A stretch of DNA of 53,283 nt from a virus (lineage: Duplodnaviria > Caudoviricetes). The stretch covers positions 1 to 53,283 of IMG/VR virus record IMGVR_UViG_3300032053_000104; one strand, written 5' to 3'. The stretch's first letter is position 1. Each line of letters starts with the position of its first letter. Under the pieces are notes generated by a model that had not been told where the DNA came from, made no database searches, and saw nothing but the letters and a program-made list of their open reading frames with translations. The position numbers were made by a program, and so were the translations under genes. Below, piece after piece: positions 1 to 53,283 of the stretch.

Positions 1-1
1 C

Positions 2-67
2 TTAGCATTGTCTATAGACCCAAATGCAGTCATCGAAGAAATCAAAGATGATTCGGAGATAAATTAA
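2..67 (+). CDS. 3' end of an upstream hypothetical gene (partial)
   Basis: Frame open from the window edge (LALSIDPNAVIEEIKDDSEIN*), ending at TAA 65-67 just before the next start; contains the GGAG RBS of the next gene. Confidence 0.5.
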   Translation, partial: LALSIDPNAVIEEIKDDSEIN

Positions 68-68
68 T

Positions 69-797
69 TTGGAAAAGAAAAAACGAATCATAAGACGGAA
101 GACGGGTGGAACACAGAATCTTTATTTTCATGAAGGTACCCAAAAAGCAATAGAAGAATTTCAAAAAACCGACAGCAGAGAAGTAAAGTCTCTGCTGTAT
201 AATACAGAAATTCTTCCAGCGTTTGACAAGCTTGTTGAAAATCTTATTTTTATGCATGGCTTTAATAAAAATGGTGAATCATTCGACACTATGAAGAATG
301 ATTGTATAACTTTTTTGTATGAAACACTTTATAAGTTTGATGCATCACGTGGAACGAAAGCGTTTTCATATTTTAATGTTGTTGCTAGAAACTCTTTAAT
401 TATTAAAAGTAAGCAGAAAGTCAAAAGAAACAAAAGAAATGTGAGCATTGATGATCATGATTCATTAACGTCATTCCAAAAACAGTTAATTGAAAATTAT
501 AGTATTCTTCCAGCACAAGATGATGTGATTATTGATTCGTTTAAAAGAGAAAGAATCATTGCGATGATGGGAGAAATAAAGAAAAAGACCCTGAATGAGA
601 ATGAAATTCTCTGCATCGATGCAATAACAAAGGTATTTCAGCATGTCGACGATCTTGAATTCTTAAATAAAAGAGCAATATTTGTCTACATACGTGATCT
701 GTCAAATTTAAATGCAAAACAACTATCTGTTGCAATGTCACAAATAAGAAAGCACTATCGAGAAATTTCTAAAAACGATTCAATCGAGCTTTTTTAA
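69..797 (+). CDS. Putative phage sigma factor for late transcription (T4 gp55-like)
   Basis: Sigma region-2-like motif 'KFDASRGTKAFSYFNVVARN' preceded by 'DCITFLYETLYKF'; TTG start with upstream GGAG; sits at the head of a structural block. Confidence 0.7.
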   Translation: MEKKKRIIRRKTGGTQNLYFHEGTQKAIEEFQKTDSREVKSLLYNTEILPAFDKLVENLIFMHGFNKNGESFDTMKNDCITFLYETLYKFDASRGTKAFSYFNVVARNSLIIKSKQKVKRNKRNVSIDDHDSLTSFQKQLIENYSILPAQDDVIIDSFKRERIIAMMGEIKKKTLNENEILCIDAITKVFQHVDDLEFLNKRAIFVYIRDLSNLNAKQLSVAMSQIRKHYREISKNDSIELF

Positions 798-829
798 AGG
801 ACGATAGTTATCTCTATTAGGAGAATAAC

Positions 830-1198
830 ATGGAATTTGTATCAGCAGATGAAAGAGCATTAACAGCGAAGAAAAGCTTTCAAGATTTTTCAAAACTTCT
901 AGACGATATAACGACGTTAGAAGAAAAAAAGAAAGTTTTGTGGAAGCAAATATATGAAAATGCCGTAGAAGATCGCATGCATGCTTATATGATGATGGTA
1001 GATTTATATGTTGCAACGCAGGGAAAGCCGGAAATACATCAGCTAAATGGTCCCACGTTTGCAAAGTATATTGAAAGAATGAGTAGAGCAAATGACCAAC
1101 TTCTAAAGCTCGCTGAACTTGTTCAGAATGCGCAGGAACAAGATGCTGTTGTTATGTCAGATGATGAAATATTTGATAAAATAAAGCAAGGTAAATAG
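830..1198 (+). CDS. Hypothetical helical protein (possibly terminase small subunit-like)
   Basis: 122 aa, AGGAG RBS; two long amphipathic helices ending 'NDQLLKLAELVQ', loosely like the gp16 oligomerisation hairpin. Function is a guess. Confidence 0.35.
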   Translation: MEFVSADERALTAKKSFQDFSKLLDDITTLEEKKKVLWKQIYENAVEDRMHAYMMMVDLYVATQGKPEIHQLNGPTFAKYIERMSRANDQLLKLAELVQNAQEQDAVVMSDDEIFDKIKQGK

Positions 1199-1201
1199 TT
1201 T

Positions 1202-2644
1202 ATGTCGAATTTTAGGGGTATAAATTCAACAAGACAGATGTTGAATCCTTCAACAACTGGCGTCCAGCAAGAAATAAGAGAACTACAAAGGATGTCACCC
1301 GCGGCACCCTTTGTAAGAGCTGTTGTCGTGCATGTTCTGAATGATCCGACATCGTTAAGCGATGAAGATCGTGAATTGTTGTTTAATTCAGTTACAAATT
1401 CTTCATTTACGCAAAATTTTCCAAGAAATAGTCTTGTAGTGCGAATCATATCGGGTGGTGCAGATCGCAGAGGTATTTCTCAAATTATCACATATCCGTT
1501 TTTGCCATCTCATTTAAGCTTGCCAATTAAAGCTGGAGAGCAAGTTTGGATATTGTATGAAAATCCAGAGGCGGGAGGCAATATTGCGTACTGGATGTGG
1601 AAAACATCTGAACCAGATTCTGTAGAAGATTTAAATTATACGCATGCAGATAGAAAATTCCTCAGAGAAGCAGAATTATCAACTATTGATAAATTAAATG
1701 CGGATCAGCGCGATAATAAACCTTCTTTTCCCAATGGCGCCGGCACGCAAAATAGTTTTTCTCTAAAGGGCGAAAAAGATTACGAAACTATCGTAACTGA
1801 AGATCCTGCAATGCAAAATTATTCATATGAAGCCGTTCCAAGATACACAAAACGACCCGGCGATTATGTAATGCAAGGATCGCATAATACGCTTATTGTA
1901 CTTGGCGAAGATAGAAGTAGTTCTGTTGAGAAAGATGAAAATATTGGTCAAAGTGGCACTATTGATATAGTTGTTGGGCGAGGCTACGGAGATGAATCTC
2001 TTAATGTAATAGAAAACACGCGCGGTAATACAGAAATAAATAAAAATCCAAAACTGACAGGGGCGACAAAAAATCCCAACGAGGGCAATCCAGATTTTGT
2101 TTCTGATTTGGCAAGGCTATTTGTTTCAATGAATACAGATGGTGACAAGAATTTAAATCTTAAAAACTCTTTTCCAAAATCATTTACATCTGCTGCAATA
2201 GAAGAAGTTGATCAAGACGTATACGCGATTATTAAAGGAAATGAAGTAAGAATTGTAGGAAGAGGTAGCGTGCGAATTGTTCGTGTAAATGATGATGGCG
2301 AAGATGCATGTGGAATATTCTTAATGCCAGATGGTAGTATTCAACTAGACGCAGATAAAATATTTTTGGGCCGGGGCCGGGGAAATGGAACGGGACCAAA
2401 TAAGTCTGAGCCTTACATGAAAGTAAGTGTGTATAAAAAACAGATCGAAAATATTATAGATAATCTTGTTTCGCTTTTAAACAGCTTTGCTATTGCATTC
2501 GGTATTCCAATTGCTGCCCCGGGAACGCCTCATCCGGGATTAGCTTCGCAAGGTGTAACAGCAATCGGCACATCTATAGCAAAACTTAATACTTTGAAAG
2601 CATCTATCGATGATATTAAATCAAGCAAGTTGTTTGGTGAATAA
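1202..2644 (+). CDS. Baseplate hub/central spike protein (gp5/VgrG-like, no lysozyme domain evident)
   Basis: OB-fold-type motif 'LPIKAGEQVWILYE', beta-strand repeats 'PGDYVMQGSHNTLIVLG' and 'DGSIQLDADKIFLG'; upstream of gp25/gp6. Confidence 0.65.
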   Translation: MSNFRGINSTRQMLNPSTTGVQQEIRELQRMSPAAPFVRAVVVHVLNDPTSLSDEDRELLFNSVTNSSFTQNFPRNSLVVRIISGGADRRGISQIITYPFLPSHLSLPIKAGEQVWILYENPEAGGNIAYWMWKTSEPDSVEDLNYTHADRKFLREAELSTIDKLNADQRDNKPSFPNGAGTQNSFSLKGEKDYETIVTEDPAMQNYSYEAVPRYTKRPGDYVMQGSHNTLIVLGEDRSSSVEKDENIGQSGTIDIVVGRGYGDESLNVIENTRGNTEINKNPKLTGATKNPNEGNPDFVSDLARLFVSMNTDGDKNLNLKNSFPKSFTSAAIEEVDQDVYAIIKGNEVRIVGRGSVRIVRVNDDGEDACGIFLMPDGSIQLDADKIFLGRGRGNGTGPNKSEPYMKVSVYKKQIENIIDNLVSLLNSFAIAFGIPIAAPGTPHPGLASQGVTAIGTSIAKLNTLKASIDDIKSSKLFGE

Positions 2645-2646
2645 GC

Positions 2647-4608
2647 ATGGCAGATAATAAATTTAAAAATGAAATATCAGATGTTTTAAAAAAAGCTTTT
2701 CGCTTAAAAGATGTTCCCGCGGGCAAACCGCGAAATGATGCCGAAGAAGCATATTCAAATCTTGCTGAGGGGTTAGCATCGTCAGTTGAAAATTATACGA
2801 AAAGAACACTTGACGCGACGGAAGGTTCTGGCGCCAACGGCGTGCAAGGTTTGCAGGGAATACCCGGAAGCGCTTCGGGAATATCAGATGGTGATTATAC
2901 AGACGCAACTATTTCTGCTGATGGAACAGTTTTAACTATAAATGCAGGCGTTGTAACAAATGCAAAACAAGCTAACATGGCTGCGTCTACAATTAAGGGT
3001 AATAATGCGGTCGGCGAAGGAGCACCAATTGACTTATCAATTGCACAAGTAAAATCATTACTTACAATTGGTAATGTCGAAAATACAGCGCTGTCAACTT
3101 GGGCTGGAACAACAAGCGTCACGACACTTGGAACGGTTTCTACAGGTGTTTGGAGTGGTACAGCGATCGGTGCAACAAAAGGAGGTACCGCGCAGACGAC
3201 ATGGGCAGCTGGAGACATTTTGTATGCCAGTGCTACAGATACATTAGCAAAGCTCACTGGCGGTGAAAATACGAAGACGCCTGGCCTGTTTCTGAAGACA
3301 CGTTCAACGACAGCAGCACCTTACTGGAGTGGACCGCAGGGATTCGGTGATGTACCGACGACAACAGGTACTGCACAAGGGCCCAGCAGTGAGTCAGCAG
3401 ACGCTGACAAAGGTGTTACTGTCACTTTCACCGGTACATCACTAACGAATTCTAGTCGTTTGCAAAGTCTGGCAATTCCTTATTGTCATGCTTGTCAGTA
3501 CACTGAGGTTGCAGCAACAGGAAGTCCTGTCGGAGTAGGTGTCTTCTCGGGTGGTGGAAACGCCACCGAGCCTGCAACAATTTTGGCACGTGAACCTGGG
3601 GGACAGTGGCAGTTGTGGACGGATAACGGAGCTCCTGGTGTCCCGGCACGCGACGGCGGCCTGATAAACCTCCCAGACTACGCCTGTGTCATGGTGGTTG
3701 TTGAAGCTACAACAGGAGCAAAATGGTATGGTTCCAATAGTGGTGAGCCTGGTACATGGGTTCTTCTCGCAAGCAAGACATTGACCGTGCCTGCGTATTC
3801 GTTTCTTGCGGGTATAGGTGGTTCTACCATGACTGTGAATCGTCGTATGACAGGAACAGGTGCAACGGCGTATCATGCACAGTTGATTCCTTATACGACG
3901 ATTAATAATAGCGGTGCCGCAACAAATAACGTATTGATGTATTACACGGCTCCGTATACACTGGCTGCACAGATTGTTACAGCTGCTGGTCGAGCGTTAA
4001 TGGATGACGCTGACGCGACGGCACAAAAAACAACATTGGGACTTGCTTCAGTAGCTACATCTGCAAGTGCTGCCGATTTAAGCACAGGAACCTTACTCGC
4101 AGCCAGAATGCCAGCGCTAACAGGAGATGTAACATCAACAGTAGGAACTGTCGCAACAACAGTTGTTGCCGCGTCTGACACAGTTGCAGGTAAGATAGAA
4201 ATAGCCGTCCAGGCTGAGATGGAGGCAGGAACTGACAATACACGTTGCGTCTCACCAGCCGTGCAACAATATCATCCGAGCTCTGCAAAAGCCTGGCTGT
4301 ACTCGATTGTTAATGCTACAGTACCTGCTAATTCGCTTTCTTATAATTTGACATCAATTACTGACAGAGGTGTAGGATATCTCGGAATCACTATCGCCAC
4401 AGACTTTTCAACAGGAAGCTGGGCAGGCGTCGCAACAGTTCAACATGTCGCAACAACATATGCTGTAGCAAATGATAGAAAGGTTTCTGAATATTTTAAC
4501 ACCCGCACGGCCACCTATATTGAATATCAATGTTTAGATGGTACAGCAACAACACTTTTAACTAAAGATCCTACTTCATGGTCCTTTATAGCATTCGGAG
4601 ATCAGTAA
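2647..4608 (+). CDS. Tail fibre protein
   Basis: Thr/Ala/Gly-rich; short collagen-like run (GANGVQGLQGIPG); fibre motifs 'GGTAQTTWAAGDILYAS', 'TAAGRALMDDADATAQKTTLGL', 'AGKIEIAVQAEMEAGTD'; followed by a chaperone-like gene. Confidence 0.8.
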   Translation: MADNKFKNEISDVLKKAFRLKDVPAGKPRNDAEEAYSNLAEGLASSVENYTKRTLDATEGSGANGVQGLQGIPGSASGISDGDYTDATISADGTVLTINAGVVTNAKQANMAASTIKGNNAVGEGAPIDLSIAQVKSLLTIGNVENTALSTWAGTTSVTTLGTVSTGVWSGTAIGATKGGTAQTTWAAGDILYASATDTLAKLTGGENTKTPGLFLKTRSTTAAPYWSGPQGFGDVPTTTGTAQGPSSESADADKGVTVTFTGTSLTNSSRLQSLAIPYCHACQYTEVAATGSPVGVGVFSGGGNATEPATILAREPGGQWQLWTDNGAPGVPARDGGLINLPDYACVMVVVEATTGAKWYGSNSGEPGTWVLLASKTLTVPAYSFLAGIGGSTMTVNRRMTGTGATAYHAQLIPYTTINNSGAATNNVLMYYTAPYTLAAQIVTAAGRALMDDADATAQKTTLGLASVATSASAADLSTGTLLAARMPALTGDVTSTVGTVATTVVAASDTVAGKIEIAVQAEMEAGTDNTRCVSPAVQQYHPSSAKAWLYSIVNATVPANSLSYNLTSITDRGVGYLGITIATDFSTGSWAGVATVQHVATTYAVANDRKVSEYFNTRTATYIEYQCLDGTATTLLTKDPTSWSFIAFGDQ

Positions 4609-4609
4609 T

Positions 4610-5128
4610 ATGGAAAACGATGTGGTATATGTCGCGTTTACATGCGCAGATGGTCGTTTATGCATCATGCAGTTTATTACGAATATGCGCCGGTCACCAA
4701 ATGGTCCAAGTGTCTTGAGAGAGGCAACTGACACAAATATTTTGGAAGAGTTTAGGCGTTCAAACCAGCAGCCAGTGTCTTGGCGGCGCATTAGTCGTGC
4801 TGATCTTCCAATAAATCGACACTTCCGCGAGGCGTGGAAAGATCAAGGTGTAGGTAACATTGCACATGATATAGAAAAGGTGAAGAATATTGCTGTCGAA
4901 CGTTGTCGTCGTGATCGTGATAAGAAGCTTGACGCGTTAGATCGTGATTGGATGAAAGCATTCGGTCAAGGAAAAAAGCCTATTGCAGATTCTGTAGAAG
5001 AAGAGCGCCAGAAACTGCGAGATCTTCCAGCAGCTTTAACTGCTGATCTCACGTCTGCGCAGACAGTTGAAGATGTTCTCTCTATATGCGCCTTGAAGGG
5101 TGCTGATGTGATCACCGATCACGTGTGA
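4610..5128 (+). CDS. Tail fibre assembly chaperone-like protein
   Basis: Directly after the fibre; motifs 'DLPINRHFREAW', 'RRDRDKKLDALD', 'RQKLRDLP' typical of fibre assembly chaperones. Confidence 0.75.
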   Translation: MENDVVYVAFTCADGRLCIMQFITNMRRSPNGPSVLREATDTNILEEFRRSNQQPVSWRRISRADLPINRHFREAWKDQGVGNIAHDIEKVKNIAVERCRRDRDKKLDALDRDWMKAFGQGKKPIADSVEEERQKLRDLPAALTADLTSAQTVEDVLSICALKGADVITDHV

Positions 5129-5203
5129 TTCAGGCGCTTATTATAACTTTGATTCACTCAAATTGATGCTATGACATATTTACAAGTATAACGGAGAATA
5201 AAA

Positions 5204-5671
5204 TTGTCAATAAGCTTTAAAAGCATCGGCGATCTTTCGACAGATCGAAAGTTTCAAATAAGCACTAACGAGTTACCCATTGGAATTAAAACTCCAATGC
5301 AGTTAGGGCAGGGAAACGATGGTATATTTGCAATGCATTACAAGTCTGCAGACCAAATTCAAGATAATTTTAAAAATCTTCTTTTGACGAATTGGGGCGA
5401 AAGATTATCATTTTATGATTTTGGCGCAAACTTAAAAGAATTGACGATGGAGCTTTCATCAGAAGATTTTGATAATCAAGCAATGACAAGAATAAAAAGT
5501 GCAACGTCTAAATGGATGCCATTTATTGATCTTTTATTTTTTGACAAAGACGTCTTGGGAAGAGTGCCAGGTCAAGATATTGTTCAAGTAAGAATGAAAA
5601 TTTTATATGCTGTTCCTAAAATGGGAATAACAAACAAGGGAATAGAGTTAACATTCTTTTTGGGCGCATAA
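5204..5671 (+). CDS. Baseplate wedge protein, gp25-like
   Basis: 'QIQDNFKNLLLTNWGERL..DFGANL' and 'KWMPFI' match the gp25/GPW family signature; GGAG RBS, TTG start. Confidence 0.9.
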   Translation: MSISFKSIGDLSTDRKFQISTNELPIGIKTPMQLGQGNDGIFAMHYKSADQIQDNFKNLLLTNWGERLSFYDFGANLKELTMELSSEDFDNQAMTRIKSATSKWMPFIDLLFFDKDVLGRVPGQDIVQVRMKILYAVPKMGITNKGIELTFFLGA

Positions 5672-5683
5672 GGGGTTTAGAAT

Positions 5684-7528
5684 ATGGCGATTGATATTAA
5701 GAAAAAAGTTAGACCTGTTAGATCAAGATCTTATTTGAATAAAGATTTTGACGGCTTTAGGTCCGAATTGCTTAGATACGCAAGAACATTTTTTCCTGAT
5801 AGAATAAATGATTTTTCTGAAGCTTCTTTGGGTGGTTTGCTGCTTGATCTAGCATCGCACATTGGTGATGTGAATTCATTTTATCTAGATCATCAATTTA
5901 ATGAGCTTAGCGTCGAAACTGCTGTAGAATCAAAAAATATTGAAAGACATATACGCGCAGCTGGTGTAAAGATAGCTGGCGCATCACCTGCAGTTGTAGA
6001 TGTTATGTTCTATATTGAAGTACCTGCAGAATTATCAGGAAATACTTACATTCCAAAAACATCAGCATTACCAATTATTCAAGCGGGAACAAAAATTAAA
6101 TCTAATAGTGGAATTATTTTTGATCTAACAGAAGATATTAATTTCACAGACACAGATGCAAATGGCGATCTGCTTGCAAGTTATCAACTTTCTTCTAAAA
6201 ATTCTAATGGAACGCCAGCATCGTTTATTTTATTTTTGAGCGGCCTGTGTATATCGGGTGCGTCGACATCACAAACATTCAGCATACCCAACCAGTTCGT
6301 CCCTTTCAGAACAGTAACACTATCAAAAGAAAATGTTACAGAGATTTCAAGAGTAACAGATTCTGAAGGGAATGAGTTCTATGAAGTCGATTCACTTACA
6401 CAAGACGTTGTTTTTAAGGGTATATTGAATGTTGATGAAGACGGCACACTTGTAAAAGAGAATATGGAAATCGTGCCTGCGCCTTATCGCTATGTAAGTG
6501 AAATGAGCGTCCAGACAGGATTGACAACATTGCGTTTTGGTAGCGGGCAAGCTACTTCAATAGATGATGATATTATTCCAGATCCCAGTGAGCTTTCGTT
6601 ACCATTGTATGGAAAGCAAACTTTTTCAAGATTTTCAATTGACCCAGGGCAGTTATTACAAACACAGACGCTTGGTATTTCACCCGTAAATACTACGCTA
6701 ACTGTCGTGTTTAGACACGGCGGCGGTCTCAGTCATAATGTTGCTGCAAGCACAATTAAGTCTGTTCAAACATTATTAATAAGCTTTCCAGGTAATCCGA
6801 CAAATATTATAGCATCACAAGTTAGAGCATCTATAAATATACTAAATTCTCTAGCAGCGGCAGGGGGCGAAAATGCTCCTACTCTAGATGATTTAAAGTT
6901 AAAAGTACCTTCGGCAAGAAATGCGCAATCAAGAATTGTGACAAGAGAAGATTTGCTATCAAGAGTTTACACAATGCCTTCTAACTTTGGAAGGGTCTTT
7001 AGGGCAGGCGTCAGATCAAATCCAAACAATCCTCTCGCAACACAGCTATTTGTGATAAGTCGAGACGTCAATAGTAATTTGATATTATCACCTGATGCGC
7101 TAAAGAAGAATTTAAGAACATATCTTAATCAATTTAGATTAATATCTGACGCAATCGACATACTTGATACGCGCGTCATTAACATGAAAGTATCATTCAA
7201 TATTGTCGTAGATCCATCGGCAAATAAGAGCAGCGTAATTCAATCTGTTATATCAAGTCTAAAACAATACTTTGATATTAAGAATTTTCAAATTGATCAA
7301 CCTATAATGACGTCTGATGTAATGAATATCATTATTAACAATGTTGGCGTCGTATCAATAATTGATTTAAAGTTCACAAATCTTCGTGGAACAGTCCAAG
7401 AAAAAATATATTCTGATGCTAGCTTTAACGTTAGCGCAAATACAAAGAAGGGAATTATTATTGGGCCGCCAGGGTCAATTTTTGAGATAAAATATCCTGA
7501 TTTTGATATAGTCGGTGTCGCATCATGA
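5684..7528 (+). CDS. Baseplate wedge protein, gp6/baseplate J-like
   Basis: 'YLNKDFDGFRSELL', 'DFSEASLGGLLLDL', 'SFYLD', 'LRFGSG', 'AAGGEN', 'QSRIVTREDL' are gp6-family motifs; follows gp25. Confidence 0.9.
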   Translation: MAIDIKKKVRPVRSRSYLNKDFDGFRSELLRYARTFFPDRINDFSEASLGGLLLDLASHIGDVNSFYLDHQFNELSVETAVESKNIERHIRAAGVKIAGASPAVVDVMFYIEVPAELSGNTYIPKTSALPIIQAGTKIKSNSGIIFDLTEDINFTDTDANGDLLASYQLSSKNSNGTPASFILFLSGLCISGASTSQTFSIPNQFVPFRTVTLSKENVTEISRVTDSEGNEFYEVDSLTQDVVFKGILNVDEDGTLVKENMEIVPAPYRYVSEMSVQTGLTTLRFGSGQATSIDDDIIPDPSELSLPLYGKQTFSRFSIDPGQLLQTQTLGISPVNTTLTVVFRHGGGLSHNVAASTIKSVQTLLISFPGNPTNIIASQVRASINILNSLAAAGGENAPTLDDLKLKVPSARNAQSRIVTREDLLSRVYTMPSNFGRVFRAGVRSNPNNPLATQLFVISRDVNSNLILSPDALKKNLRTYLNQFRLISDAIDILDTRVINMKVSFNIVVDPSANKSSVIQSVISSLKQYFDIKNFQIDQPIMTSDVMNIIINNVGVVSIIDLKFTNLRGTVQEKIYSDASFNVSANTKKGIIIGPPGSIFEIKYPDFDIVGVAS

Positions 7529-7538
7529 GGAAAAAATA

Positions 7539-9056
7539 ATGTATAGAATTTTAACTGCAAGTAGCGACACATACATAACCAATAAAATTATTGGGAGTTC
7601 TTTTCGAGCAACAGATGCAAATGTCGGAAGGGCAGGCACGCTCGACCTTTTTAAGCTTTATAATGAGTCAAATATTTCCGGAAGTACAGCACCAATAGAG
7701 CTGTCGAGACTTCTTCTTAAGTTTGACTTAAATCCATTAAGAGAAATGACGGGTAGCTCACTAAATCTCAATAGCACATCATTTAAGTGTATATTACACT
7801 TATCAGACATATACGGAGGGCAGACAACACCTTCTAATTTTAAAGTAGTTGTAATGCCATTGTCGAAGTCTTTTGATGAAGGATTTGGACTAGATATTAG
7901 CCAATATCAAGATCTTGATGCAGCAAACTTTATTACTTCTTCTATTAGTAATGGCACTGTTTATTCATGGAATACACAAGGCGCAGATGCAATTGGTTTA
8001 CTGGGCTCATCAAATATTGATGTTATAGCTAGCGGCGTAATTAATTCGACAATGACGAGTTTTGCCGCGGAGCAAATATTTGTCAATGGCGACGAAGATT
8101 TATTTTTAGACATAACGAGAATTGTTTCTTCAACTTTGGCAAATATTATTCCGGATTACGGAATAAGAGTTTCATTCACGGGATCAAATGAAACTGATAC
8201 GCGCACTCTATTTGTTAAGCGTTTCGCATCAAGACATTCTTCTAATGGAAGAAAGCATCCAAGATTAAGAGTAACATATGACGATACAGTCTTCGACGAT
8301 CATAGAAATTTTTATTTTGATTTAACGGGATCATTATTTTTTAATAATACACATAGGGGCGATTACGCAAATATCCTTTCGGGCAGCTCATTGACTCCAC
8401 TCACGGGACAAAATTGCATATTGCTTACGCTAAAGTCTGGTTCATACACAGGGTACTTTACAGGCTCGCAGCATTATGTTGGCAGCAACGCATCTACGGG
8501 AATATACTCAGCAACATTTGCTATTCCATCAAATGAAACAGCACTGCGAACAGAAATACTAAATGCAGCATCTGCAACATTTACTGAAATTTGGTCTTCA
8601 ATTGATGGAAGCGTACCTTTTTTCACTGGGTCAGTTGTTATAAAAGGTGTCGATAGATCGGCTTTTGATTTAGACAACAGGCGCTGGAAAGTTAATATAA
8701 TTAATATGAGTGAATCATATATTTTGTCATCAAAGCCAAGATTTAGAGTTTTTATGCAAAGAACAGGTGTAGAGGATGATTTTAAGATTTCAAAGCTTCC
8801 AATAGAATTAAAGAGCGATATACACAGAAACGTTTTCTATAGCATTAGGGATTTTCATTCTAACGAAGTGATTATACCCTTTGATAGCACAACAAATGCT
8901 ACCCGCATATCAACGGATAAATCTGGAATGTATTTTGATTTATACATGGATTCATTTGAGCCTGGAAGAGTATATGAAATTGATATTAAAGTAATTGATA
9001 AGGGCGTAAGCGACATATACAAAAGTGTCGGTGGCAAATTCAAGGTTGAAAGATAA
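7539..9056 (+). CDS. Putative baseplate/virion structural protein
   Basis: Start moved to ATG 7539 (GAGG RBS); beta-rich, 'SRLLLKFDL' and 'PRLRVTYDD' resemble DNRLRE-like domains; baseplate operon context. Confidence 0.55.
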   Translation: MYRILTASSDTYITNKIIGSSFRATDANVGRAGTLDLFKLYNESNISGSTAPIELSRLLLKFDLNPLREMTGSSLNLNSTSFKCILHLSDIYGGQTTPSNFKVVVMPLSKSFDEGFGLDISQYQDLDAANFITSSISNGTVYSWNTQGADAIGLLGSSNIDVIASGVINSTMTSFAAEQIFVNGDEDLFLDITRIVSSTLANIIPDYGIRVSFTGSNETDTRTLFVKRFASRHSSNGRKHPRLRVTYDDTVFDDHRNFYFDLTGSLFFNNTHRGDYANILSGSSLTPLTGQNCILLTLKSGSYTGYFTGSQHYVGSNASTGIYSATFAIPSNETALRTEILNAASATFTEIWSSIDGSVPFFTGSVVIKGVDRSAFDLDNRRWKVNIINMSESYILSSKPRFRVFMQRTGVEDDFKISKLPIELKSDIHRNVFYSIRDFHSNEVIIPFDSTTNATRISTDKSGMYFDLYMDSFEPGRVYEIDIKVIDKGVSDIYKSVGGKFKVER

Positions 9057-12000
9057 TGTCATTTGACAAGACAGCAAAAAATAATATTTTATCGACTAAC
9101 AAACCTAAACTTTTTTCTTCTGCTTATACAAGAAGAATAATTGAAGGCGAGTCTAGCACAACAGCGAATTCAAGTGAAAATTTTGCCGAATATGCACTTG
9201 ATGCAACTTCTTCATTTAGATATGATCCACCTGGAATGGGTCTAAAGTCGACGCAGCAGATCAATATTGATTGGTCAAAATTCGAAAATCACACATTTTT
9301 CAACAGCGCAGAAGCTAAAGTCAATATTGCATTTGATAAAATTATCAATGAATTTCCATTTGATGGAACACGTCAAGAATATGAAGAATACATCGATTCA
9401 TTGACTGGTTTTGAAAAATGGGTTCTTGATGAATTTCCAAAAAGCAAAAGTTTCATAACATTCCCATCGGGAAATGAAGCATCAATATCAGTTACAGATT
9501 TCGCAGGAACAACGTTTTCATCACTTGCTAAAAACAAAACAGGTGATAAGATCATTGACCCGGACATAAAGTCGCTAACTCTAGAAATGCAGTTATATAT
9601 TGATCCGATAATAAATTATAGACAGGTTGTTTGTCAAAGTGTGTCAGGATCAGCGGGTAATTATTATGGATACACGGTTGGCGTCGATGCCTCAGCTTCT
9701 GCATCAACGGCTAATGTATTTTTTGTTGTAACATCAGGATCAAATGTTATTTCATCATCACTTGCTATTAGCAAGGGTGCATTTAATAATTTGGCTTTTA
9801 CGCTTGATCGGCGCGCAAGTGAACACAAAACAAAGATTTTTAAAAACAGCATATTGTTGTCAACATCATCAAATTCTATTGAGATGGGAACATTTAATTT
9901 TATAAATCAGCCACTGACAATAGGATCGGGAACAACACATCAATTTGCTGATGTCACTTGGGTACCTACGCAGTCATTTCATGGCGCAATTGATGAATTT
10001 AGATTATTTCATAACGTAAGATCAAGTGAAGATCTTAAAAGATATGCATTGAAGAATATTTTTCCTTCTAATGACCTGAAACTATATTTCAAATTCAATG
10101 AACCAACTGGTTCATTGGGAAATTTGACAAATGTTGTTATTGATAGCTCTGGAAATTCATTGCATAGTTTGATAACGAACTTTACGGGTTCAATGCGATC
10201 AACATCGTCAATTGGAACATCGCCAATGACACAAGAAAATGAAATATACAATCCCGTGTTATTCCCAGCACACGCGGAAGTAATTTCATTAAATGAAGAC
10301 CTTCTAACATCAGGCACTATATTTGATAGTAAAAATCCAAATTTAATAACCAAGCTGATTCCGTCACACTACCTCCAAGAAGGCCAAGCAGCTGAAGGGT
10401 TTGGGGAAGAAGATGGGACAATAGGCGATGCATACAGCGGAACGGGAATTCCCGGTTCGGGTGAAATGGGAACAACCCACCTCTTAATGTCTCTTCTGTT
10501 TGTATGGGCAAAATTCTTTGATGAATTGAAATTGATGATCGATCAATTCTCAGATGTTTTGAGTGTAGATTACGAAAATGATAGAGTTACACCAGATCAA
10601 TTTTTACCATTTATTTTTAAACAATATGGACTTGATTTACCGAACTTTTTTAGTAATTCTTCATTGAATCAATACACAAATGCTGAAGACGTGAATGGCG
10701 ATTACGGATATGCTTCATTAAGTCTAATGAGTGTTCAAAATCAAGTCTGGCGAAGAATACTTGCAAATATTAATGATATCATCAAATCAAAAGGAACAAT
10801 ACACTCTGTTAAAAGTTTTCTTCGTGCTGTCGGCATAAATCCAGACAGCACAGTTAGAATTAGGGAATATGGCGGACCAACAACAAGCAATCTAATTGAG
10901 TCAAGAGAAAATAAGACAGAAATATCGTCAATGATTGACATGTCGGGTACGCTTGCAAATGTATCAAATGCTGTTGATTCGCTTGGAATTCCTGTTGCAA
11001 AACCATTTTTACTATCATCATTTTTTTCAACACCACGCACAGAAGTCGGTATTCCTCTGCCATTAGGGACGTTTTCACAAAAGCAAACATATCCAATACA
11101 CGGCATTTCTAATGTTGATGCAGATGGCTACTGGACATCAGGATCTTTTACATATGAAGCAGTTTACAAGTTTGGACATCTGCCTTCTGGTTCACACTAC
11201 GCGACACAAAGCCTTGCAAGGTTTGCAGGTTCTGGCTCCATACACAACGTATGGGGAAATCTGCTTGCGATGTCAGGTGCTAATGAATCGAAAATTGTAT
11301 TTTATGCAAAGCCAAATAGAGATCCGACGTCAAATCTATTAAAGATGACACTTACGGGAACGAATATATTTGATGGAAATAAGTGGAATGTATCTATTGG
11401 CAGAACTAGAAATGACTTTATAGATAGTGAAATTTCTTCATCATGGTTTTTGAGAGTAGGAAATCAAACAAATGGAGAAATTACTAAAACATACATAACA
11501 AGTACGTTTTTTGATGAAATTTACCCGCTTTCGTCAAGAAATATTTTGCAGACTTATAATGGTGGAATAAGCTACAATAGCACTATTTTATCAATCGGAT
11601 CACAAAGTATTGATACACCTGGCTACATGTTAAATAATACATCTGTAGTAACTGACGAAGACGCAAGATACACTAATTTTTCTGGAAGAGTAGGACATAT
11701 TAGATTCTGGTCAAAAGCACTCGAATTAAATGAATGGGAAGCACATGTTTTAAATTTTAAGTCACTCGGTGTGCAAGATCCTAAAAAGAATTTTAATTTT
11801 AATACACAAACGTCTGGGTCGTTCGAGAGATTGAGGTTAGATGTTACTACTGATCAACAAGTGACAATGTCAAGTGCTTCTGGAAATATAACGTTATTTG
11901 ATTATACGCAGGGGCGTCATACGCCTTGGTCGTTCGTTGGACAAGATCTTAATAAGATTGAAGGCACGGGCTTTGAGATCAGTAAGCAAGTTATAAAACC

Positions 12001-12565
12001 AGAAATTTTTTACTATAGCATGATATCACCAAAATTTGATGAGGCATCAACCAGCAACAAGGTGCGCATTAGAGGTTTTCAGCATCAAGAAAATATTGAT
12101 CAATTTAATACAAATACATCACCTGTTTATGAAATTAATAAGTCAGAAATGCCTAGTGATGATACACGCTTTACTATAGATTTCTCGATAGTTGACGCAT
12201 TAAATGAAGATATGATAAGAATATTTTCAACTCTTGACGCTCTTGATAATATTTTGGGAGATCCGTCGCTTAATTTTTCTGATGATTATCCGCAACTTGA
12301 AGTCCTTAGAAATGTTTACTTTAATAGATTAACAGGCAAAATGAATTTGCAAGCATTTTTTGAACTCTTTAAGTGGTTTGATACATCAATTGGGACATTT
12401 ATCGAACAGCTAATTCCCAGAAAAACAAATTTTCTTGGAACAAACTTTGTAATTGAGTCACACATGCTTGAAAGACCAAAAGTAAGACATCATGGAGAGG
12501 ACATGTATTTAGAATATGATCTTAGAAGACGTTCAAATACTACAATCGTAGTTGATAATACATAG
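9056..12565 (+). CDS. Large baseplate wedge protein (gp7/P2 gpI-like) with two LamG-like domains
   Basis: 'KSKGTIHSVKSFLRAVG...IREYGG' gpI-type motif; LamG-like ends 'FHGAIDEFRLFH' and 'FSGRVGHIRFWSKAL'. Confidence 0.7.
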   Translation: MSFDKTAKNNILSTNKPKLFSSAYTRRIIEGESSTTANSSENFAEYALDATSSFRYDPPGMGLKSTQQINIDWSKFENHTFFNSAEAKVNIAFDKIINEFPFDGTRQEYEEYIDSLTGFEKWVLDEFPKSKSFITFPSGNEASISVTDFAGTTFSSLAKNKTGDKIIDPDIKSLTLEMQLYIDPIINYRQVVCQSVSGSAGNYYGYTVGVDASASASTANVFFVVTSGSNVISSSLAISKGAFNNLAFTLDRRASEHKTKIFKNSILLSTSSNSIEMGTFNFINQPLTIGSGTTHQFADVTWVPTQSFHGAIDEFRLFHNVRSSEDLKRYALKNIFPSNDLKLYFKFNEPTGSLGNLTNVVIDSSGNSLHSLITNFTGSMRSTSSIGTSPMTQENEIYNPVLFPAHAEVISLNEDLLTSGTIFDSKNPNLITKLIPSHYLQEGQAAEGFGEEDGTIGDAYSGTGIPGSGEMGTTHLLMSLLFVWAKFFDELKLMIDQFSDVLSVDYENDRVTPDQFLPFIFKQYGLDLPNFFSNSSLNQYTNAEDVNGDYGYASLSLMSVQNQVWRRILANINDIIKSKGTIHSVKSFLRAVGINPDSTVRIREYGGPTTSNLIESRENKTEISSMIDMSGTLANVSNAVDSLGIPVAKPFLLSSFFSTPRTEVGIPLPLGTFSQKQTYPIHGISNVDADGYWTSGSFTYEAVYKFGHLPSGSHYATQSLARFAGSGSIHNVWGNLLAMSGANESKIVFYAKPNRDPTSNLLKMTLTGTNIFDGNKWNVSIGRTRNDFIDSEISSSWFLRVGNQTNGEITKTYITSTFFDEIYPLSSRNILQTYNGGISYNSTILSIGSQSIDTPGYMLNNTSVVTDEDARYTNFSGRVGHIRFWSKALELNEWEAHVLNFKSLGVQDPKKNFNFNTQTSGSFERLRLDVTTDQQVTMSSASGNITLFDYTQGRHTPWSFVGQDLNKIEGTGFEISKQVIKPEIFYYSMISPKFDEASTSNKVRIRGFQHQENIDQFNTNTSPVYEINKSEMPSDDTRFTIDFSIVDALNEDMIRIFSTLDALDNILGDPSLNFSDDYPQLEVLRNVYFNRLTGKMNLQAFFELFKWFDTSIGTFIEQLIPRKTNFLGTNFVIESHMLERPKVRHHGEDMYLEYDLRRRSNTTIVVDNT

Positions 12566-12627
12566 TAGAATCACATTAGTGAAAAGTGATTGAGCGCCAT
12601 AGTTTAAGGCATAGAGGAAAATAAAAG

Positions 12628-15069
12628 ATGTCAACTTCTGTCACAACGGGAACAGATACAAGCGATATTAATCATCTTAAACAGGGCATTTACGCGCACG
12701 GGCCGTTTGAAAGAAGAGCATTTCTTCCAATTATTGGCCCAGAAGTTGATGGTTTTTTTCTTTCACAAAGTGTTTTTGGACAATCAAAAACATTCTCAGA
12801 TGATACGAGATTTGTTGATTTAGAAGATTTTAATCCAGTTACGTATATTAACTCAAGCGGATCAAATCTCTACCCAAGCATAGTAAAGAATGTAGACATA
12901 CGCACACCAGCGCAGTCAGATGGTACTATTGAAGCGCTTACAATAAGAAAAAGCATTGCAAGAACATCGCAGTCTACTTTTTTGACAGAACATTCGGTCA
13001 AAGGTCATGTACAGGAAGGCAATGAAGACGTTAATGGTAGAACAGATGCAATCACGCAATTTTATGAGCCTGGCCTTGTAACTGAATACGAGGCAAGAGA
13101 TTCTATAGATTCTATTTATAGGAACTTAGTAAGATCCAATGACGCTTTGCATCATTGGCCACTAGATGATTTATCAACAACTGCAATTCCTATTGTCGGA
13201 TCTGTCAATTTAGTAGGCGGACCTTTGCATGAACCTACGACACAAGTTGCAGGTTTAACTGGGCAAGCATTTAGTTTCAATGGTACATCTGATTATATCA
13301 CTTCAGATGCTGATATCATATTGACAACTTACTCAAGAGTAGTTTTTGAAGCATTAATTTATGTTCAACAACACGATGGCGCACAAAGAACGTGCTGGGA
13401 ATTATCAGATCTGCCTAACATGTTTGCAGGCGTGGGTACATTGAGATTTGATCTTGACGGCTTCGACGGCGGCGGATCAGAAGCGGCACTTACAAATGGT
13501 GATGTAGGAGTAAACTCGGGTTATGGGGATCGAATAACTGAAGGGCAGTGGACACATGTCGCTGTCGTCTATGACTATAGTTTACCAGGCTCAGGCGAAA
13601 CAGAAATTTATCATGACGGAATTTTACAATCAAGAACTGCTTTTGATTCAAGTAACAATACGGGTTTATTTGGAAGTTATCCATTAACGCTCGGATCTAG
13701 AAAAAACATCGGTCAATATGCAAAATTTAAAATTCAACACTTGGCAATTTACGGCGGAAGCGGATTTACACCAGCGAAAATTTTGCAGCATGCAAATCTT
13801 GCACATTCAATGTTACCACCCAGAAAAATTAAAAGCTTTAATCCGTATTATGACGGCGGAACTTATATTACAGCTATAAGTGGCTATGCGGGAGGTACAG
13901 TTGCTTCAACTATAACAACAACAGTAGCGTATACGGGTACAACTGCTAGTTATGTAATACCAGAAAACACGGGTCAAATAGATTTTTATGTGTGGGGCGC
14001 CGGAGGCGGAACAGGACGCTGGCCGACTTATTGGGGCGGTGGCGCTGGAGGTTTTGTTAGTGGCACAATCACAAATCTTACTGCAGGACAAACTCTTTAT
14101 ATGATTGTCGGCGGCTCAGGAAGCAGCCTTACAGGCACATCGGGCGATTTTGGTGGCCTTGGAGGCTACGGCGGTGGTGGTTACGGTACAATGGGAGATT
14201 CGTCAGGCGGCGGTGGCGGCGGTTACAGCGGGATATTTTTTAACTCTATAACGCAATCTAATGCAATTGTTATTGCAGGCGGCGGCGGCGGCGGAACGGG
14301 CTGGGCAGCTGGTGGCGGCGGCGGCGGCGCAACTGGCGGCGCTGGATTTGGTAATGGCGAGTCTGGCGCCGGAGGCCTTGGCGGTACACAAATCGCAGGA
14401 GGCGCAGATTCAAGCGGTGCAGGAGGAGAGAGCGCAGGTCGTCCTTTGCAAGGAGGTCATCCAAGTGGATTTATAGATGTTTCTAGCTTTGAAGACGGCG
14501 GCGGCGGCGGCGGCGGATATTTTGGCGGTGGCGCCGGCGGCGTCGATGCAAAAGCGGGCGGCGGAGGTAGTGATTATGTTAATGCAACATATGTTACGAC
14601 GTATTCCATGTTTCAGGGACAGCATGGCGCTGCATCAGATTACGCGTACCCGTCAGGAAGTGCATTGATTTCATATTATGGTCTGACTGGTTCTACTGGG
14701 CTGGGCGCAATATGGGATGGATCAGATCCTAATGGTTACGGCGGCAATGGTGCTATTGTTATTGTTACGTCTATACTATCACCATTAACTCCAATATATG
14801 ATTATTCAAACGCACTGAGAATAGATTCGCAAGGAACGGCAACAAGTGACGTGCACATAACACAACCGTTTGATGATACGAGCGATGATTCATTTGACAT
14901 GCTAGATGTCACATTAACGGGCGATGACGTAAAAAATGCTTTAAACGAAATGAGCCCCGATGCAGACAATTTTATTCCACAAAATCATAGATCGACTGGC
15001 GCAGGATTTACTTATGACAATAACCCAATCGGAACAGACTCAATTGCATATGGAGGACTTAAGAGATGA
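12628..15069 (+). CDS. Virion protein with LamG-like and glycine-rich (polyglycine) domains; candidate adhesin
   Basis: 'HHWPLDD...AFSFNGTSDYI...WTHVAVVYD' LamG-like; 'YVWGAGGG', 'IVIAGGGGGG', 'GGGGGYFGGG' Gly-rich domain. Confidence 0.65.
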   Translation: MSTSVTTGTDTSDINHLKQGIYAHGPFERRAFLPIIGPEVDGFFLSQSVFGQSKTFSDDTRFVDLEDFNPVTYINSSGSNLYPSIVKNVDIRTPAQSDGTIEALTIRKSIARTSQSTFLTEHSVKGHVQEGNEDVNGRTDAITQFYEPGLVTEYEARDSIDSIYRNLVRSNDALHHWPLDDLSTTAIPIVGSVNLVGGPLHEPTTQVAGLTGQAFSFNGTSDYITSDADIILTTYSRVVFEALIYVQQHDGAQRTCWELSDLPNMFAGVGTLRFDLDGFDGGGSEAALTNGDVGVNSGYGDRITEGQWTHVAVVYDYSLPGSGETEIYHDGILQSRTAFDSSNNTGLFGSYPLTLGSRKNIGQYAKFKIQHLAIYGGSGFTPAKILQHANLAHSMLPPRKIKSFNPYYDGGTYITAISGYAGGTVASTITTTVAYTGTTASYVIPENTGQIDFYVWGAGGGTGRWPTYWGGGAGGFVSGTITNLTAGQTLYMIVGGSGSSLTGTSGDFGGLGGYGGGGYGTMGDSSGGGGGGYSGIFFNSITQSNAIVIAGGGGGGTGWAAGGGGGGATGGAGFGNGESGAGGLGGTQIAGGADSSGAGGESAGRPLQGGHPSGFIDVSSFEDGGGGGGGYFGGGAGGVDAKAGGGGSDYVNATYVTTYSMFQGQHGAASDYAYPSGSALISYYGLTGSTGLGAIWDGSDPNGYGGNGAIVIVTSILSPLTPIYDYSNALRIDSQGTATSDVHITQPFDDTSDDSFDMLDVTLTGDDVKNALNEMSPDADNFIPQNHRSTGAGFTYDNNPIGTDSIAYGGLKR

Positions 15070-18000
15070 GTTCGGGCTTTAGAAATATTCCTCCAAGATT
15101 GCAGCTTCGTGAAAAAGACAACCTGGAAGGCAAAAATCCAACAGTTGCACGTTCAGGAATGCGAACGGGTGTTTTCACGTCGTCTTTTAATGATACGTCG
15201 ACAATTATTTTTGATCAAATAACAAAGGGAACATTTCCTCAAATGTTGCCCGTTAATTCACAATATGTTTCTGCGTCATATATTACCGGCGCGATGGCAG
15301 TAAGAAAGTATGCAAGTGATAGCTTGATTAATTTTTATAATGCTACACCTGGATTTGGGCCATTTGTAGAACATGCGCACTTTGAACAATCACAGGATCC
15401 TTTCTTTTTGACAACATCAACCGATCCAAGATTTGATGAAAAATTAAGAGACAAAGTTGCAATAAGAATTGATATTTCTGCTGCAGAAGATCATATCTTT
15501 ACTAGGGCCGCACAAAAAATTTGCAATACACGCGATCCACAGGGCAGATTTTTAAATAGAGATATAACGGGATTTAGCTATTTTAATTTTGCAAGAAAAA
15601 AATGGGAAATGATTGGTTTAACAGATCCAGAAACTGGTGGCAACCTTCATTTTGATACACGAGTAGACGGTTATCAAACTTCTGTAACGAGCGGAACAAA
15701 TCACTGGCCGTCTCAATTCATTGGTTATGATGGTTCTTGGACAAAAGATTCTTTACCTGCAGATGCGCTTACAACTAGAAAATTGATAGGCTCACCAACA
15801 GTTACAAACTTCGCACCATTTGCAAACAAATATCATGCTACATCGAGTCAATTAATAAATATTAGTGATTATATTAATGAGCCGTTTTTTCTTGAAAAAG
15901 TTGTAGTTAATTTGCCAATAATGGCAGAACGAAAAAGTGACAGCAAAGCATTGTCTGGTAGCGCAAATTATTCATTAGCGCAAGATGATTACGTTTTCTT
16001 TATGTATCGCCAAGAACAAAGTTACTTTATAACTGCGTCTGACAATAGCTATTGGACGCAACCTGGAGGTTTGTCGCGCCACAAGCATAGATCAAAATCA
16101 GAATGGGCAACGGGAAGTATGCGATATATTATTTGCAGCGGCGTAATGACATTCTATAATAATCTACAGTCTGTTGCGTCAGGAACAAATGGTTCACAAG
16201 CACCGATAACATGGGCACCCGTTAATACGCCAGCTTTTAAATATGATTTTAATGTTGACCCAACAGATACAACGGCACAGAATGCAGCTGTTTATACAGG
16301 AAGTGTACAACTTAATATCACGCCCGCAGTTGCATCACCATATATGGCAAAAGAATGGTGTGTTGCTAACACATTTAACGCATCAACTGCAAAAATAGTC
16401 CAGTACTGGCCTGGCGGAACGACATGTTTACCGTTTGGCCCAGAGGGCGCATCTTTTATTACAAGTAAAGCAGGCGTGTCAGGTAAAGCATTTTTAACAT
16501 ATCCAGGAGATCTTTGGGAAGTAACAATTGGTGCAATATGGGCATCTACGTGGAAAATACTTAAAAGCACATTTGTTAATGAGGAATTTGGAGGTGCGAC
16601 ATATAGTTGGTTTGGTTCTGGTGCAGAGGGCGCAAATTTCAAAACAGCAAAAAGAAATCTAATAGAAAAACTTGACCAAAGAACACAAAAGCCATTAGGC
16701 GGAAATCAATCGGGAGATACGTCTGTATCTGGAACTTTATATGCACAGCAATCAGCCGAATCAGGTTATGTTGTATTGCCAGGTGATAAGTTTGTAATAG
16801 GAATAGAAGCAGCTCTCGGCTATCCATCTTTGAGAACTTTTAGCTCGCCCGCTTCATATGCTGAGAATTACGCATATTACACAAATACGATAACAGGATC
16901 TGTGCTTACTGTTGGTACGGGATCTGCTACAATTACGCTTTACGGTTCTTACATCAAAGAAGGAAAACCAACGCAAGCGCATAGCAATCAGTTTTTGACG
17001 TCTGACGCAGTATCAGAAACAATTTTTGAAACTATAAGTGATCAATTTATAATTTATCCTCGTGAACAGTGGGCAGGATCTTATACAGATAATATATTTT
17101 CTGGAACGTTTGATATAACAAAACCACAAATTTCAAGTAGAAATATTTTCTTTTCTGATACGTCATTAGCAAAGTTTATTAATATTTCTGGGCAAATTTC
17201 TAATTTTAATGTGATAACAGACAATTATCAATATCCAGGTTGGCCGGGTTTGAATTCATATTCAAGTCGAACAGTATCATTTCCGCGTCGTCAGGCTGGT
17301 AAACTTAATTTATTTTCATCAAGCGAAATTTTATATGATACTATGTTACCAGGAATAGAAGAATATATTGTTACACTCGGCGCTGTACAAACAAGTTCAT
17401 ATGTTTTATCATCATCTACGCCAGGCTATCACACACCAGAATCTGCTGGATTAAAAGGTAAGTTTTTTAAATTTCCTTCAACGGGATTTGGCGGATCAAC
17501 AGTAACAGCACAAGGAAATACATACACGCCTTCTATTGTTTCACCAATAGTTGAAGAACGTAACGTCGGTTACACGAATCCTTATCCATATAAGCAGAAT
17601 CCCGACAGGCCATTGGTTGATAAAGAAGTATATATTATTTTAACTGGCACATTAGCATCAAATCCACTCGGCTTATCAAATTCAGATTATTTCGAGTGGG
17701 TTGCAGTTAATCAAGATTTTGTAAAAGAAATACTCTTCACAAGGGGAAGCGTTTTTTCATCTAATGGTTTAGGGTGGCGTTCAAGCAACGATGCTGTTAG
17801 AAGACATAGTTATCTTTCTGGAAGTACGCAGACAAAATATGGAATTGCGTCTATCAAGAAACATTTTTCAAAGCAGATCTATAGACATGATAACTATGGA
17901 CAATTTAGAGATATGCTTGAGGGAAGAAAGTTTACTACTTTCTATGATGTAGGTGAAAGTTCAATTAATAAAAAAGCTAGTATCTCTGGCAAAGTAGATG

Positions 18001-18158
18001 GACCAGTTGTAATCAAATTCTGGAATAGAGAAAATGAAAGCTTCGCAATTTCTTCTGCCGCATCATATTTGTCAGGATCATCTAATAGAAGCGTATATGC
18101 AACTTCATCTATGCCATATATAGATGGTGAATATTATAATTGGAGTACAGTTTTATAA
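15066..18158 (+). CDS. Large putative virion structural protein
   Basis: 1030 aa, S/T/G/aromatic-rich, ATGA overlap with the previous gene; no family recognised. Confidence 0.5.
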   Translation: MSSGFRNIPPRLQLREKDNLEGKNPTVARSGMRTGVFTSSFNDTSTIIFDQITKGTFPQMLPVNSQYVSASYITGAMAVRKYASDSLINFYNATPGFGPFVEHAHFEQSQDPFFLTTSTDPRFDEKLRDKVAIRIDISAAEDHIFTRAAQKICNTRDPQGRFLNRDITGFSYFNFARKKWEMIGLTDPETGGNLHFDTRVDGYQTSVTSGTNHWPSQFIGYDGSWTKDSLPADALTTRKLIGSPTVTNFAPFANKYHATSSQLINISDYINEPFFLEKVVVNLPIMAERKSDSKALSGSANYSLAQDDYVFFMYRQEQSYFITASDNSYWTQPGGLSRHKHRSKSEWATGSMRYIICSGVMTFYNNLQSVASGTNGSQAPITWAPVNTPAFKYDFNVDPTDTTAQNAAVYTGSVQLNITPAVASPYMAKEWCVANTFNASTAKIVQYWPGGTTCLPFGPEGASFITSKAGVSGKAFLTYPGDLWEVTIGAIWASTWKILKSTFVNEEFGGATYSWFGSGAEGANFKTAKRNLIEKLDQRTQKPLGGNQSGDTSVSGTLYAQQSAESGYVVLPGDKFVIGIEAALGYPSLRTFSSPASYAENYAYYTNTITGSVLTVGTGSATITLYGSYIKEGKPTQAHSNQFLTSDAVSETIFETISDQFIIYPREQWAGSYTDNIFSGTFDITKPQISSRNIFFSDTSLAKFINISGQISNFNVITDNYQYPGWPGLNSYSSRTVSFPRRQAGKLNLFSSSEILYDTMLPGIEEYIVTLGAVQTSSYVLSSSTPGYHTPESAGLKGKFFKFPSTGFGGSTVTAQGNTYTPSIVSPIVEERNVGYTNPYPYKQNPDRPLVDKEVYIILTGTLASNPLGLSNSDYFEWVAVNQDFVKEILFTRGSVFSSNGLGWRSSNDAVRRHSYLSGSTQTKYGIASIKKHFSKQIYRHDNYGQFRDMLEGRKFTTFYDVGESSINKKASISGKVDGPVVIKFWNRENESFAISSAASYLSGSSNRSVYATSSMPYIDGEYYNWSTVL

Positions 18159-19075
18159 TGGCGGGAATTCTCGATAGTAAGACAAGAGTATTCGACACAG
18201 TCCTTACGACAGAAGGCCGCCGCCAGATAGCAAATCAAGATTTCGATATTTCATTTGCATCATTTACTGATTCAGGCGTTTTTTATGAGGCTGATGTTGT
18301 TAGCGGTTCTACTGATCCAACGACAAGAATTTATTTTGAGGCACCATCGTCGCTTCGTAAAGATCAAATTACTATCATAACAGACGATAATGGTTTAATG
18401 TTGCCATTTTTTGGTGCTGGCGATGATTTATTTTTATCAAATAATAATGTTTTTGCGAGCGGATCTTCATCAAGATTGCAACAAGATAATTTCACTGAGG
18501 CAGTTGGGAGGTTACTCGATGCGTCTATTGACAATTACATTGATTTAAGATTGATTGGCTCAAAGAATGAGATATTAGAAGAAGATGGATTTGCATTAAG
18601 CACAAATACTGTAAATTTTACTGTCACAGATCGTATGCCGTTTGATATAACAAGAGATTTGACAGAAATAGTTGTTGAAGAATCACCAAGCATGTTTCAT
18701 GATGCAAGACTTACACATATACGAAATTTTAAATATATGCCACCCGTGTGTAAGTCAGAAACAAAAGCAATAGGTGTTTTTCCTTGCCAAGGTCAAGAAC
18801 CTTATTCATATAAGCAACTCGTAAGTGATATCTCAAAAAGAGAAAAGCACACAGTGACTTTTCCAGACAGCTCAAGAGATAATAATATTTTTTCTCAAAT
18901 GTTTGAAGTGTCTGGAAAAAGCATGACAAAGCTTGATGTAATTGATTATGGTGAAGTAATTATTGACAATGACAGTGATAACATAGTTAAGAGAATATTT
19001 TTTGTAGGAAAGATTATAGTAGATGGAAATAATTCGCCAACATTTTTAAATCAATTTACATTGATTTATGATTGA
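18158..19075 (+). CDS. Putative baseplate protein (paralogous N-terminus with 27663..28385)
   Basis: Start moved to ATG 18158 (TAATG overlap); N-terminus 'MAGILDSKTRVFDTVLTTEGRRQIA'. Confidence 0.5.
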   Translation: MAGILDSKTRVFDTVLTTEGRRQIANQDFDISFASFTDSGVFYEADVVSGSTDPTTRIYFEAPSSLRKDQITIITDDNGLMLPFFGAGDDLFLSNNNVFASGSSSRLQQDNFTEAVGRLLDASIDNYIDLRLIGSKNEILEEDGFALSTNTVNFTVTDRMPFDITRDLTEIVVEESPSMFHDARLTHIRNFKYMPPVCKSETKAIGVFPCQGQEPYSYKQLVSDISKREKHTVTFPDSSRDNNIFSQMFEVSGKSMTKLDVIDYGEVIIDNDSDNIVKRIFFVGKIIVDGNNSPTFLNQFTLIYD

Positions 19076-19083
19076 GGATAAAA

Positions 19084-21846
19084 ATGAAAGCTAGAATATT
19101 GCCAAAAAAACAAGTAAAAGTGTCTGCTTCGACAAGCGGAACTGTTGAAAATTCATCAACGTCTGGTATGTCGACAAAGATACCGACGTCACCAGCATCA
19201 GACAATATCGACAATATTGCATCTTTGAAAGCTGCAGATGTGCAAGTTAAAGAAATTAAAGCAAATGGCTCCATCGTGCTTTCAGCTAAAGTAAGCATAG
19301 ACATAAACTCTGCAATTAGAAGCAATGTTAATAATGTTACATTGTCTATGGTTTCTCCTTCAAGTGATGCTAGCAGCGTTTCTACAATAACAAGTACACC
19401 ATCAAGTAAAATTGATGATATTTTGAATTCATCAGCAAATTTAAAAGTTAAAACTCAAAAGAGTGCAGAGAGTATTGCAAAATCAATTAATATTGATATA
19501 ACTGCAGAGGCAAATAATAAAAATGCATCGTCAATAGGCAGAACGAATGAAAATATTTTTTCACAGACAGAAGTATCATTAAAAACTATATCTGTTAGCA
19601 CGGCTGAATCTGCTAATGAATATCCAATTTTACAAACACCAACGTCAGATGGCAATAAAAGAATGCTTAAGAGTGAAACGTCATTAAAGCAACTTTTTAT
19701 GGACACAATACTAAAAGATTCTTTGTCAATTTCTCATGCGAGCAAAGAAAATATTCCATTTTCATCAACAGAAGAATCAGTAAATGGATTAGTAAAAAGA
19801 TCAACGCGACATGAAATAAAAGAATCAAAGAGTTTAAATTCTTCTACTTCGCCCGATGAAATTAGACAATCTGCAATTTCCGGTAGATTTCTTGGCGGAA
19901 AGACAAATGATGTTACGGGTGCAGATGATTTTGCTAAAAGCAAAAATAATAGATCGCATGTAACGTCAATTCCTGTTCTTGGGCGCGCTGATGTGAAAAG
20001 AAAAATAATTGAAAAAGAAATAATTGTTACAGCGACTGAGCTCCTAAAACTAGGAAGTAATCTTAATTTTATTGTCGAGTCTGTTGGTGAAAATGGTGTA
20101 AAAAGTAAACCTGCAGGTTGTAAGGTCGATATCTCAGAAAAAATATCAAAATTTAATTTTAATGAAAAAGTTGGTACGAGAGAAACACGCTCGGGAAATA
20201 GTTTTTCATTAAGTACGCCAAAATCAACAAAAAAAGCAGATGATGATAACAAAACTGCCAGAGGCACAACGAATTTACGCTCTCATTCCGCATCGCAAAA
20301 ATTAAAAGACGAGGAGGACAAAAAAGTAAATTTTGGTACTTCGACACCATCACATGTTGCAGGTGGCGGAAAATTACAAGATGTTGTAGCATATGAAAAG
20401 ATTATTAATCCATTTTTGTCACCTGCTGATGCTGAATGGAAAGAAATACGGGCGCACGCCGTAGATGATCGTAATGAAATTAAGAATACAACAATACCCG
20501 CGGGTGTACCAAAAATAGTAAGACACGTCAATCTTGGTTTTTCGCCAGCACCGCCTCGCTTCTCAGAAGCTATGATTCCATCTGTTACAAGACATTTGGC
20601 AACTACAAATTCATTGATGGGCAATGTAGTTGCCGAAGTTGACAATAGATTTGTATCAATAACAACATTTTTAATACCAGCTGGCATTCAAATAAGATTA
20701 TCAGAATTTCAATCTTCATATTCTATTGGAGTTTGGCGCAGAGATGCATCAATACATGAAAAGAATTTTTCATGCATCAAAATAAAAGAATCAATAGTAA
20801 AAGTGGATGAATCAACACCAGAAGCATTATTTGTTGATACGTTAGTAAAAGAAGATCATGTTTATGAGTATAGAGCAAAAATTTTTACTAGAGAGGGCAG
20901 AGAAATTTTTGGATCTAATATGTCTAGAATAATGTGTCGACGTATAAATGACAATGCAGCAACAATTAAAATTACAAAAACGAATACGCTAATTGACGAG
21001 TCAGGCAATTTAGACGTAACATTTGGAATAACAGCAGATTTAACAGATACTAATGTAAGCACGCTTGTCGACATACTTAAATCACAAGGTAATGACAAAT
21101 ATTTTACTGATGATTTAACTGCCAACAGAGAGCGTCTCAAAAATATGATTGCATATCAAATAGATAGACATGATTTAACGCTCGGAATTGTTGAAAGCTA
21201 TGCATTATTTAAGGGCGGCGCATTTTCAGACGTAGAGCAACAATCAAAGAATGCAGTGCAGCCACTACGAACAAATCACACATACAGATACGTTATAAGC
21301 TTGCTTTCAAGAGATGCAGACGCATTGATACCAAGTGTAACTCGACAAGCGTCAACAATAAAAAATACACCTTTTGCACAGCAAAGTTCACTATATAATA
21401 TTAGACCTTCAAAGTCATTGCACCCGATGACTCTTAAGAAGAGTATTTTAAGAAGTGAATCGACTATTGCAAAGTCAAATATTGAAGAAGAATTCATGGA
21501 CGGTTTTACTGGAATGCAAGTTTTTACTGAAGTATCTATAAAAGCAGAAAAACCAAAAATAGTGAACGGTTCATGCATTCGCACATCATCGGGTACATGT
21601 GAGATTCGATGGAATGTAACTGGGCAAATAAATAAGTTTGATCATTTTATTATAACTGCAGAACAGTTGGGAATGACATCAATTATCGGGAAGTCACATG
21701 CATTTTCTCACAACAATAGTTATATTTTTGAAGACAAGATACTGAGTAACACAGTTGGTGATGTAATATACTTTATTATACCTGTTTATAATGATTTTAC
21801 TATCGGTGAAAATTATAGATTGGGCATATCAACATCAATGAATTAG
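19084..21846 (+). CDS. Large hypothetical protein with C-terminal FN3/Ig-like domains
   Basis: Start moved to ATG 19084 (GAGG RBS); S/K-rich N-half; FN3-like motifs 'FVDTLVKEDHVYEYRAKI', 'HTYRYVISL', 'CEIRWNV...YIFED'. Confidence 0.5.
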   Translation: MKARILPKKQVKVSASTSGTVENSSTSGMSTKIPTSPASDNIDNIASLKAADVQVKEIKANGSIVLSAKVSIDINSAIRSNVNNVTLSMVSPSSDASSVSTITSTPSSKIDDILNSSANLKVKTQKSAESIAKSINIDITAEANNKNASSIGRTNENIFSQTEVSLKTISVSTAESANEYPILQTPTSDGNKRMLKSETSLKQLFMDTILKDSLSISHASKENIPFSSTEESVNGLVKRSTRHEIKESKSLNSSTSPDEIRQSAISGRFLGGKTNDVTGADDFAKSKNNRSHVTSIPVLGRADVKRKIIEKEIIVTATELLKLGSNLNFIVESVGENGVKSKPAGCKVDISEKISKFNFNEKVGTRETRSGNSFSLSTPKSTKKADDDNKTARGTTNLRSHSASQKLKDEEDKKVNFGTSTPSHVAGGGKLQDVVAYEKIINPFLSPADAEWKEIRAHAVDDRNEIKNTTIPAGVPKIVRHVNLGFSPAPPRFSEAMIPSVTRHLATTNSLMGNVVAEVDNRFVSITTFLIPAGIQIRLSEFQSSYSIGVWRRDASIHEKNFSCIKIKESIVKVDESTPEALFVDTLVKEDHVYEYRAKIFTREGREIFGSNMSRIMCRRINDNAATIKITKTNTLIDESGNLDVTFGITADLTDTNVSTLVDILKSQGNDKYFTDDLTANRERLKNMIAYQIDRHDLTLGIVESYALFKGGAFSDVEQQSKNAVQPLRTNHTYRYVISLLSRDADALIPSVTRQASTIKNTPFAQQSSLYNIRPSKSLHPMTLKKSILRSESTIAKSNIEEEFMDGFTGMQVFTEVSIKAEKPKIVNGSCIRTSSGTCEIRWNVTGQINKFDHFIITAEQLGMTSIIGKSHAFSHNNSYIFEDKILSNTVGDVIYFIIPVYNDFTIGENYRLGISTSMN

Positions 21847-21857
21847 CGGACACAAAA

Positions 21858-24800
21858 ATGCCAATTAAAAATTTTGGAAATTTTTCAACACAGTCAACAA
21901 GAATAAACAAAGATAGTGAAAAACATTCGCCAGCGATTCCTGTTGATACGGGTTTGTCAAGCGATGCATCAGACAATAGAACTTCATCAAGCAAGAATAA
22001 TAAAAATCTTGATTTAACAGTGCATAGTCATGGGGAATTTTTTACAGGTATTGACATAAAAAATGAGTCAAATACACAAAAAAATATAAATGCACTAGAA
22101 AAAACAAACAAAAGTGCATCAGAAATATTAATAGAACGGGGCCTTGATAGCAATCAACCAGAAATTTTATCAATATCTGAGTTTTTGCCGCTTTATGATA
22201 ATTGGGGAAATAGAAGTGAAGCAGGAAGCTTGATTGATCAACAGCTGTCGATTAGAAGTCTTCTTCTAAGTGATGTTGAAGAAACAATTACGTCTATTAG
22301 AAAAAATTCTATTTTATCTGCTGATCTCGATAAGTTGATAAAAAATTACAAATTAGTTGTAAAAGACACAGAGTCAAAACTAAAAGTAAAGTCATTAATT
22401 CTTAATAATCTAGATTCTATGAAGAATGCACTTGATCTAAAAGAAAATGAAAATCAAATAAATAACGAAGTCGATAGAATCAGAGCATCAAGAGGCGTTA
22501 AAAAGTCAAGAAATGGTGAAACAAGTGTAACTTCTACAACGTTTCCTCTTGGAATGTATGCAACGCCCCGTCAAGTGATGATTTGTCACCTTAAATTTAC
22601 AAACGAAGGCTATGAAACATTTTCAAATTCAAAGATAATCGGACAAATTATTTCTGATTTAAAAAATACAATAGAAGAGCACTCTCCACAACTTCTCGAA
22701 ACATTTAGTGAAGAAAGAAAGAATGATAGAGACGCTATGCAAATAATGATTAACACAGTTAGAAGTGATAATTTTTCATTTAAGCGAGAAAACATTTCAT
22801 CAAAAAACGCCGCAGACAAGATTGTTTCACAAACAAGTCAAAGAAAAAGAAATAGTCTTGGAAATTTTGATGCAAGTTCGTTGACAAGTTTTTCAAAATT
22901 TATCGAAAGTTTGCCAAGTGATGACATCAGAAGAGCAAAATTCTTAATTGCGCTTCTATCTAAAGAGCTTAGGATGTCAGCTGGATTGACAAGATTATCA
23001 AATACAGAATTTGATGATCTTTATCGTCTCGAAGAAACAGATTTTGTATCAAGAATAATAGGCGAAATAGGAAGTTCAATTATTGGCGCAAATCCACAAA
23101 ATAAATCTTTGTCTAGAATTGAAAGAATTGAAAATGAAGATGGAATAATTGTTTTGCCACTTGAAAAAAGAGCCATAATTGATGCAAACACTGGTGAAAC
23201 GTTCATGCCAGGCTCTATTTATTTTGTTGATACAATTGTAAGAGAAGCGCCGCGTCCAAATACAAAAGCATTGCAAAATTATGTTGAAGAAATACGTTCA
23301 TGTACATCAAGCGCAGGAACAACACTTTATGCTTTGCTAAATTTTGATGATGAAAACGAAACATTGTATTTTGGCGATATTTTTAGAAGAATGATTTCAT
23401 CAATAAATGATTTAGCGAAAACTACAGATGCAGAACAAAAGGTAGCATTTCTTTCAATGGCAATGATATCCTTGTCTCAAGGCGATGTTTCACTAAAGAA
23501 TATGCTATTTAAGTACGTAAAAGAACTTAGTTCTGGCGTCATTATTTCAAGAAAGCACGACGATTCTAGCAGTGCAGATTCATCAAAGAAAAATGAACAT
23601 GAAAATTTGTCTGGAACAGGAACGGGCCGCAGCGCATCAGATATCACATTTGGAATCGACGATCCAGCCGCAGAACGGGTTGATAAAAAAGTAAAATCAA
23701 CTGATGCTACAGCAAGTGATGGTGTGTTTTCTGCAGACGATGGAATACAAGCAAAGCTGAAGTCAACTTCATTACCATACGAAATTGAAAAGAAACTATT
23801 GAGTCTTTTAGCTGCGAGTAACAACTTGCCATCAAAAACTCATATAAAGTTTTCAAAGGGTGAAATAGAAAAATTTCTTAATAACGGAATAAGCGATAAA
23901 AAGTCAGTATTCAATAAGATTGTCGAAATAACAGAACAACTTATGAGTGCTGCTGACGCAATTAGCACGAAGGGCCCTAGCACAAGAAGAAATTATAAAA
24001 CATTTAAGAATGAGAATAATTTAACAAAATATAGCAATTATAGTGACGATACATTGCTATTAATTGTATTTGAAATAGTTTCATGCATTGTAAAAGAATT
24101 TATGTCTCCTAGGTTTGAAGGTAAAACAAATGAAGTCGTTACGGTAACTTTTAACCAAGAGCATAATAAAACAATAATAGAAAGCATTGATTCACTTTTG
24201 ACATCACAAAAATCAACACAAAATCTTGCAGGCTACACGGCAATAACAACTCTGCTCGACAGCATGTATTTTACAATTGCGCAAGAAGATAATGTCATTA
24301 GAGATCTGCTTGATGTTACACGTGCATTTGTGAATATAATAAACGCAGCTGAAGATTCGACAGTTTCATTCTTTAATTCAAAACAAACGTCTAGCAGCGA
24401 TTCAAAGATCATGTTTGATCTTTTTAATGATTCGCAAAATAATGATATTTTTAAAAATCTCTCTAATACGCAGCTTGCTGCTAGCTGGCGTGCACATGAT
24501 ATGATCATGAAGGCAACCGATAACTCTTTGCTACCAAAGAATCAAGTAGTTACCTCAGATGAGAAAAATGCAATCGAGTCTTTACTCAAGACAGAAAGAT
24601 TTAATTTTTCATGTGCTAAAAATGCAAAGCTTGTGTCAGTTGGACTTCCAGCAGGCATGCTAGATATGTTACAAAATCCATCATTTGTGATCGGATCAGA
24701 TACAGATCTAGAATCATCGAATGAAGATATAATAAGCATCCAAGTTTATAGAAAAGATCCGCAGTTTTCTGATATTATTTTTAAACCCATAACATACTTG

Positions 24801-25742
24801 TTCGATATTTCGAGATTTGTAAGCAATGAGTTTAAGGCAAAAAAGAATGTTGATTTTGAAACATTTTTAGATTCAAGCGTCAAGCTTGTAAATATTATTG
24901 GATCGAAAGGTCAAATATCTTCTAATAGCTTTGCCGAGATGTCTAACAAAAAAGAATATTCTAATTTGTCTGCAATGCAGAAAAGAAATCTTTTCAAGAA
25001 TCACGTGCAAGATGAGCTATTAAAGATATATTTTCAACTAATGACGGGCATCGATATGTCAGAAAGTAGTTTCATTTCAAATGAAAATTTGATAAAAAAT
25101 CGACCAATTGATGACAATATAAAACTATTTTTTGAGAAGTCAAGTAAGACGAAGGAAGCAAGTCCGTTAAATTTGATGATGCTGTCTACAGATACGCACG
25201 ATATAACAGCAGGAATAAGTTTAAATAATTCTTTGTCAAGTATTGTTTCATTAGTAAACACACACGATGTATCAAAAGATAGTGAAAATAACACAACAGC
25301 TGCATCAAATAGAAAAGACAATAAGAAACAAATGAATGTTATGTCTGATACTTTGCAATCGCAAACAATGAAAATGGGTTTGACGAAACAAGTTAATCAA
25401 AATAATAAGAAAATTGAAGGAATGCGTGCACAGTACAAAGCATTTCTTAACAATTCATTAATTAGAATAACAGAACAAATGATAAGAACAGAACAACCGA
25501 AGTTGTTTGAAAGAATATTTATGATAGTTGTAGATCCAGATGATTTTATAATAGATGACAAAAAGACAAATCAAACAAAGTTTGGTAGAAATGAGCTAAG
25601 CAATGCAATTGCTAATGATCTTATCGTTGAAGAAAAAATTAATAATGAATTTGTAAAGAAGATAAAGACAAGAAATGCAGCGCAAGGTGATTTTACGTTT
25701 TCTGAGTTTTTTGTAACTGTAGGTTTGGGAGTTGAAAAGTGA
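21858..25742 (+). CDS. Very large, predicted helical hypothetical protein
   Basis: 1294 aa uninterrupted ORF in the structural block; no family recognised. Confidence 0.5.
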   Translation: MPIKNFGNFSTQSTRINKDSEKHSPAIPVDTGLSSDASDNRTSSSKNNKNLDLTVHSHGEFFTGIDIKNESNTQKNINALEKTNKSASEILIERGLDSNQPEILSISEFLPLYDNWGNRSEAGSLIDQQLSIRSLLLSDVEETITSIRKNSILSADLDKLIKNYKLVVKDTESKLKVKSLILNNLDSMKNALDLKENENQINNEVDRIRASRGVKKSRNGETSVTSTTFPLGMYATPRQVMICHLKFTNEGYETFSNSKIIGQIISDLKNTIEEHSPQLLETFSEERKNDRDAMQIMINTVRSDNFSFKRENISSKNAADKIVSQTSQRKRNSLGNFDASSLTSFSKFIESLPSDDIRRAKFLIALLSKELRMSAGLTRLSNTEFDDLYRLEETDFVSRIIGEIGSSIIGANPQNKSLSRIERIENEDGIIVLPLEKRAIIDANTGETFMPGSIYFVDTIVREAPRPNTKALQNYVEEIRSCTSSAGTTLYALLNFDDENETLYFGDIFRRMISSINDLAKTTDAEQKVAFLSMAMISLSQGDVSLKNMLFKYVKELSSGVIISRKHDDSSSADSSKKNEHENLSGTGTGRSASDITFGIDDPAAERVDKKVKSTDATASDGVFSADDGIQAKLKSTSLPYEIEKKLLSLLAASNNLPSKTHIKFSKGEIEKFLNNGISDKKSVFNKIVEITEQLMSAADAISTKGPSTRRNYKTFKNENNLTKYSNYSDDTLLLIVFEIVSCIVKEFMSPRFEGKTNEVVTVTFNQEHNKTIIESIDSLLTSQKSTQNLAGYTAITTLLDSMYFTIAQEDNVIRDLLDVTRAFVNIINAAEDSTVSFFNSKQTSSSDSKIMFDLFNDSQNNDIFKNLSNTQLAASWRAHDMIMKATDNSLLPKNQVVTSDEKNAIESLLKTERFNFSCAKNAKLVSVGLPAGMLDMLQNPSFVIGSDTDLESSNEDIISIQVYRKDPQFSDIIFKPITYLFDISRFVSNEFKAKKNVDFETFLDSSVKLVNIIGSKGQISSNSFAEMSNKKEYSNLSAMQKRNLFKNHVQDELLKIYFQLMTGIDMSESSFISNENLIKNRPIDDNIKLFFEKSSKTKEASPLNLMMLSTDTHDITAGISLNNSLSSIVSLVNTHDVSKDSENNTTAASNRKDNKKQMNVMSDTLQSQTMKMGLTKQVNQNNKKIEGMRAQYKAFLNNSLIRITEQMIRTEQPKLFERIFMIVVDPDDFIIDDKKTNQTKFGRNELSNAIANDLIVEEKINNEFVKKIKTRNAAQGDFTFSEFFVTVGLGVEK

Positions 25743-27628
25743 AATCAATGACATACCCGTCAAGAATAGCAACTATTCTTGACTTGCCCGAACCAACATC
25801 ATTCGACGTATCATATCAATACAATTTCTTTACGCCAGACGAAGAAATAAATGGTACGGCAAGTGGTTATCGTGCATCAACGGCTGAGAGTATTGAACTT
25901 CTAAATTTAAAAATATTTAATGCAAGTACGCCGCGCTATGCGCGTATTTCATGGACGCCCACGCCAATTGTTTCAATTAATCCAAGAAGTAAAAAAGAAT
26001 CTTTGGGAATTACGCCGGCTGGAGCAGAAAGAGTAAATAGTGAAAGAATTTTCAATGCTGCAAATGCAGGAAAGATTCAAAGTGAACAAAGTTTTTCTAA
26101 TTTTGAATTCGTTGCGATGAACTTTAATGATACGATGATTGATGAGAAGCTATTTGCAATAGTGTCTGGATCAACAGATTTGCGTAATATCAAAGATGGA
26201 CATTTGAGAGATGCTGCAAAGACACTAAATGAAAGAACGAATGAAAATATAAATGGTAATTTTCTATCAAAAGCATTATCTAGGCAGGGTGGACAGGGTA
26301 TAGTACACATTGCAAGCAATAAGAAAGCAATTCAAGTAAAAAAAATCAATAATCTTTCAATGAATGTACAGTTTAATAATAAAATCGTTGGCACGGCAAT
26401 AAGAAATGCTTCTGAAGATGGATTGAACTTATTTGCAGAAGAGATGTCAAAAAACATTGAGAAGTGTGATAACATACAAACAGATGCGATACAGAAAAAT
26501 AATCCAAGATCAACGTCATCAGAAAAGTGGGATACGGGCTTCTATCCTGTACTCACAGTTCCAATGAATCCCGTGGAAGTTTCATCAAATGTAACTGATA
26601 TCAAAGGCGCTGGGTATATCATTGAAAAATCAGAATTAGATCGTCGCGGAAAAACAATATCAACGCGACATATACTCGTCGAGGGACAAACAGGATCATC
26701 GTTGATTGATGCAGCAATAAAACATAATACTATATACAAATATAGAATCGCATCAGTTGCCATTATTACATTGCCAGGTGAAGATGAAAATGGCAATCTT
26801 TCAAAAATGATTGGTTTGATGAGGTCTAAATACACAAATCCGATTAGAGTTATTTGTAAAGAAACAACACCCCCTGCTTTTCCAGCAGATTTTAGATTAG
26901 TGTGGGATTATTCTACTAATAATCTAAAGCTTTTGTGGAGTTTTCCATTAGAACCGCAGCGCGATATCAAATATTTTCAAATATTTAGAAGAAAATCACT
27001 TGATAAACCATTCGAATTGATTAGAATGTTTGATTTTAATGACAGCATGACACCAAATTTTCCAAATGAACAGATAAGAAGTGATATAATAACAAAGTTA
27101 AGTGAACCAATAACATTTTTTACTGATACTGAGTTCACAAAAGAATCAAGTTATATTTATGCATTGTGTTGTATCGACGCGCATCAAATGACATCAAATT
27201 ACACAGCACAATTCAGTGCTGAGTTTGACAAGTTTAGAAATAAATTAAATGTAAAAATGTTATCAAGAGCAAACGCACCAAAAGCATATCCAAATTTATT
27301 TTTACCAGAAAGCGTCACGACTGATGTGATGAAAACGTCTGGTTTTAAGAGATTGACTATTTGTTTTGATCCAGAGTGCATTAGCGCTATTAAAAGTGTT
27401 GATGGTCATAAGGTTGATGTAAACTTCTTGCCCGTATTAAATAAAATACAAAACGATCAATCGTCAGAATACAAGCTTCAGCTTATTAATACAGATTTAC
27501 AAGATAGTGAAGTCATCACAATAAAAATAAACGACAAAAGAAGAAATACAGCTGCAGAAGCCTTGGGCGCAAGAGATTTAACAGAAACTGATGTTGTAGT
27601 AGCAACAGTTGATTTACTGACTTTGTAA
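25739..27628 (+). CDS. Hypothetical protein with FN3-like domains
   Basis: 'LIDAAIKHNTIYKYRIASV', 'PPAFPADFRLVW', 'LKLLWSFP..IKYFQIFRR', 'FTDTEFTKESSYIYALCCID'. Start GTG 25739 or ATG 25748. Confidence 0.55.
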   Translation: MKSMTYPSRIATILDLPEPTSFDVSYQYNFFTPDEEINGTASGYRASTAESIELLNLKIFNASTPRYARISWTPTPIVSINPRSKKESLGITPAGAERVNSERIFNAANAGKIQSEQSFSNFEFVAMNFNDTMIDEKLFAIVSGSTDLRNIKDGHLRDAAKTLNERTNENINGNFLSKALSRQGGQGIVHIASNKKAIQVKKINNLSMNVQFNNKIVGTAIRNASEDGLNLFAEEMSKNIEKCDNIQTDAIQKNNPRSTSSEKWDTGFYPVLTVPMNPVEVSSNVTDIKGAGYIIEKSELDRRGKTISTRHILVEGQTGSSLIDAAIKHNTIYKYRIASVAIITLPGEDENGNLSKMIGLMRSKYTNPIRVICKETTPPAFPADFRLVWDYSTNNLKLLWSFPLEPQRDIKYFQIFRRKSLDKPFELIRMFDFNDSMTPNFPNEQIRSDIITKLSEPITFFTDTEFTKESSYIYALCCIDAHQMTSNYTAQFSAEFDKFRNKLNVKMLSRANAPKAYPNLFLPESVTTDVMKTSGFKRLTICFDPECISAIKSVDGHKVDVNFLPVLNKIQNDQSSEYKLQLINTDLQDSEVITIKINDKRRNTAAEALGARDLTETDVVVATVDLLTL

Positions 27629-27662
27629 CGATTGTATAGATATAGCTAGGAGATAGACTAAG

Positions 27663-28385
27663 ATGGGTTTTCTCGATCATTCGACTAATAATATTATTTT
27701 AGATGCAGTCTTGACAGACATTGGAAGAGAATTTATGTCAAGAAACGATGGTTCTTTTTCAATTGTCAAATTTGCCTTTGGCGACGACGAAGTTGATTAT
27801 GGAACAATTAAAAAGTACGGCCGCGCTGTTGGGCGTGAAAAAATTGAGAAAAATACACCAATTTTTGAAGCTATGACAAATCAAAATTTTGCATTAAAAT
27901 TCAAACTTGCAAGCATATCAAATCCAAATCTAGTTAGACTGCCAAGTTTGGGACTAACGGGCGAAGGAATTGATGTAACATCAAGCATTGTGTCTATGGG
28001 AAGATCTGGCTCTGGATCAACGCGCCGCTTGACATTTTCTCAAACAATTACAGATGAAGATTCAATTGATGTTGAATTAAGAGATCAATCATTTATTATT
28101 AAAGTTCCAAATGATCTCTTGGAAGTATCGGGTAGATCACCAGACTCAATTGATCATGACAACATCGCACTATATCTTGTGACACGTGACGCTTCTGTTA
28201 CTGCACTTGGTGGGTCACAATTGACTTTCAATTTGAAAGTAAAATCAATTACCGACTCAACATACGTTGTAAGAGGCAACGTGTCAGATAAAACAATTAT
28301 AACGACTTACATAAACATAACAGGATTGCAGTCGGGCACAGTAAAAAGTCTTGAAGTGCAGATCAGCAAGAATGCGATTTCATAA
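27663..28385 (+). CDS. Putative baseplate/fibre-attachment protein
   Basis: AGGAG RBS; 'IILDAVLTDIGREFMS...FSIVKFAFGDDEVDY' resembles the N-terminal part of tail-collar fibre (DUF3751-like) domains. Confidence 0.55.
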   Translation: MGFLDHSTNNIILDAVLTDIGREFMSRNDGSFSIVKFAFGDDEVDYGTIKKYGRAVGREKIEKNTPIFEAMTNQNFALKFKLASISNPNLVRLPSLGLTGEGIDVTSSIVSMGRSGSGSTRRLTFSQTITDEDSIDVELRDQSFIIKVPNDLLEVSGRSPDSIDHDNIALYLVTRDASVTALGGSQLTFNLKVKSITDSTYVVRGNVSDKTIITTYINITGLQSGTVKSLEVQISKNAIS

Positions 28386-28414
28386 GTCATATAATAACAT
28401 TTTAGGAGTAATTA

Positions 28415-29647
28415 ATGGCGATTTTTAAAGAAATTACGAGTCAAGATATCAAAACAAGCCGATCATATCTTCATCAGCTTGTTGATATTGTGCAAGAAGA
28501 CGTATCTGGATCAGAATCTAGACGATCATATCCTGTATTTGTTACTGGAGGCATTGGGCCCGGTGTAACAAGTTCACTGTTTCAAACAGTTTACGATCAA
28601 AATTACAATTTGCAGATTGCAAATCCAATTTTTGATTTCACTGTCGGTTTGTATTATTCTGGTTCAACTGTTCAGAATACAAAGACGGGCGAAGATTCAA
28701 ATGGAAAACTTTTGTTTCCATCAAATTCTTTGATGATGCGTGAAAAGATCGATATTTACAAGCAATTTGCACAAAATTTACTCGGTAATTCAGATTCATT
28801 TTTCTCTGCTCCGTACGCAGCAACTGGCTCGGGAGACATTATTAATGAAGCGCTTTTTGTATGCTTTAAACGACTTTTTTCACGTGACAGCATAAAGCGC
28901 GAAACATTTGCAATGAAATTTCATGAAATTGCAGCTGTTACTATCAAAGATAGTAGTTCATTTCCAAACTTCTCAAATCTTTATAGAGCAACAACGTCGG
29001 GATCGTCAATTTACACTGATATTGGATCAACTGTTAATAGACTAACATCGTTTGGCGGCAATGTCGGAAATATTGTAAACGCTGCAAATACATCACGCTA
29101 TGTAGGAAATATCTTTTACGATCAAGGTATCGCAGTTTTCGATTTAAGCAAAATCGTAGACCCAGTTCAGAGAATGACGGGCGTTATTGACGCAATGAAT
29201 GCAAATAATCCCTCGGCAGAAGGTACAGGAAAGATGATTTTGGCCGCCTCAAGCTCTGGCAATATACATGCAAAATTCATACCCGACTTCATGGTATCGG
29301 GATCAATTGATAATATTTTAAATCATATTGGGTCAGTTCGCGTTGGATCGTCATCAGCAACTTCTATAACTTTCCAAAATGCAACAAATATTAATAGTAC
29401 GTTGATCTTTTGTAGAGCAACATCAGATGAATTTAACTATTCATCGAATCCATCTTATAGAGATGCAGATGGAAGAATTGTTGTAATTGATGAAGGGCAA
29501 GAGGGCAAACAGCTTGCTTTCTCATTTATCACAACTGTAGGTCTATATGATGCAAATGACAATCTTCTTGCAGTCGCAAAGGTAAGTCGCCCAATTGAAA
29601 AGAATCCAGAAAAGGATTTGACGCTTCGATTACGTCTCGATTTTTGA
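28415..29647 (+). CDS. Putative baseplate/fibre-attachment protein
   Basis: AGGAG RBS; C-terminus 'FITTVGLYDANDNLLAVAKVSRPIEKN...LRLRLDF' resembles the C-terminal part of tail-collar fibre domains. Confidence 0.55.
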   Translation: MAIFKEITSQDIKTSRSYLHQLVDIVQEDVSGSESRRSYPVFVTGGIGPGVTSSLFQTVYDQNYNLQIANPIFDFTVGLYYSGSTVQNTKTGEDSNGKLLFPSNSLMMREKIDIYKQFAQNLLGNSDSFFSAPYAATGSGDIINEALFVCFKRLFSRDSIKRETFAMKFHEIAAVTIKDSSSFPNFSNLYRATTSGSSIYTDIGSTVNRLTSFGGNVGNIVNAANTSRYVGNIFYDQGIAVFDLSKIVDPVQRMTGVIDAMNANNPSAEGTGKMILAASSSGNIHAKFIPDFMVSGSIDNILNHIGSVRVGSSSATSITFQNATNINSTLIFCRATSDEFNYSSNPSYRDADGRIVVIDEGQEGKQLAFSFITTVGLYDANDNLLAVAKVSRPIEKNPEKDLTLRLRLDF

Positions 29648-29660
29648 ACTTGCTAAGCAT

Positions 29661-29879
29661 ATGTATGAAAATAATAAACGCTGGTACGTTCCCGATTTTC
29701 TTGTAACAAAAGTAGACGGTTCAAGACAGATGATTGAAGTAAAACCGCGCGAGTTAGTTAATGGCGTTATGACAAAACTCAAAGCAGAAGCAGCACGCCT
29801 GTGGTGCATTGAAAATAATGCTGAATTTATTACACTTACAAAGCAAGTTTTGAAGGAATTAGGCATAATTGTCAAATAA
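29661..29879 (+). pseudogene. Short/truncated TnsA-/gp4-like PD-(D/E)XK endonuclease
   Basis: 'WYVPDFLV...MIEVKP...KAEAARLWC' core in only 72 aa; the family's upstream RSxWE helix is absent. Confidence 0.65.
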
Positions 29880-29897
29880 CAAAAAGAAGGGCACATT

Positions 29898-32240
29898 ATG
29901 TCATTAATCAAATTAACAGAAGATAAATTTGAAAGATTTACTCTTGTTACAAATCCTACAAGAACATATGCGTCATCGTCCGATGGCATAACTGGTTCTG
30001 TTTCTTTATTCTCCAGAGAAAATAGAATTCTCAAAGAAACAGAACCATATCTATCGGGTAATCATTTTGATGACACAGTAGGCGTTGAGCAGGAACTACA
30101 GTCGCTTCGAAGCTCATTTGCTAATGGCACAAATGTATTTGGCGCAGCTTCTCAATACATGAACGCTGTGTCATCAGAATCGCTTAGTGCAAGAAATAGT
30201 AAAACAATTGATGTAACACGCTTTACACCAGGTACGTCAATTAATGTCAATATGCTTAAAAAGCAAACAATACAAAATGTTTTATTGCCAAACTATCGCG
30301 GCACTTATCCTTCATCTGATTATGCTTACACAAATTATCATTCTATAAATTTTTTTACTGCATCATCTGTTTACTCGTCAACAGCTTTTATTTATCCCAT
30401 CTCTTATAGCGGAACAACACCAATGAGTTATGCACCGACGAGTGCATTTACTCTTGACTTCTATATTAATCCAAGATATAGAACACCTACTATTAGCGGA
30501 TTTAAAGCAGGCACAATTTTTCATATTTCTTCAACTCTAGCACTTTCATTAGTAACTGGGTCGGGAGTTGATCAAAACGGTATTGCATCAAGCTTTAGAC
30601 TAATGCTCCAGCTTAGCGCAAGCGCCGACATAGCACCTTCTTTAATTGCATTAACTGGTACGAATAATTCAAGACCCGTTCCGCAAGATCTTGTCTTTCT
30701 TTCAAATGACAATGTTCTAAAATATAATACTTGGCATCACGTAGCAATACGCTGGGGCACAAGCACAGTGAATAGAGGCACTGGGTCTTTTTATATTGAT
30801 CGCGTATTGCAAGGTGAATTCAAAGTACCATCGTCATCTATCTACGGTTGTATTGGAACTGGCAATGCAGGCGCATTAATACTTGGCAATTATTACAATG
30901 GAACAACTAATAGTACTACTAAGAGTATGCATAGATTTTTTAATGCAACTGCGGCGGCAGCTGAAGGCGTAAAGCAGTATTCAGCTGCTACTGTCGATCC
31001 TGCAGCAGTTGTGTTTGATCATCCTTTAAATGCTGAATTAGCTGATGTGAAGATGTTTGGCACTTTTAGAACATTTCCACAAATAGCAACGTCATCTTAT
31101 TACGGCCCTGGCAATCTTAACGACTTGATGTTTTATGTACCTGCTTTTTTCACAAAGCAGTCAAAAGCAAGAAAAGTGCTAAGAACGCCTTTTTATTCTT
31201 CGACTCAAGAAACAAATGATCCTTTTAATACACAGTTTTCTTTTGCAGTCGATGGCCATATTCTTAATTTAGAAAATTTTACAAGAGAGTTTGTTAAGGG
31301 CGAATATCCTCGACTTTATAATCTAACAGCATCTGTTTATACGGGATCACAGGTTGCAGGTAGACATGCAAACAATTATATGTACAGCGATTGGCAGATA
31401 AGAAAAAGAAATTTGACAATTTTGCCATGTGATAACGGCAAGTTTATACCAAATTTTGAGCTTCTAATGTCAGGAACGAGTGAAATATCACCTACTTCTG
31501 GGTCTATCATGGACAGATTTGTGACAGACACTGGCGGAAGAAATCTTCAATTAATAACACTTGGAAATCTTATATCAACTGGAGTGCTGCTTACAAGTGT
31601 ATCGGGTGGTTTAGAAGTAGAAATCTATGGTGCATCACCAGAAGATCCTACCATTATACCAAGTACAGTGCCATGTGTCTTTCAGAGAACAAGAGATTCA
31701 TCATCGAATGATATCGTCATATTTGATATTTCAAATATGTTTTATGGTAGAAGAATACTGCCAGGTTCTTTGACTATAACTGATGCTGCATTGACAGGAT
31801 CAAGCGGAAAAGTCGGAATGACTTTGCAAGACGACGGCCACGGAACACTATATCGTGCTGATGCCGTGGGAGATCATGCAAAATGGAATTCAGTCGGGAC
31901 AGTATTTTATAATGAAGGGATTGTTGTAATAAAGTCGCCAAACATACCTCTCTTTGGAAAGGATTCATTTGAACTAGAGTTCAAAGGTGAAAGACAGATT
32001 TATGTGCAAAGAGTTAATGTAACTGCGCCAGGCGGAATGATTAATTCTTCTTCCAATCCCAACTTTGTTGATTCGCCGCCGACAGGAAATGCAAATGATG
32101 CAGACGAAAGTTTCGTTTACATAACTGGCATCTTGCTGCATGATGAAAATATGAATGTTGTCGCGCGAACAAATTTAGCGCAGCCGATCATTAAGCGTAG
32201 CACGGATAAAATACAATTCAGAATTAAGTTGGACTGGTAA
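29898..32240 (+). CDS. Virion protein with LamG-like domain; C-terminus paralogous to 28415..29647
   Basis: 'NTWHHVAIRW' LamG-like; 'VGTVFYNEGIVVI' and 'YITGILLHDENMNVVARTNLAQPIIKR..FRIKLDW' parallel 'VGNIFYDQGIAVF' and '..LRLRLDF'. Confidence 0.55.
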   Translation: MSLIKLTEDKFERFTLVTNPTRTYASSSDGITGSVSLFSRENRILKETEPYLSGNHFDDTVGVEQELQSLRSSFANGTNVFGAASQYMNAVSSESLSARNSKTIDVTRFTPGTSINVNMLKKQTIQNVLLPNYRGTYPSSDYAYTNYHSINFFTASSVYSSTAFIYPISYSGTTPMSYAPTSAFTLDFYINPRYRTPTISGFKAGTIFHISSTLALSLVTGSGVDQNGIASSFRLMLQLSASADIAPSLIALTGTNNSRPVPQDLVFLSNDNVLKYNTWHHVAIRWGTSTVNRGTGSFYIDRVLQGEFKVPSSSIYGCIGTGNAGALILGNYYNGTTNSTTKSMHRFFNATAAAAEGVKQYSAATVDPAAVVFDHPLNAELADVKMFGTFRTFPQIATSSYYGPGNLNDLMFYVPAFFTKQSKARKVLRTPFYSSTQETNDPFNTQFSFAVDGHILNLENFTREFVKGEYPRLYNLTASVYTGSQVAGRHANNYMYSDWQIRKRNLTILPCDNGKFIPNFELLMSGTSEISPTSGSIMDRFVTDTGGRNLQLITLGNLISTGVLLTSVSGGLEVEIYGASPEDPTIIPSTVPCVFQRTRDSSSNDIVIFDISNMFYGRRILPGSLTITDAALTGSSGKVGMTLQDDGHGTLYRADAVGDHAKWNSVGTVFYNEGIVVIKSPNIPLFGKDSFELEFKGERQIYVQRVNVTAPGGMINSSSNPNFVDSPPTGNANDADESFVYITGILLHDENMNVVARTNLAQPIIKRSTDKIQFRIKLDW

Positions 32241-32241
32241 A

Positions 32242-32817
32242 GTGGAACAAATAGTGTTAGGCCTAGATATCTCAACAAAGACTGTAGGGTGGTCTCTTAT
32301 ACACCCGGCAAGTTTTTTGCCAACGCTTGGGTATATCACATTAGGCGATTATAAAAATCTCTACCAGAAGGCATCTGAGTTCAAGCGCCAAATCGAAAAA
32401 ATCATTATTGAAAATAATGTTACGCACATAGCTATTGAAGAAGATTTAAAGAAATTTACTCGTGGAAAGTCTTCTGCCACGACAATACAGATATTATCAA
32501 AATTCAATGGAATGTCTTCTTATATAGTTTATGACATTATGGGTAAACCACCAATTCATATCAATGTAACAGATGCCAGAAAATTAGCAAAGTGTAAGAT
32601 TGTTAGACAAAAAACGAAGAAAGATAAAAAAGTAAAACAGCAAGTATTTGAACAAATAACTGAAAAGTTGAATGAGTATCCCTGGCCGAAGAAGAAAATG
32701 AAATCTGGACCCCGTAAGGGGGAAGAAGTCATGATCGATGAATGCTACGATATGGTTGATGCGTATGTAATATCCATTGCGGGAAAGATTCTTATAACCA
32801 AAATCGAAGAAAGTTAA
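32242..32817 (+). CDS. RuvC-like Holliday junction resolvase
   Basis: RNase H-fold motifs 'VLGLDISTKTVGWS', 'IAIEE', 'YDMVDAYVI'. Confidence 0.8.
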   Translation: MEQIVLGLDISTKTVGWSLIHPASFLPTLGYITLGDYKNLYQKASEFKRQIEKIIIENNVTHIAIEEDLKKFTRGKSSATTIQILSKFNGMSSYIVYDIMGKPPIHINVTDARKLAKCKIVRQKTKKDKKVKQQVFEQITEKLNEYPWPKKKMKSGPRKGEEVMIDECYDMVDAYVISIAGKILITKIEES

Positions 32818-32831
32818 AACTATTATTTTGA

Positions 32832-32840
32832 TGTTATAAT
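32832..32840 (+). promoter_or_regulatory. Candidate extended -10 promoter (TGTTATAAT) for a near-leaderless primase transcript
   Basis: TGnTATAAT lies 6 nt upstream of the GTG start at 32847; no SD visible in the 29 nt gap. Confidence 0.45.
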
Positions 32841-32846
32841 TGAATT

Positions 32847-33836
32847 GTGAATATTCCTGCAAAAATCGCATTTCTTAAGCATGCGTTTAATGGCGCAAAT
32901 ATTGCACATGATGGTGTGAATATTGCTGTTGCGTGTCCAAATCAAGAATGTCTTTCTTCAAAAGAAGGAAAGCGGAAATTTTCAATTCATGTCGGAACTG
33001 ATAAATCACATTGTTGGGTTTGCGGATTTAAAACTAAGAAGAATTTATTACCTGCTTTAAGAAAAGTGTGCTCTCGCGAAGAATTGCGAGAATATATGGA
33101 TAAATTTCTTCCCGATGCTGCATCTTTAAAGGATGCTTACGATCTGGAGGAAATAAAAGATAATGAAATTGTTAAAATTCCTGATGACTTTAAGTTATTA
33201 GCTTCAAATATGACTTCACGTGATCCAATTATAAAAGAATCAATAACATATTTGTTTAAACGCGGCCTCTATGAGCGTGACTTGTGGTATTATAAATTCG
33301 GCGTATCACAACACAGTCAATTTCATAGAAGGGTAATTATGCCATCTTTTGACGAAGACGGAAATTTAAATTACTTCACTGCGAGGGCAATTGATGACAA
33401 AACACGGCTAAAGTATTTTAATGCGACGGCAGATAAGATCGTGAATATCTTTAATGAGGTCAATATCGACTGGAGTCAACCTCTTACAATCGTAGAAGGC
33501 CCATTTGATCTCACAAAATGCGATGATAATGCAACGTGTTTGTTGGGATCAACTCTCTCTGAAGATTATTTACTTTTTTGGAAAATTGTTCAAAATAAAA
33601 CACCTGTTTTACTTGGTTTAGACGCTGACGTGCAGAAGAAAACAGCCAAGTTAGTGAAGCTACTTCAGTCATATGACGTTGATGTCAAAATTATTGATAC
33701 GGGAAATTTCGCCGATATCGGCGAAATGACGAAAGAAGATTTTTTGGTATCAAAGCAAAATGCATGTGCCTTAAGTGATTCTGATATTTTAAGAAACAAG
33801 ATATCATCGATGTCGATGAAAACGAAAAGAACATAA
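32847..33836 (+). CDS. DNA primase (DnaG/gp61-like)
   Basis: Zn-binding 'CPNQEC...HCWVCG', 'YLFKRG', 'RVIMPSFDEDGNLNYFTARAI', TOPRIM 'IVEGPFD' and 'LGLDAD'. Confidence 0.9.
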   Translation: MNIPAKIAFLKHAFNGANIAHDGVNIAVACPNQECLSSKEGKRKFSIHVGTDKSHCWVCGFKTKKNLLPALRKVCSREELREYMDKFLPDAASLKDAYDLEEIKDNEIVKIPDDFKLLASNMTSRDPIIKESITYLFKRGLYERDLWYYKFGVSQHSQFHRRVIMPSFDEDGNLNYFTARAIDDKTRLKYFNATADKIVNIFNEVNIDWSQPLTIVEGPFDLTKCDDNATCLLGSTLSEDYLLFWKIVQNKTPVLLGLDADVQKKTAKLVKLLQSYDVDVKIIDTGNFADIGEMTKEDFLVSKQNACALSDSDILRNKISSMSMKTKRT

Positions 33837-33837
33837 A

Positions 33838-33966
33838 TTTAGGAGAGTTGTACAAATTCACAAGAAATGGATCACAGATCGAGAACAAGATATATGGTTT
33901 GCTGAAAACAGTTTGAAACTCATAAGAATTACAGACGCGGAATTTAAAAACGGGAGACGATTATGA
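33838..33966 (+). pseudogene. C-terminal remnant of a Vsr/DUF559-like endonuclease (not in the ORF track)
   Basis: Hand translation: FRRVVQIHKKWITDREQDIWFAENSLKLIRITDAEFKNGRRL*. No ATG start; its TGA overlaps the next ATG (ATGA). Confidence 0.6.
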
Positions 33967-34625
33967 AATGTGTTCATATGGCAGATATTCATTGGAGGGG
34001 AATGGCGCGCCACAAAGAATATCGAGAAGCATTCACTAAGTGTTTCGCACAGCTAAACGCAATAAATCCTGATATCATCTATATTGGCGGCGACATTGTT
34101 CATAGCAAGACACAAGGAATATCACCAGAGTTGATTGAAAATTTGGCGTGGTGGTTTACAGAATTAGCAAAAATTGCGCCTACACATGTTATTCTTGGAA
34201 ATCACGATGGCATTCTTACTAATGAAGATCGTCAAGACACAATTACACCCGTAATTGAAGCACTTAATAATCCAAGAATAACGCTTTATAAGCAGAGCGG
34301 CCTTTATCCAACTGGCATAAAGGGCTTTAATTGGGCAGTTTTTTCATGTTTTGATGAAAAATCATGGAAAGATGTCAAACCACGCTTGGGCGATGTCAAT
34401 ATTGCCTTATTTCATGGTGCTGTCTGGGGATCAATGACAGATGCTGATTGGAAGCTAGAGGGCGAAACAGACGTCAAATTTTTTGATGGTTATGATATGG
34501 TAATGCTTGGAGACATACACAAAATGCAAAGTGTCGGCAGCAAAGAAATTGAAATCATTATTGATGAAAAAGATTTGTACCTTTATCCCGACGCAGTTAT
34601 TTTAGAAAAAATAGATGATATTTGA
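33963..34625 (+). CDS. Mre11/SbcD/gp47-like metallophosphoesterase nuclease, N-terminal fragment
   Basis: 'HMADIH', 'GGDIVH', 'ILGNHD', 'LFHG', 'LGDIHK'; ends before the YxGS motif. Confidence 0.9.
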   Translation: MKCVHMADIHWRGMARHKEYREAFTKCFAQLNAINPDIIYIGGDIVHSKTQGISPELIENLAWWFTELAKIAPTHVILGNHDGILTNEDRQDTITPVIEALNNPRITLYKQSGLYPTGIKGFNWAVFSCFDEKSWKDVKPRLGDVNIALFHGAVWGSMTDADWKLEGETDVKFFDGYDMVMLGDIHKMQSVGSKEIEIIIDEKDLYLYPDAVILEKIDDI

Positions 34626-34839
34626 TTTATTCATAATAGAATATGAATTTCAAGGAAAGAAAAAGAAATATTTTCCTGACTTTGCAATAACATACAATGA
34701 CAAGATATGCATAGAAGAAGTCAAGGGATGGGTTCAAAAAAACGATCAAGAAAAGTTTAATATAAAGTGCAAAGCTGCTTTTGATTTTTGTTTTAAAAAC
34801 AGCTTAGTATATGTTATTAGCTTCATGAAAAGGAAATAA
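34615..34839 (+). pseudogene. Short/truncated TnsA-like PD-(D/E)XK endonuclease inserted in the gp47 gene
   Basis: 'IEYEFQGKKKKYFPDFAI...IEEVKGW...KCKAAFDFC' in 74 aa. Confidence 0.7.
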
Positions 34840-34841
34840 AT

Positions 34842-37433
34842 TTGGCAAAGTTAAAAATTAGATTTAAAAAGCCGCATGCATATTATAGTGGTAGCGTTAT
34901 ACAACAAAATCATGGTGAATCAATTGACAAGGGCTTTCTTGTTTGGAATATAAGAAGCCGTGATGACTTTGATGTTGATTTTCACGTTGTAGAACCTGTT
35001 CACCCTTACGTAACGATAGACTGGAAGGGTAATGTTTCTTCAACTGCGGCTCAGGCAAATAATTTCCCATTGGGATCAAGAATTAGAGTTAGATCAAATG
35101 AGGCAATTCACAATGTTGAATGGAAGCAACTAAAAAGCGAACTCGAAAAAACATTTAATGCAGAAGAAGTTGTATCTAAGAATGAACTTGATGCAGACGT
35201 TAAAAAGATTAAAGCGGGTGATGTCGCACTCATGAAGGATGACTTGCGCGACCCTGATACTATGATTGGCATTTTAAATCGTTACTTTGAATCAGAAAAA
35301 GCAACTCCAGAAGAGATGAAGTCGCTTGAATCTGTCGTAAGAGAAACGGTTAAAGCAGCAGCAAAAGATGATGATGTTACGCACGGATCAAAGTGGTCAA
35401 TTAAAAAATTGGAATTTGATAACACATTCATTTATGGTGCAAATAATGTTATCGATTTTCATTCACTTCCGGGTATAACGGGTATCTTTGGTAAAAATGC
35501 TAAAGGAAAATCATCAATCGTCGGAACGCTGATGTATACGCTTTTTAACACAACAGATAGAGGCGCAGTAAAGAATCTTTTTGTTATTAATGCAAGAAAG
35601 AATTACTGTCTTTCAAAGGCAACTGTTGAAGTTAATGGTGAAACATACAGATTTGAAAGACAAACTGTAAAGCATGAAGAACGAGATGGATCTGATGGCG
35701 CTTTGACAAATTTGAACATATTAAGAGTTGACAATGAGGGAAACGTTGTTGAAGATCAAAGCGCAGAACAGAGAAAAGTTTCTGAAACAGTTATAAGAAA
35801 TAAAATCGGTTTAGCAGAAGATTTTCTTTTAACAAGCCTTGCATCGCAAGGAGAAATGAATGCGTTTATTTCTAAAAAGAACACTGCAAGAAAGGCAATT
35901 CTCACAAGATTCTTGGGACTTGATATTTTTGATCGAATGTCAGAGCACCTGCGCGACGAAAGCAAAATCCTTCAGACGCAAATGAAGAAGTTTCCTGATC
36001 GCGATTGGGACGCAATGATAAAAGACAAGCAGGATGAAATTACGAATGCAAATGAAAGAATTGAGCAAATTCAGCAGTTGCTTTTAACGTATCGAGAAAA
36101 AGAAAAGAATGAACAAATAAAACTTCATACAAACTTCCCAGATACAGATAAAATTGTTACGCAGACAGAAGTAGATGATCAAGAAGACGCTGTTATAAGA
36201 ATGCAAAATAAGTTCTCTGCAACAGAGAACAATATTAAGAATGTTAATACAGAAATAGAGAAGATTCGTTTTGATCAATCAGAATTGTCTTCTTTAAAGT
36301 CAAAAATTGACATTGACGCACTCCGCTCGTCTGCAAATTCGCTTAGAGAAATTGAGAAAACACTTGTCAATTTAAAGCACGCACACGAAAAAGAGCTAAC
36401 AACGCTAAAGGGACAAGAGCGATCAGTTGAAAAGTTAAATGAAGTACCTTGCGAAGATTTGTTCCCAACGTGTAAATTCATTAAAGAATCTCATGAAAAT
36501 AAGCTTAAGATTAATGAGCAAAGACAGAAAGCAACTGATACACTTACACAAGTGAATGAAATTCATAAAAGCATTGAAGAACTTAAATTGCTTGATATCG
36601 ATAATCAAATTGACATGTATAACACATACACGTCAAAGGCAAATGTTTATTCTTTGTTATTAGCAAAAAAAGAATCAGAAGCAGTACAGCTTGCAGCGAA
36701 CAATATCGTTCTGCAGACAAAAATTGATGCTGCAAAAAATGAACTTGATGCGCTTAAGAAACAAATAATTAGCGAAGTTGTTAATGAAGAAATTACTAAG
36801 ATGAAGCAGAGCCTTAAGAATCTTCGCAATAAAATTACTGAAATTGATGCAGAGCAGCTTATGATTGCAAGTAGAACGGGCGCATCTATGAATACGATTG
36901 TTGCGCTTGAAGCAGAAAAGTTAACATTTATTGAAACAAAATCAAAATGGAAAATTTATGAATTGTTGATGGGTGCTGTATCTAAGCGCGGCGTACCTTT
37001 GCAAATCATCATGTCACAATTGCCCGCGATTAATGCAGAAATTGCTAAAATTCTACAAAATGTAGTAACATTTACTGTTGAGCTCGAAGCAGACATTAAT
37101 TCAAATGAAATGGATGTATTTATTAACTACGGTGATTCTAGAAGAATTATTGAAGTTGCGTCTGGCATGGAAAAAATGATTGCATCTCTTGCAATACGTG
37201 TAGCGCTTATCAATGTTTCTTCATTGCCAAAAACAGATATGTTGATTATTGATGAAGGCTTTGGCACACTTGATGATACAAATGTTGAAGCATGTAATAG
37301 ATTACTCTTATCACTTAAGAAGTGGTTTAGAAGCATACTGATTATTACACATATTGATGGCGTCAAAGATGTTGTTGACAACGTTATAGACATAACAAGT
37401 GAAGGTTTAGATGCAAGAGTCGTTTATGAATAA
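34842..37433 (+). CDS. Fusion: C-terminal part of Mre11/gp47 nuclease plus Rad50/SbcC/gp46 ABC ATPase
   Basis: N-terminal 'YYSGSVIQQNHGESIDKGFLVW' (SbcD motif); Walker A 'GKNAKGKSS', Q-loop 'LASQG', coiled coil, signature 'ASGMEK', Walker B 'LIIDEGFG', 'IITH'; AGGA RBS plus TTG start. Confidence 0.9.
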   Translation: MAKLKIRFKKPHAYYSGSVIQQNHGESIDKGFLVWNIRSRDDFDVDFHVVEPVHPYVTIDWKGNVSSTAAQANNFPLGSRIRVRSNEAIHNVEWKQLKSELEKTFNAEEVVSKNELDADVKKIKAGDVALMKDDLRDPDTMIGILNRYFESEKATPEEMKSLESVVRETVKAAAKDDDVTHGSKWSIKKLEFDNTFIYGANNVIDFHSLPGITGIFGKNAKGKSSIVGTLMYTLFNTTDRGAVKNLFVINARKNYCLSKATVEVNGETYRFERQTVKHEERDGSDGALTNLNILRVDNEGNVVEDQSAEQRKVSETVIRNKIGLAEDFLLTSLASQGEMNAFISKKNTARKAILTRFLGLDIFDRMSEHLRDESKILQTQMKKFPDRDWDAMIKDKQDEITNANERIEQIQQLLLTYREKEKNEQIKLHTNFPDTDKIVTQTEVDDQEDAVIRMQNKFSATENNIKNVNTEIEKIRFDQSELSSLKSKIDIDALRSSANSLREIEKTLVNLKHAHEKELTTLKGQERSVEKLNEVPCEDLFPTCKFIKESHENKLKINEQRQKATDTLTQVNEIHKSIEELKLLDIDNQIDMYNTYTSKANVYSLLLAKKESEAVQLAANNIVLQTKIDAAKNELDALKKQIISEVVNEEITKMKQSLKNLRNKITEIDAEQLMIASRTGASMNTIVALEAEKLTFIETKSKWKIYELLMGAVSKRGVPLQIIMSQLPAINAEIAKILQNVVTFTVELEADINSNEMDVFINYGDSRRIIEVASGMEKMIASLAIRVALINVSSLPKTDMLIIDEGFGTLDDTNVEACNRLLLSLKKWFRSILIITHIDGVKDVVDNVIDITSEGLDARVVYE

Positions 37434-37749
37434 ATGGTATCCGAGGTTAGGTGACTATCTTTGGCGGGATTGTGTAAATGGTAAGACGACTGATGTCAAC
37501 GATATTAGAATAATCGTTCCTTTAGAAGGTTATGATCCCGTGCCAATGTTTTGTGGAATTTGCGATTTTCCGATGAGAACATCAGATGACTTGCTTTCAT
37601 TTAGAAAATTTGAGTGTTGCGAAGGTTGTATGCTTGAATGGGCAGAGGCACGCCAAATAGAATGGAAAAATGGATGGCGCCCACAAGAAGAAGCTGTCGA
37701 GCAGTATCGCAAGGAAAGAATTCAAAAAGAACAATTGCGTAGAATTTGA
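37426..37749 (+). CDS. Small Cys-rich (putative Zn-binding) hypothetical protein
   Basis: 'CGIC...CCEGC' and 'WKNGWRP'; likely start ATG 37426. Confidence 0.55.
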   Translation: MNKWYPRLGDYLWRDCVNGKTTDVNDIRIIVPLEGYDPVPMFCGICDFPMRTSDDLLSFRKFECCEGCMLEWAEARQIEWKNGWRPQEEAVEQYRKERIQKEQLRRI

Positions 37750-37812
37750 TCTAAGTTTATTAGCAAAGCCATATGTATGAATGGAACTTTGTTAAGAACA
37801 CGAGGATCAATA

Positions 37813-38199
37813 ATGTTATCAGCAAAAGAAATAGACATTCTGGGACAAATAGTTGATACTACGTGGGGTAGATCATCGACTGCAGGTGGTGTTTCAACCA
37901 TGTCTGTAAAAACCAAGATAGCTGCAAATAAAATGACAGTCACGTACACGACAGTCGTAACTGTTGCAACAAATGTAGCATTGCAGCAGCAAATACCGGG
38001 CATGAATGATCAAGGCAAACAAGCAATTGACAAATATATAAAAGTTGTCAAAGATGAATTTAAAGAAAAGGCAAAGCGTACGCTTACAACAAAATTGCTT
38101 GATGCAAAGCCAAATTTAGAAGTTATGTCATTGCAGTCACATGTATCGCCAAGACGTACAGTTATTTTTAGATACATTGCAATTTTTGACATAAAGTAA
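37813..38199 (+). CDS. Hypothetical protein immediately upstream of terminase
   Basis: Start moved to ATG 37813 (GAGG RBS); abuts the terminase start. Confidence 0.55.
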   Translation: MLSAKEIDILGQIVDTTWGRSSTAGGVSTMSVKTKIAANKMTVTYTTVVTVATNVALQQQIPGMNDQGKQAIDKYIKVVKDEFKEKAKRTLTTKLLDAKPNLEVMSLQSHVSPRRTVIFRYIAIFDIK

Positions 38200-39813
38200 A
38201 TGCTTACAAAGCAAAAACAAATTGAAGAAATTATCAAGTGTGGTAAGGAACCATCATACTTTCTTAAAACGTATGTCAAAATACAACATCCAAAACGTGG
38301 ATTAATTCCGTTCAAGACATATCCGTTTCAGGACGACTGTGTAACAGATTTTAACGATCACAGGTTCAATGTTGTTTTAAAGTCACGTCAGATGGGTCTT
38401 TCGACGCTCGTTGCAGGTTATGCAACTTGGATGGCAATCTTTCACAAAGATCAGTCAATATTGATCATTGCAACAAAGCAAAAGGTCGCACAAAACATAA
38501 TCAGAAAGATGCGTACTATTGTTAATAATTTACCTAGCTGGCTTTTTATAACAAAAGTAACAGGAAATAATAAACAAGAAATTGAATTTTCAAATGGATC
38601 GGTAATTAAAGCAGTTCCAACGTCTGAAGACGCAGGCCGTTCAGAAGCACTTTCATTATTAATCATTGACGAAGCTGCACATATTAGAAACTTTGATGAT
38701 TTGTGGACGAGCTTATATTCGACGCTATCGACAGGTGGACGCGCAATTGTTCTTTCGACACCCAAGGGCGTTGGTGGAAAGTATCACGAGTTGTACACGC
38801 AAGCTGAAGCGGGCTTGAATGAATTTCATCCGATTAAGCTAATGTGGAACTTGCATCCAGAACATGATCAAGCATGGTTTGATAATGAGTGTAGAAACCT
38901 TACGCCAAAAGAAGTATCACAGGAAATTTTATGTGACTTCCTAGCGTCAGGTGATACATTTTTAAATCATGATGACATTAATTGGCTCAATGAGTTTATT
39001 ACGCCGCCGATTGAAAGATTATCAGATGATAAAAATCTATGGTTGTGGAAGTACTCATTAGCCGATCATAAATATATCATATCGGCAGACGTATCGCGCG
39101 GCGATGCCTCAGACTTTTCTACATTTCATGTGATAGACGCAACATCATGTGAAGTAGTTGCCGAGTATAAAGGTAAAATGCGCCCAGACACTTTTGCTGA
39201 TTTGTTAATTGCGACAGGGCGAAAATATAATAATGCTTTAATCTGCCCTGAAGTTAATAACTTTGGTTACGCAGTTTGCATGAAAATACGAGAAAATGAG
39301 TATCCTGCACTCTATTACCAGAATTCAAAAAATAACTTTTATCTTGGCACATACAATGCGCCACAAGATCAAGGCAAAATGGGCTTTGATACGCAGGGTC
39401 ACAATAGACCGAAAATTTTATCAAAACTTGAAGAGGTTATTCGTAATAAGAAACTTATTTCATATTCTTCTAGATTTTTAGATGAATTAAAAACGTTCGT
39501 ATGGTTGGGCGAAAAAGCGCAAGCGATGAAAGGCAAGCATGATGATCTTGTGATGGCATTGGCAATTGGGGCTTGGCTACTAGACACATCAGATAGTTTT
39601 AGTAATAACTCAGCTGCGCTTAATAAAGCGATGCTTTTTTCAATGGCGATAACAAGAAAAGAGTATAATCCTCCAGAGTTTGCTGCGGGACGTGATATGA
39701 TGGGTAATCCACTTAAGCCAAGAACACCAACAGCAGATGAAGTTATCGGTACAAATACATCAACTAGGCGCGACATGAAGGCATTAAGAAATCTTAAGTG
39801 GTTATTGAGTTAA
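38200..39813 (+). CDS. terL: Terminase large subunit (T4 gp17-like)
   Basis: 'YPFQ', Walker A 'KSRQMGLST', Walker B 'LLIIDEAA', motif III 'LSTPKG', nuclease 'ISADVSRG..DFS', 'HDDLVMA'. Confidence 0.95.
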   Translation: MLTKQKQIEEIIKCGKEPSYFLKTYVKIQHPKRGLIPFKTYPFQDDCVTDFNDHRFNVVLKSRQMGLSTLVAGYATWMAIFHKDQSILIIATKQKVAQNIIRKMRTIVNNLPSWLFITKVTGNNKQEIEFSNGSVIKAVPTSEDAGRSEALSLLIIDEAAHIRNFDDLWTSLYSTLSTGGRAIVLSTPKGVGGKYHELYTQAEAGLNEFHPIKLMWNLHPEHDQAWFDNECRNLTPKEVSQEILCDFLASGDTFLNHDDINWLNEFITPPIERLSDDKNLWLWKYSLADHKYIISADVSRGDASDFSTFHVIDATSCEVVAEYKGKMRPDTFADLLIATGRKYNNALICPEVNNFGYAVCMKIRENEYPALYYQNSKNNFYLGTYNAPQDQGKMGFDTQGHNRPKILSKLEEVIRNKKLISYSSRFLDELKTFVWLGEKAQAMKGKHDDLVMALAIGAWLLDTSDSFSNNSAALNKAMLFSMAITRKEYNPPEFAAGRDMMGNPLKPRTPTADEVIGTNTSTRRDMKALRNLKWLLS

Positions 39814-39814
39814 G

Positions 39815-39842
39815 TTTATAAAACGACAAGACAGATTATAAA
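39815..39842 (+). promoter_or_regulatory. Candidate sigma70-like promoter before portal (TTTATA-16-TATAAA)
   Basis: Same layout and AGATTATAA -10 context as the element at 50881-50908; the region is AT-rich, so chance is possible. Confidence 0.3.
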
Positions 39843-39864
39843 ATGTCAAGAGCGAGAGGAATAA

Positions 39865-42800
39865 ATGGCGAAGAAAGACGGCGGCAGCGACAATCTATTT
39901 CAAAGATTAACAGCACTTTTTAGAAGTGGTCCAATTGTTAAGCGCAAGGTACGTGCGTATAAAGACAAGGGAACGCCGTCATCTGCGCATGATGTCTTCA
40001 AGAAGAACCTGAGTTCTGTCTATAGTACAGCAATGAGCAGTTATGGGCAATACGATAGAATGTCGAGGTACAGCGATTTCTGCTTCGACGCAGAAACACT
40101 TGTTTATACTACGAGAGGCGTCTTTACATTTAAAGAACTTGCAGATGACAAAGTTCTAGGTGAGCGTTTTCATGTTTATTCATACGATTATGATAAAAAA
40201 CAAGTTGTTATATCAACAGCACATTCTCCAAGAATTGCAAAAGATGGTGAAAATGTCGATGTTGTAAGAATTCATCTTGATGATGGAGGATATCTTGATG
40301 TTACACCAGATCATAAGTGCATTCTAAGAGACGGTACTATAGAAGAAGCACAGAATCTTATGCCTGATACGTCACTTATGCCTTTTTATGTAAAGGATAT
40401 AACAGGTGATGGGTATATGTGGGTATATAACATGGAGCGCGAAACGCCTTTTAGAAAAACAAAAGGTGGATGGACGGGTGAACATAGACTTGTTGCTGAG
40501 CATAGTGCTGGAAGAGAATTACTTGAAAATGAAGTAGTACATCATAAAGATTTCAGCAGATCTAATAATCTTACCGAGAATCTTCAGATTATGGATCGCG
40601 TAGAACACAACAAATATCATGCACAATTAAATAATAAAAATAAGTTGGGCAAGCCAAATATAAAACATTCTGCTGGAATGAAAGAATACAATCATGTAAG
40701 AAATAATTCACTTACATATGATAAAATTCTCGATACGGCAATCGAAGTAGATTTTAACTGTAGAGAAGTTAGCAGATTGTTATCTGTTGACATTAATATG
40801 ATTAAATTGTGTCTTAGAGAAAGAGGATTTGAAAACTGGGAAGATTTTAATAAAAGAAGAGAAGAAGCAATAAATCAAAAAACACATGAAGTAATTGTGA
40901 ATGAAACAATTAGCCCTGAATACGATGTCATCAAAAATAGTGTTAAAGAAAATGACACGTTGTATTCAATCGCAACACGTTTAAATTGTACAACTCAATC
41001 TGTTCAGCGTAGATTGATGTCACATGGACATGTAAATTGGTCAGCATTTAAAGAATCTCTTAATATAGGTAGAGCTTATGCAGGAAAAAAGAAAGGTCCA
41101 AGCACTGATTCAACATTTACATACCAACAAGTGTGCAATGCATACAAGAAAGGAATGACGCTTTTAGAACTTGGAAAGGCAGTCGGAACAACTCATAATA
41201 AAGTGCTTACAAAGATAAGAAATGAAGGTGGAACTAGAAATTATACAGATTGGACGAAAGCACAAGAAAATCATAAAGTTGTTAGAGTTGAAAGATTAGC
41301 TGATAAGCGACCAGTTTATAATATCACAGTTGAAAAATATCACAATCTTGCAACTGGTTCACGTATTGCAGGAAATGATACGCGTAAATATTCAATGGTA
41401 TTCTCTCTGCAGAGTGAAATGGAATACACGCCTGAAATAGCAACAGCGCTTGACATACTTTCTGAAGAAGTTTCTGCACAGGACGACAAGGGCCGTGTTC
41501 TTCATATTTTTAGTGAAAATAGCCAAATTCAGCGCCTGCTTGAAGAACTTTTTTATGACACCCTGAACGTTGAGTTTAATCTCACACCCTGGGTACGAGA
41601 CATGTGTAAGTATGGCGATCTTTTTGCCTTCTTGGACGTTTCACCTGAACACGGAATTTTGAATATACTCCCGATACCAATTAATGAAATCGCACGTGAA
41701 GAGGGATATGATCCGTCAGATCCTCTTGCTGTAAGATTTAGATGGGTTACACAAGGAAATAAAGTACTTGAGAATTGGCAAATTGCACATTTTCGCTTGC
41801 TTGGCAATGATGCATTCTTGCCGTATGGATCGTCGATTCTTGAACCTGCGCGCAGAATATGGCGCCAGCTTATTCTGATTGAAGATGCAATGCTTGTTTA
41901 TCGTGTCGTTCGTTCACCTGAAAGACGTGTCTTTTATATCGACGTCGGCGCAGTTCCTGCAGAAGATATTCCAAACTATATGGAACAGGCAAGGTCAATT
42001 CTAAAGGGCAACAAGGTTATAGACTCGCATACGGGTCGCGTAGATCTCAGATATAATCCTCTATCTGTCGACGAAGACTATTTTATTCCAACACGCGGAA
42101 GCGAAGGTGGAACAAAAATTGATACGCTTGCAGGTGGCGTAAATGTCACTGCGACTGAGGATGTTGAGTATATACAGAGAAAACTATTCTCGGCGCTTAA
42201 AATACCAAAAGCATATTTGGGATTTGATGAAAGCTTGTCATCCAAGGCAGGCTTGGCACAAGAAGATATTCGTTTTTCTCGAACTGTTAATAGAATTCAA
42301 CGCGTAGTCCTTTCAGAATTAAATAAAATTGCTGTTATACACTTGTATTCGAATGGTTTTGAAGGAGATGATCTTTTAGACTTCACACTTCAGCTTTCTA
42401 ATCCTTCAACAATTGCTCAGCAGCAAAAACTTGAAATATATCGCACACGCCTTGAAATCGCGAGCTCAGCAGACGTAGCGTTGGTTGATAGACATTGGGT
42501 AAGAAAAAATATTCTTAATCTATCTGATGATGAAATTGAAAGAATCGAGCTCGGCAGAATCGATGATAAGGTTGCTGATCTTAAGATTGAAGGAATTACT
42601 GGTGAACCAGTAGAAGCTGGCGGCGGCGGCGGCGGCGGTGGCGGAGGTGGAGGAGGACTCGGCGGCGGCGGTGATGAAGGCTTACCTCCAGAAGAACCAC
42701 CAGCAGGTGAAGAACCACCGGGCGGCGGAGCGCCCGAGGGTGAAGAAGAGGCAGGCGGCGAAGATGAACCACTTCCAAGCACAGAAGATTTATTCTCTGG

Positions 42801-43311
42801 ACAGGAAAAAAAGGGCAACCTGATTGATGAAGATGATGATGTTGATTTAAGCATGTTGTCTGTTGAAGATGACAGCGCGCCGATTCGTGCTGAAGCACAA
42901 ATAAGTAAACAGCTTAAGCGCGTCAAGAAAAATAGAGAACAATTACGTCATCACGGGCCGGGATCGACACATATGCCCGATTTTGCCAAAATGGTTAATG
43001 GAAAACGCCCAGGCGATACACTGACAGATCCTTATGATTCGCATAAGGTCTTTCAAACGAATCCATTTAAAGAAGGCCAAGAGAAAGATAACTCAGTTAC
43101 AAATTTTCTTAGCAACGGGCAAAGAAAACATGCAAAAATGACTGCACAGCTATCTTCTGCGCTTAAATCACTTGATCGTAGTATAGGTAGAAATAAGAAT
43201 AGTGATGGCATTCTTACAGAGTCACGGTCGCTACTAGATATTTATGAAGAAGATGACGTCGACAATATCACGTCTGGGGAGGAATCAGGTGATGTCGGAA
43301 GTAAAGCATAA
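39865..43311 (+). CDS. Portal protein (T4 gp20-like) containing an intein
   Basis: 'PEIATALDILSEE', 'IEDAMLVYRVVRSPERRVFYIDVG', 'EDYFIPTRG..GTKIDTLAGG', 'KLFSALKIP'. Confidence 0.95.
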   Translation: MAKKDGGSDNLFQRLTALFRSGPIVKRKVRAYKDKGTPSSAHDVFKKNLSSVYSTAMSSYGQYDRMSRYSDFCFDAETLVYTTRGVFTFKELADDKVLGERFHVYSYDYDKKQVVISTAHSPRIAKDGENVDVVRIHLDDGGYLDVTPDHKCILRDGTIEEAQNLMPDTSLMPFYVKDITGDGYMWVYNMERETPFRKTKGGWTGEHRLVAEHSAGRELLENEVVHHKDFSRSNNLTENLQIMDRVEHNKYHAQLNNKNKLGKPNIKHSAGMKEYNHVRNNSLTYDKILDTAIEVDFNCREVSRLLSVDINMIKLCLRERGFENWEDFNKRREEAINQKTHEVIVNETISPEYDVIKNSVKENDTLYSIATRLNCTTQSVQRRLMSHGHVNWSAFKESLNIGRAYAGKKKGPSTDSTFTYQQVCNAYKKGMTLLELGKAVGTTHNKVLTKIRNEGGTRNYTDWTKAQENHKVVRVERLADKRPVYNITVEKYHNLATGSRIAGNDTRKYSMVFSLQSEMEYTPEIATALDILSEEVSAQDDKGRVLHIFSENSQIQRLLEELFYDTLNVEFNLTPWVRDMCKYGDLFAFLDVSPEHGILNILPIPINEIAREEGYDPSDPLAVRFRWVTQGNKVLENWQIAHFRLLGNDAFLPYGSSILEPARRIWRQLILIEDAMLVYRVVRSPERRVFYIDVGAVPAEDIPNYMEQARSILKGNKVIDSHTGRVDLRYNPLSVDEDYFIPTRGSEGGTKIDTLAGGVNVTATEDVEYIQRKLFSALKIPKAYLGFDESLSSKAGLAQEDIRFSRTVNRIQRVVLSELNKIAVIHLYSNGFEGDDLLDFTLQLSNPSTIAQQQKLEIYRTRLEIASSADVALVDRHWVRKNILNLSDDEIERIELGRIDDKVADLKIEGITGEPVEAGGGGGGGGGGGGGLGGGGDEGLPPEEPPAGEEPPGGGAPEGEEEAGGEDEPLPSTEDLFSGQEKKGNLIDEDDDVDLSMLSVEDDSAPIRAEAQISKQLKRVKKNREQLRHHGPGSTHMPDFAKMVNGKRPGDTLTDPYDSHKVFQTNPFKEGQEKDNSVTNFLSNGQRKHAKMTAQLSSALKSLDRSIGRNKNSDGILTESRSLLDIYEEDDVDNITSGEESGDVGSKA
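40081..41412 (+). mobile_element. Intein (444 aa) with HNH homing endonuclease in the portal gene
   Basis: Block A 'CFDAETLVYT', block B 'VTPDHKCI', HNH 'EVVHHKDFSRSNNLTENL', block F 'PVYNITVEKYHNL', end 'VFSLQ|S'; removal restores RYSDF-SEMEYTPEI. Confidence 0.9.
42619..42672 (+). repeat. GGN/GGC low-complexity repeat encoding a polyglycine run in the portal tail
   Basis: (GGC)6 then GGN codons; encodes G13-L-G4. Confidence 0.8.
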
Positions 43312-44149
43312 TAAAAAGAGAAATGTTGGAATAATTTATGAACTACTCCTTCGAGAAATATCAAGTGATATTGTAGATGAGGGTGGTTCGTCTGCAAAGG
43401 CAGGCGTACTTCTTCGAAAGCATTTTAAAAAAGGTACTGAGCTTCATAAAGAATTTCGTCTTTTTAATGCACTTGTAAGAACGCAGGCGTCGTCACCTGC
43501 TGTTGCAATGACAATATTGTCTGAAGCTAAAAAGCTTGCAAGGGATATGAATCCTAAGCAGCTTGATATTGAAAAGACTGAGCTTATTCATAATATCAAT
43601 AGAACGCTTGATAAAGAAAGATTTTACGGCCGCTGGTTGCCAGAGTATCGTGAGTTTGCAACAATACAGATATTATTAAATGACTGGCGCGGTGAGGGAT
43701 TAAAAAACATCTCGAGACAGGCAGAATTTGAAGAACAAGTAAAGACGTGGTTGATAAAAGAAAGAAGAGATCCGCGCGCTGATATTGTTATTGATCCAAA
43801 TGTCGATAATCTTGTGCTTACGTTAATGGAAAAGAAATTCGATAAAAAGTTCGGTAATGCGCTTACCGAACAACAGAAAAATATCATGAGAGCATATGTT
43901 CTATCAGAAACAACAAATGACAAAACGACATTTAGTAAGTTTCTTGAAGCATTAAAAGAAGAAACAATTGCTTCACTTGATGCATACTTGATTAAAGAAA
44001 ACAATACAGTTCTTAATGAAAAGGCAACATCGATTAGATCAGATGTAGTTTCATTACCAACAGATTCATTTGATGATAAAGTGATAGTTAGATATTTGAC
44101 AGTCTCTCAGCTTAAATCAACCCTTGAGGAGGGACATTCAAATGAGTAA
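43292..44149 (+). CDS. Helical hypothetical protein between portal and protease
   Basis: Start moved to ATG 43292; 'KHNKKRNVGIIYELL'; head-module context. Confidence 0.6.
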   Translation: MSEVKHNKKRNVGIIYELLLREISSDIVDEGGSSAKAGVLLRKHFKKGTELHKEFRLFNALVRTQASSPAVAMTILSEAKKLARDMNPKQLDIEKTELIHNINRTLDKERFYGRWLPEYREFATIQILLNDWRGEGLKNISRQAEFEEQVKTWLIKERRDPRADIVIDPNVDNLVLTLMEKKFDKKFGNALTEQQKNIMRAYVLSETTNDKTTFSKFLEALKEETIASLDAYLIKENNTVLNEKATSIRSDVVSLPTDSFDDKVIVRYLTVSQLKSTLEEGHSNE

Positions 44150-44759
44150 TGATGAAACAAAAAAACTCCTTCTTTCGTGGGAGCCATTTGCTTATACAAA
44201 AGAAACTATTAAAGAAGCTCGTGACAAGGCGTCGGGACGAATAGTTCTAAAGGGTGTCATACAGCGCGCTGATGCACTCAACCAAAATGGAAGAATTTAT
44301 CCAAAAGCAATTCTTGAAAGAGAAGTTAGAAACTATCAAAAGTTCATAAGAGAGCGTCGTGCACTTGGTGAGTGTGATCACCCTGCTACGTCTGTTGTTG
44401 AACTTAAGAATGTTTCACATCTTATCACGTCAGCAACGATTGAAGGTAATGATGTTATGGGCACAATTGAGCTTCTTGATACACCTGCGGGCAAGATACT
44501 TCAGAGTCTGGTTGAAGCAGGTGTCACTCTTGGAATTTCTTCTAGAGGCGTTGGCAGTACTAAACGCGACGGCGACAGACAGATTGTTCAAGAGGATTTC
44601 CAAATTGTTTGTTGGGATATCGTTAGCGAGCCAAGCACGACAAATGCTTTCTTGCATGAAGGTATTGACATAACAAAAAGAGAAATTAATAAGCAATTTA
44701 AAAAGTCAGATCGCGTTGATCGTGTCTTTAATGAAATATTAAACTGGAAGAAGGAATGA
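44142..44759 (+). CDS. Prohead core protease (T4 gp21-like)
   Basis: 'NQNGRIYP', 'ALGECDHP', 'VSH', 'LLDTPAGKI', 'LGISSRGVGS', 'DIVSEPS'; start ATG 44142. Confidence 0.95.
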   Translation: MSNDETKKLLLSWEPFAYTKETIKEARDKASGRIVLKGVIQRADALNQNGRIYPKAILEREVRNYQKFIRERRALGECDHPATSVVELKNVSHLITSATIEGNDVMGTIELLDTPAGKILQSLVEAGVTLGISSRGVGSTKRDGDRQIVQEDFQIVCWDIVSEPSTTNAFLHEGIDITKREINKQFKKSDRVDRVFNEILNWKKE

Positions 44760-44764
44760 TTTAA

Positions 44765-45145
44765 ATGGGTAATACACACGGTTCATCAGGTCCCAATAAC
44801 GTCCCAATGTATCAAATGTCAGGTATACCTTTCATTTCTTCAGGTACAGTGACATCAGGTTCAGCAACGAAAATAACATTTCCTTATGTAACGAAAGATA
44901 TCTACATAAGATGCAGAAGCACAAATGTTTTAAGTATTGGTTTTTCATTGTCGGGATCACTAGGAACATTTAGAACTACGCTAGAAGATAATGAATATGT
45001 AACATTTAATGTAAGAACAAAAGCGCTGTTTCTCTCGGGAATAAGCGGTTCAGTTTTTTATGAAGTAGTTGCAGGTTTAACAATGATTTCAGCAAATGAA
45101 TTTCCAGAATTATCAGCATCAGCAAATTTCCTTGGGATTGGATAA
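44765..45145 (+). CDS. Small beta-rich putative virion (decoration-like) protein
   Basis: 126 aa, beta-strand pattern, four SG[S/T] motifs; head module. Confidence 0.5.
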   Translation: MGNTHGSSGPNNVPMYQMSGIPFISSGTVTSGSATKITFPYVTKDIYIRCRSTNVLSIGFSLSGSLGTFRTTLEDNEYVTFNVRTKALFLSGISGSVFYEVVAGLTMISANEFPELSASANFLGIG

Positions 45146-45603
45146 TGGCTAAAGTAAGCAAAGACAAACTTAAGGCACTTATTAAAGAGTGTCTTGTAGA
45201 AATTTTAAACGAAGGTCTTACAAAGACAATTTCTGAGTCTAGGTCATCGAGTTTATCTTCTGATGATCTTGACGATCCTGCAATTTGGACAAGTCCAAAA
45301 AAGTTGGCAGCGCCACAGCAACAAAAAAGAATAATTGCCGATGATAGACGACTGCAAGAATCAAGAAATACTGCTGCTCGCGCAACAAGTGTGCCTATTC
45401 TGCAAGAGATGCTTAATGATCCGGCAACGCTCGCAGCAGCAAGAAATATGAGAGGCGCAACAGAATCTGGCGGCGGCGCAGGATCCATCATAGATACATC
45501 AGATCAGCAGGGTATTCCTGCAGAAAAAATTGAAGCACTAGGCGATTCAGGTAATTGGGCAGCAATTGCTTTTGCTCAAACAAGACGCCCAGGAATGCCA
45601 TAA
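45145..45603 (+). CDS. Putative prohead core/internal protein
   Basis: N-terminal 'KLKALIKECLVEILNEG'; several (I/L)xE sites. Confidence 0.5.
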   Translation: MAKVSKDKLKALIKECLVEILNEGLTKTISESRSSSLSSDDLDDPAIWTSPKKLAAPQQQKRIIADDRRLQESRNTAARATSVPILQEMLNDPATLAAARNMRGATESGGGAGSIIDTSDQQGIPAEKIEALGDSGNWAAIAFAQTRRPGMP

Positions 45604-45661
45604 AAACCATTATCGTGAAATATATATTGAAGTAAGTTCGTCTTACTAGGAGAATAAACAT

Positions 45662-45955
45662 ATGAAAAAGATTCACAAGCTAACGCCACAGATGCTTTAC
45701 AGACTAGTCCTCGAAGAAAAGGCTAAGTATGAAAAAGATCTTGAGAAGGTCGCGGCTGCAACAAAAGAAGTTGATGCTGATGAGTATGCAAATACTCTAG
45801 AAAAAGAAGTTGATTTTCTCGCCGTCCTTAAGATTAAGGAAGTTCAGGCAAAAAGTGATCTAAAGAAGATTGAAGAAGCAAAGAAGCGTTCAATGCTTCG
45901 TCTTCGTGAAGCAAGAAGTGCAAAGCTTCCAGTCAAGAAGAGTGAAAAGAAATAA
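45662..45955 (+). CDS. Putative prohead core/internal protein
   Basis: AGGAG RBS; charged helical 97 aa; 'MLYRLVLEE'. Confidence 0.5.
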   Translation: MKKIHKLTPQMLYRLVLEEKAKYEKDLEKVAAATKEVDADEYANTLEKEVDFLAVLKIKEVQAKSDLKKIEEAKKRSMLRLREARSAKLPVKKSEKK

Positions 45956-45976
45956 TTTAAAAGAGGAGGATGACTT

Positions 45977-46468
45977 ATGTCGACCTTTAAGCAAAGAACA
46001 GTAGACTCATTAATTACGAGTCGCGATAAGGGATCAGCATCCTCTGCTACGCTCCAGGAAATGTTCCCAGCTTCTCCGATTCATACGGGTGAATTAACTC
46101 GTACAAGCGTTGAAGCTTTGGGAAATGATCTTATCCTTGGTGGCGAAGGCGCTGATGGTGTTGTTGATGATCGCGGCTATTGGGGTTTCACGGAACCATA
46201 CAATAAGAACTATGTAAATGCACCTGATATGTCGACAGTTGCGACTGGCGGTGGCGGCCTTCCGGGATCTCCTTGGGCACCCGCTCCAGGTAGTCCGGGT
46301 CCAGGTAGTATGTCTGCAACAGATATTCCAGCTCCTCCCGCTGATTGGCCAGGTCCGTCAGGAACTGAGTATGGATCGGGAGAGGGTGGTCTTGTATCAC
46401 CTTCTGTAACGTCAGAAAGATTATCAAAGAAGACTCTCGGGTCATACGGACTCGGCACGTCAACATAA
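45977..46468 (+). CDS. Pro/Gly-rich hypothetical head-module protein
   Basis: AGGAGG RBS; 'GGGGLPGSPWAPAPGSPGPGS'. Confidence 0.55.
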   Translation: MSTFKQRTVDSLITSRDKGSASSATLQEMFPASPIHTGELTRTSVEALGNDLILGGEGADGVVDDRGYWGFTEPYNKNYVNAPDMSTVATGGGGLPGSPWAPAPGSPGPGSMSATDIPAPPADWPGPSGTEYGSGEGGLVSPSVTSERLSKKTLGSYGLGTST

Positions 46469-47076
46469 TGCTAAGCCTCGTATCAATTCTAAAAGAATTT
46501 GAGACACGATCATCACCGAAAGATGGTCGTGACGGGCATGGTTATGGAAGAATTGGTGAGCCTAAGGGCGCAGGCACAACGTGGGTTATGGGTGCAGATT
46601 ATCCGTATGTAAAAGTTGGAAATGATGCAACAGAAGAAGAAATGATTGAGATGGACGATGATGAAGATTATGATATGAATAAAATGATGTCGAAACTGAC
46701 ATCGACATTTTATACACCGCACGATCCAATGGGTCAAAGAACGGGAAGAGTTGATAGAGCAACTTTTGCATCTGGCGGGCGCGGTCTTGGTGAAGCATTG
46801 GGAAATGTTGCAATACCAGGCATGTACAAACATAGAGATTCTGGCCTCGGCGGCGGAATTAAATATACAACTAATAGACCACAAAGAACAGGCATGAAAT
46901 ATGGGTGGTCCATGCGTCCCCCGGTGTATGATGATGCACCTGGCGAGGATCTTGAACCTGTTTATCATATTGAAGATCTCCCGTCAGACGATGAGAGGGC
47001 GTTAATGAAAGCAAAAAGAGAGCACGAAGTTATGGTTAGTGAATTTAAAATTTATCTTGGGGGAATACGTGGGTAA
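46468..47076 (+). CDS. Hypothetical, largely disordered head-module protein
   Basis: TAATG overlap with the previous gene; Gly- and acidic-rich. Confidence 0.5.
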   Translation: MLSLVSILKEFETRSSPKDGRDGHGYGRIGEPKGAGTTWVMGADYPYVKVGNDATEEEMIEMDDDEDYDMNKMMSKLTSTFYTPHDPMGQRTGRVDRATFASGGRGLGEALGNVAIPGMYKHRDSGLGGGIKYTTNRPQRTGMKYGWSMRPPVYDDAPGEDLEPVYHIEDLPSDDERALMKAKREHEVMVSEFKIYLGGIRG

Positions 47077-47332
47077 AAGAGCTGTTAATGTGCAGGTGAC
47101 TTTAGATAGACGACATGGCGATGATCGCCGTGCCGTTGACAAAATGATAAGAAAATTTATCAAAATCTGCAAAAAAGAAAGAATTAGAGAAGAATATAGA
47201 GATCGTGGCGCGTTTAAGTCCGTTCCGCAAAAGCATAAAGAAAAATCAATTCGAGCTGCTAAGCGAAGAGCGCGTGATGCAAAAAAAGCAGCACAACAAT
47301 CTTCAAGACAGAGACAACATTTTGAAAAATGA
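47069..47332 (+). CDS. rpsU: Ribosomal protein bS21 homologue
   Basis: Likely GTG start 47069 after GGGGGA; 'VQVTL...VDKMIRKFIKICKKERIREEYRDRGAFKSVPQKHKEKSIRAAKRR' follows the bS21 pattern; very basic, 87 aa. Confidence 0.8.
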   Translation: MGKRAVNVQVTLDRRHGDDRRAVDKMIRKFIKICKKERIREEYRDRGAFKSVPQKHKEKSIRAAKRRARDAKKAAQQSSRQRQHFEK

Positions 47333-47382
47333 TACTCTTAACGCATATGTACATAAGTTATGCCTAGTGAGGTATGCTAATA

Positions 47383-48852
47383 ATGTCTGATACGACGATT
47401 TACAATGAAGCAATTCTTGAAGCAAAAAAGCTTCGTGCAGTCGCAGAAGCGAATGCTACAAAAGTTATTATAGAGTCAGTGACGCCGCGCGTTCGTGAGA
47501 TGATCGAAAGACAGCTCTTGGGCGAAGCGATAGAAGATGACGATTCTGATATTTTGGATAATGTCATTAATGATGTTGCTGCTTGCGATACTAAAAAAGT
47601 ATCATCGCTTGCAGAAGCTGAAGACACTGATGAAGATGATAAATCTGATGAAGATCTTCTTTTAAGTACAGAATCTGCAAAAATATTTGCAAGATTTGAG
47701 ACACTTCAAAAACGTGTTTCATATATAAGAGAATTGTCAGAATCATCAAAGGGTACTAGGCTAAAAAAGACATTTTTTAGAATGGTTGATAAAATGATTA
47801 CTGAAGCAAAAACTTTAGAAAGTGATATGATACGTATAACGGGTAAGGAACTGAACGAAGGTTCCCAAAATTTTTCGAACGATATTAAAAGCATACTCGA
47901 GGAGATTACAGCGATGGCTTCCAAAAAGAGAATCAATGAAGAAGAAGAGATGGTTGACGTCGATCTTGGTGACGACTCTTCTGAAGATATGGGTGAAGAT
48001 ATGGACATGGACGTCGATCTTGGTGATGACGGTGGCGAAGAACCGCAAGAAGATGTGACATTGTCAGCTGATCTTGCACAAGAACTTCTAACTGCACTTG
48101 AATCTGAGCTTGGCGAAGAAGAAAGTGAAGAAGGCGCAGAAGCGCTCGGCGATTTTGATGTATCAGACAATGAAGGCGCCGAAGAAGGCGAAGAGATGAT
48201 TGAAATTGATGAATCAATGCTACGTCGTGAAATTGCTCGTATGAGAGGAAATTCACTTGATGAAGCGGGAAAGAAAATGGCAGCTAAGACGCCCAAAGCT
48301 CCTGTCGCAGGAAAGAAGGGCGGCGCAGCAGATACCAAGGCTACCAGCAGTTTCGGTGGTGGCAAAGTTTTGAGAGAGCCTTTTGTTGATAGCAATGATA
48401 GCGATATCAATGTTTTTGCAGAAGTTCGCATGCTCAAGACAGCACTTCAAAAAGAGGGCCGCAAGAATCGTGCTCTTCGTGAAAGACTTGAAGAATACAG
48501 AAAGGCAACTTCTAATCTTCAAGAGCAACTCGAACAGTTGAACCTGTTCAATGCTAAACTGCTCTACGTGAATAAGCTTGTGTCGAATGAGGGTGTTACG
48601 GCTCGTCAGAAGAAGACGATCATCGAAGCACTCGACAAGGCCAAGACTTTGAGAGAAGTGAAGCTCTTGTACAAGACACTTACGGAATCACTTTCAAAAG
48701 TGAAGTCACGTGGGTCAGTTAACGAGTCAGTTCATCGCTCAGCATCTAGCTCACGCCCAACGGCATCTGCTAGCTCTTCAGCGACAAGTTCAGAGTCTTA
48801 CCAGACAGATCGTTGGGCTACGCTCGCCGGTTTTGGTAAGGACACGAAGTAA
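47383..48852 (+). CDS. Prohead scaffolding protein (gp22-like)
   Basis: Acidic linker and coiled coil immediately before MCP; 'EAILEAKKLRAVAEANA', 'LNLFNAKLLYVNKL', C-terminal 'DRWATLAGF'; start ATG 47383. Confidence 0.8.
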   Translation: MSDTTIYNEAILEAKKLRAVAEANATKVIIESVTPRVREMIERQLLGEAIEDDDSDILDNVINDVAACDTKKVSSLAEAEDTDEDDKSDEDLLLSTESAKIFARFETLQKRVSYIRELSESSKGTRLKKTFFRMVDKMITEAKTLESDMIRITGKELNEGSQNFSNDIKSILEEITAMASKKRINEEEEMVDVDLGDDSSEDMGEDMDMDVDLGDDGGEEPQEDVTLSADLAQELLTALESELGEEESEEGAEALGDFDVSDNEGAEEGEEMIEIDESMLRREIARMRGNSLDEAGKKMAAKTPKAPVAGKKGGAADTKATSSFGGGKVLREPFVDSNDSDINVFAEVRMLKTALQKEGRKNRALRERLEEYRKATSNLQEQLEQLNLFNAKLLYVNKLVSNEGVTARQKKTIIEALDKAKTLREVKLLYKTLTESLSKVKSRGSVNESVHRSASSSRPTASASSSATSSESYQTDRWATLAGFGKDTK

Positions 48853-48890
48853 TATCAAAATAAATTAAACGATTCTTAGGAGAATTTCAA

Positions 48891-50816
48891 ATGAGTAACA
48901 AGTTTACACTTGAGCAGTTAACAGAAGGAATACGTTCGCGCAATCTAAGCTCGGACGGTAAGGTCCTTGTCGAAAAGTGGAGCCGCACAGGCTTGCTCCG
49001 CGGTCTTACAGACCAGAAGCGTGAGATTATGTCACGCCTTCTTGAAAACCAGGCAGCACAGCTTCTTCGTGAAACGAGCACGCTGTCAACAGGCGCAGGT
49101 GGTCTTTCAGACTCCGGCGACATGCGTGGTTTCTCAAACGTTGCATTCCCAATTGTTCGTCGTGTATTCGGCGGATTGGTTGCGAATGAACTCGTATCAA
49201 TTCAGCCAATGAGCCTTCCTTCAGGTCTGCTCTTCTATCTGGATTACACGTACGGTTCAAACGTCGGTGGTGACTCAGTCCTCGGAACAGGCGCGGCTGG
49301 CGCAGTTGCAGCTTCACCTTATACAGCCGGACAATCAATTTACAACTCACCAACTGGCAAGGGCATTCGCTCTGGTTCATTGGGCGTTGGTGGTAACTAC
49401 GATCTCGTCGGTTCATCATACTCAAAGGTGCACAAGGCTACAACATCAGCTGAGCTCTGCTTGCATGCGTCAGGCGCATGGGGCGTTAGTTCAACACTAA
49501 CAGGCGGCGCATTTGCTCATGCAACTGGTACAGACGGTCGTATGATGATGTTCGATCCTACAGTTGGTACGCTAATTGAAGAAGATATTCTTAACAACGC
49601 GTACGACGGTACAGGCAGATGGCAGTTCCTTATATTTAATGCAAATCAGCTCCCAACAGCATTTGACCTCACGAACGTGAAGGCATTCTCGTTGTTCTCA
49701 GCTAATACAACAACTGCAGGTTTGGGAGTAATTCCTCAAACAATTCAGGGTGGTTCTAACCTCCTCAACGTGAGACGTCTAAATCAGCTTGGTGTTTACT
49801 CACAAGGCGTATTTACACCTAACTCACTTGTTGATCCTGCATCAACTGGCGCGGCGCTTCTTGTCGTCGTATCAGGTGCTTATGCTCCGCCTAAGCCTGG
49901 TATCACATCAGCGGCAACTGGTCTAACTGGTTCATACGCGATTGCAGCATCACTCGATACAGATGCTGATGGTTCAACCTTGACGATTCCTAGCTTTGAG
50001 TCTGACTTCGGTACGACTCCTTCACCGGGCATCCCAGAGATTGATATCAAGATTGAGAGCATTGCAGTTACTGCAACGACTCGCAAGTTGCGCGCCAAGT
50101 GGTCACCAGAACTCGCGCAAGATTTGAATGCATTCCACAGCATGGACGCTGAAGTAGAACTTACTCAGATCCTTTCTGAGCAGATTGCACTTGAAATCGA
50201 CCGTGAAATCCTCGGCGATCTTCTTACAGAAGCACGTGGCGCAAACTTCTACTGGTCACGCGCACCTGGTAAGTTCGTTAACAAGGAAACGGGCACGGTT
50301 CAGAACCTTGCGTCAACCTTGGCAACGGGTCCTCACTTCACGGGTACAGTTCGTGAATGGTACGAAACGCTTACCGAAACGATCATCGATGTTGCAAACT
50401 CGATTCACCGCAAGACCCTCCGCGGCTCAGCAAACTTCATCGTAACTTCTCCAGAAGTTTGCACGATGTTTGAGAACTCAGTCCTCTACAAGGGCAACCT
50501 TACAATCGATGGCAACGGACAGGTCAGCACACCGTTCAGCATTGGTGCAGAAGCAGTTGGTACACTTACCAATCGTTTCACGGTTTACAAGGATCCTTAC
50601 TTCCCAAGAAATAAGATCCTCGTTGGTTACAAGGGCGGAAGCTACCTCGAGACAGGTTACGTCTATGCTCCTTACGTACCACTTATCGTTACACCGACCT
50701 TGTTCGATCCAGAGGCATTCACACCTCGTAAGGGCGTTATGACACGCTACGGCAAGAAGATGGTCCGCGCTGACTTCTTCGGTTCCGTCACGGTCATGGA
50801 TATGAACATTATCTAA
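48891..50816 (+). CDS. Major capsid protein (T4 gp23-like)
   Basis: 'LLENQ', 'PIVRRVF', 'VSIQPMSLPSGLLFYLD', 'TRKLRAKWSPELAQDL', 'ALEIDREI', 'GYVYAPYVPL', 'GVMTRYG'; AGGAG RBS. Confidence 0.97.
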   Translation: MSNKFTLEQLTEGIRSRNLSSDGKVLVEKWSRTGLLRGLTDQKREIMSRLLENQAAQLLRETSTLSTGAGGLSDSGDMRGFSNVAFPIVRRVFGGLVANELVSIQPMSLPSGLLFYLDYTYGSNVGGDSVLGTGAAGAVAASPYTAGQSIYNSPTGKGIRSGSLGVGGNYDLVGSSYSKVHKATTSAELCLHASGAWGVSSTLTGGAFAHATGTDGRMMMFDPTVGTLIEEDILNNAYDGTGRWQFLIFNANQLPTAFDLTNVKAFSLFSANTTTAGLGVIPQTIQGGSNLLNVRRLNQLGVYSQGVFTPNSLVDPASTGAALLVVVSGAYAPPKPGITSAATGLTGSYAIAASLDTDADGSTLTIPSFESDFGTTPSPGIPEIDIKIESIAVTATTRKLRAKWSPELAQDLNAFHSMDAEVELTQILSEQIALEIDREILGDLLTEARGANFYWSRAPGKFVNKETGTVQNLASTLATGPHFTGTVREWYETLTETIIDVANSIHRKTLRGSANFIVTSPEVCTMFENSVLYKGNLTIDGNGQVSTPFSIGAEAVGTLTNRFTVYKDPYFPRNKILVGYKGGSYLETGYVYAPYVPLIVTPTLFDPEAFTPRKGVMTRYGKKMVRADFFGSVTVMDMNII

Positions 50817-50843
50817 TCAACGGGAATTAGATAATGACTTAAG

Positions 50844-50868
50844 AGGCGACCTTCGGGTCGCCTTTTTT
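50844..50868 (+). terminator. Rho-independent terminator after MCP
   Basis: AGGCGACC-TTCG-GGTCGCCT perfect stem with C(UUCG)G tetraloop followed by a T run. Confidence 0.92.
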
Positions 50869-50880
50869 GTTCCTCAAAAT

Positions 50881-50908
50881 TTTACTTAGTTTTTGATAAG
50901 ATTATAAT
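50881..50908 (+). promoter_or_regulatory. Candidate sigma70-type promoter (TTTACT-16-TATAAT)
   Basis: Perfect -10 and a T4-early-like -35, directly after the terminator and upstream of ORF 50965. Confidence 0.5.
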
Positions 50909-50964
50909 TAATCTATAACTTTATTGTCAATGATTGATATAAGTAACAGCATGGTTGACTTTTA

Positions 50965-53265
50965 ATGGCATTAACAGTAACGACAGATCTCACAGTACTC
51001 ACACAGGCAGAATCATTCGCGGCACCGCTCGTTTCCTGGGGCGCGGGTGGCGCAGGCGCTGCTGCAACTGAGACTGACTATTTCGCACAAAACACAGCTT
51101 GCATCTCGCGTGGTGTCACAGGCACAACAATCAAGGGTGTGACATACGACAACACGACTGGTCTCAATTTTACGACTACACACAACGGTAAGCTGGTTTA
51201 CATGTGGTTGCGAAATTCAACACCTGGTCTTTGTGACACAAGAGCAAACGGCGGCGTTCGTGTCGTTCTTGCTTCGGGGGCAACAACACCAGGTGACGCT
51301 GCTGGTGTATGGAGTGCGTGGTACGTAGATGGCTCAGACACGATTGCTTCAACAGACGGCTGGAAATGTTATGTTGTTGATCCCAACTCGACACCGTCAA
51401 CAACTCTTGGCGGCGGCGTTGACAAGACAGCGATAAGGTGGTTCTCGGGTGTCATGAAACCTGTAGCAACAGCCAAAGGTCAAAATTTCGGTTTTGATCA
51501 AGTTGCGTATGGTTTTGGAACAATCAATGTAAGAGGCTCTCCGACAGTCACCGGAGCAGGATTCAAAGAGATCGCCGCAGCAGATTTCGGTACCATAGCA
51601 AATCGTTATGGAATTGTAACAGTTAAAGAGGGTATTATATACGTTCAAGGTAGAATTGCTCTCGGTGATGGTGTTTCTACAAACTCAACAGATTTTACTT
51701 CATCTGACGAGATTGTTGTCTGGAATCATCCAACTTACTATGATGGTACGAGAGAAACACCCTGCATAAAAGATGCAAGACCAGACGGTACGCCTTATTT
51801 TGGTATCGTTAGGACTGGTAATGCTACGGCAAACTCAAATGTTACTTTTGGAACGAAAGTAGGAACGGGAGATACAGCATCGGGCCGTTCAGGTGGCACA
51901 TTTGTCGGTTCAAGAATAAGAACGGGATTCATCGGTGTCTCAGGATCTGTCAAGTCTACATCACTTCTAAAAGTGTATGGCACACAATTTTCTAACTTTA
52001 ACGCAGGATTTGATCTAACACCTGGAATCGTTGGCGATGAGTGGATGGGTGGATCAATAGCACGATGTGGAACGATGCGTCCAGGTGTGACGAAGATCAG
52101 AAACACGAGTTTCATCGATAATCTCGGTGGCGCGTACAAGTTTTTCGAAGATTTCAAAAACGACGCTGTGGGTAACGAAGCATTAGCGACTGCTGATCCA
52201 AGAATTGACTGGGCAAATGCTGTTGGCGGAACGCAGGTAGTTGTGCCAGGAGGATCATCTTTTGCAAGACTTGATTCTGCAGCAGCAACGCGAAATGTCG
52301 TAAAAATAAACAGCGACTCCGTTGGTAGTGATGATCACTATGCAGAAGCTGTTATCAATTTTCCATCTGGTTCGAATCAGGGAATTATGGGTGTGTTTTG
52401 CAGAGCATCGACAACGCTAGCAACTGAAAATTACTGGTTCTTACAACTCGATAGACCAAATAACCAAATGAGCCTGGTGCGATGTGATGCAGGTGTCGAC
52501 ACAACAGTACACGGCCCACTTACACTTACTATGTCTGCTGACACAGACTATTTAGTTCATATTAGAGGTTCGGGTACAATATTAGAAGCGCATGCTGGCG
52601 GGGTAAAGGCTTTTGCAACTTCGTCAACATATCAGACAAATAGATGGGTTGGTGTGAGAGGAACGACAAATGCTTCTCAGACGGCATCTGCTGAACCAAA
52701 GTTTCTAAGATTTGGTTGCGGTCCGATTACAGATAACTATGGCGCTGTTAAGATGACACACTTGACAGCATCAGATATTGTCAACTGTTCGTTCATCAAT
52801 AATAACAGAGCAATAGACATAACTTCTGCATCACTTTCATACAATTTTGATGGTTACAAGTTTTCTGGTAACTCGATAGGGTTGAGAAACTCATCGGGCG
52901 GCGCCGTTGTAATCGGTGCTACGCTCGATTCTCCAGAGACTGCAAGGGAAATAATTAATGCAGGCTCTATAACAGTTAATAATAGCGTCAACTTAACTGT
53001 TACTTGTAGAAATTCTGCTGGCACGGCGCTAGAAGGGATAAGAGTGAGAATACAAAAAACATCTGACAATTCATTAATTGCCGAAGGAACAACGAGCGTT
53101 GCTGGCACGCTCACTTCTGCATACAATTACACAGGAGATCTTGGTGTCAAAGTTATTGCTAGACTCAAGGGATTCAAAAACAATGCAGCAACAGATACTA
53201 TCGTGAACACTGGCCTAAGTGTTCCTTTCACGATGCTAAGAGACGATGCAGTAAGCATGCCATAG
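50965..53265 (+). CDS. Large fibre/spike-like or head-associated accessory protein
   Basis: T/G/A-rich; beta-helix-like stretches ('IVNCSFINNNRAIDI'), a lectin-like insert, C-terminal Ig-like domain ('VNLTVTCRNSAGTALEGIRVRI'). Confidence 0.55.
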   Translation: MALTVTTDLTVLTQAESFAAPLVSWGAGGAGAAATETDYFAQNTACISRGVTGTTIKGVTYDNTTGLNFTTTHNGKLVYMWLRNSTPGLCDTRANGGVRVVLASGATTPGDAAGVWSAWYVDGSDTIASTDGWKCYVVDPNSTPSTTLGGGVDKTAIRWFSGVMKPVATAKGQNFGFDQVAYGFGTINVRGSPTVTGAGFKEIAAADFGTIANRYGIVTVKEGIIYVQGRIALGDGVSTNSTDFTSSDEIVVWNHPTYYDGTRETPCIKDARPDGTPYFGIVRTGNATANSNVTFGTKVGTGDTASGRSGGTFVGSRIRTGFIGVSGSVKSTSLLKVYGTQFSNFNAGFDLTPGIVGDEWMGGSIARCGTMRPGVTKIRNTSFIDNLGGAYKFFEDFKNDAVGNEALATADPRIDWANAVGGTQVVVPGGSSFARLDSAAATRNVVKINSDSVGSDDHYAEAVINFPSGSNQGIMGVFCRASTTLATENYWFLQLDRPNNQMSLVRCDAGVDTTVHGPLTLTMSADTDYLVHIRGSGTILEAHAGGVKAFATSSTYQTNRWVGVRGTTNASQTASAEPKFLRFGCGPITDNYGAVKMTHLTASDIVNCSFINNNRAIDITSASLSYNFDGYKFSGNSIGLRNSSGGAVVIGATLDSPETAREIINAGSITVNNSVNLTVTCRNSAGTALEGIRVRIQKTSDNSLIAEGTTSVAGTLTSAYNYTGDLGVKVIARLKGFKNNAATDTIVNTGLSVPFTMLRDDAVSMP

Positions 53266-53283
53266 ATACATCAAAATGTAATT

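Follow-up and report, generated by a model that had tools for sequence, protein, structure and literature searches.

The closest described relative of the locus studied here is an intein-less 'SbcD-like' gene from the Lake Gatun GOS data, fractured by an endonuclease gene, in which the upstream ORF carries 25 extra C-terminal residues and the downstream ORF 9 extra N-terminal residues (Dassa et al. 2009, NAR 37:2560, PMC2677866). In the split-intein fractured genes of the same account (among them gp41, DnaE, NrdA/NrdJ and terminase), the 3' end of the endonuclease gene overlaps or abuts the downstream start, and association of the ends was proposed to be charge-driven. A second system is NrdA of Aeromonas phage Aeh1, whose tails are described as essential for activity and thought to have arrived with the endonuclease DNA, in a process that by that account involves neither RNA nor protein splicing (Crona et al. 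2011, NAR 39:1381, PMC3045599). The Discussion of that paper also mentions tail-like extensions with a similar charge pattern in the T4 gene 39/mobA/gene 60 topoisomerase (PMC3045599).

In a 53,283-nt stretch of viral DNA (hereafter, the window), we analysed a gene for a fused Mre11-Rad50 (SbcD-SbcC) protein that is broken between motif V of the nuclease and the next core strand. As in the SbcD-like locus described by Dassa et al. (2009), an SbcD/Mre11-type gene is present as two ORFs with a free-standing endonuclease gene between them and no intein, and the 25 and 9 extra residues, located there between consecutive conserved motifs, agree by description with the ~25 and 9 of the window. The endonucleases differ, a full Vsr-like ORF being described in that locus and a 74-aa PD-ExK (TnsA_N-like) remnant being found in the window, and the 2009 account is not known to assign a role to the extra residues. 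An intein-less SbcD-like fractured gene with extra residues at its ends is thus already contained in that paper (PMC2677866), and the novelty of the sequence-only reading was overstated: the split Mre11-Rad50 layout was first reported in 2009, the mechanism considered below is not new, and the NrdA case was tested in 2011.

The comparison with Aeh1 nrdA-a/mobE/nrdA-b, as described by Crona et al. (2011), reveals an essential phage enzyme fragmented in both cases by a free-standing homing endonuclease, with oppositely charged tails. However, Aeh1 has a ribonucleotide reductase and an HNH endonuclease where the window has Mre11-Rad50 and a PD-ExK remnant, and the charge polarity is reversed, the upstream tail being basic and the downstream tail acidic in Aeh1. 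Furthermore, the Aeh1 tails act in dimerisation of the heterodimer and not in joining the two fragments (PMC3045599), and only one allele with the Aeh1 split is known, against many divergent phages with a split Mre11-Rad50. The split-intein fractured genes of Dassa et al. (2009) share with the window the gene layout and the contact between the endonuclease 3' end and the downstream start, but their parts bear intein halves and become ligated through trans-splicing, whereas no intein features were found in the window. In T4 gene 39/mobA/gene 60, a different phage enzyme is likewise split by a mob-type endonuclease gene.

Anatomy of the split gene

The three ORFs lie where the sequence-only reading had placed them, and the parts of the locus are as follows:

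33963-34625, plus strand: N-half gene (ORF1, 220 aa), with Mre11/SbcD phosphoesterase motifs I-V up to GDIH, then the tail
34530..34622, plus strand: acidic C-terminal tail of the N-half (residues 190-220, SVGSKEIEIIIDEKDLYLYPDAVILEKIDDI), without counterpart in the nearest unsplit homologue
34615-34839, plus strand: ORF2 (74 aa), a decayed putative homing-endonuclease gene, C-terminal fragment of PD-(D/E)xK (TnsA_N-like) type
34831-34834, plus strand: AGGA ribosome-binding site of the C-half, within the last codons of the endonuclease remnant
34842-37433, plus strand: C-half gene (ORF3, 863 aa, TTG start), with the head, the last Mre11 core strand, the capping domain and the full Rad50/SbcC ATPase
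34842..34880, plus strand: basic N-terminal head of the C-half (MAKLKIRFKKPHA), of a type common to other split loci

The break falls between consecutive conserved motifs of one conserved enzyme gene, carried by two adjacent ORFs on the same strand. ORF1 ends in ...MLGDIHKMQ, the 31-residue acidic tail and a stop codon, and ORF3 begins with MAKLKIRFKKPHAYYSGSVIQQNHGES, its TTG at 34842 being 7 nt from the AGGA as read from the sequence. The two halves are separated by a 216-nt spacer and share a reading frame, the same-frame interval between them containing several stops of all three kinds.

Residues 1-187 of ORF1 match Metallophos (PF00149, E 3.3e-14), with phosphoesterase motifs I-V in this N-terminal domain, and the N-half profile matches SbcD/Mre11 chains in the PDB (E 4e-9), motif V region included. 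ORF3 matches AAA_23 (189-412), SMC_N (188-853) and SbcC_Walker_B (767-822) in Pfam and SbcC-like phrog_77 in PHROGs (E 3.3e-49); the Walker A, coiled coil and Walker B of an SMC-type ATPase are thus found in one chain with the C-terminal part of Mre11. In unsplit homologues, PF00149 and PF02463/PF13476 are on one chain of ~1046 aa.

The unsplit ~1046-aa fusion is the usual form, with standard spacing in 108 of the best 120 matches. The sequence-only reading had stated that the G(H/D)xH and YxGS motifs normally lie close together, and this was borne out in 339 contiguous homologue junctions: GDIH and Y-x-G-S are 14-17 residues apart in 319 of them and 19-30 apart in 16, and the other 4 are without the motif as written. 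The closest relative, P0002, is unsplit, 82-88% identical and collinear except at the junction: residues 1-189 of ORF1 align to it without gaps (88% identity), and ORF3 aligns to its residues 197-1047 (82% identity). The tail of the window stands in place of P0002 residues 190-198, and altogether 31 + 13 residues of the window replace 9 of P0002; relative to long-loop relatives, the extra residues are ~25 + 9.

As the sequence-only reading had suggested, ORF2 is an endonuclease fragment. It matches Tn7_TnsA-like_N (E 1.3e-5; 26.0 bits, slightly below the 26.5 cut-off) and DUF7487 (E 3.5e-4) in Pfam, and phrog_15427 'endonuclease' in PHROGs (E 8.9e-7, profile positions 189-247 of 270); because these matches are confined to the final third of the profiles, ORF2 corresponds to only the C-terminal third of an endonuclease. 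A search of ORF2 for a full nuclease core and a DNA-binding N-terminal region found the remnant only.

The junction was supported by contigs from three other runs. A 7557-nt contig of run X1, which is near-identical to the window and may come from its own sample, spans 33900-35300 with one difference; run X2 yielded a 740-nt contig across 34426-35166, and contigs of run X3 cover 34385-34658 and 34693-34934. All three differences between these contigs and the window lie inside the endonuclease remnant, one of them being a 1-nt deletion at 34736 seen in two other runs; the count is 3 in ~216 nt, vs 0 in ~525 nt of the X2 contig. None of the RNA runs looked through contains the stretch. The endonuclease gene of the window has decayed to a 74-aa 3' remnant.

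Tail, head and predicted association of the two halves

Beyond the window, 19 distinct split loci were recovered, all of them with homologous tail and head, so that both peptides are common to 20 distinct split loci of GC 0.31-0.61. A homologous tail ends 34 of the 120 N-side proteins among the matches listed, and heads of this type occur in P0014, P0021 and 18 other split loci. Both peptides had been noted as extra sequence from the letters of the window alone. For the tail, alignment upheld this, since it is absent from unsplit homologues and conserved in the split loci; for the head, it holds for the first ~7-9 residues, whereas some unsplit relatives show an equivalent of its 'KKP..Y' part.

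With synonymous sites near saturation in most pairs (pS 0.54-1.04), pN/pS was 0.13-0.51 for the tail in 12 of 13 pairs, and 0.04-0.72 for the core among split alleles. In the closest pair (L075/L079), synonymous and non-synonymous differences number 10 and 5 in the tail, and 4 and 0 in the head. Judging from these ratios, purifying selection acts on the tails. In GC-rich loci, the 'AEVI' codons of the tail (GAGGTGAT) also serve as Shine-Dalgarno site of the C-half, so part of the tail conservation could be at the nucleotide level.

The reading that we consider likely is that of a fractured gene whose separate halves reassemble non-covalently, in an assembly stabilised by a sheet of tail and head. 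A homing-endonuclease cassette would have cut the fused phage gene at the tip of a hairpin, after motif V (GDIH) and before the last core strand (YxGS). Each half would be translated separately, the C-half from its own AGGA site and TTG start, and without covalent joining the C-half would contribute the core beta-strands needed to complete the nuclease fold. The tail, presumably linked to the cassette, would form a strand, a short helix and a strand, and together with the head, in which K/R and hydrophobic residues alternate, would add a small beta-sheet at the break, an extension stabilising the assembly. In the window, the endonuclease gene has decayed, and its remnant still bears the ribosome-binding site of the C-half.

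Co-folding of the N-half with residues 1-190 of the C-half gave an ipSAE of 0.88 in all three runs, vs 0.00 for the best of 3 controls, in line with the association anticipated by the sequence-only reading. The runs share at least 81% of contacts, with partner pLDDT of at least 72. Of 157 solved complexes, 116 reach the mark of the tool, as do 2 of 215 mismatched pairs; these counts hold only roughly because own alignments were used. Furthermore, since the halves belong to one known fold, resemblance to solved Mre11/SbcD structures may account for the pass. The predicted interface includes tail residues 190-203, 205, 208 and 210-219 and head residues 1-20, and on this model the two conserved peptides, acidic in the tail and basic in the head, probably keep the halves associated.

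In addition, a single-chain AlphaFold2 model was obtained for L082, a related allele with one in-frame stop between the halves, read through as X. Its mean pLDDT is 86.8, with blocks over residues 191-240 at 92-96, and the predicted order is strand 193-205, helix 206-211, strand 216-221, break at 223 and strand 226-238; this read-through fold would place the break in a beta-ribbon/helix/strand extension, although the single X joining the halves favours a hairpin and the heads are misplaced in 14 C-half rows of the underlying alignment. The model matches E. coli SbcD (4lty_A; E 1.2e-13, TM 0.68 by target, 392 columns), with a nuclease and capping-domain fold continuous over the break.

The strongest of the rival explanations, although unlikely in our view, is that the halves reassemble by complementation of the Mre11 core beta-sandwich only, tail and head being passengers: cassette ends kept for their stop, ribosome-binding and start signals, or for another step such as higher-order assembly. 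The lowest-error co-fold contacts are those between core strands (N 2-5/C 32-37; N 180-182/C 12-15) and not those of tail and head, so the halves might associate without the peptides; in L075, L079 and L083, the tail codons contain GAGGTGAT shortly before the C-half start; and the Aeh1 tails are described as dispensable for the heterodimer but needed for the dimer of heterodimers (PMC3045599). However, the tail is conserved as protein over GC 0.31-0.61, even where the Shine-Dalgarno codons are lacking (for example in L089), with pN/pS below 0.52 in 12 of 13 pairs, and tail and head are modelled as a regular sheet at pLDDT 92-96 and lie in the predicted interface.

Translational bypass of 50 nt is known from T4 gene 60, and a single chain might also be made here by bypass, frameshift, stop read-through or a self-splicing intron. 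We regard this as very unlikely, although ORF1 and ORF3 share a frame, as do the halves of L082 (one stop between them) and L163 (one stop plus one codon). Intron covariance models (Rfam, E up to 10) gave two chance-level matches over 33800-35400 and no family in the gap of the window, and no Rfam intron was found at gathering score in L091, L162, L164 or L092. The same-frame interval of the window is interrupted by several stops of three kinds, and the frame relation of the halves varies over 14 loci (offset 2 in 7, offset 1 in 3, in frame in 4). In most split loci the halves are adjacent or overlapping; all 18 C-halves examined begin at the head with a start codon of their own, and in many loci this codon overlaps the stop of the N-half (GTGA or TTGA). 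These overlaps and the varied frames fit separate initiation and not recoding, and the tail is conserved as protein as far as its stop.

That tail and head are a tiny or degenerate split intein ligating the halves by trans-splicing is barely credible. The order of host N-part, endonuclease gene and host C-part is that of the fractured genes of Dassa et al. 2009 (PMC2677866), a degenerate-intein origin of such tails was raised by Crona et al. (PMC3045599), and some tails have a Cys two residues past a conserved Arg. Nevertheless, this Cys is present in a minority of tails (Lys/Ile in the window), the extra peptides of ~25 and 9 residues are far short of any intein half, and the 20 aligned tails and heads have no conserved junction residues, including no His-Asn plus Cys/Ser/Thr at the head/extein boundary. 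Consistent with the absence of an intein from the sequence-only reading, no Pfam intein or Hint domain was found in either half (E up to 0.1), whereas the same library detected one in the portal ORF of the window. Equally improbable is a dead gene, inactivated by the endonuclease insertion and decaying in pieces: the endonuclease itself is plainly decayed, but both halves are full length with their family domains, core pN/pS is 0.04-0.72, the other-run variants fall outside both halves, and split alleles persist in many divergent phages.

Returning to the reading of non-covalent reassembly, tail and head may tentatively be viewed as a portable split mini-domain carried on homing-endonuclease cassettes, a non-covalent 'antidote' to gene fracture with a full life cycle. 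If true, proteins cut inside a domain could be reassembled by such a mini-domain in place of a split intein, in a natural and transferable way. The data show that selection can maintain a catalytic domain cut at a hairpin in the form of two genes, whose cut ends bear short charge-complementary peptides, and that what in 2009 was a single metagenomic curiosity is a widespread, long-lived state of a phage repair enzyme. The recent split/unsplit pair (82-88% identical) sets the cassette boundaries to the residue, and makes a handy test case for the necessity of the tail, its transferability and the endonuclease-driven spread of the split.

Junction endonucleases and phylogeny of split alleles

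A full-length endonuclease gene lies at the junction in three split loci: L091 (302 aa, PD-ExK type), L162 (297 aa) and L164 (295 aa). ORF2 is homologous to that of L091, with 35% identity over 69 aa (E 1e-13) to its residues 226-292. An endonuclease gene or remnant is present in 3 of the 4 outlying split alleles, the window included, vs 1 of 16 in the main split clade.

The split alleles are polyphyletic. An IQ-TREE phylogeny of 55 rows shows 6 changes of split/unsplit state and groups the window with unsplit P0002 (support 100), and the AU test of split alleles as one clade, a group defined by the trait and tested after the first tree had been seen, gave a delta lnL of 839 (p 3.7e-63). As the split alleles do not form one clade, the junction has moved between alleles or has been lost repeatedly.

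Several alleles would fit successive stages of a life cycle. The window, beside its 82-88% identical unsplit sister, would correspond to invasion, as would L091 and L162, invaded lineages keeping the endonuclease; the main split clade (GC 0.31-0.61), where translationally coupled halves persist long, to the stage after endonuclease loss; and the long-loop scar in P0011, L136, P0230/P0239 and L104 to occasional re-fusion.

Split organization of the Mre11-Rad50 gene

The Mre11-Rad50 (SbcD-SbcC) gene of this phage is genuinely split inside its nuclease domain. The window, with about 35% GC overall, carries T4-type structural genes (Gp20-type portal, Gp23-type capsid protein, baseplate wedge proteins and large terminase), and the interrupted gene lies after a DnaG-like primase gene (32847-33836) and before a small ORF. 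It comprises the following three ORFs:

ORF1, 33963-34625, 220 aa: N-half; calcineurin-like phosphoesterase, Pfam PF00149 at residues 1-187 (E 3.3e-14)
ORF2, 34615-34839, 74 aa: ORF between the halves; endonuclease profiles matched over their last third only
ORF3, 34842-37433, 863 aa: C-half; AAA_23, SMC_N and SbcC_Walker_B; phrog_77 (E 3.3e-49)

The N-half profile matched solved SbcD/Mre11 chains (E 4e-9), and the ORF1 product ends with nuclease motif V (LGDIHKMQ), 31 more residues and a stop. ORF2 matched Tn7_TnsA-like_N (E 1.3e-5, slightly below the cut-off), DUF7487 and positions 189-247 of the 270 positions of phrog_15427. ORF3 starts at a TTG codon 7 nt downstream of an AGGA site that is located in the last codons of ORF2, and its product opens with MAKLKIRFKKPHAYYSGSVIQQNHGES, followed by the SMC/Rad50-type ATPase. 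These coordinates, domains and initiation signals confirmed the split-gene anatomy that a sequence-only reading had described.

Contigs from three sequencing runs covered the junction. A 7557-nt contig from run X1 spanned positions 33900-35300 with one difference from the window, to which X1 is near-identical and of which it may be the source sample. A 740-nt contig from run X2 bridged 34426-35166, and contigs from run X3 spanned 34385-34658 and 34693-34934. The differences found in these contigs (a 1-nt deletion at 34736, A>G at 34759 and G>A at 34820) were all inside the endonuclease remnant and none was in either half; three differences in ca. 216 nt compare with none in ca. 525 nt of the X2 contig, although these are small numbers. 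This distribution fits the pattern expected of a decaying spacer flanked by two selected genes. Among the sequencing runs listed as matching the stretch, no RNA run was found, and promoter and terminator scans of 33700-35100 gave site numbers no higher than those in shuffled sequences.

A search with the ORF3 protein retrieved 943 proteins at E ≤ 1e-3 from 8000 scored candidates, and the best 120 were examined. In 108 of these 120, a single chain of ca. 1046 aa had exactly 21 residues between the GDIH of motif V and IQQN, and in one the distance was 29 residues; three were C-halves of 861-863 aa (that of the window, P0014 and P0021), and eight fell outside the search pattern. The top match, the unsplit protein P0002 (1047 aa), aligned gap-free with residues 1-189 of ORF1 (88% identity) and with residues 13-863 of ORF3 (82% identity). 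Its nine residues FLTKDKRIA are replaced in the window by an acidic C-terminal tail of 31 residues on the N-half, a 216-nt spacer and a basic N-terminal head of 13 residues on the C-half. Over all the contiguous junctions collected, the distance from GDIH to YxGS, the next nuclease motif, was 14-17 residues in 319 of 339.

Tail and head peptides at the break

A search with ORF1, restricted to lengths of 121-385 aa, listed 120 proteins, of which 34, including that of the window, were complete N-halves (206-233 aa) ending in a homologous tail; the other 86 were contig-end fragments of unsplit genes or lacked the motif. Three scans of IMG/VR provided a total of 239 loci, and 26 of the 304 rows with both parts recovered were split. 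After removal of same-contig and near-identical copies, 20 distinct split loci were used, window included, with GC contents ranging from 0.31 to 0.61.

Two mutually alignable tail sub-types were recognized, roughly [YW]R-x-x-E-x-x-I-D-E-x-D-L-x-x-Y-P-x-A-E-[IV]-I and R-W-S-[YT]-x-E-[IV]-D-x-x-x-L-x-x-Y-x-x-x-G-W-E-[IV], with the tail of locus L091 being intermediate. The head consensus, M-[AGS]-K-[KLIV]-[KR]-I-[KR]-x-K-[KR]-P, is an alternation of basic and hydrophobic residues, and a start codon was present at the head position of the C-half in all 18 relatives with printed results. The opposite charges attributed to the two peptides from the sequence were borne out by residue counts in the window (nine acidic and three basic residues in the tail, five basic and no acidic residues in the head), the statement on charge being based on the window peptides and on the 20-locus alignment read by eye. 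Judged from these alignments, tail and head are a conserved feature and not read-through junk. MAFFT repeatedly set the native 'AYPGS.IQQ' of unsplit proteins against 'KYPGAEVIE' of the tail (alignments A7 and A9); the target sequence may have been duplicated and have diverged to give the tail end, or the likeness may be due to chance.

Synonymous sites were near saturation in most of the pairs compared. In the closest pair, L075/L079, the tail showed 10 synonymous and 5 non-synonymous differences (pN/pS 0.13) and the head 4 synonymous and no non-synonymous differences, the values for the flanking cores being 0.04 and 0.11. Tail pN/pS was 0.13-0.51 in 12 of 13 pairs; the value of 0.90 for the window and L162, a pair comparing the two tail sub-types, probably reflects misalignment. 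Head values are invalid for pairs with L081 or L082, where back-translation slipped (MAFFT dropped the stop or out-of-frame codon).

Co-folding of the window N-half (34-row alignment) with residues 1-190 of the C-half (39-row alignment) gave an ipSAE of 0.88 in all three runs vs 0.00 for the best of three controls, with at least 81% contact agreement among runs and partner pLDDT of at least 72. Among 157 solved complexes, 116 attain the mark applied, as do 2 of 215 mismatched pairs, rates that are rough here, with custom alignments. Since the chains are two halves of one known fold, the pass may be due to likeness to solved Mre11/SbcD structures. The predicted interface comprised residues 178-203, 205, 208 and 210-219 of the N-half, taking in motif V and almost all of the tail, and residues 1-20 of the C-half, with the head and the YYSGS strand. 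The contacts of lowest error, however, were between core strands (N-half 2-5 with C-half 32-37, and 180-182 with 12-15).

In locus L082 just one TGA separates the two in-frame halves, which were folded as a single chain with the stop read through as X (40-row alignment, A8, in which the first seven head residues of 14 C-half rows were misplaced in columns 14-20). The model had a mean pLDDT of 86.8 and a pTM of 0.78, with blocks over residues 191-240 at 92-96, and its match to E. coli SbcD (4lty_A, E 1.2e-13) spanned the break. It showed a strand at 193-205 (QFLGFRDVELVID), a helix at 206-211 and a strand at 216-221 (EVIEEI); the break is at residue 223, beyond which comes a strand at 226-238 (KVRIKTKKPWIGY). 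On this model, the short native hairpin after motif V would be extended to a beta-ribbon with a helix and a short acidic strand as its cap, and the chain would be cut just ahead of the returning basic strand. The proposed clasp mechanism is computationally supported and plausible, with association of the halves and need for the peptides as its predictions.

Junction endonucleases and possible spread of the split

Most split loci have nothing between the halves, the N-half stop overlapping or abutting the C-half start (GTGA in L074; TTGA in L075 and L079; ATGA-type in L089, L182 and L184). In 14 tabulated loci the frame offset was 2 in seven and 1 in three, and four were in frame; so varied a relation speaks against any conserved frameshift, bypass or read-through and favours halves that initiate separately, though often in a coupled way. 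In three relatives, the junction itself is occupied by a full-length endonuclease ORF:

L091, 302 aa: TnsA_N-like PD-ExK core; 3' end overlapping the C-half start by 28 nt
L162, 297 aa: 'ExDG...H' core, weak DUF559 / MTES_1575 / PvuRts1I-like matches; overlap of 8 nt
L164, 295 aa: 'ExDG...H' core, weak DUF559 / MTES_1575 / PvuRts1I-like matches; overlap of 13 nt

A Cys-rich N-terminal region is common to the three proteins. Those of L162 and L164 are of the Vsr-like kind reported by Dassa et al. 2009, who also observed this 3' overlap (6-69 bp; PMC2677866). ORF2 aligned with residues 226-292 of the L091 endonuclease (35% identity, E 1e-13), and is thus what remains of the 3' end of a junction endonuclease gene of this sort. 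A scan of viral contigs for relatives of the L091 endonuclease found none beyond its own contig. ORFs similar to its PD-ExK core (residues ~182-281; E 1e-5 to 1e-13) were seen elsewhere, ca. 2.5 kb upstream of the N-half in L060, L082, L083, L164, L186, L200 and others. In L092, L093 and L094, an 83-aa junction ORF without a Pfam family takes the endonuclease's place (at about 4084-4335).

In the window, 30 codons at 33856-33945 (+), in the interval from the primase stop to the start of ORF1, match the C terminus of the L162 Vsr-like endonuclease (47% identity, E 5e-4 against the window); this may be a second endonuclease remnant, once more a 3' end that immediately precedes a gene start. A 26-nt direct repeat (33824-33849 and 34827-34852, 81% identical), with copies at the primase gene end and at the remnant end/ORF3 start, may be due to chance or be a shared gene-start signal.

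Trees were built from a concatenation of the N-domain, ending at GDIH, and the C-part, starting at YxGS, tail and head columns being excluded. FastTree on 220 distinct rows gave at least four changes of split state. For IQ-TREE (LG+C20 PMSF, quick search), 304 rows were thinned by k-mer similarity to 55 (249 left out), 20 split and 35 unsplit, and six changes were obtained. One clade held 16 of the 20 split loci and one unsplit long-branch row (L136). The window was the sister of the unsplit P0002 (SH-aLRT 100) inside a five-row clade otherwise unsplit, L091 was in a deep separate clade, and L162 and L163 were each placed elsewhere, outside the main split clade. Forcing the 20 split rows into a single clade cost 839 log-likelihood units (AU p 3.7e-63).

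The homology of the tails and heads excludes an independent origin. Either the junction segment has passed between divergent alleles, or precise losses of it have occurred many times. Three of the four outliers had an endonuclease gene or remnant (window, L091 and L162) vs one of the 16 main-clade loci (L164), with a post-hoc Fisher estimate of ca. 0.013 on rows that are not independent; homing with co-conversion of flanks would give such a link. Near the junction, the window has MVMLGDIHKMQ vs FAMLGDIHKVQ in P0002, and VMLGDIHKMQ is found in several split alleles, which at most hints at a short conversion tract.

Long loops of 19-30 residues from GDIH to YxGS, with a tail-like start and a head-like end, were found in 16 of the 339 contiguous junctions, for instance FLGYRDGKPWIGYPG in P0239 (listed with P0230) and FLNWRIASDGVRKPFVGYSGS in P0011, and also in L136, L195, L080/L212, the L095 group and L146; L104, cut by the contig end and so outside the 339, has the same kind of loop. 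Several of these alleles neighbour split ones in the trees: P0011 was in the clade of the window, L136 fell within the main split clade and the L095 group was next to L091. Such loops may be scars left by re-fusion, or they may represent the long-hairpin ancestral state from which the first split arose. In an AT-rich lineage (L103, L129, L132, L137, L140, L143 and L149; GC 0.27-0.33), the nuclease-motif ORF stops ca. 78 residues after GDIH, beyond the YxSS/QQNFGE motif, and no long same-frame continuation of it was found in these loci; this may be another break point or a separate Mre11 gene.

Related fractured genes and other features of the window

Dassa et al. 2009 (PMC2677866) describe one Lake Gatun locus in which a Vsr-like endonuclease ORF separates the N- and C-halves of an SbcD-like exonuclease and a split intein is lacking; judged from their text, this is the same arrangement as that of the window. 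For the mobE-split NrdA of phage Aeh1, Crona et al. 2011 (PMC3045599) showed that activity depends on tails of opposite charge that came in with the endonuclease, and that the heterodimer forms without need of them; these authors predicted that such tails had been overlooked in other fractured genes and raised a degenerate-intein origin for them. Our literature search found no paper on a wide distribution of the Mre11-Rad50 split, which is no proof of absence. [quoted passage not shown]

The T4-type portal ORF of the window (39865-43311 (+), 1148 aa) contains Pfam Intein_splicing at 103-496, an HNH_3 endonuclease domain at 207-249 and then Portal_T4 at 518-895, so that a gene other than the split one carries a true intein in this phage. 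In the Gp23-type major capsid ORF (48891-50816 (+), 641 aa), the best Pfam match comes in two stretches and is confined to residues 376-631 (profile positions 126-355), and the ORF may hold an insertion or an N-terminal extension. GC content is 0.45-0.52 at 3001-5000, 14001-15000, 46001-47000 and 48001-52000 vs ca. 0.35 elsewhere in the window, these stretches covering a tail-fibre-like ORF, an ORF with Laminin_G_3 and a glycine-rich ALK_LTK_GRD domain, and the capsid region.
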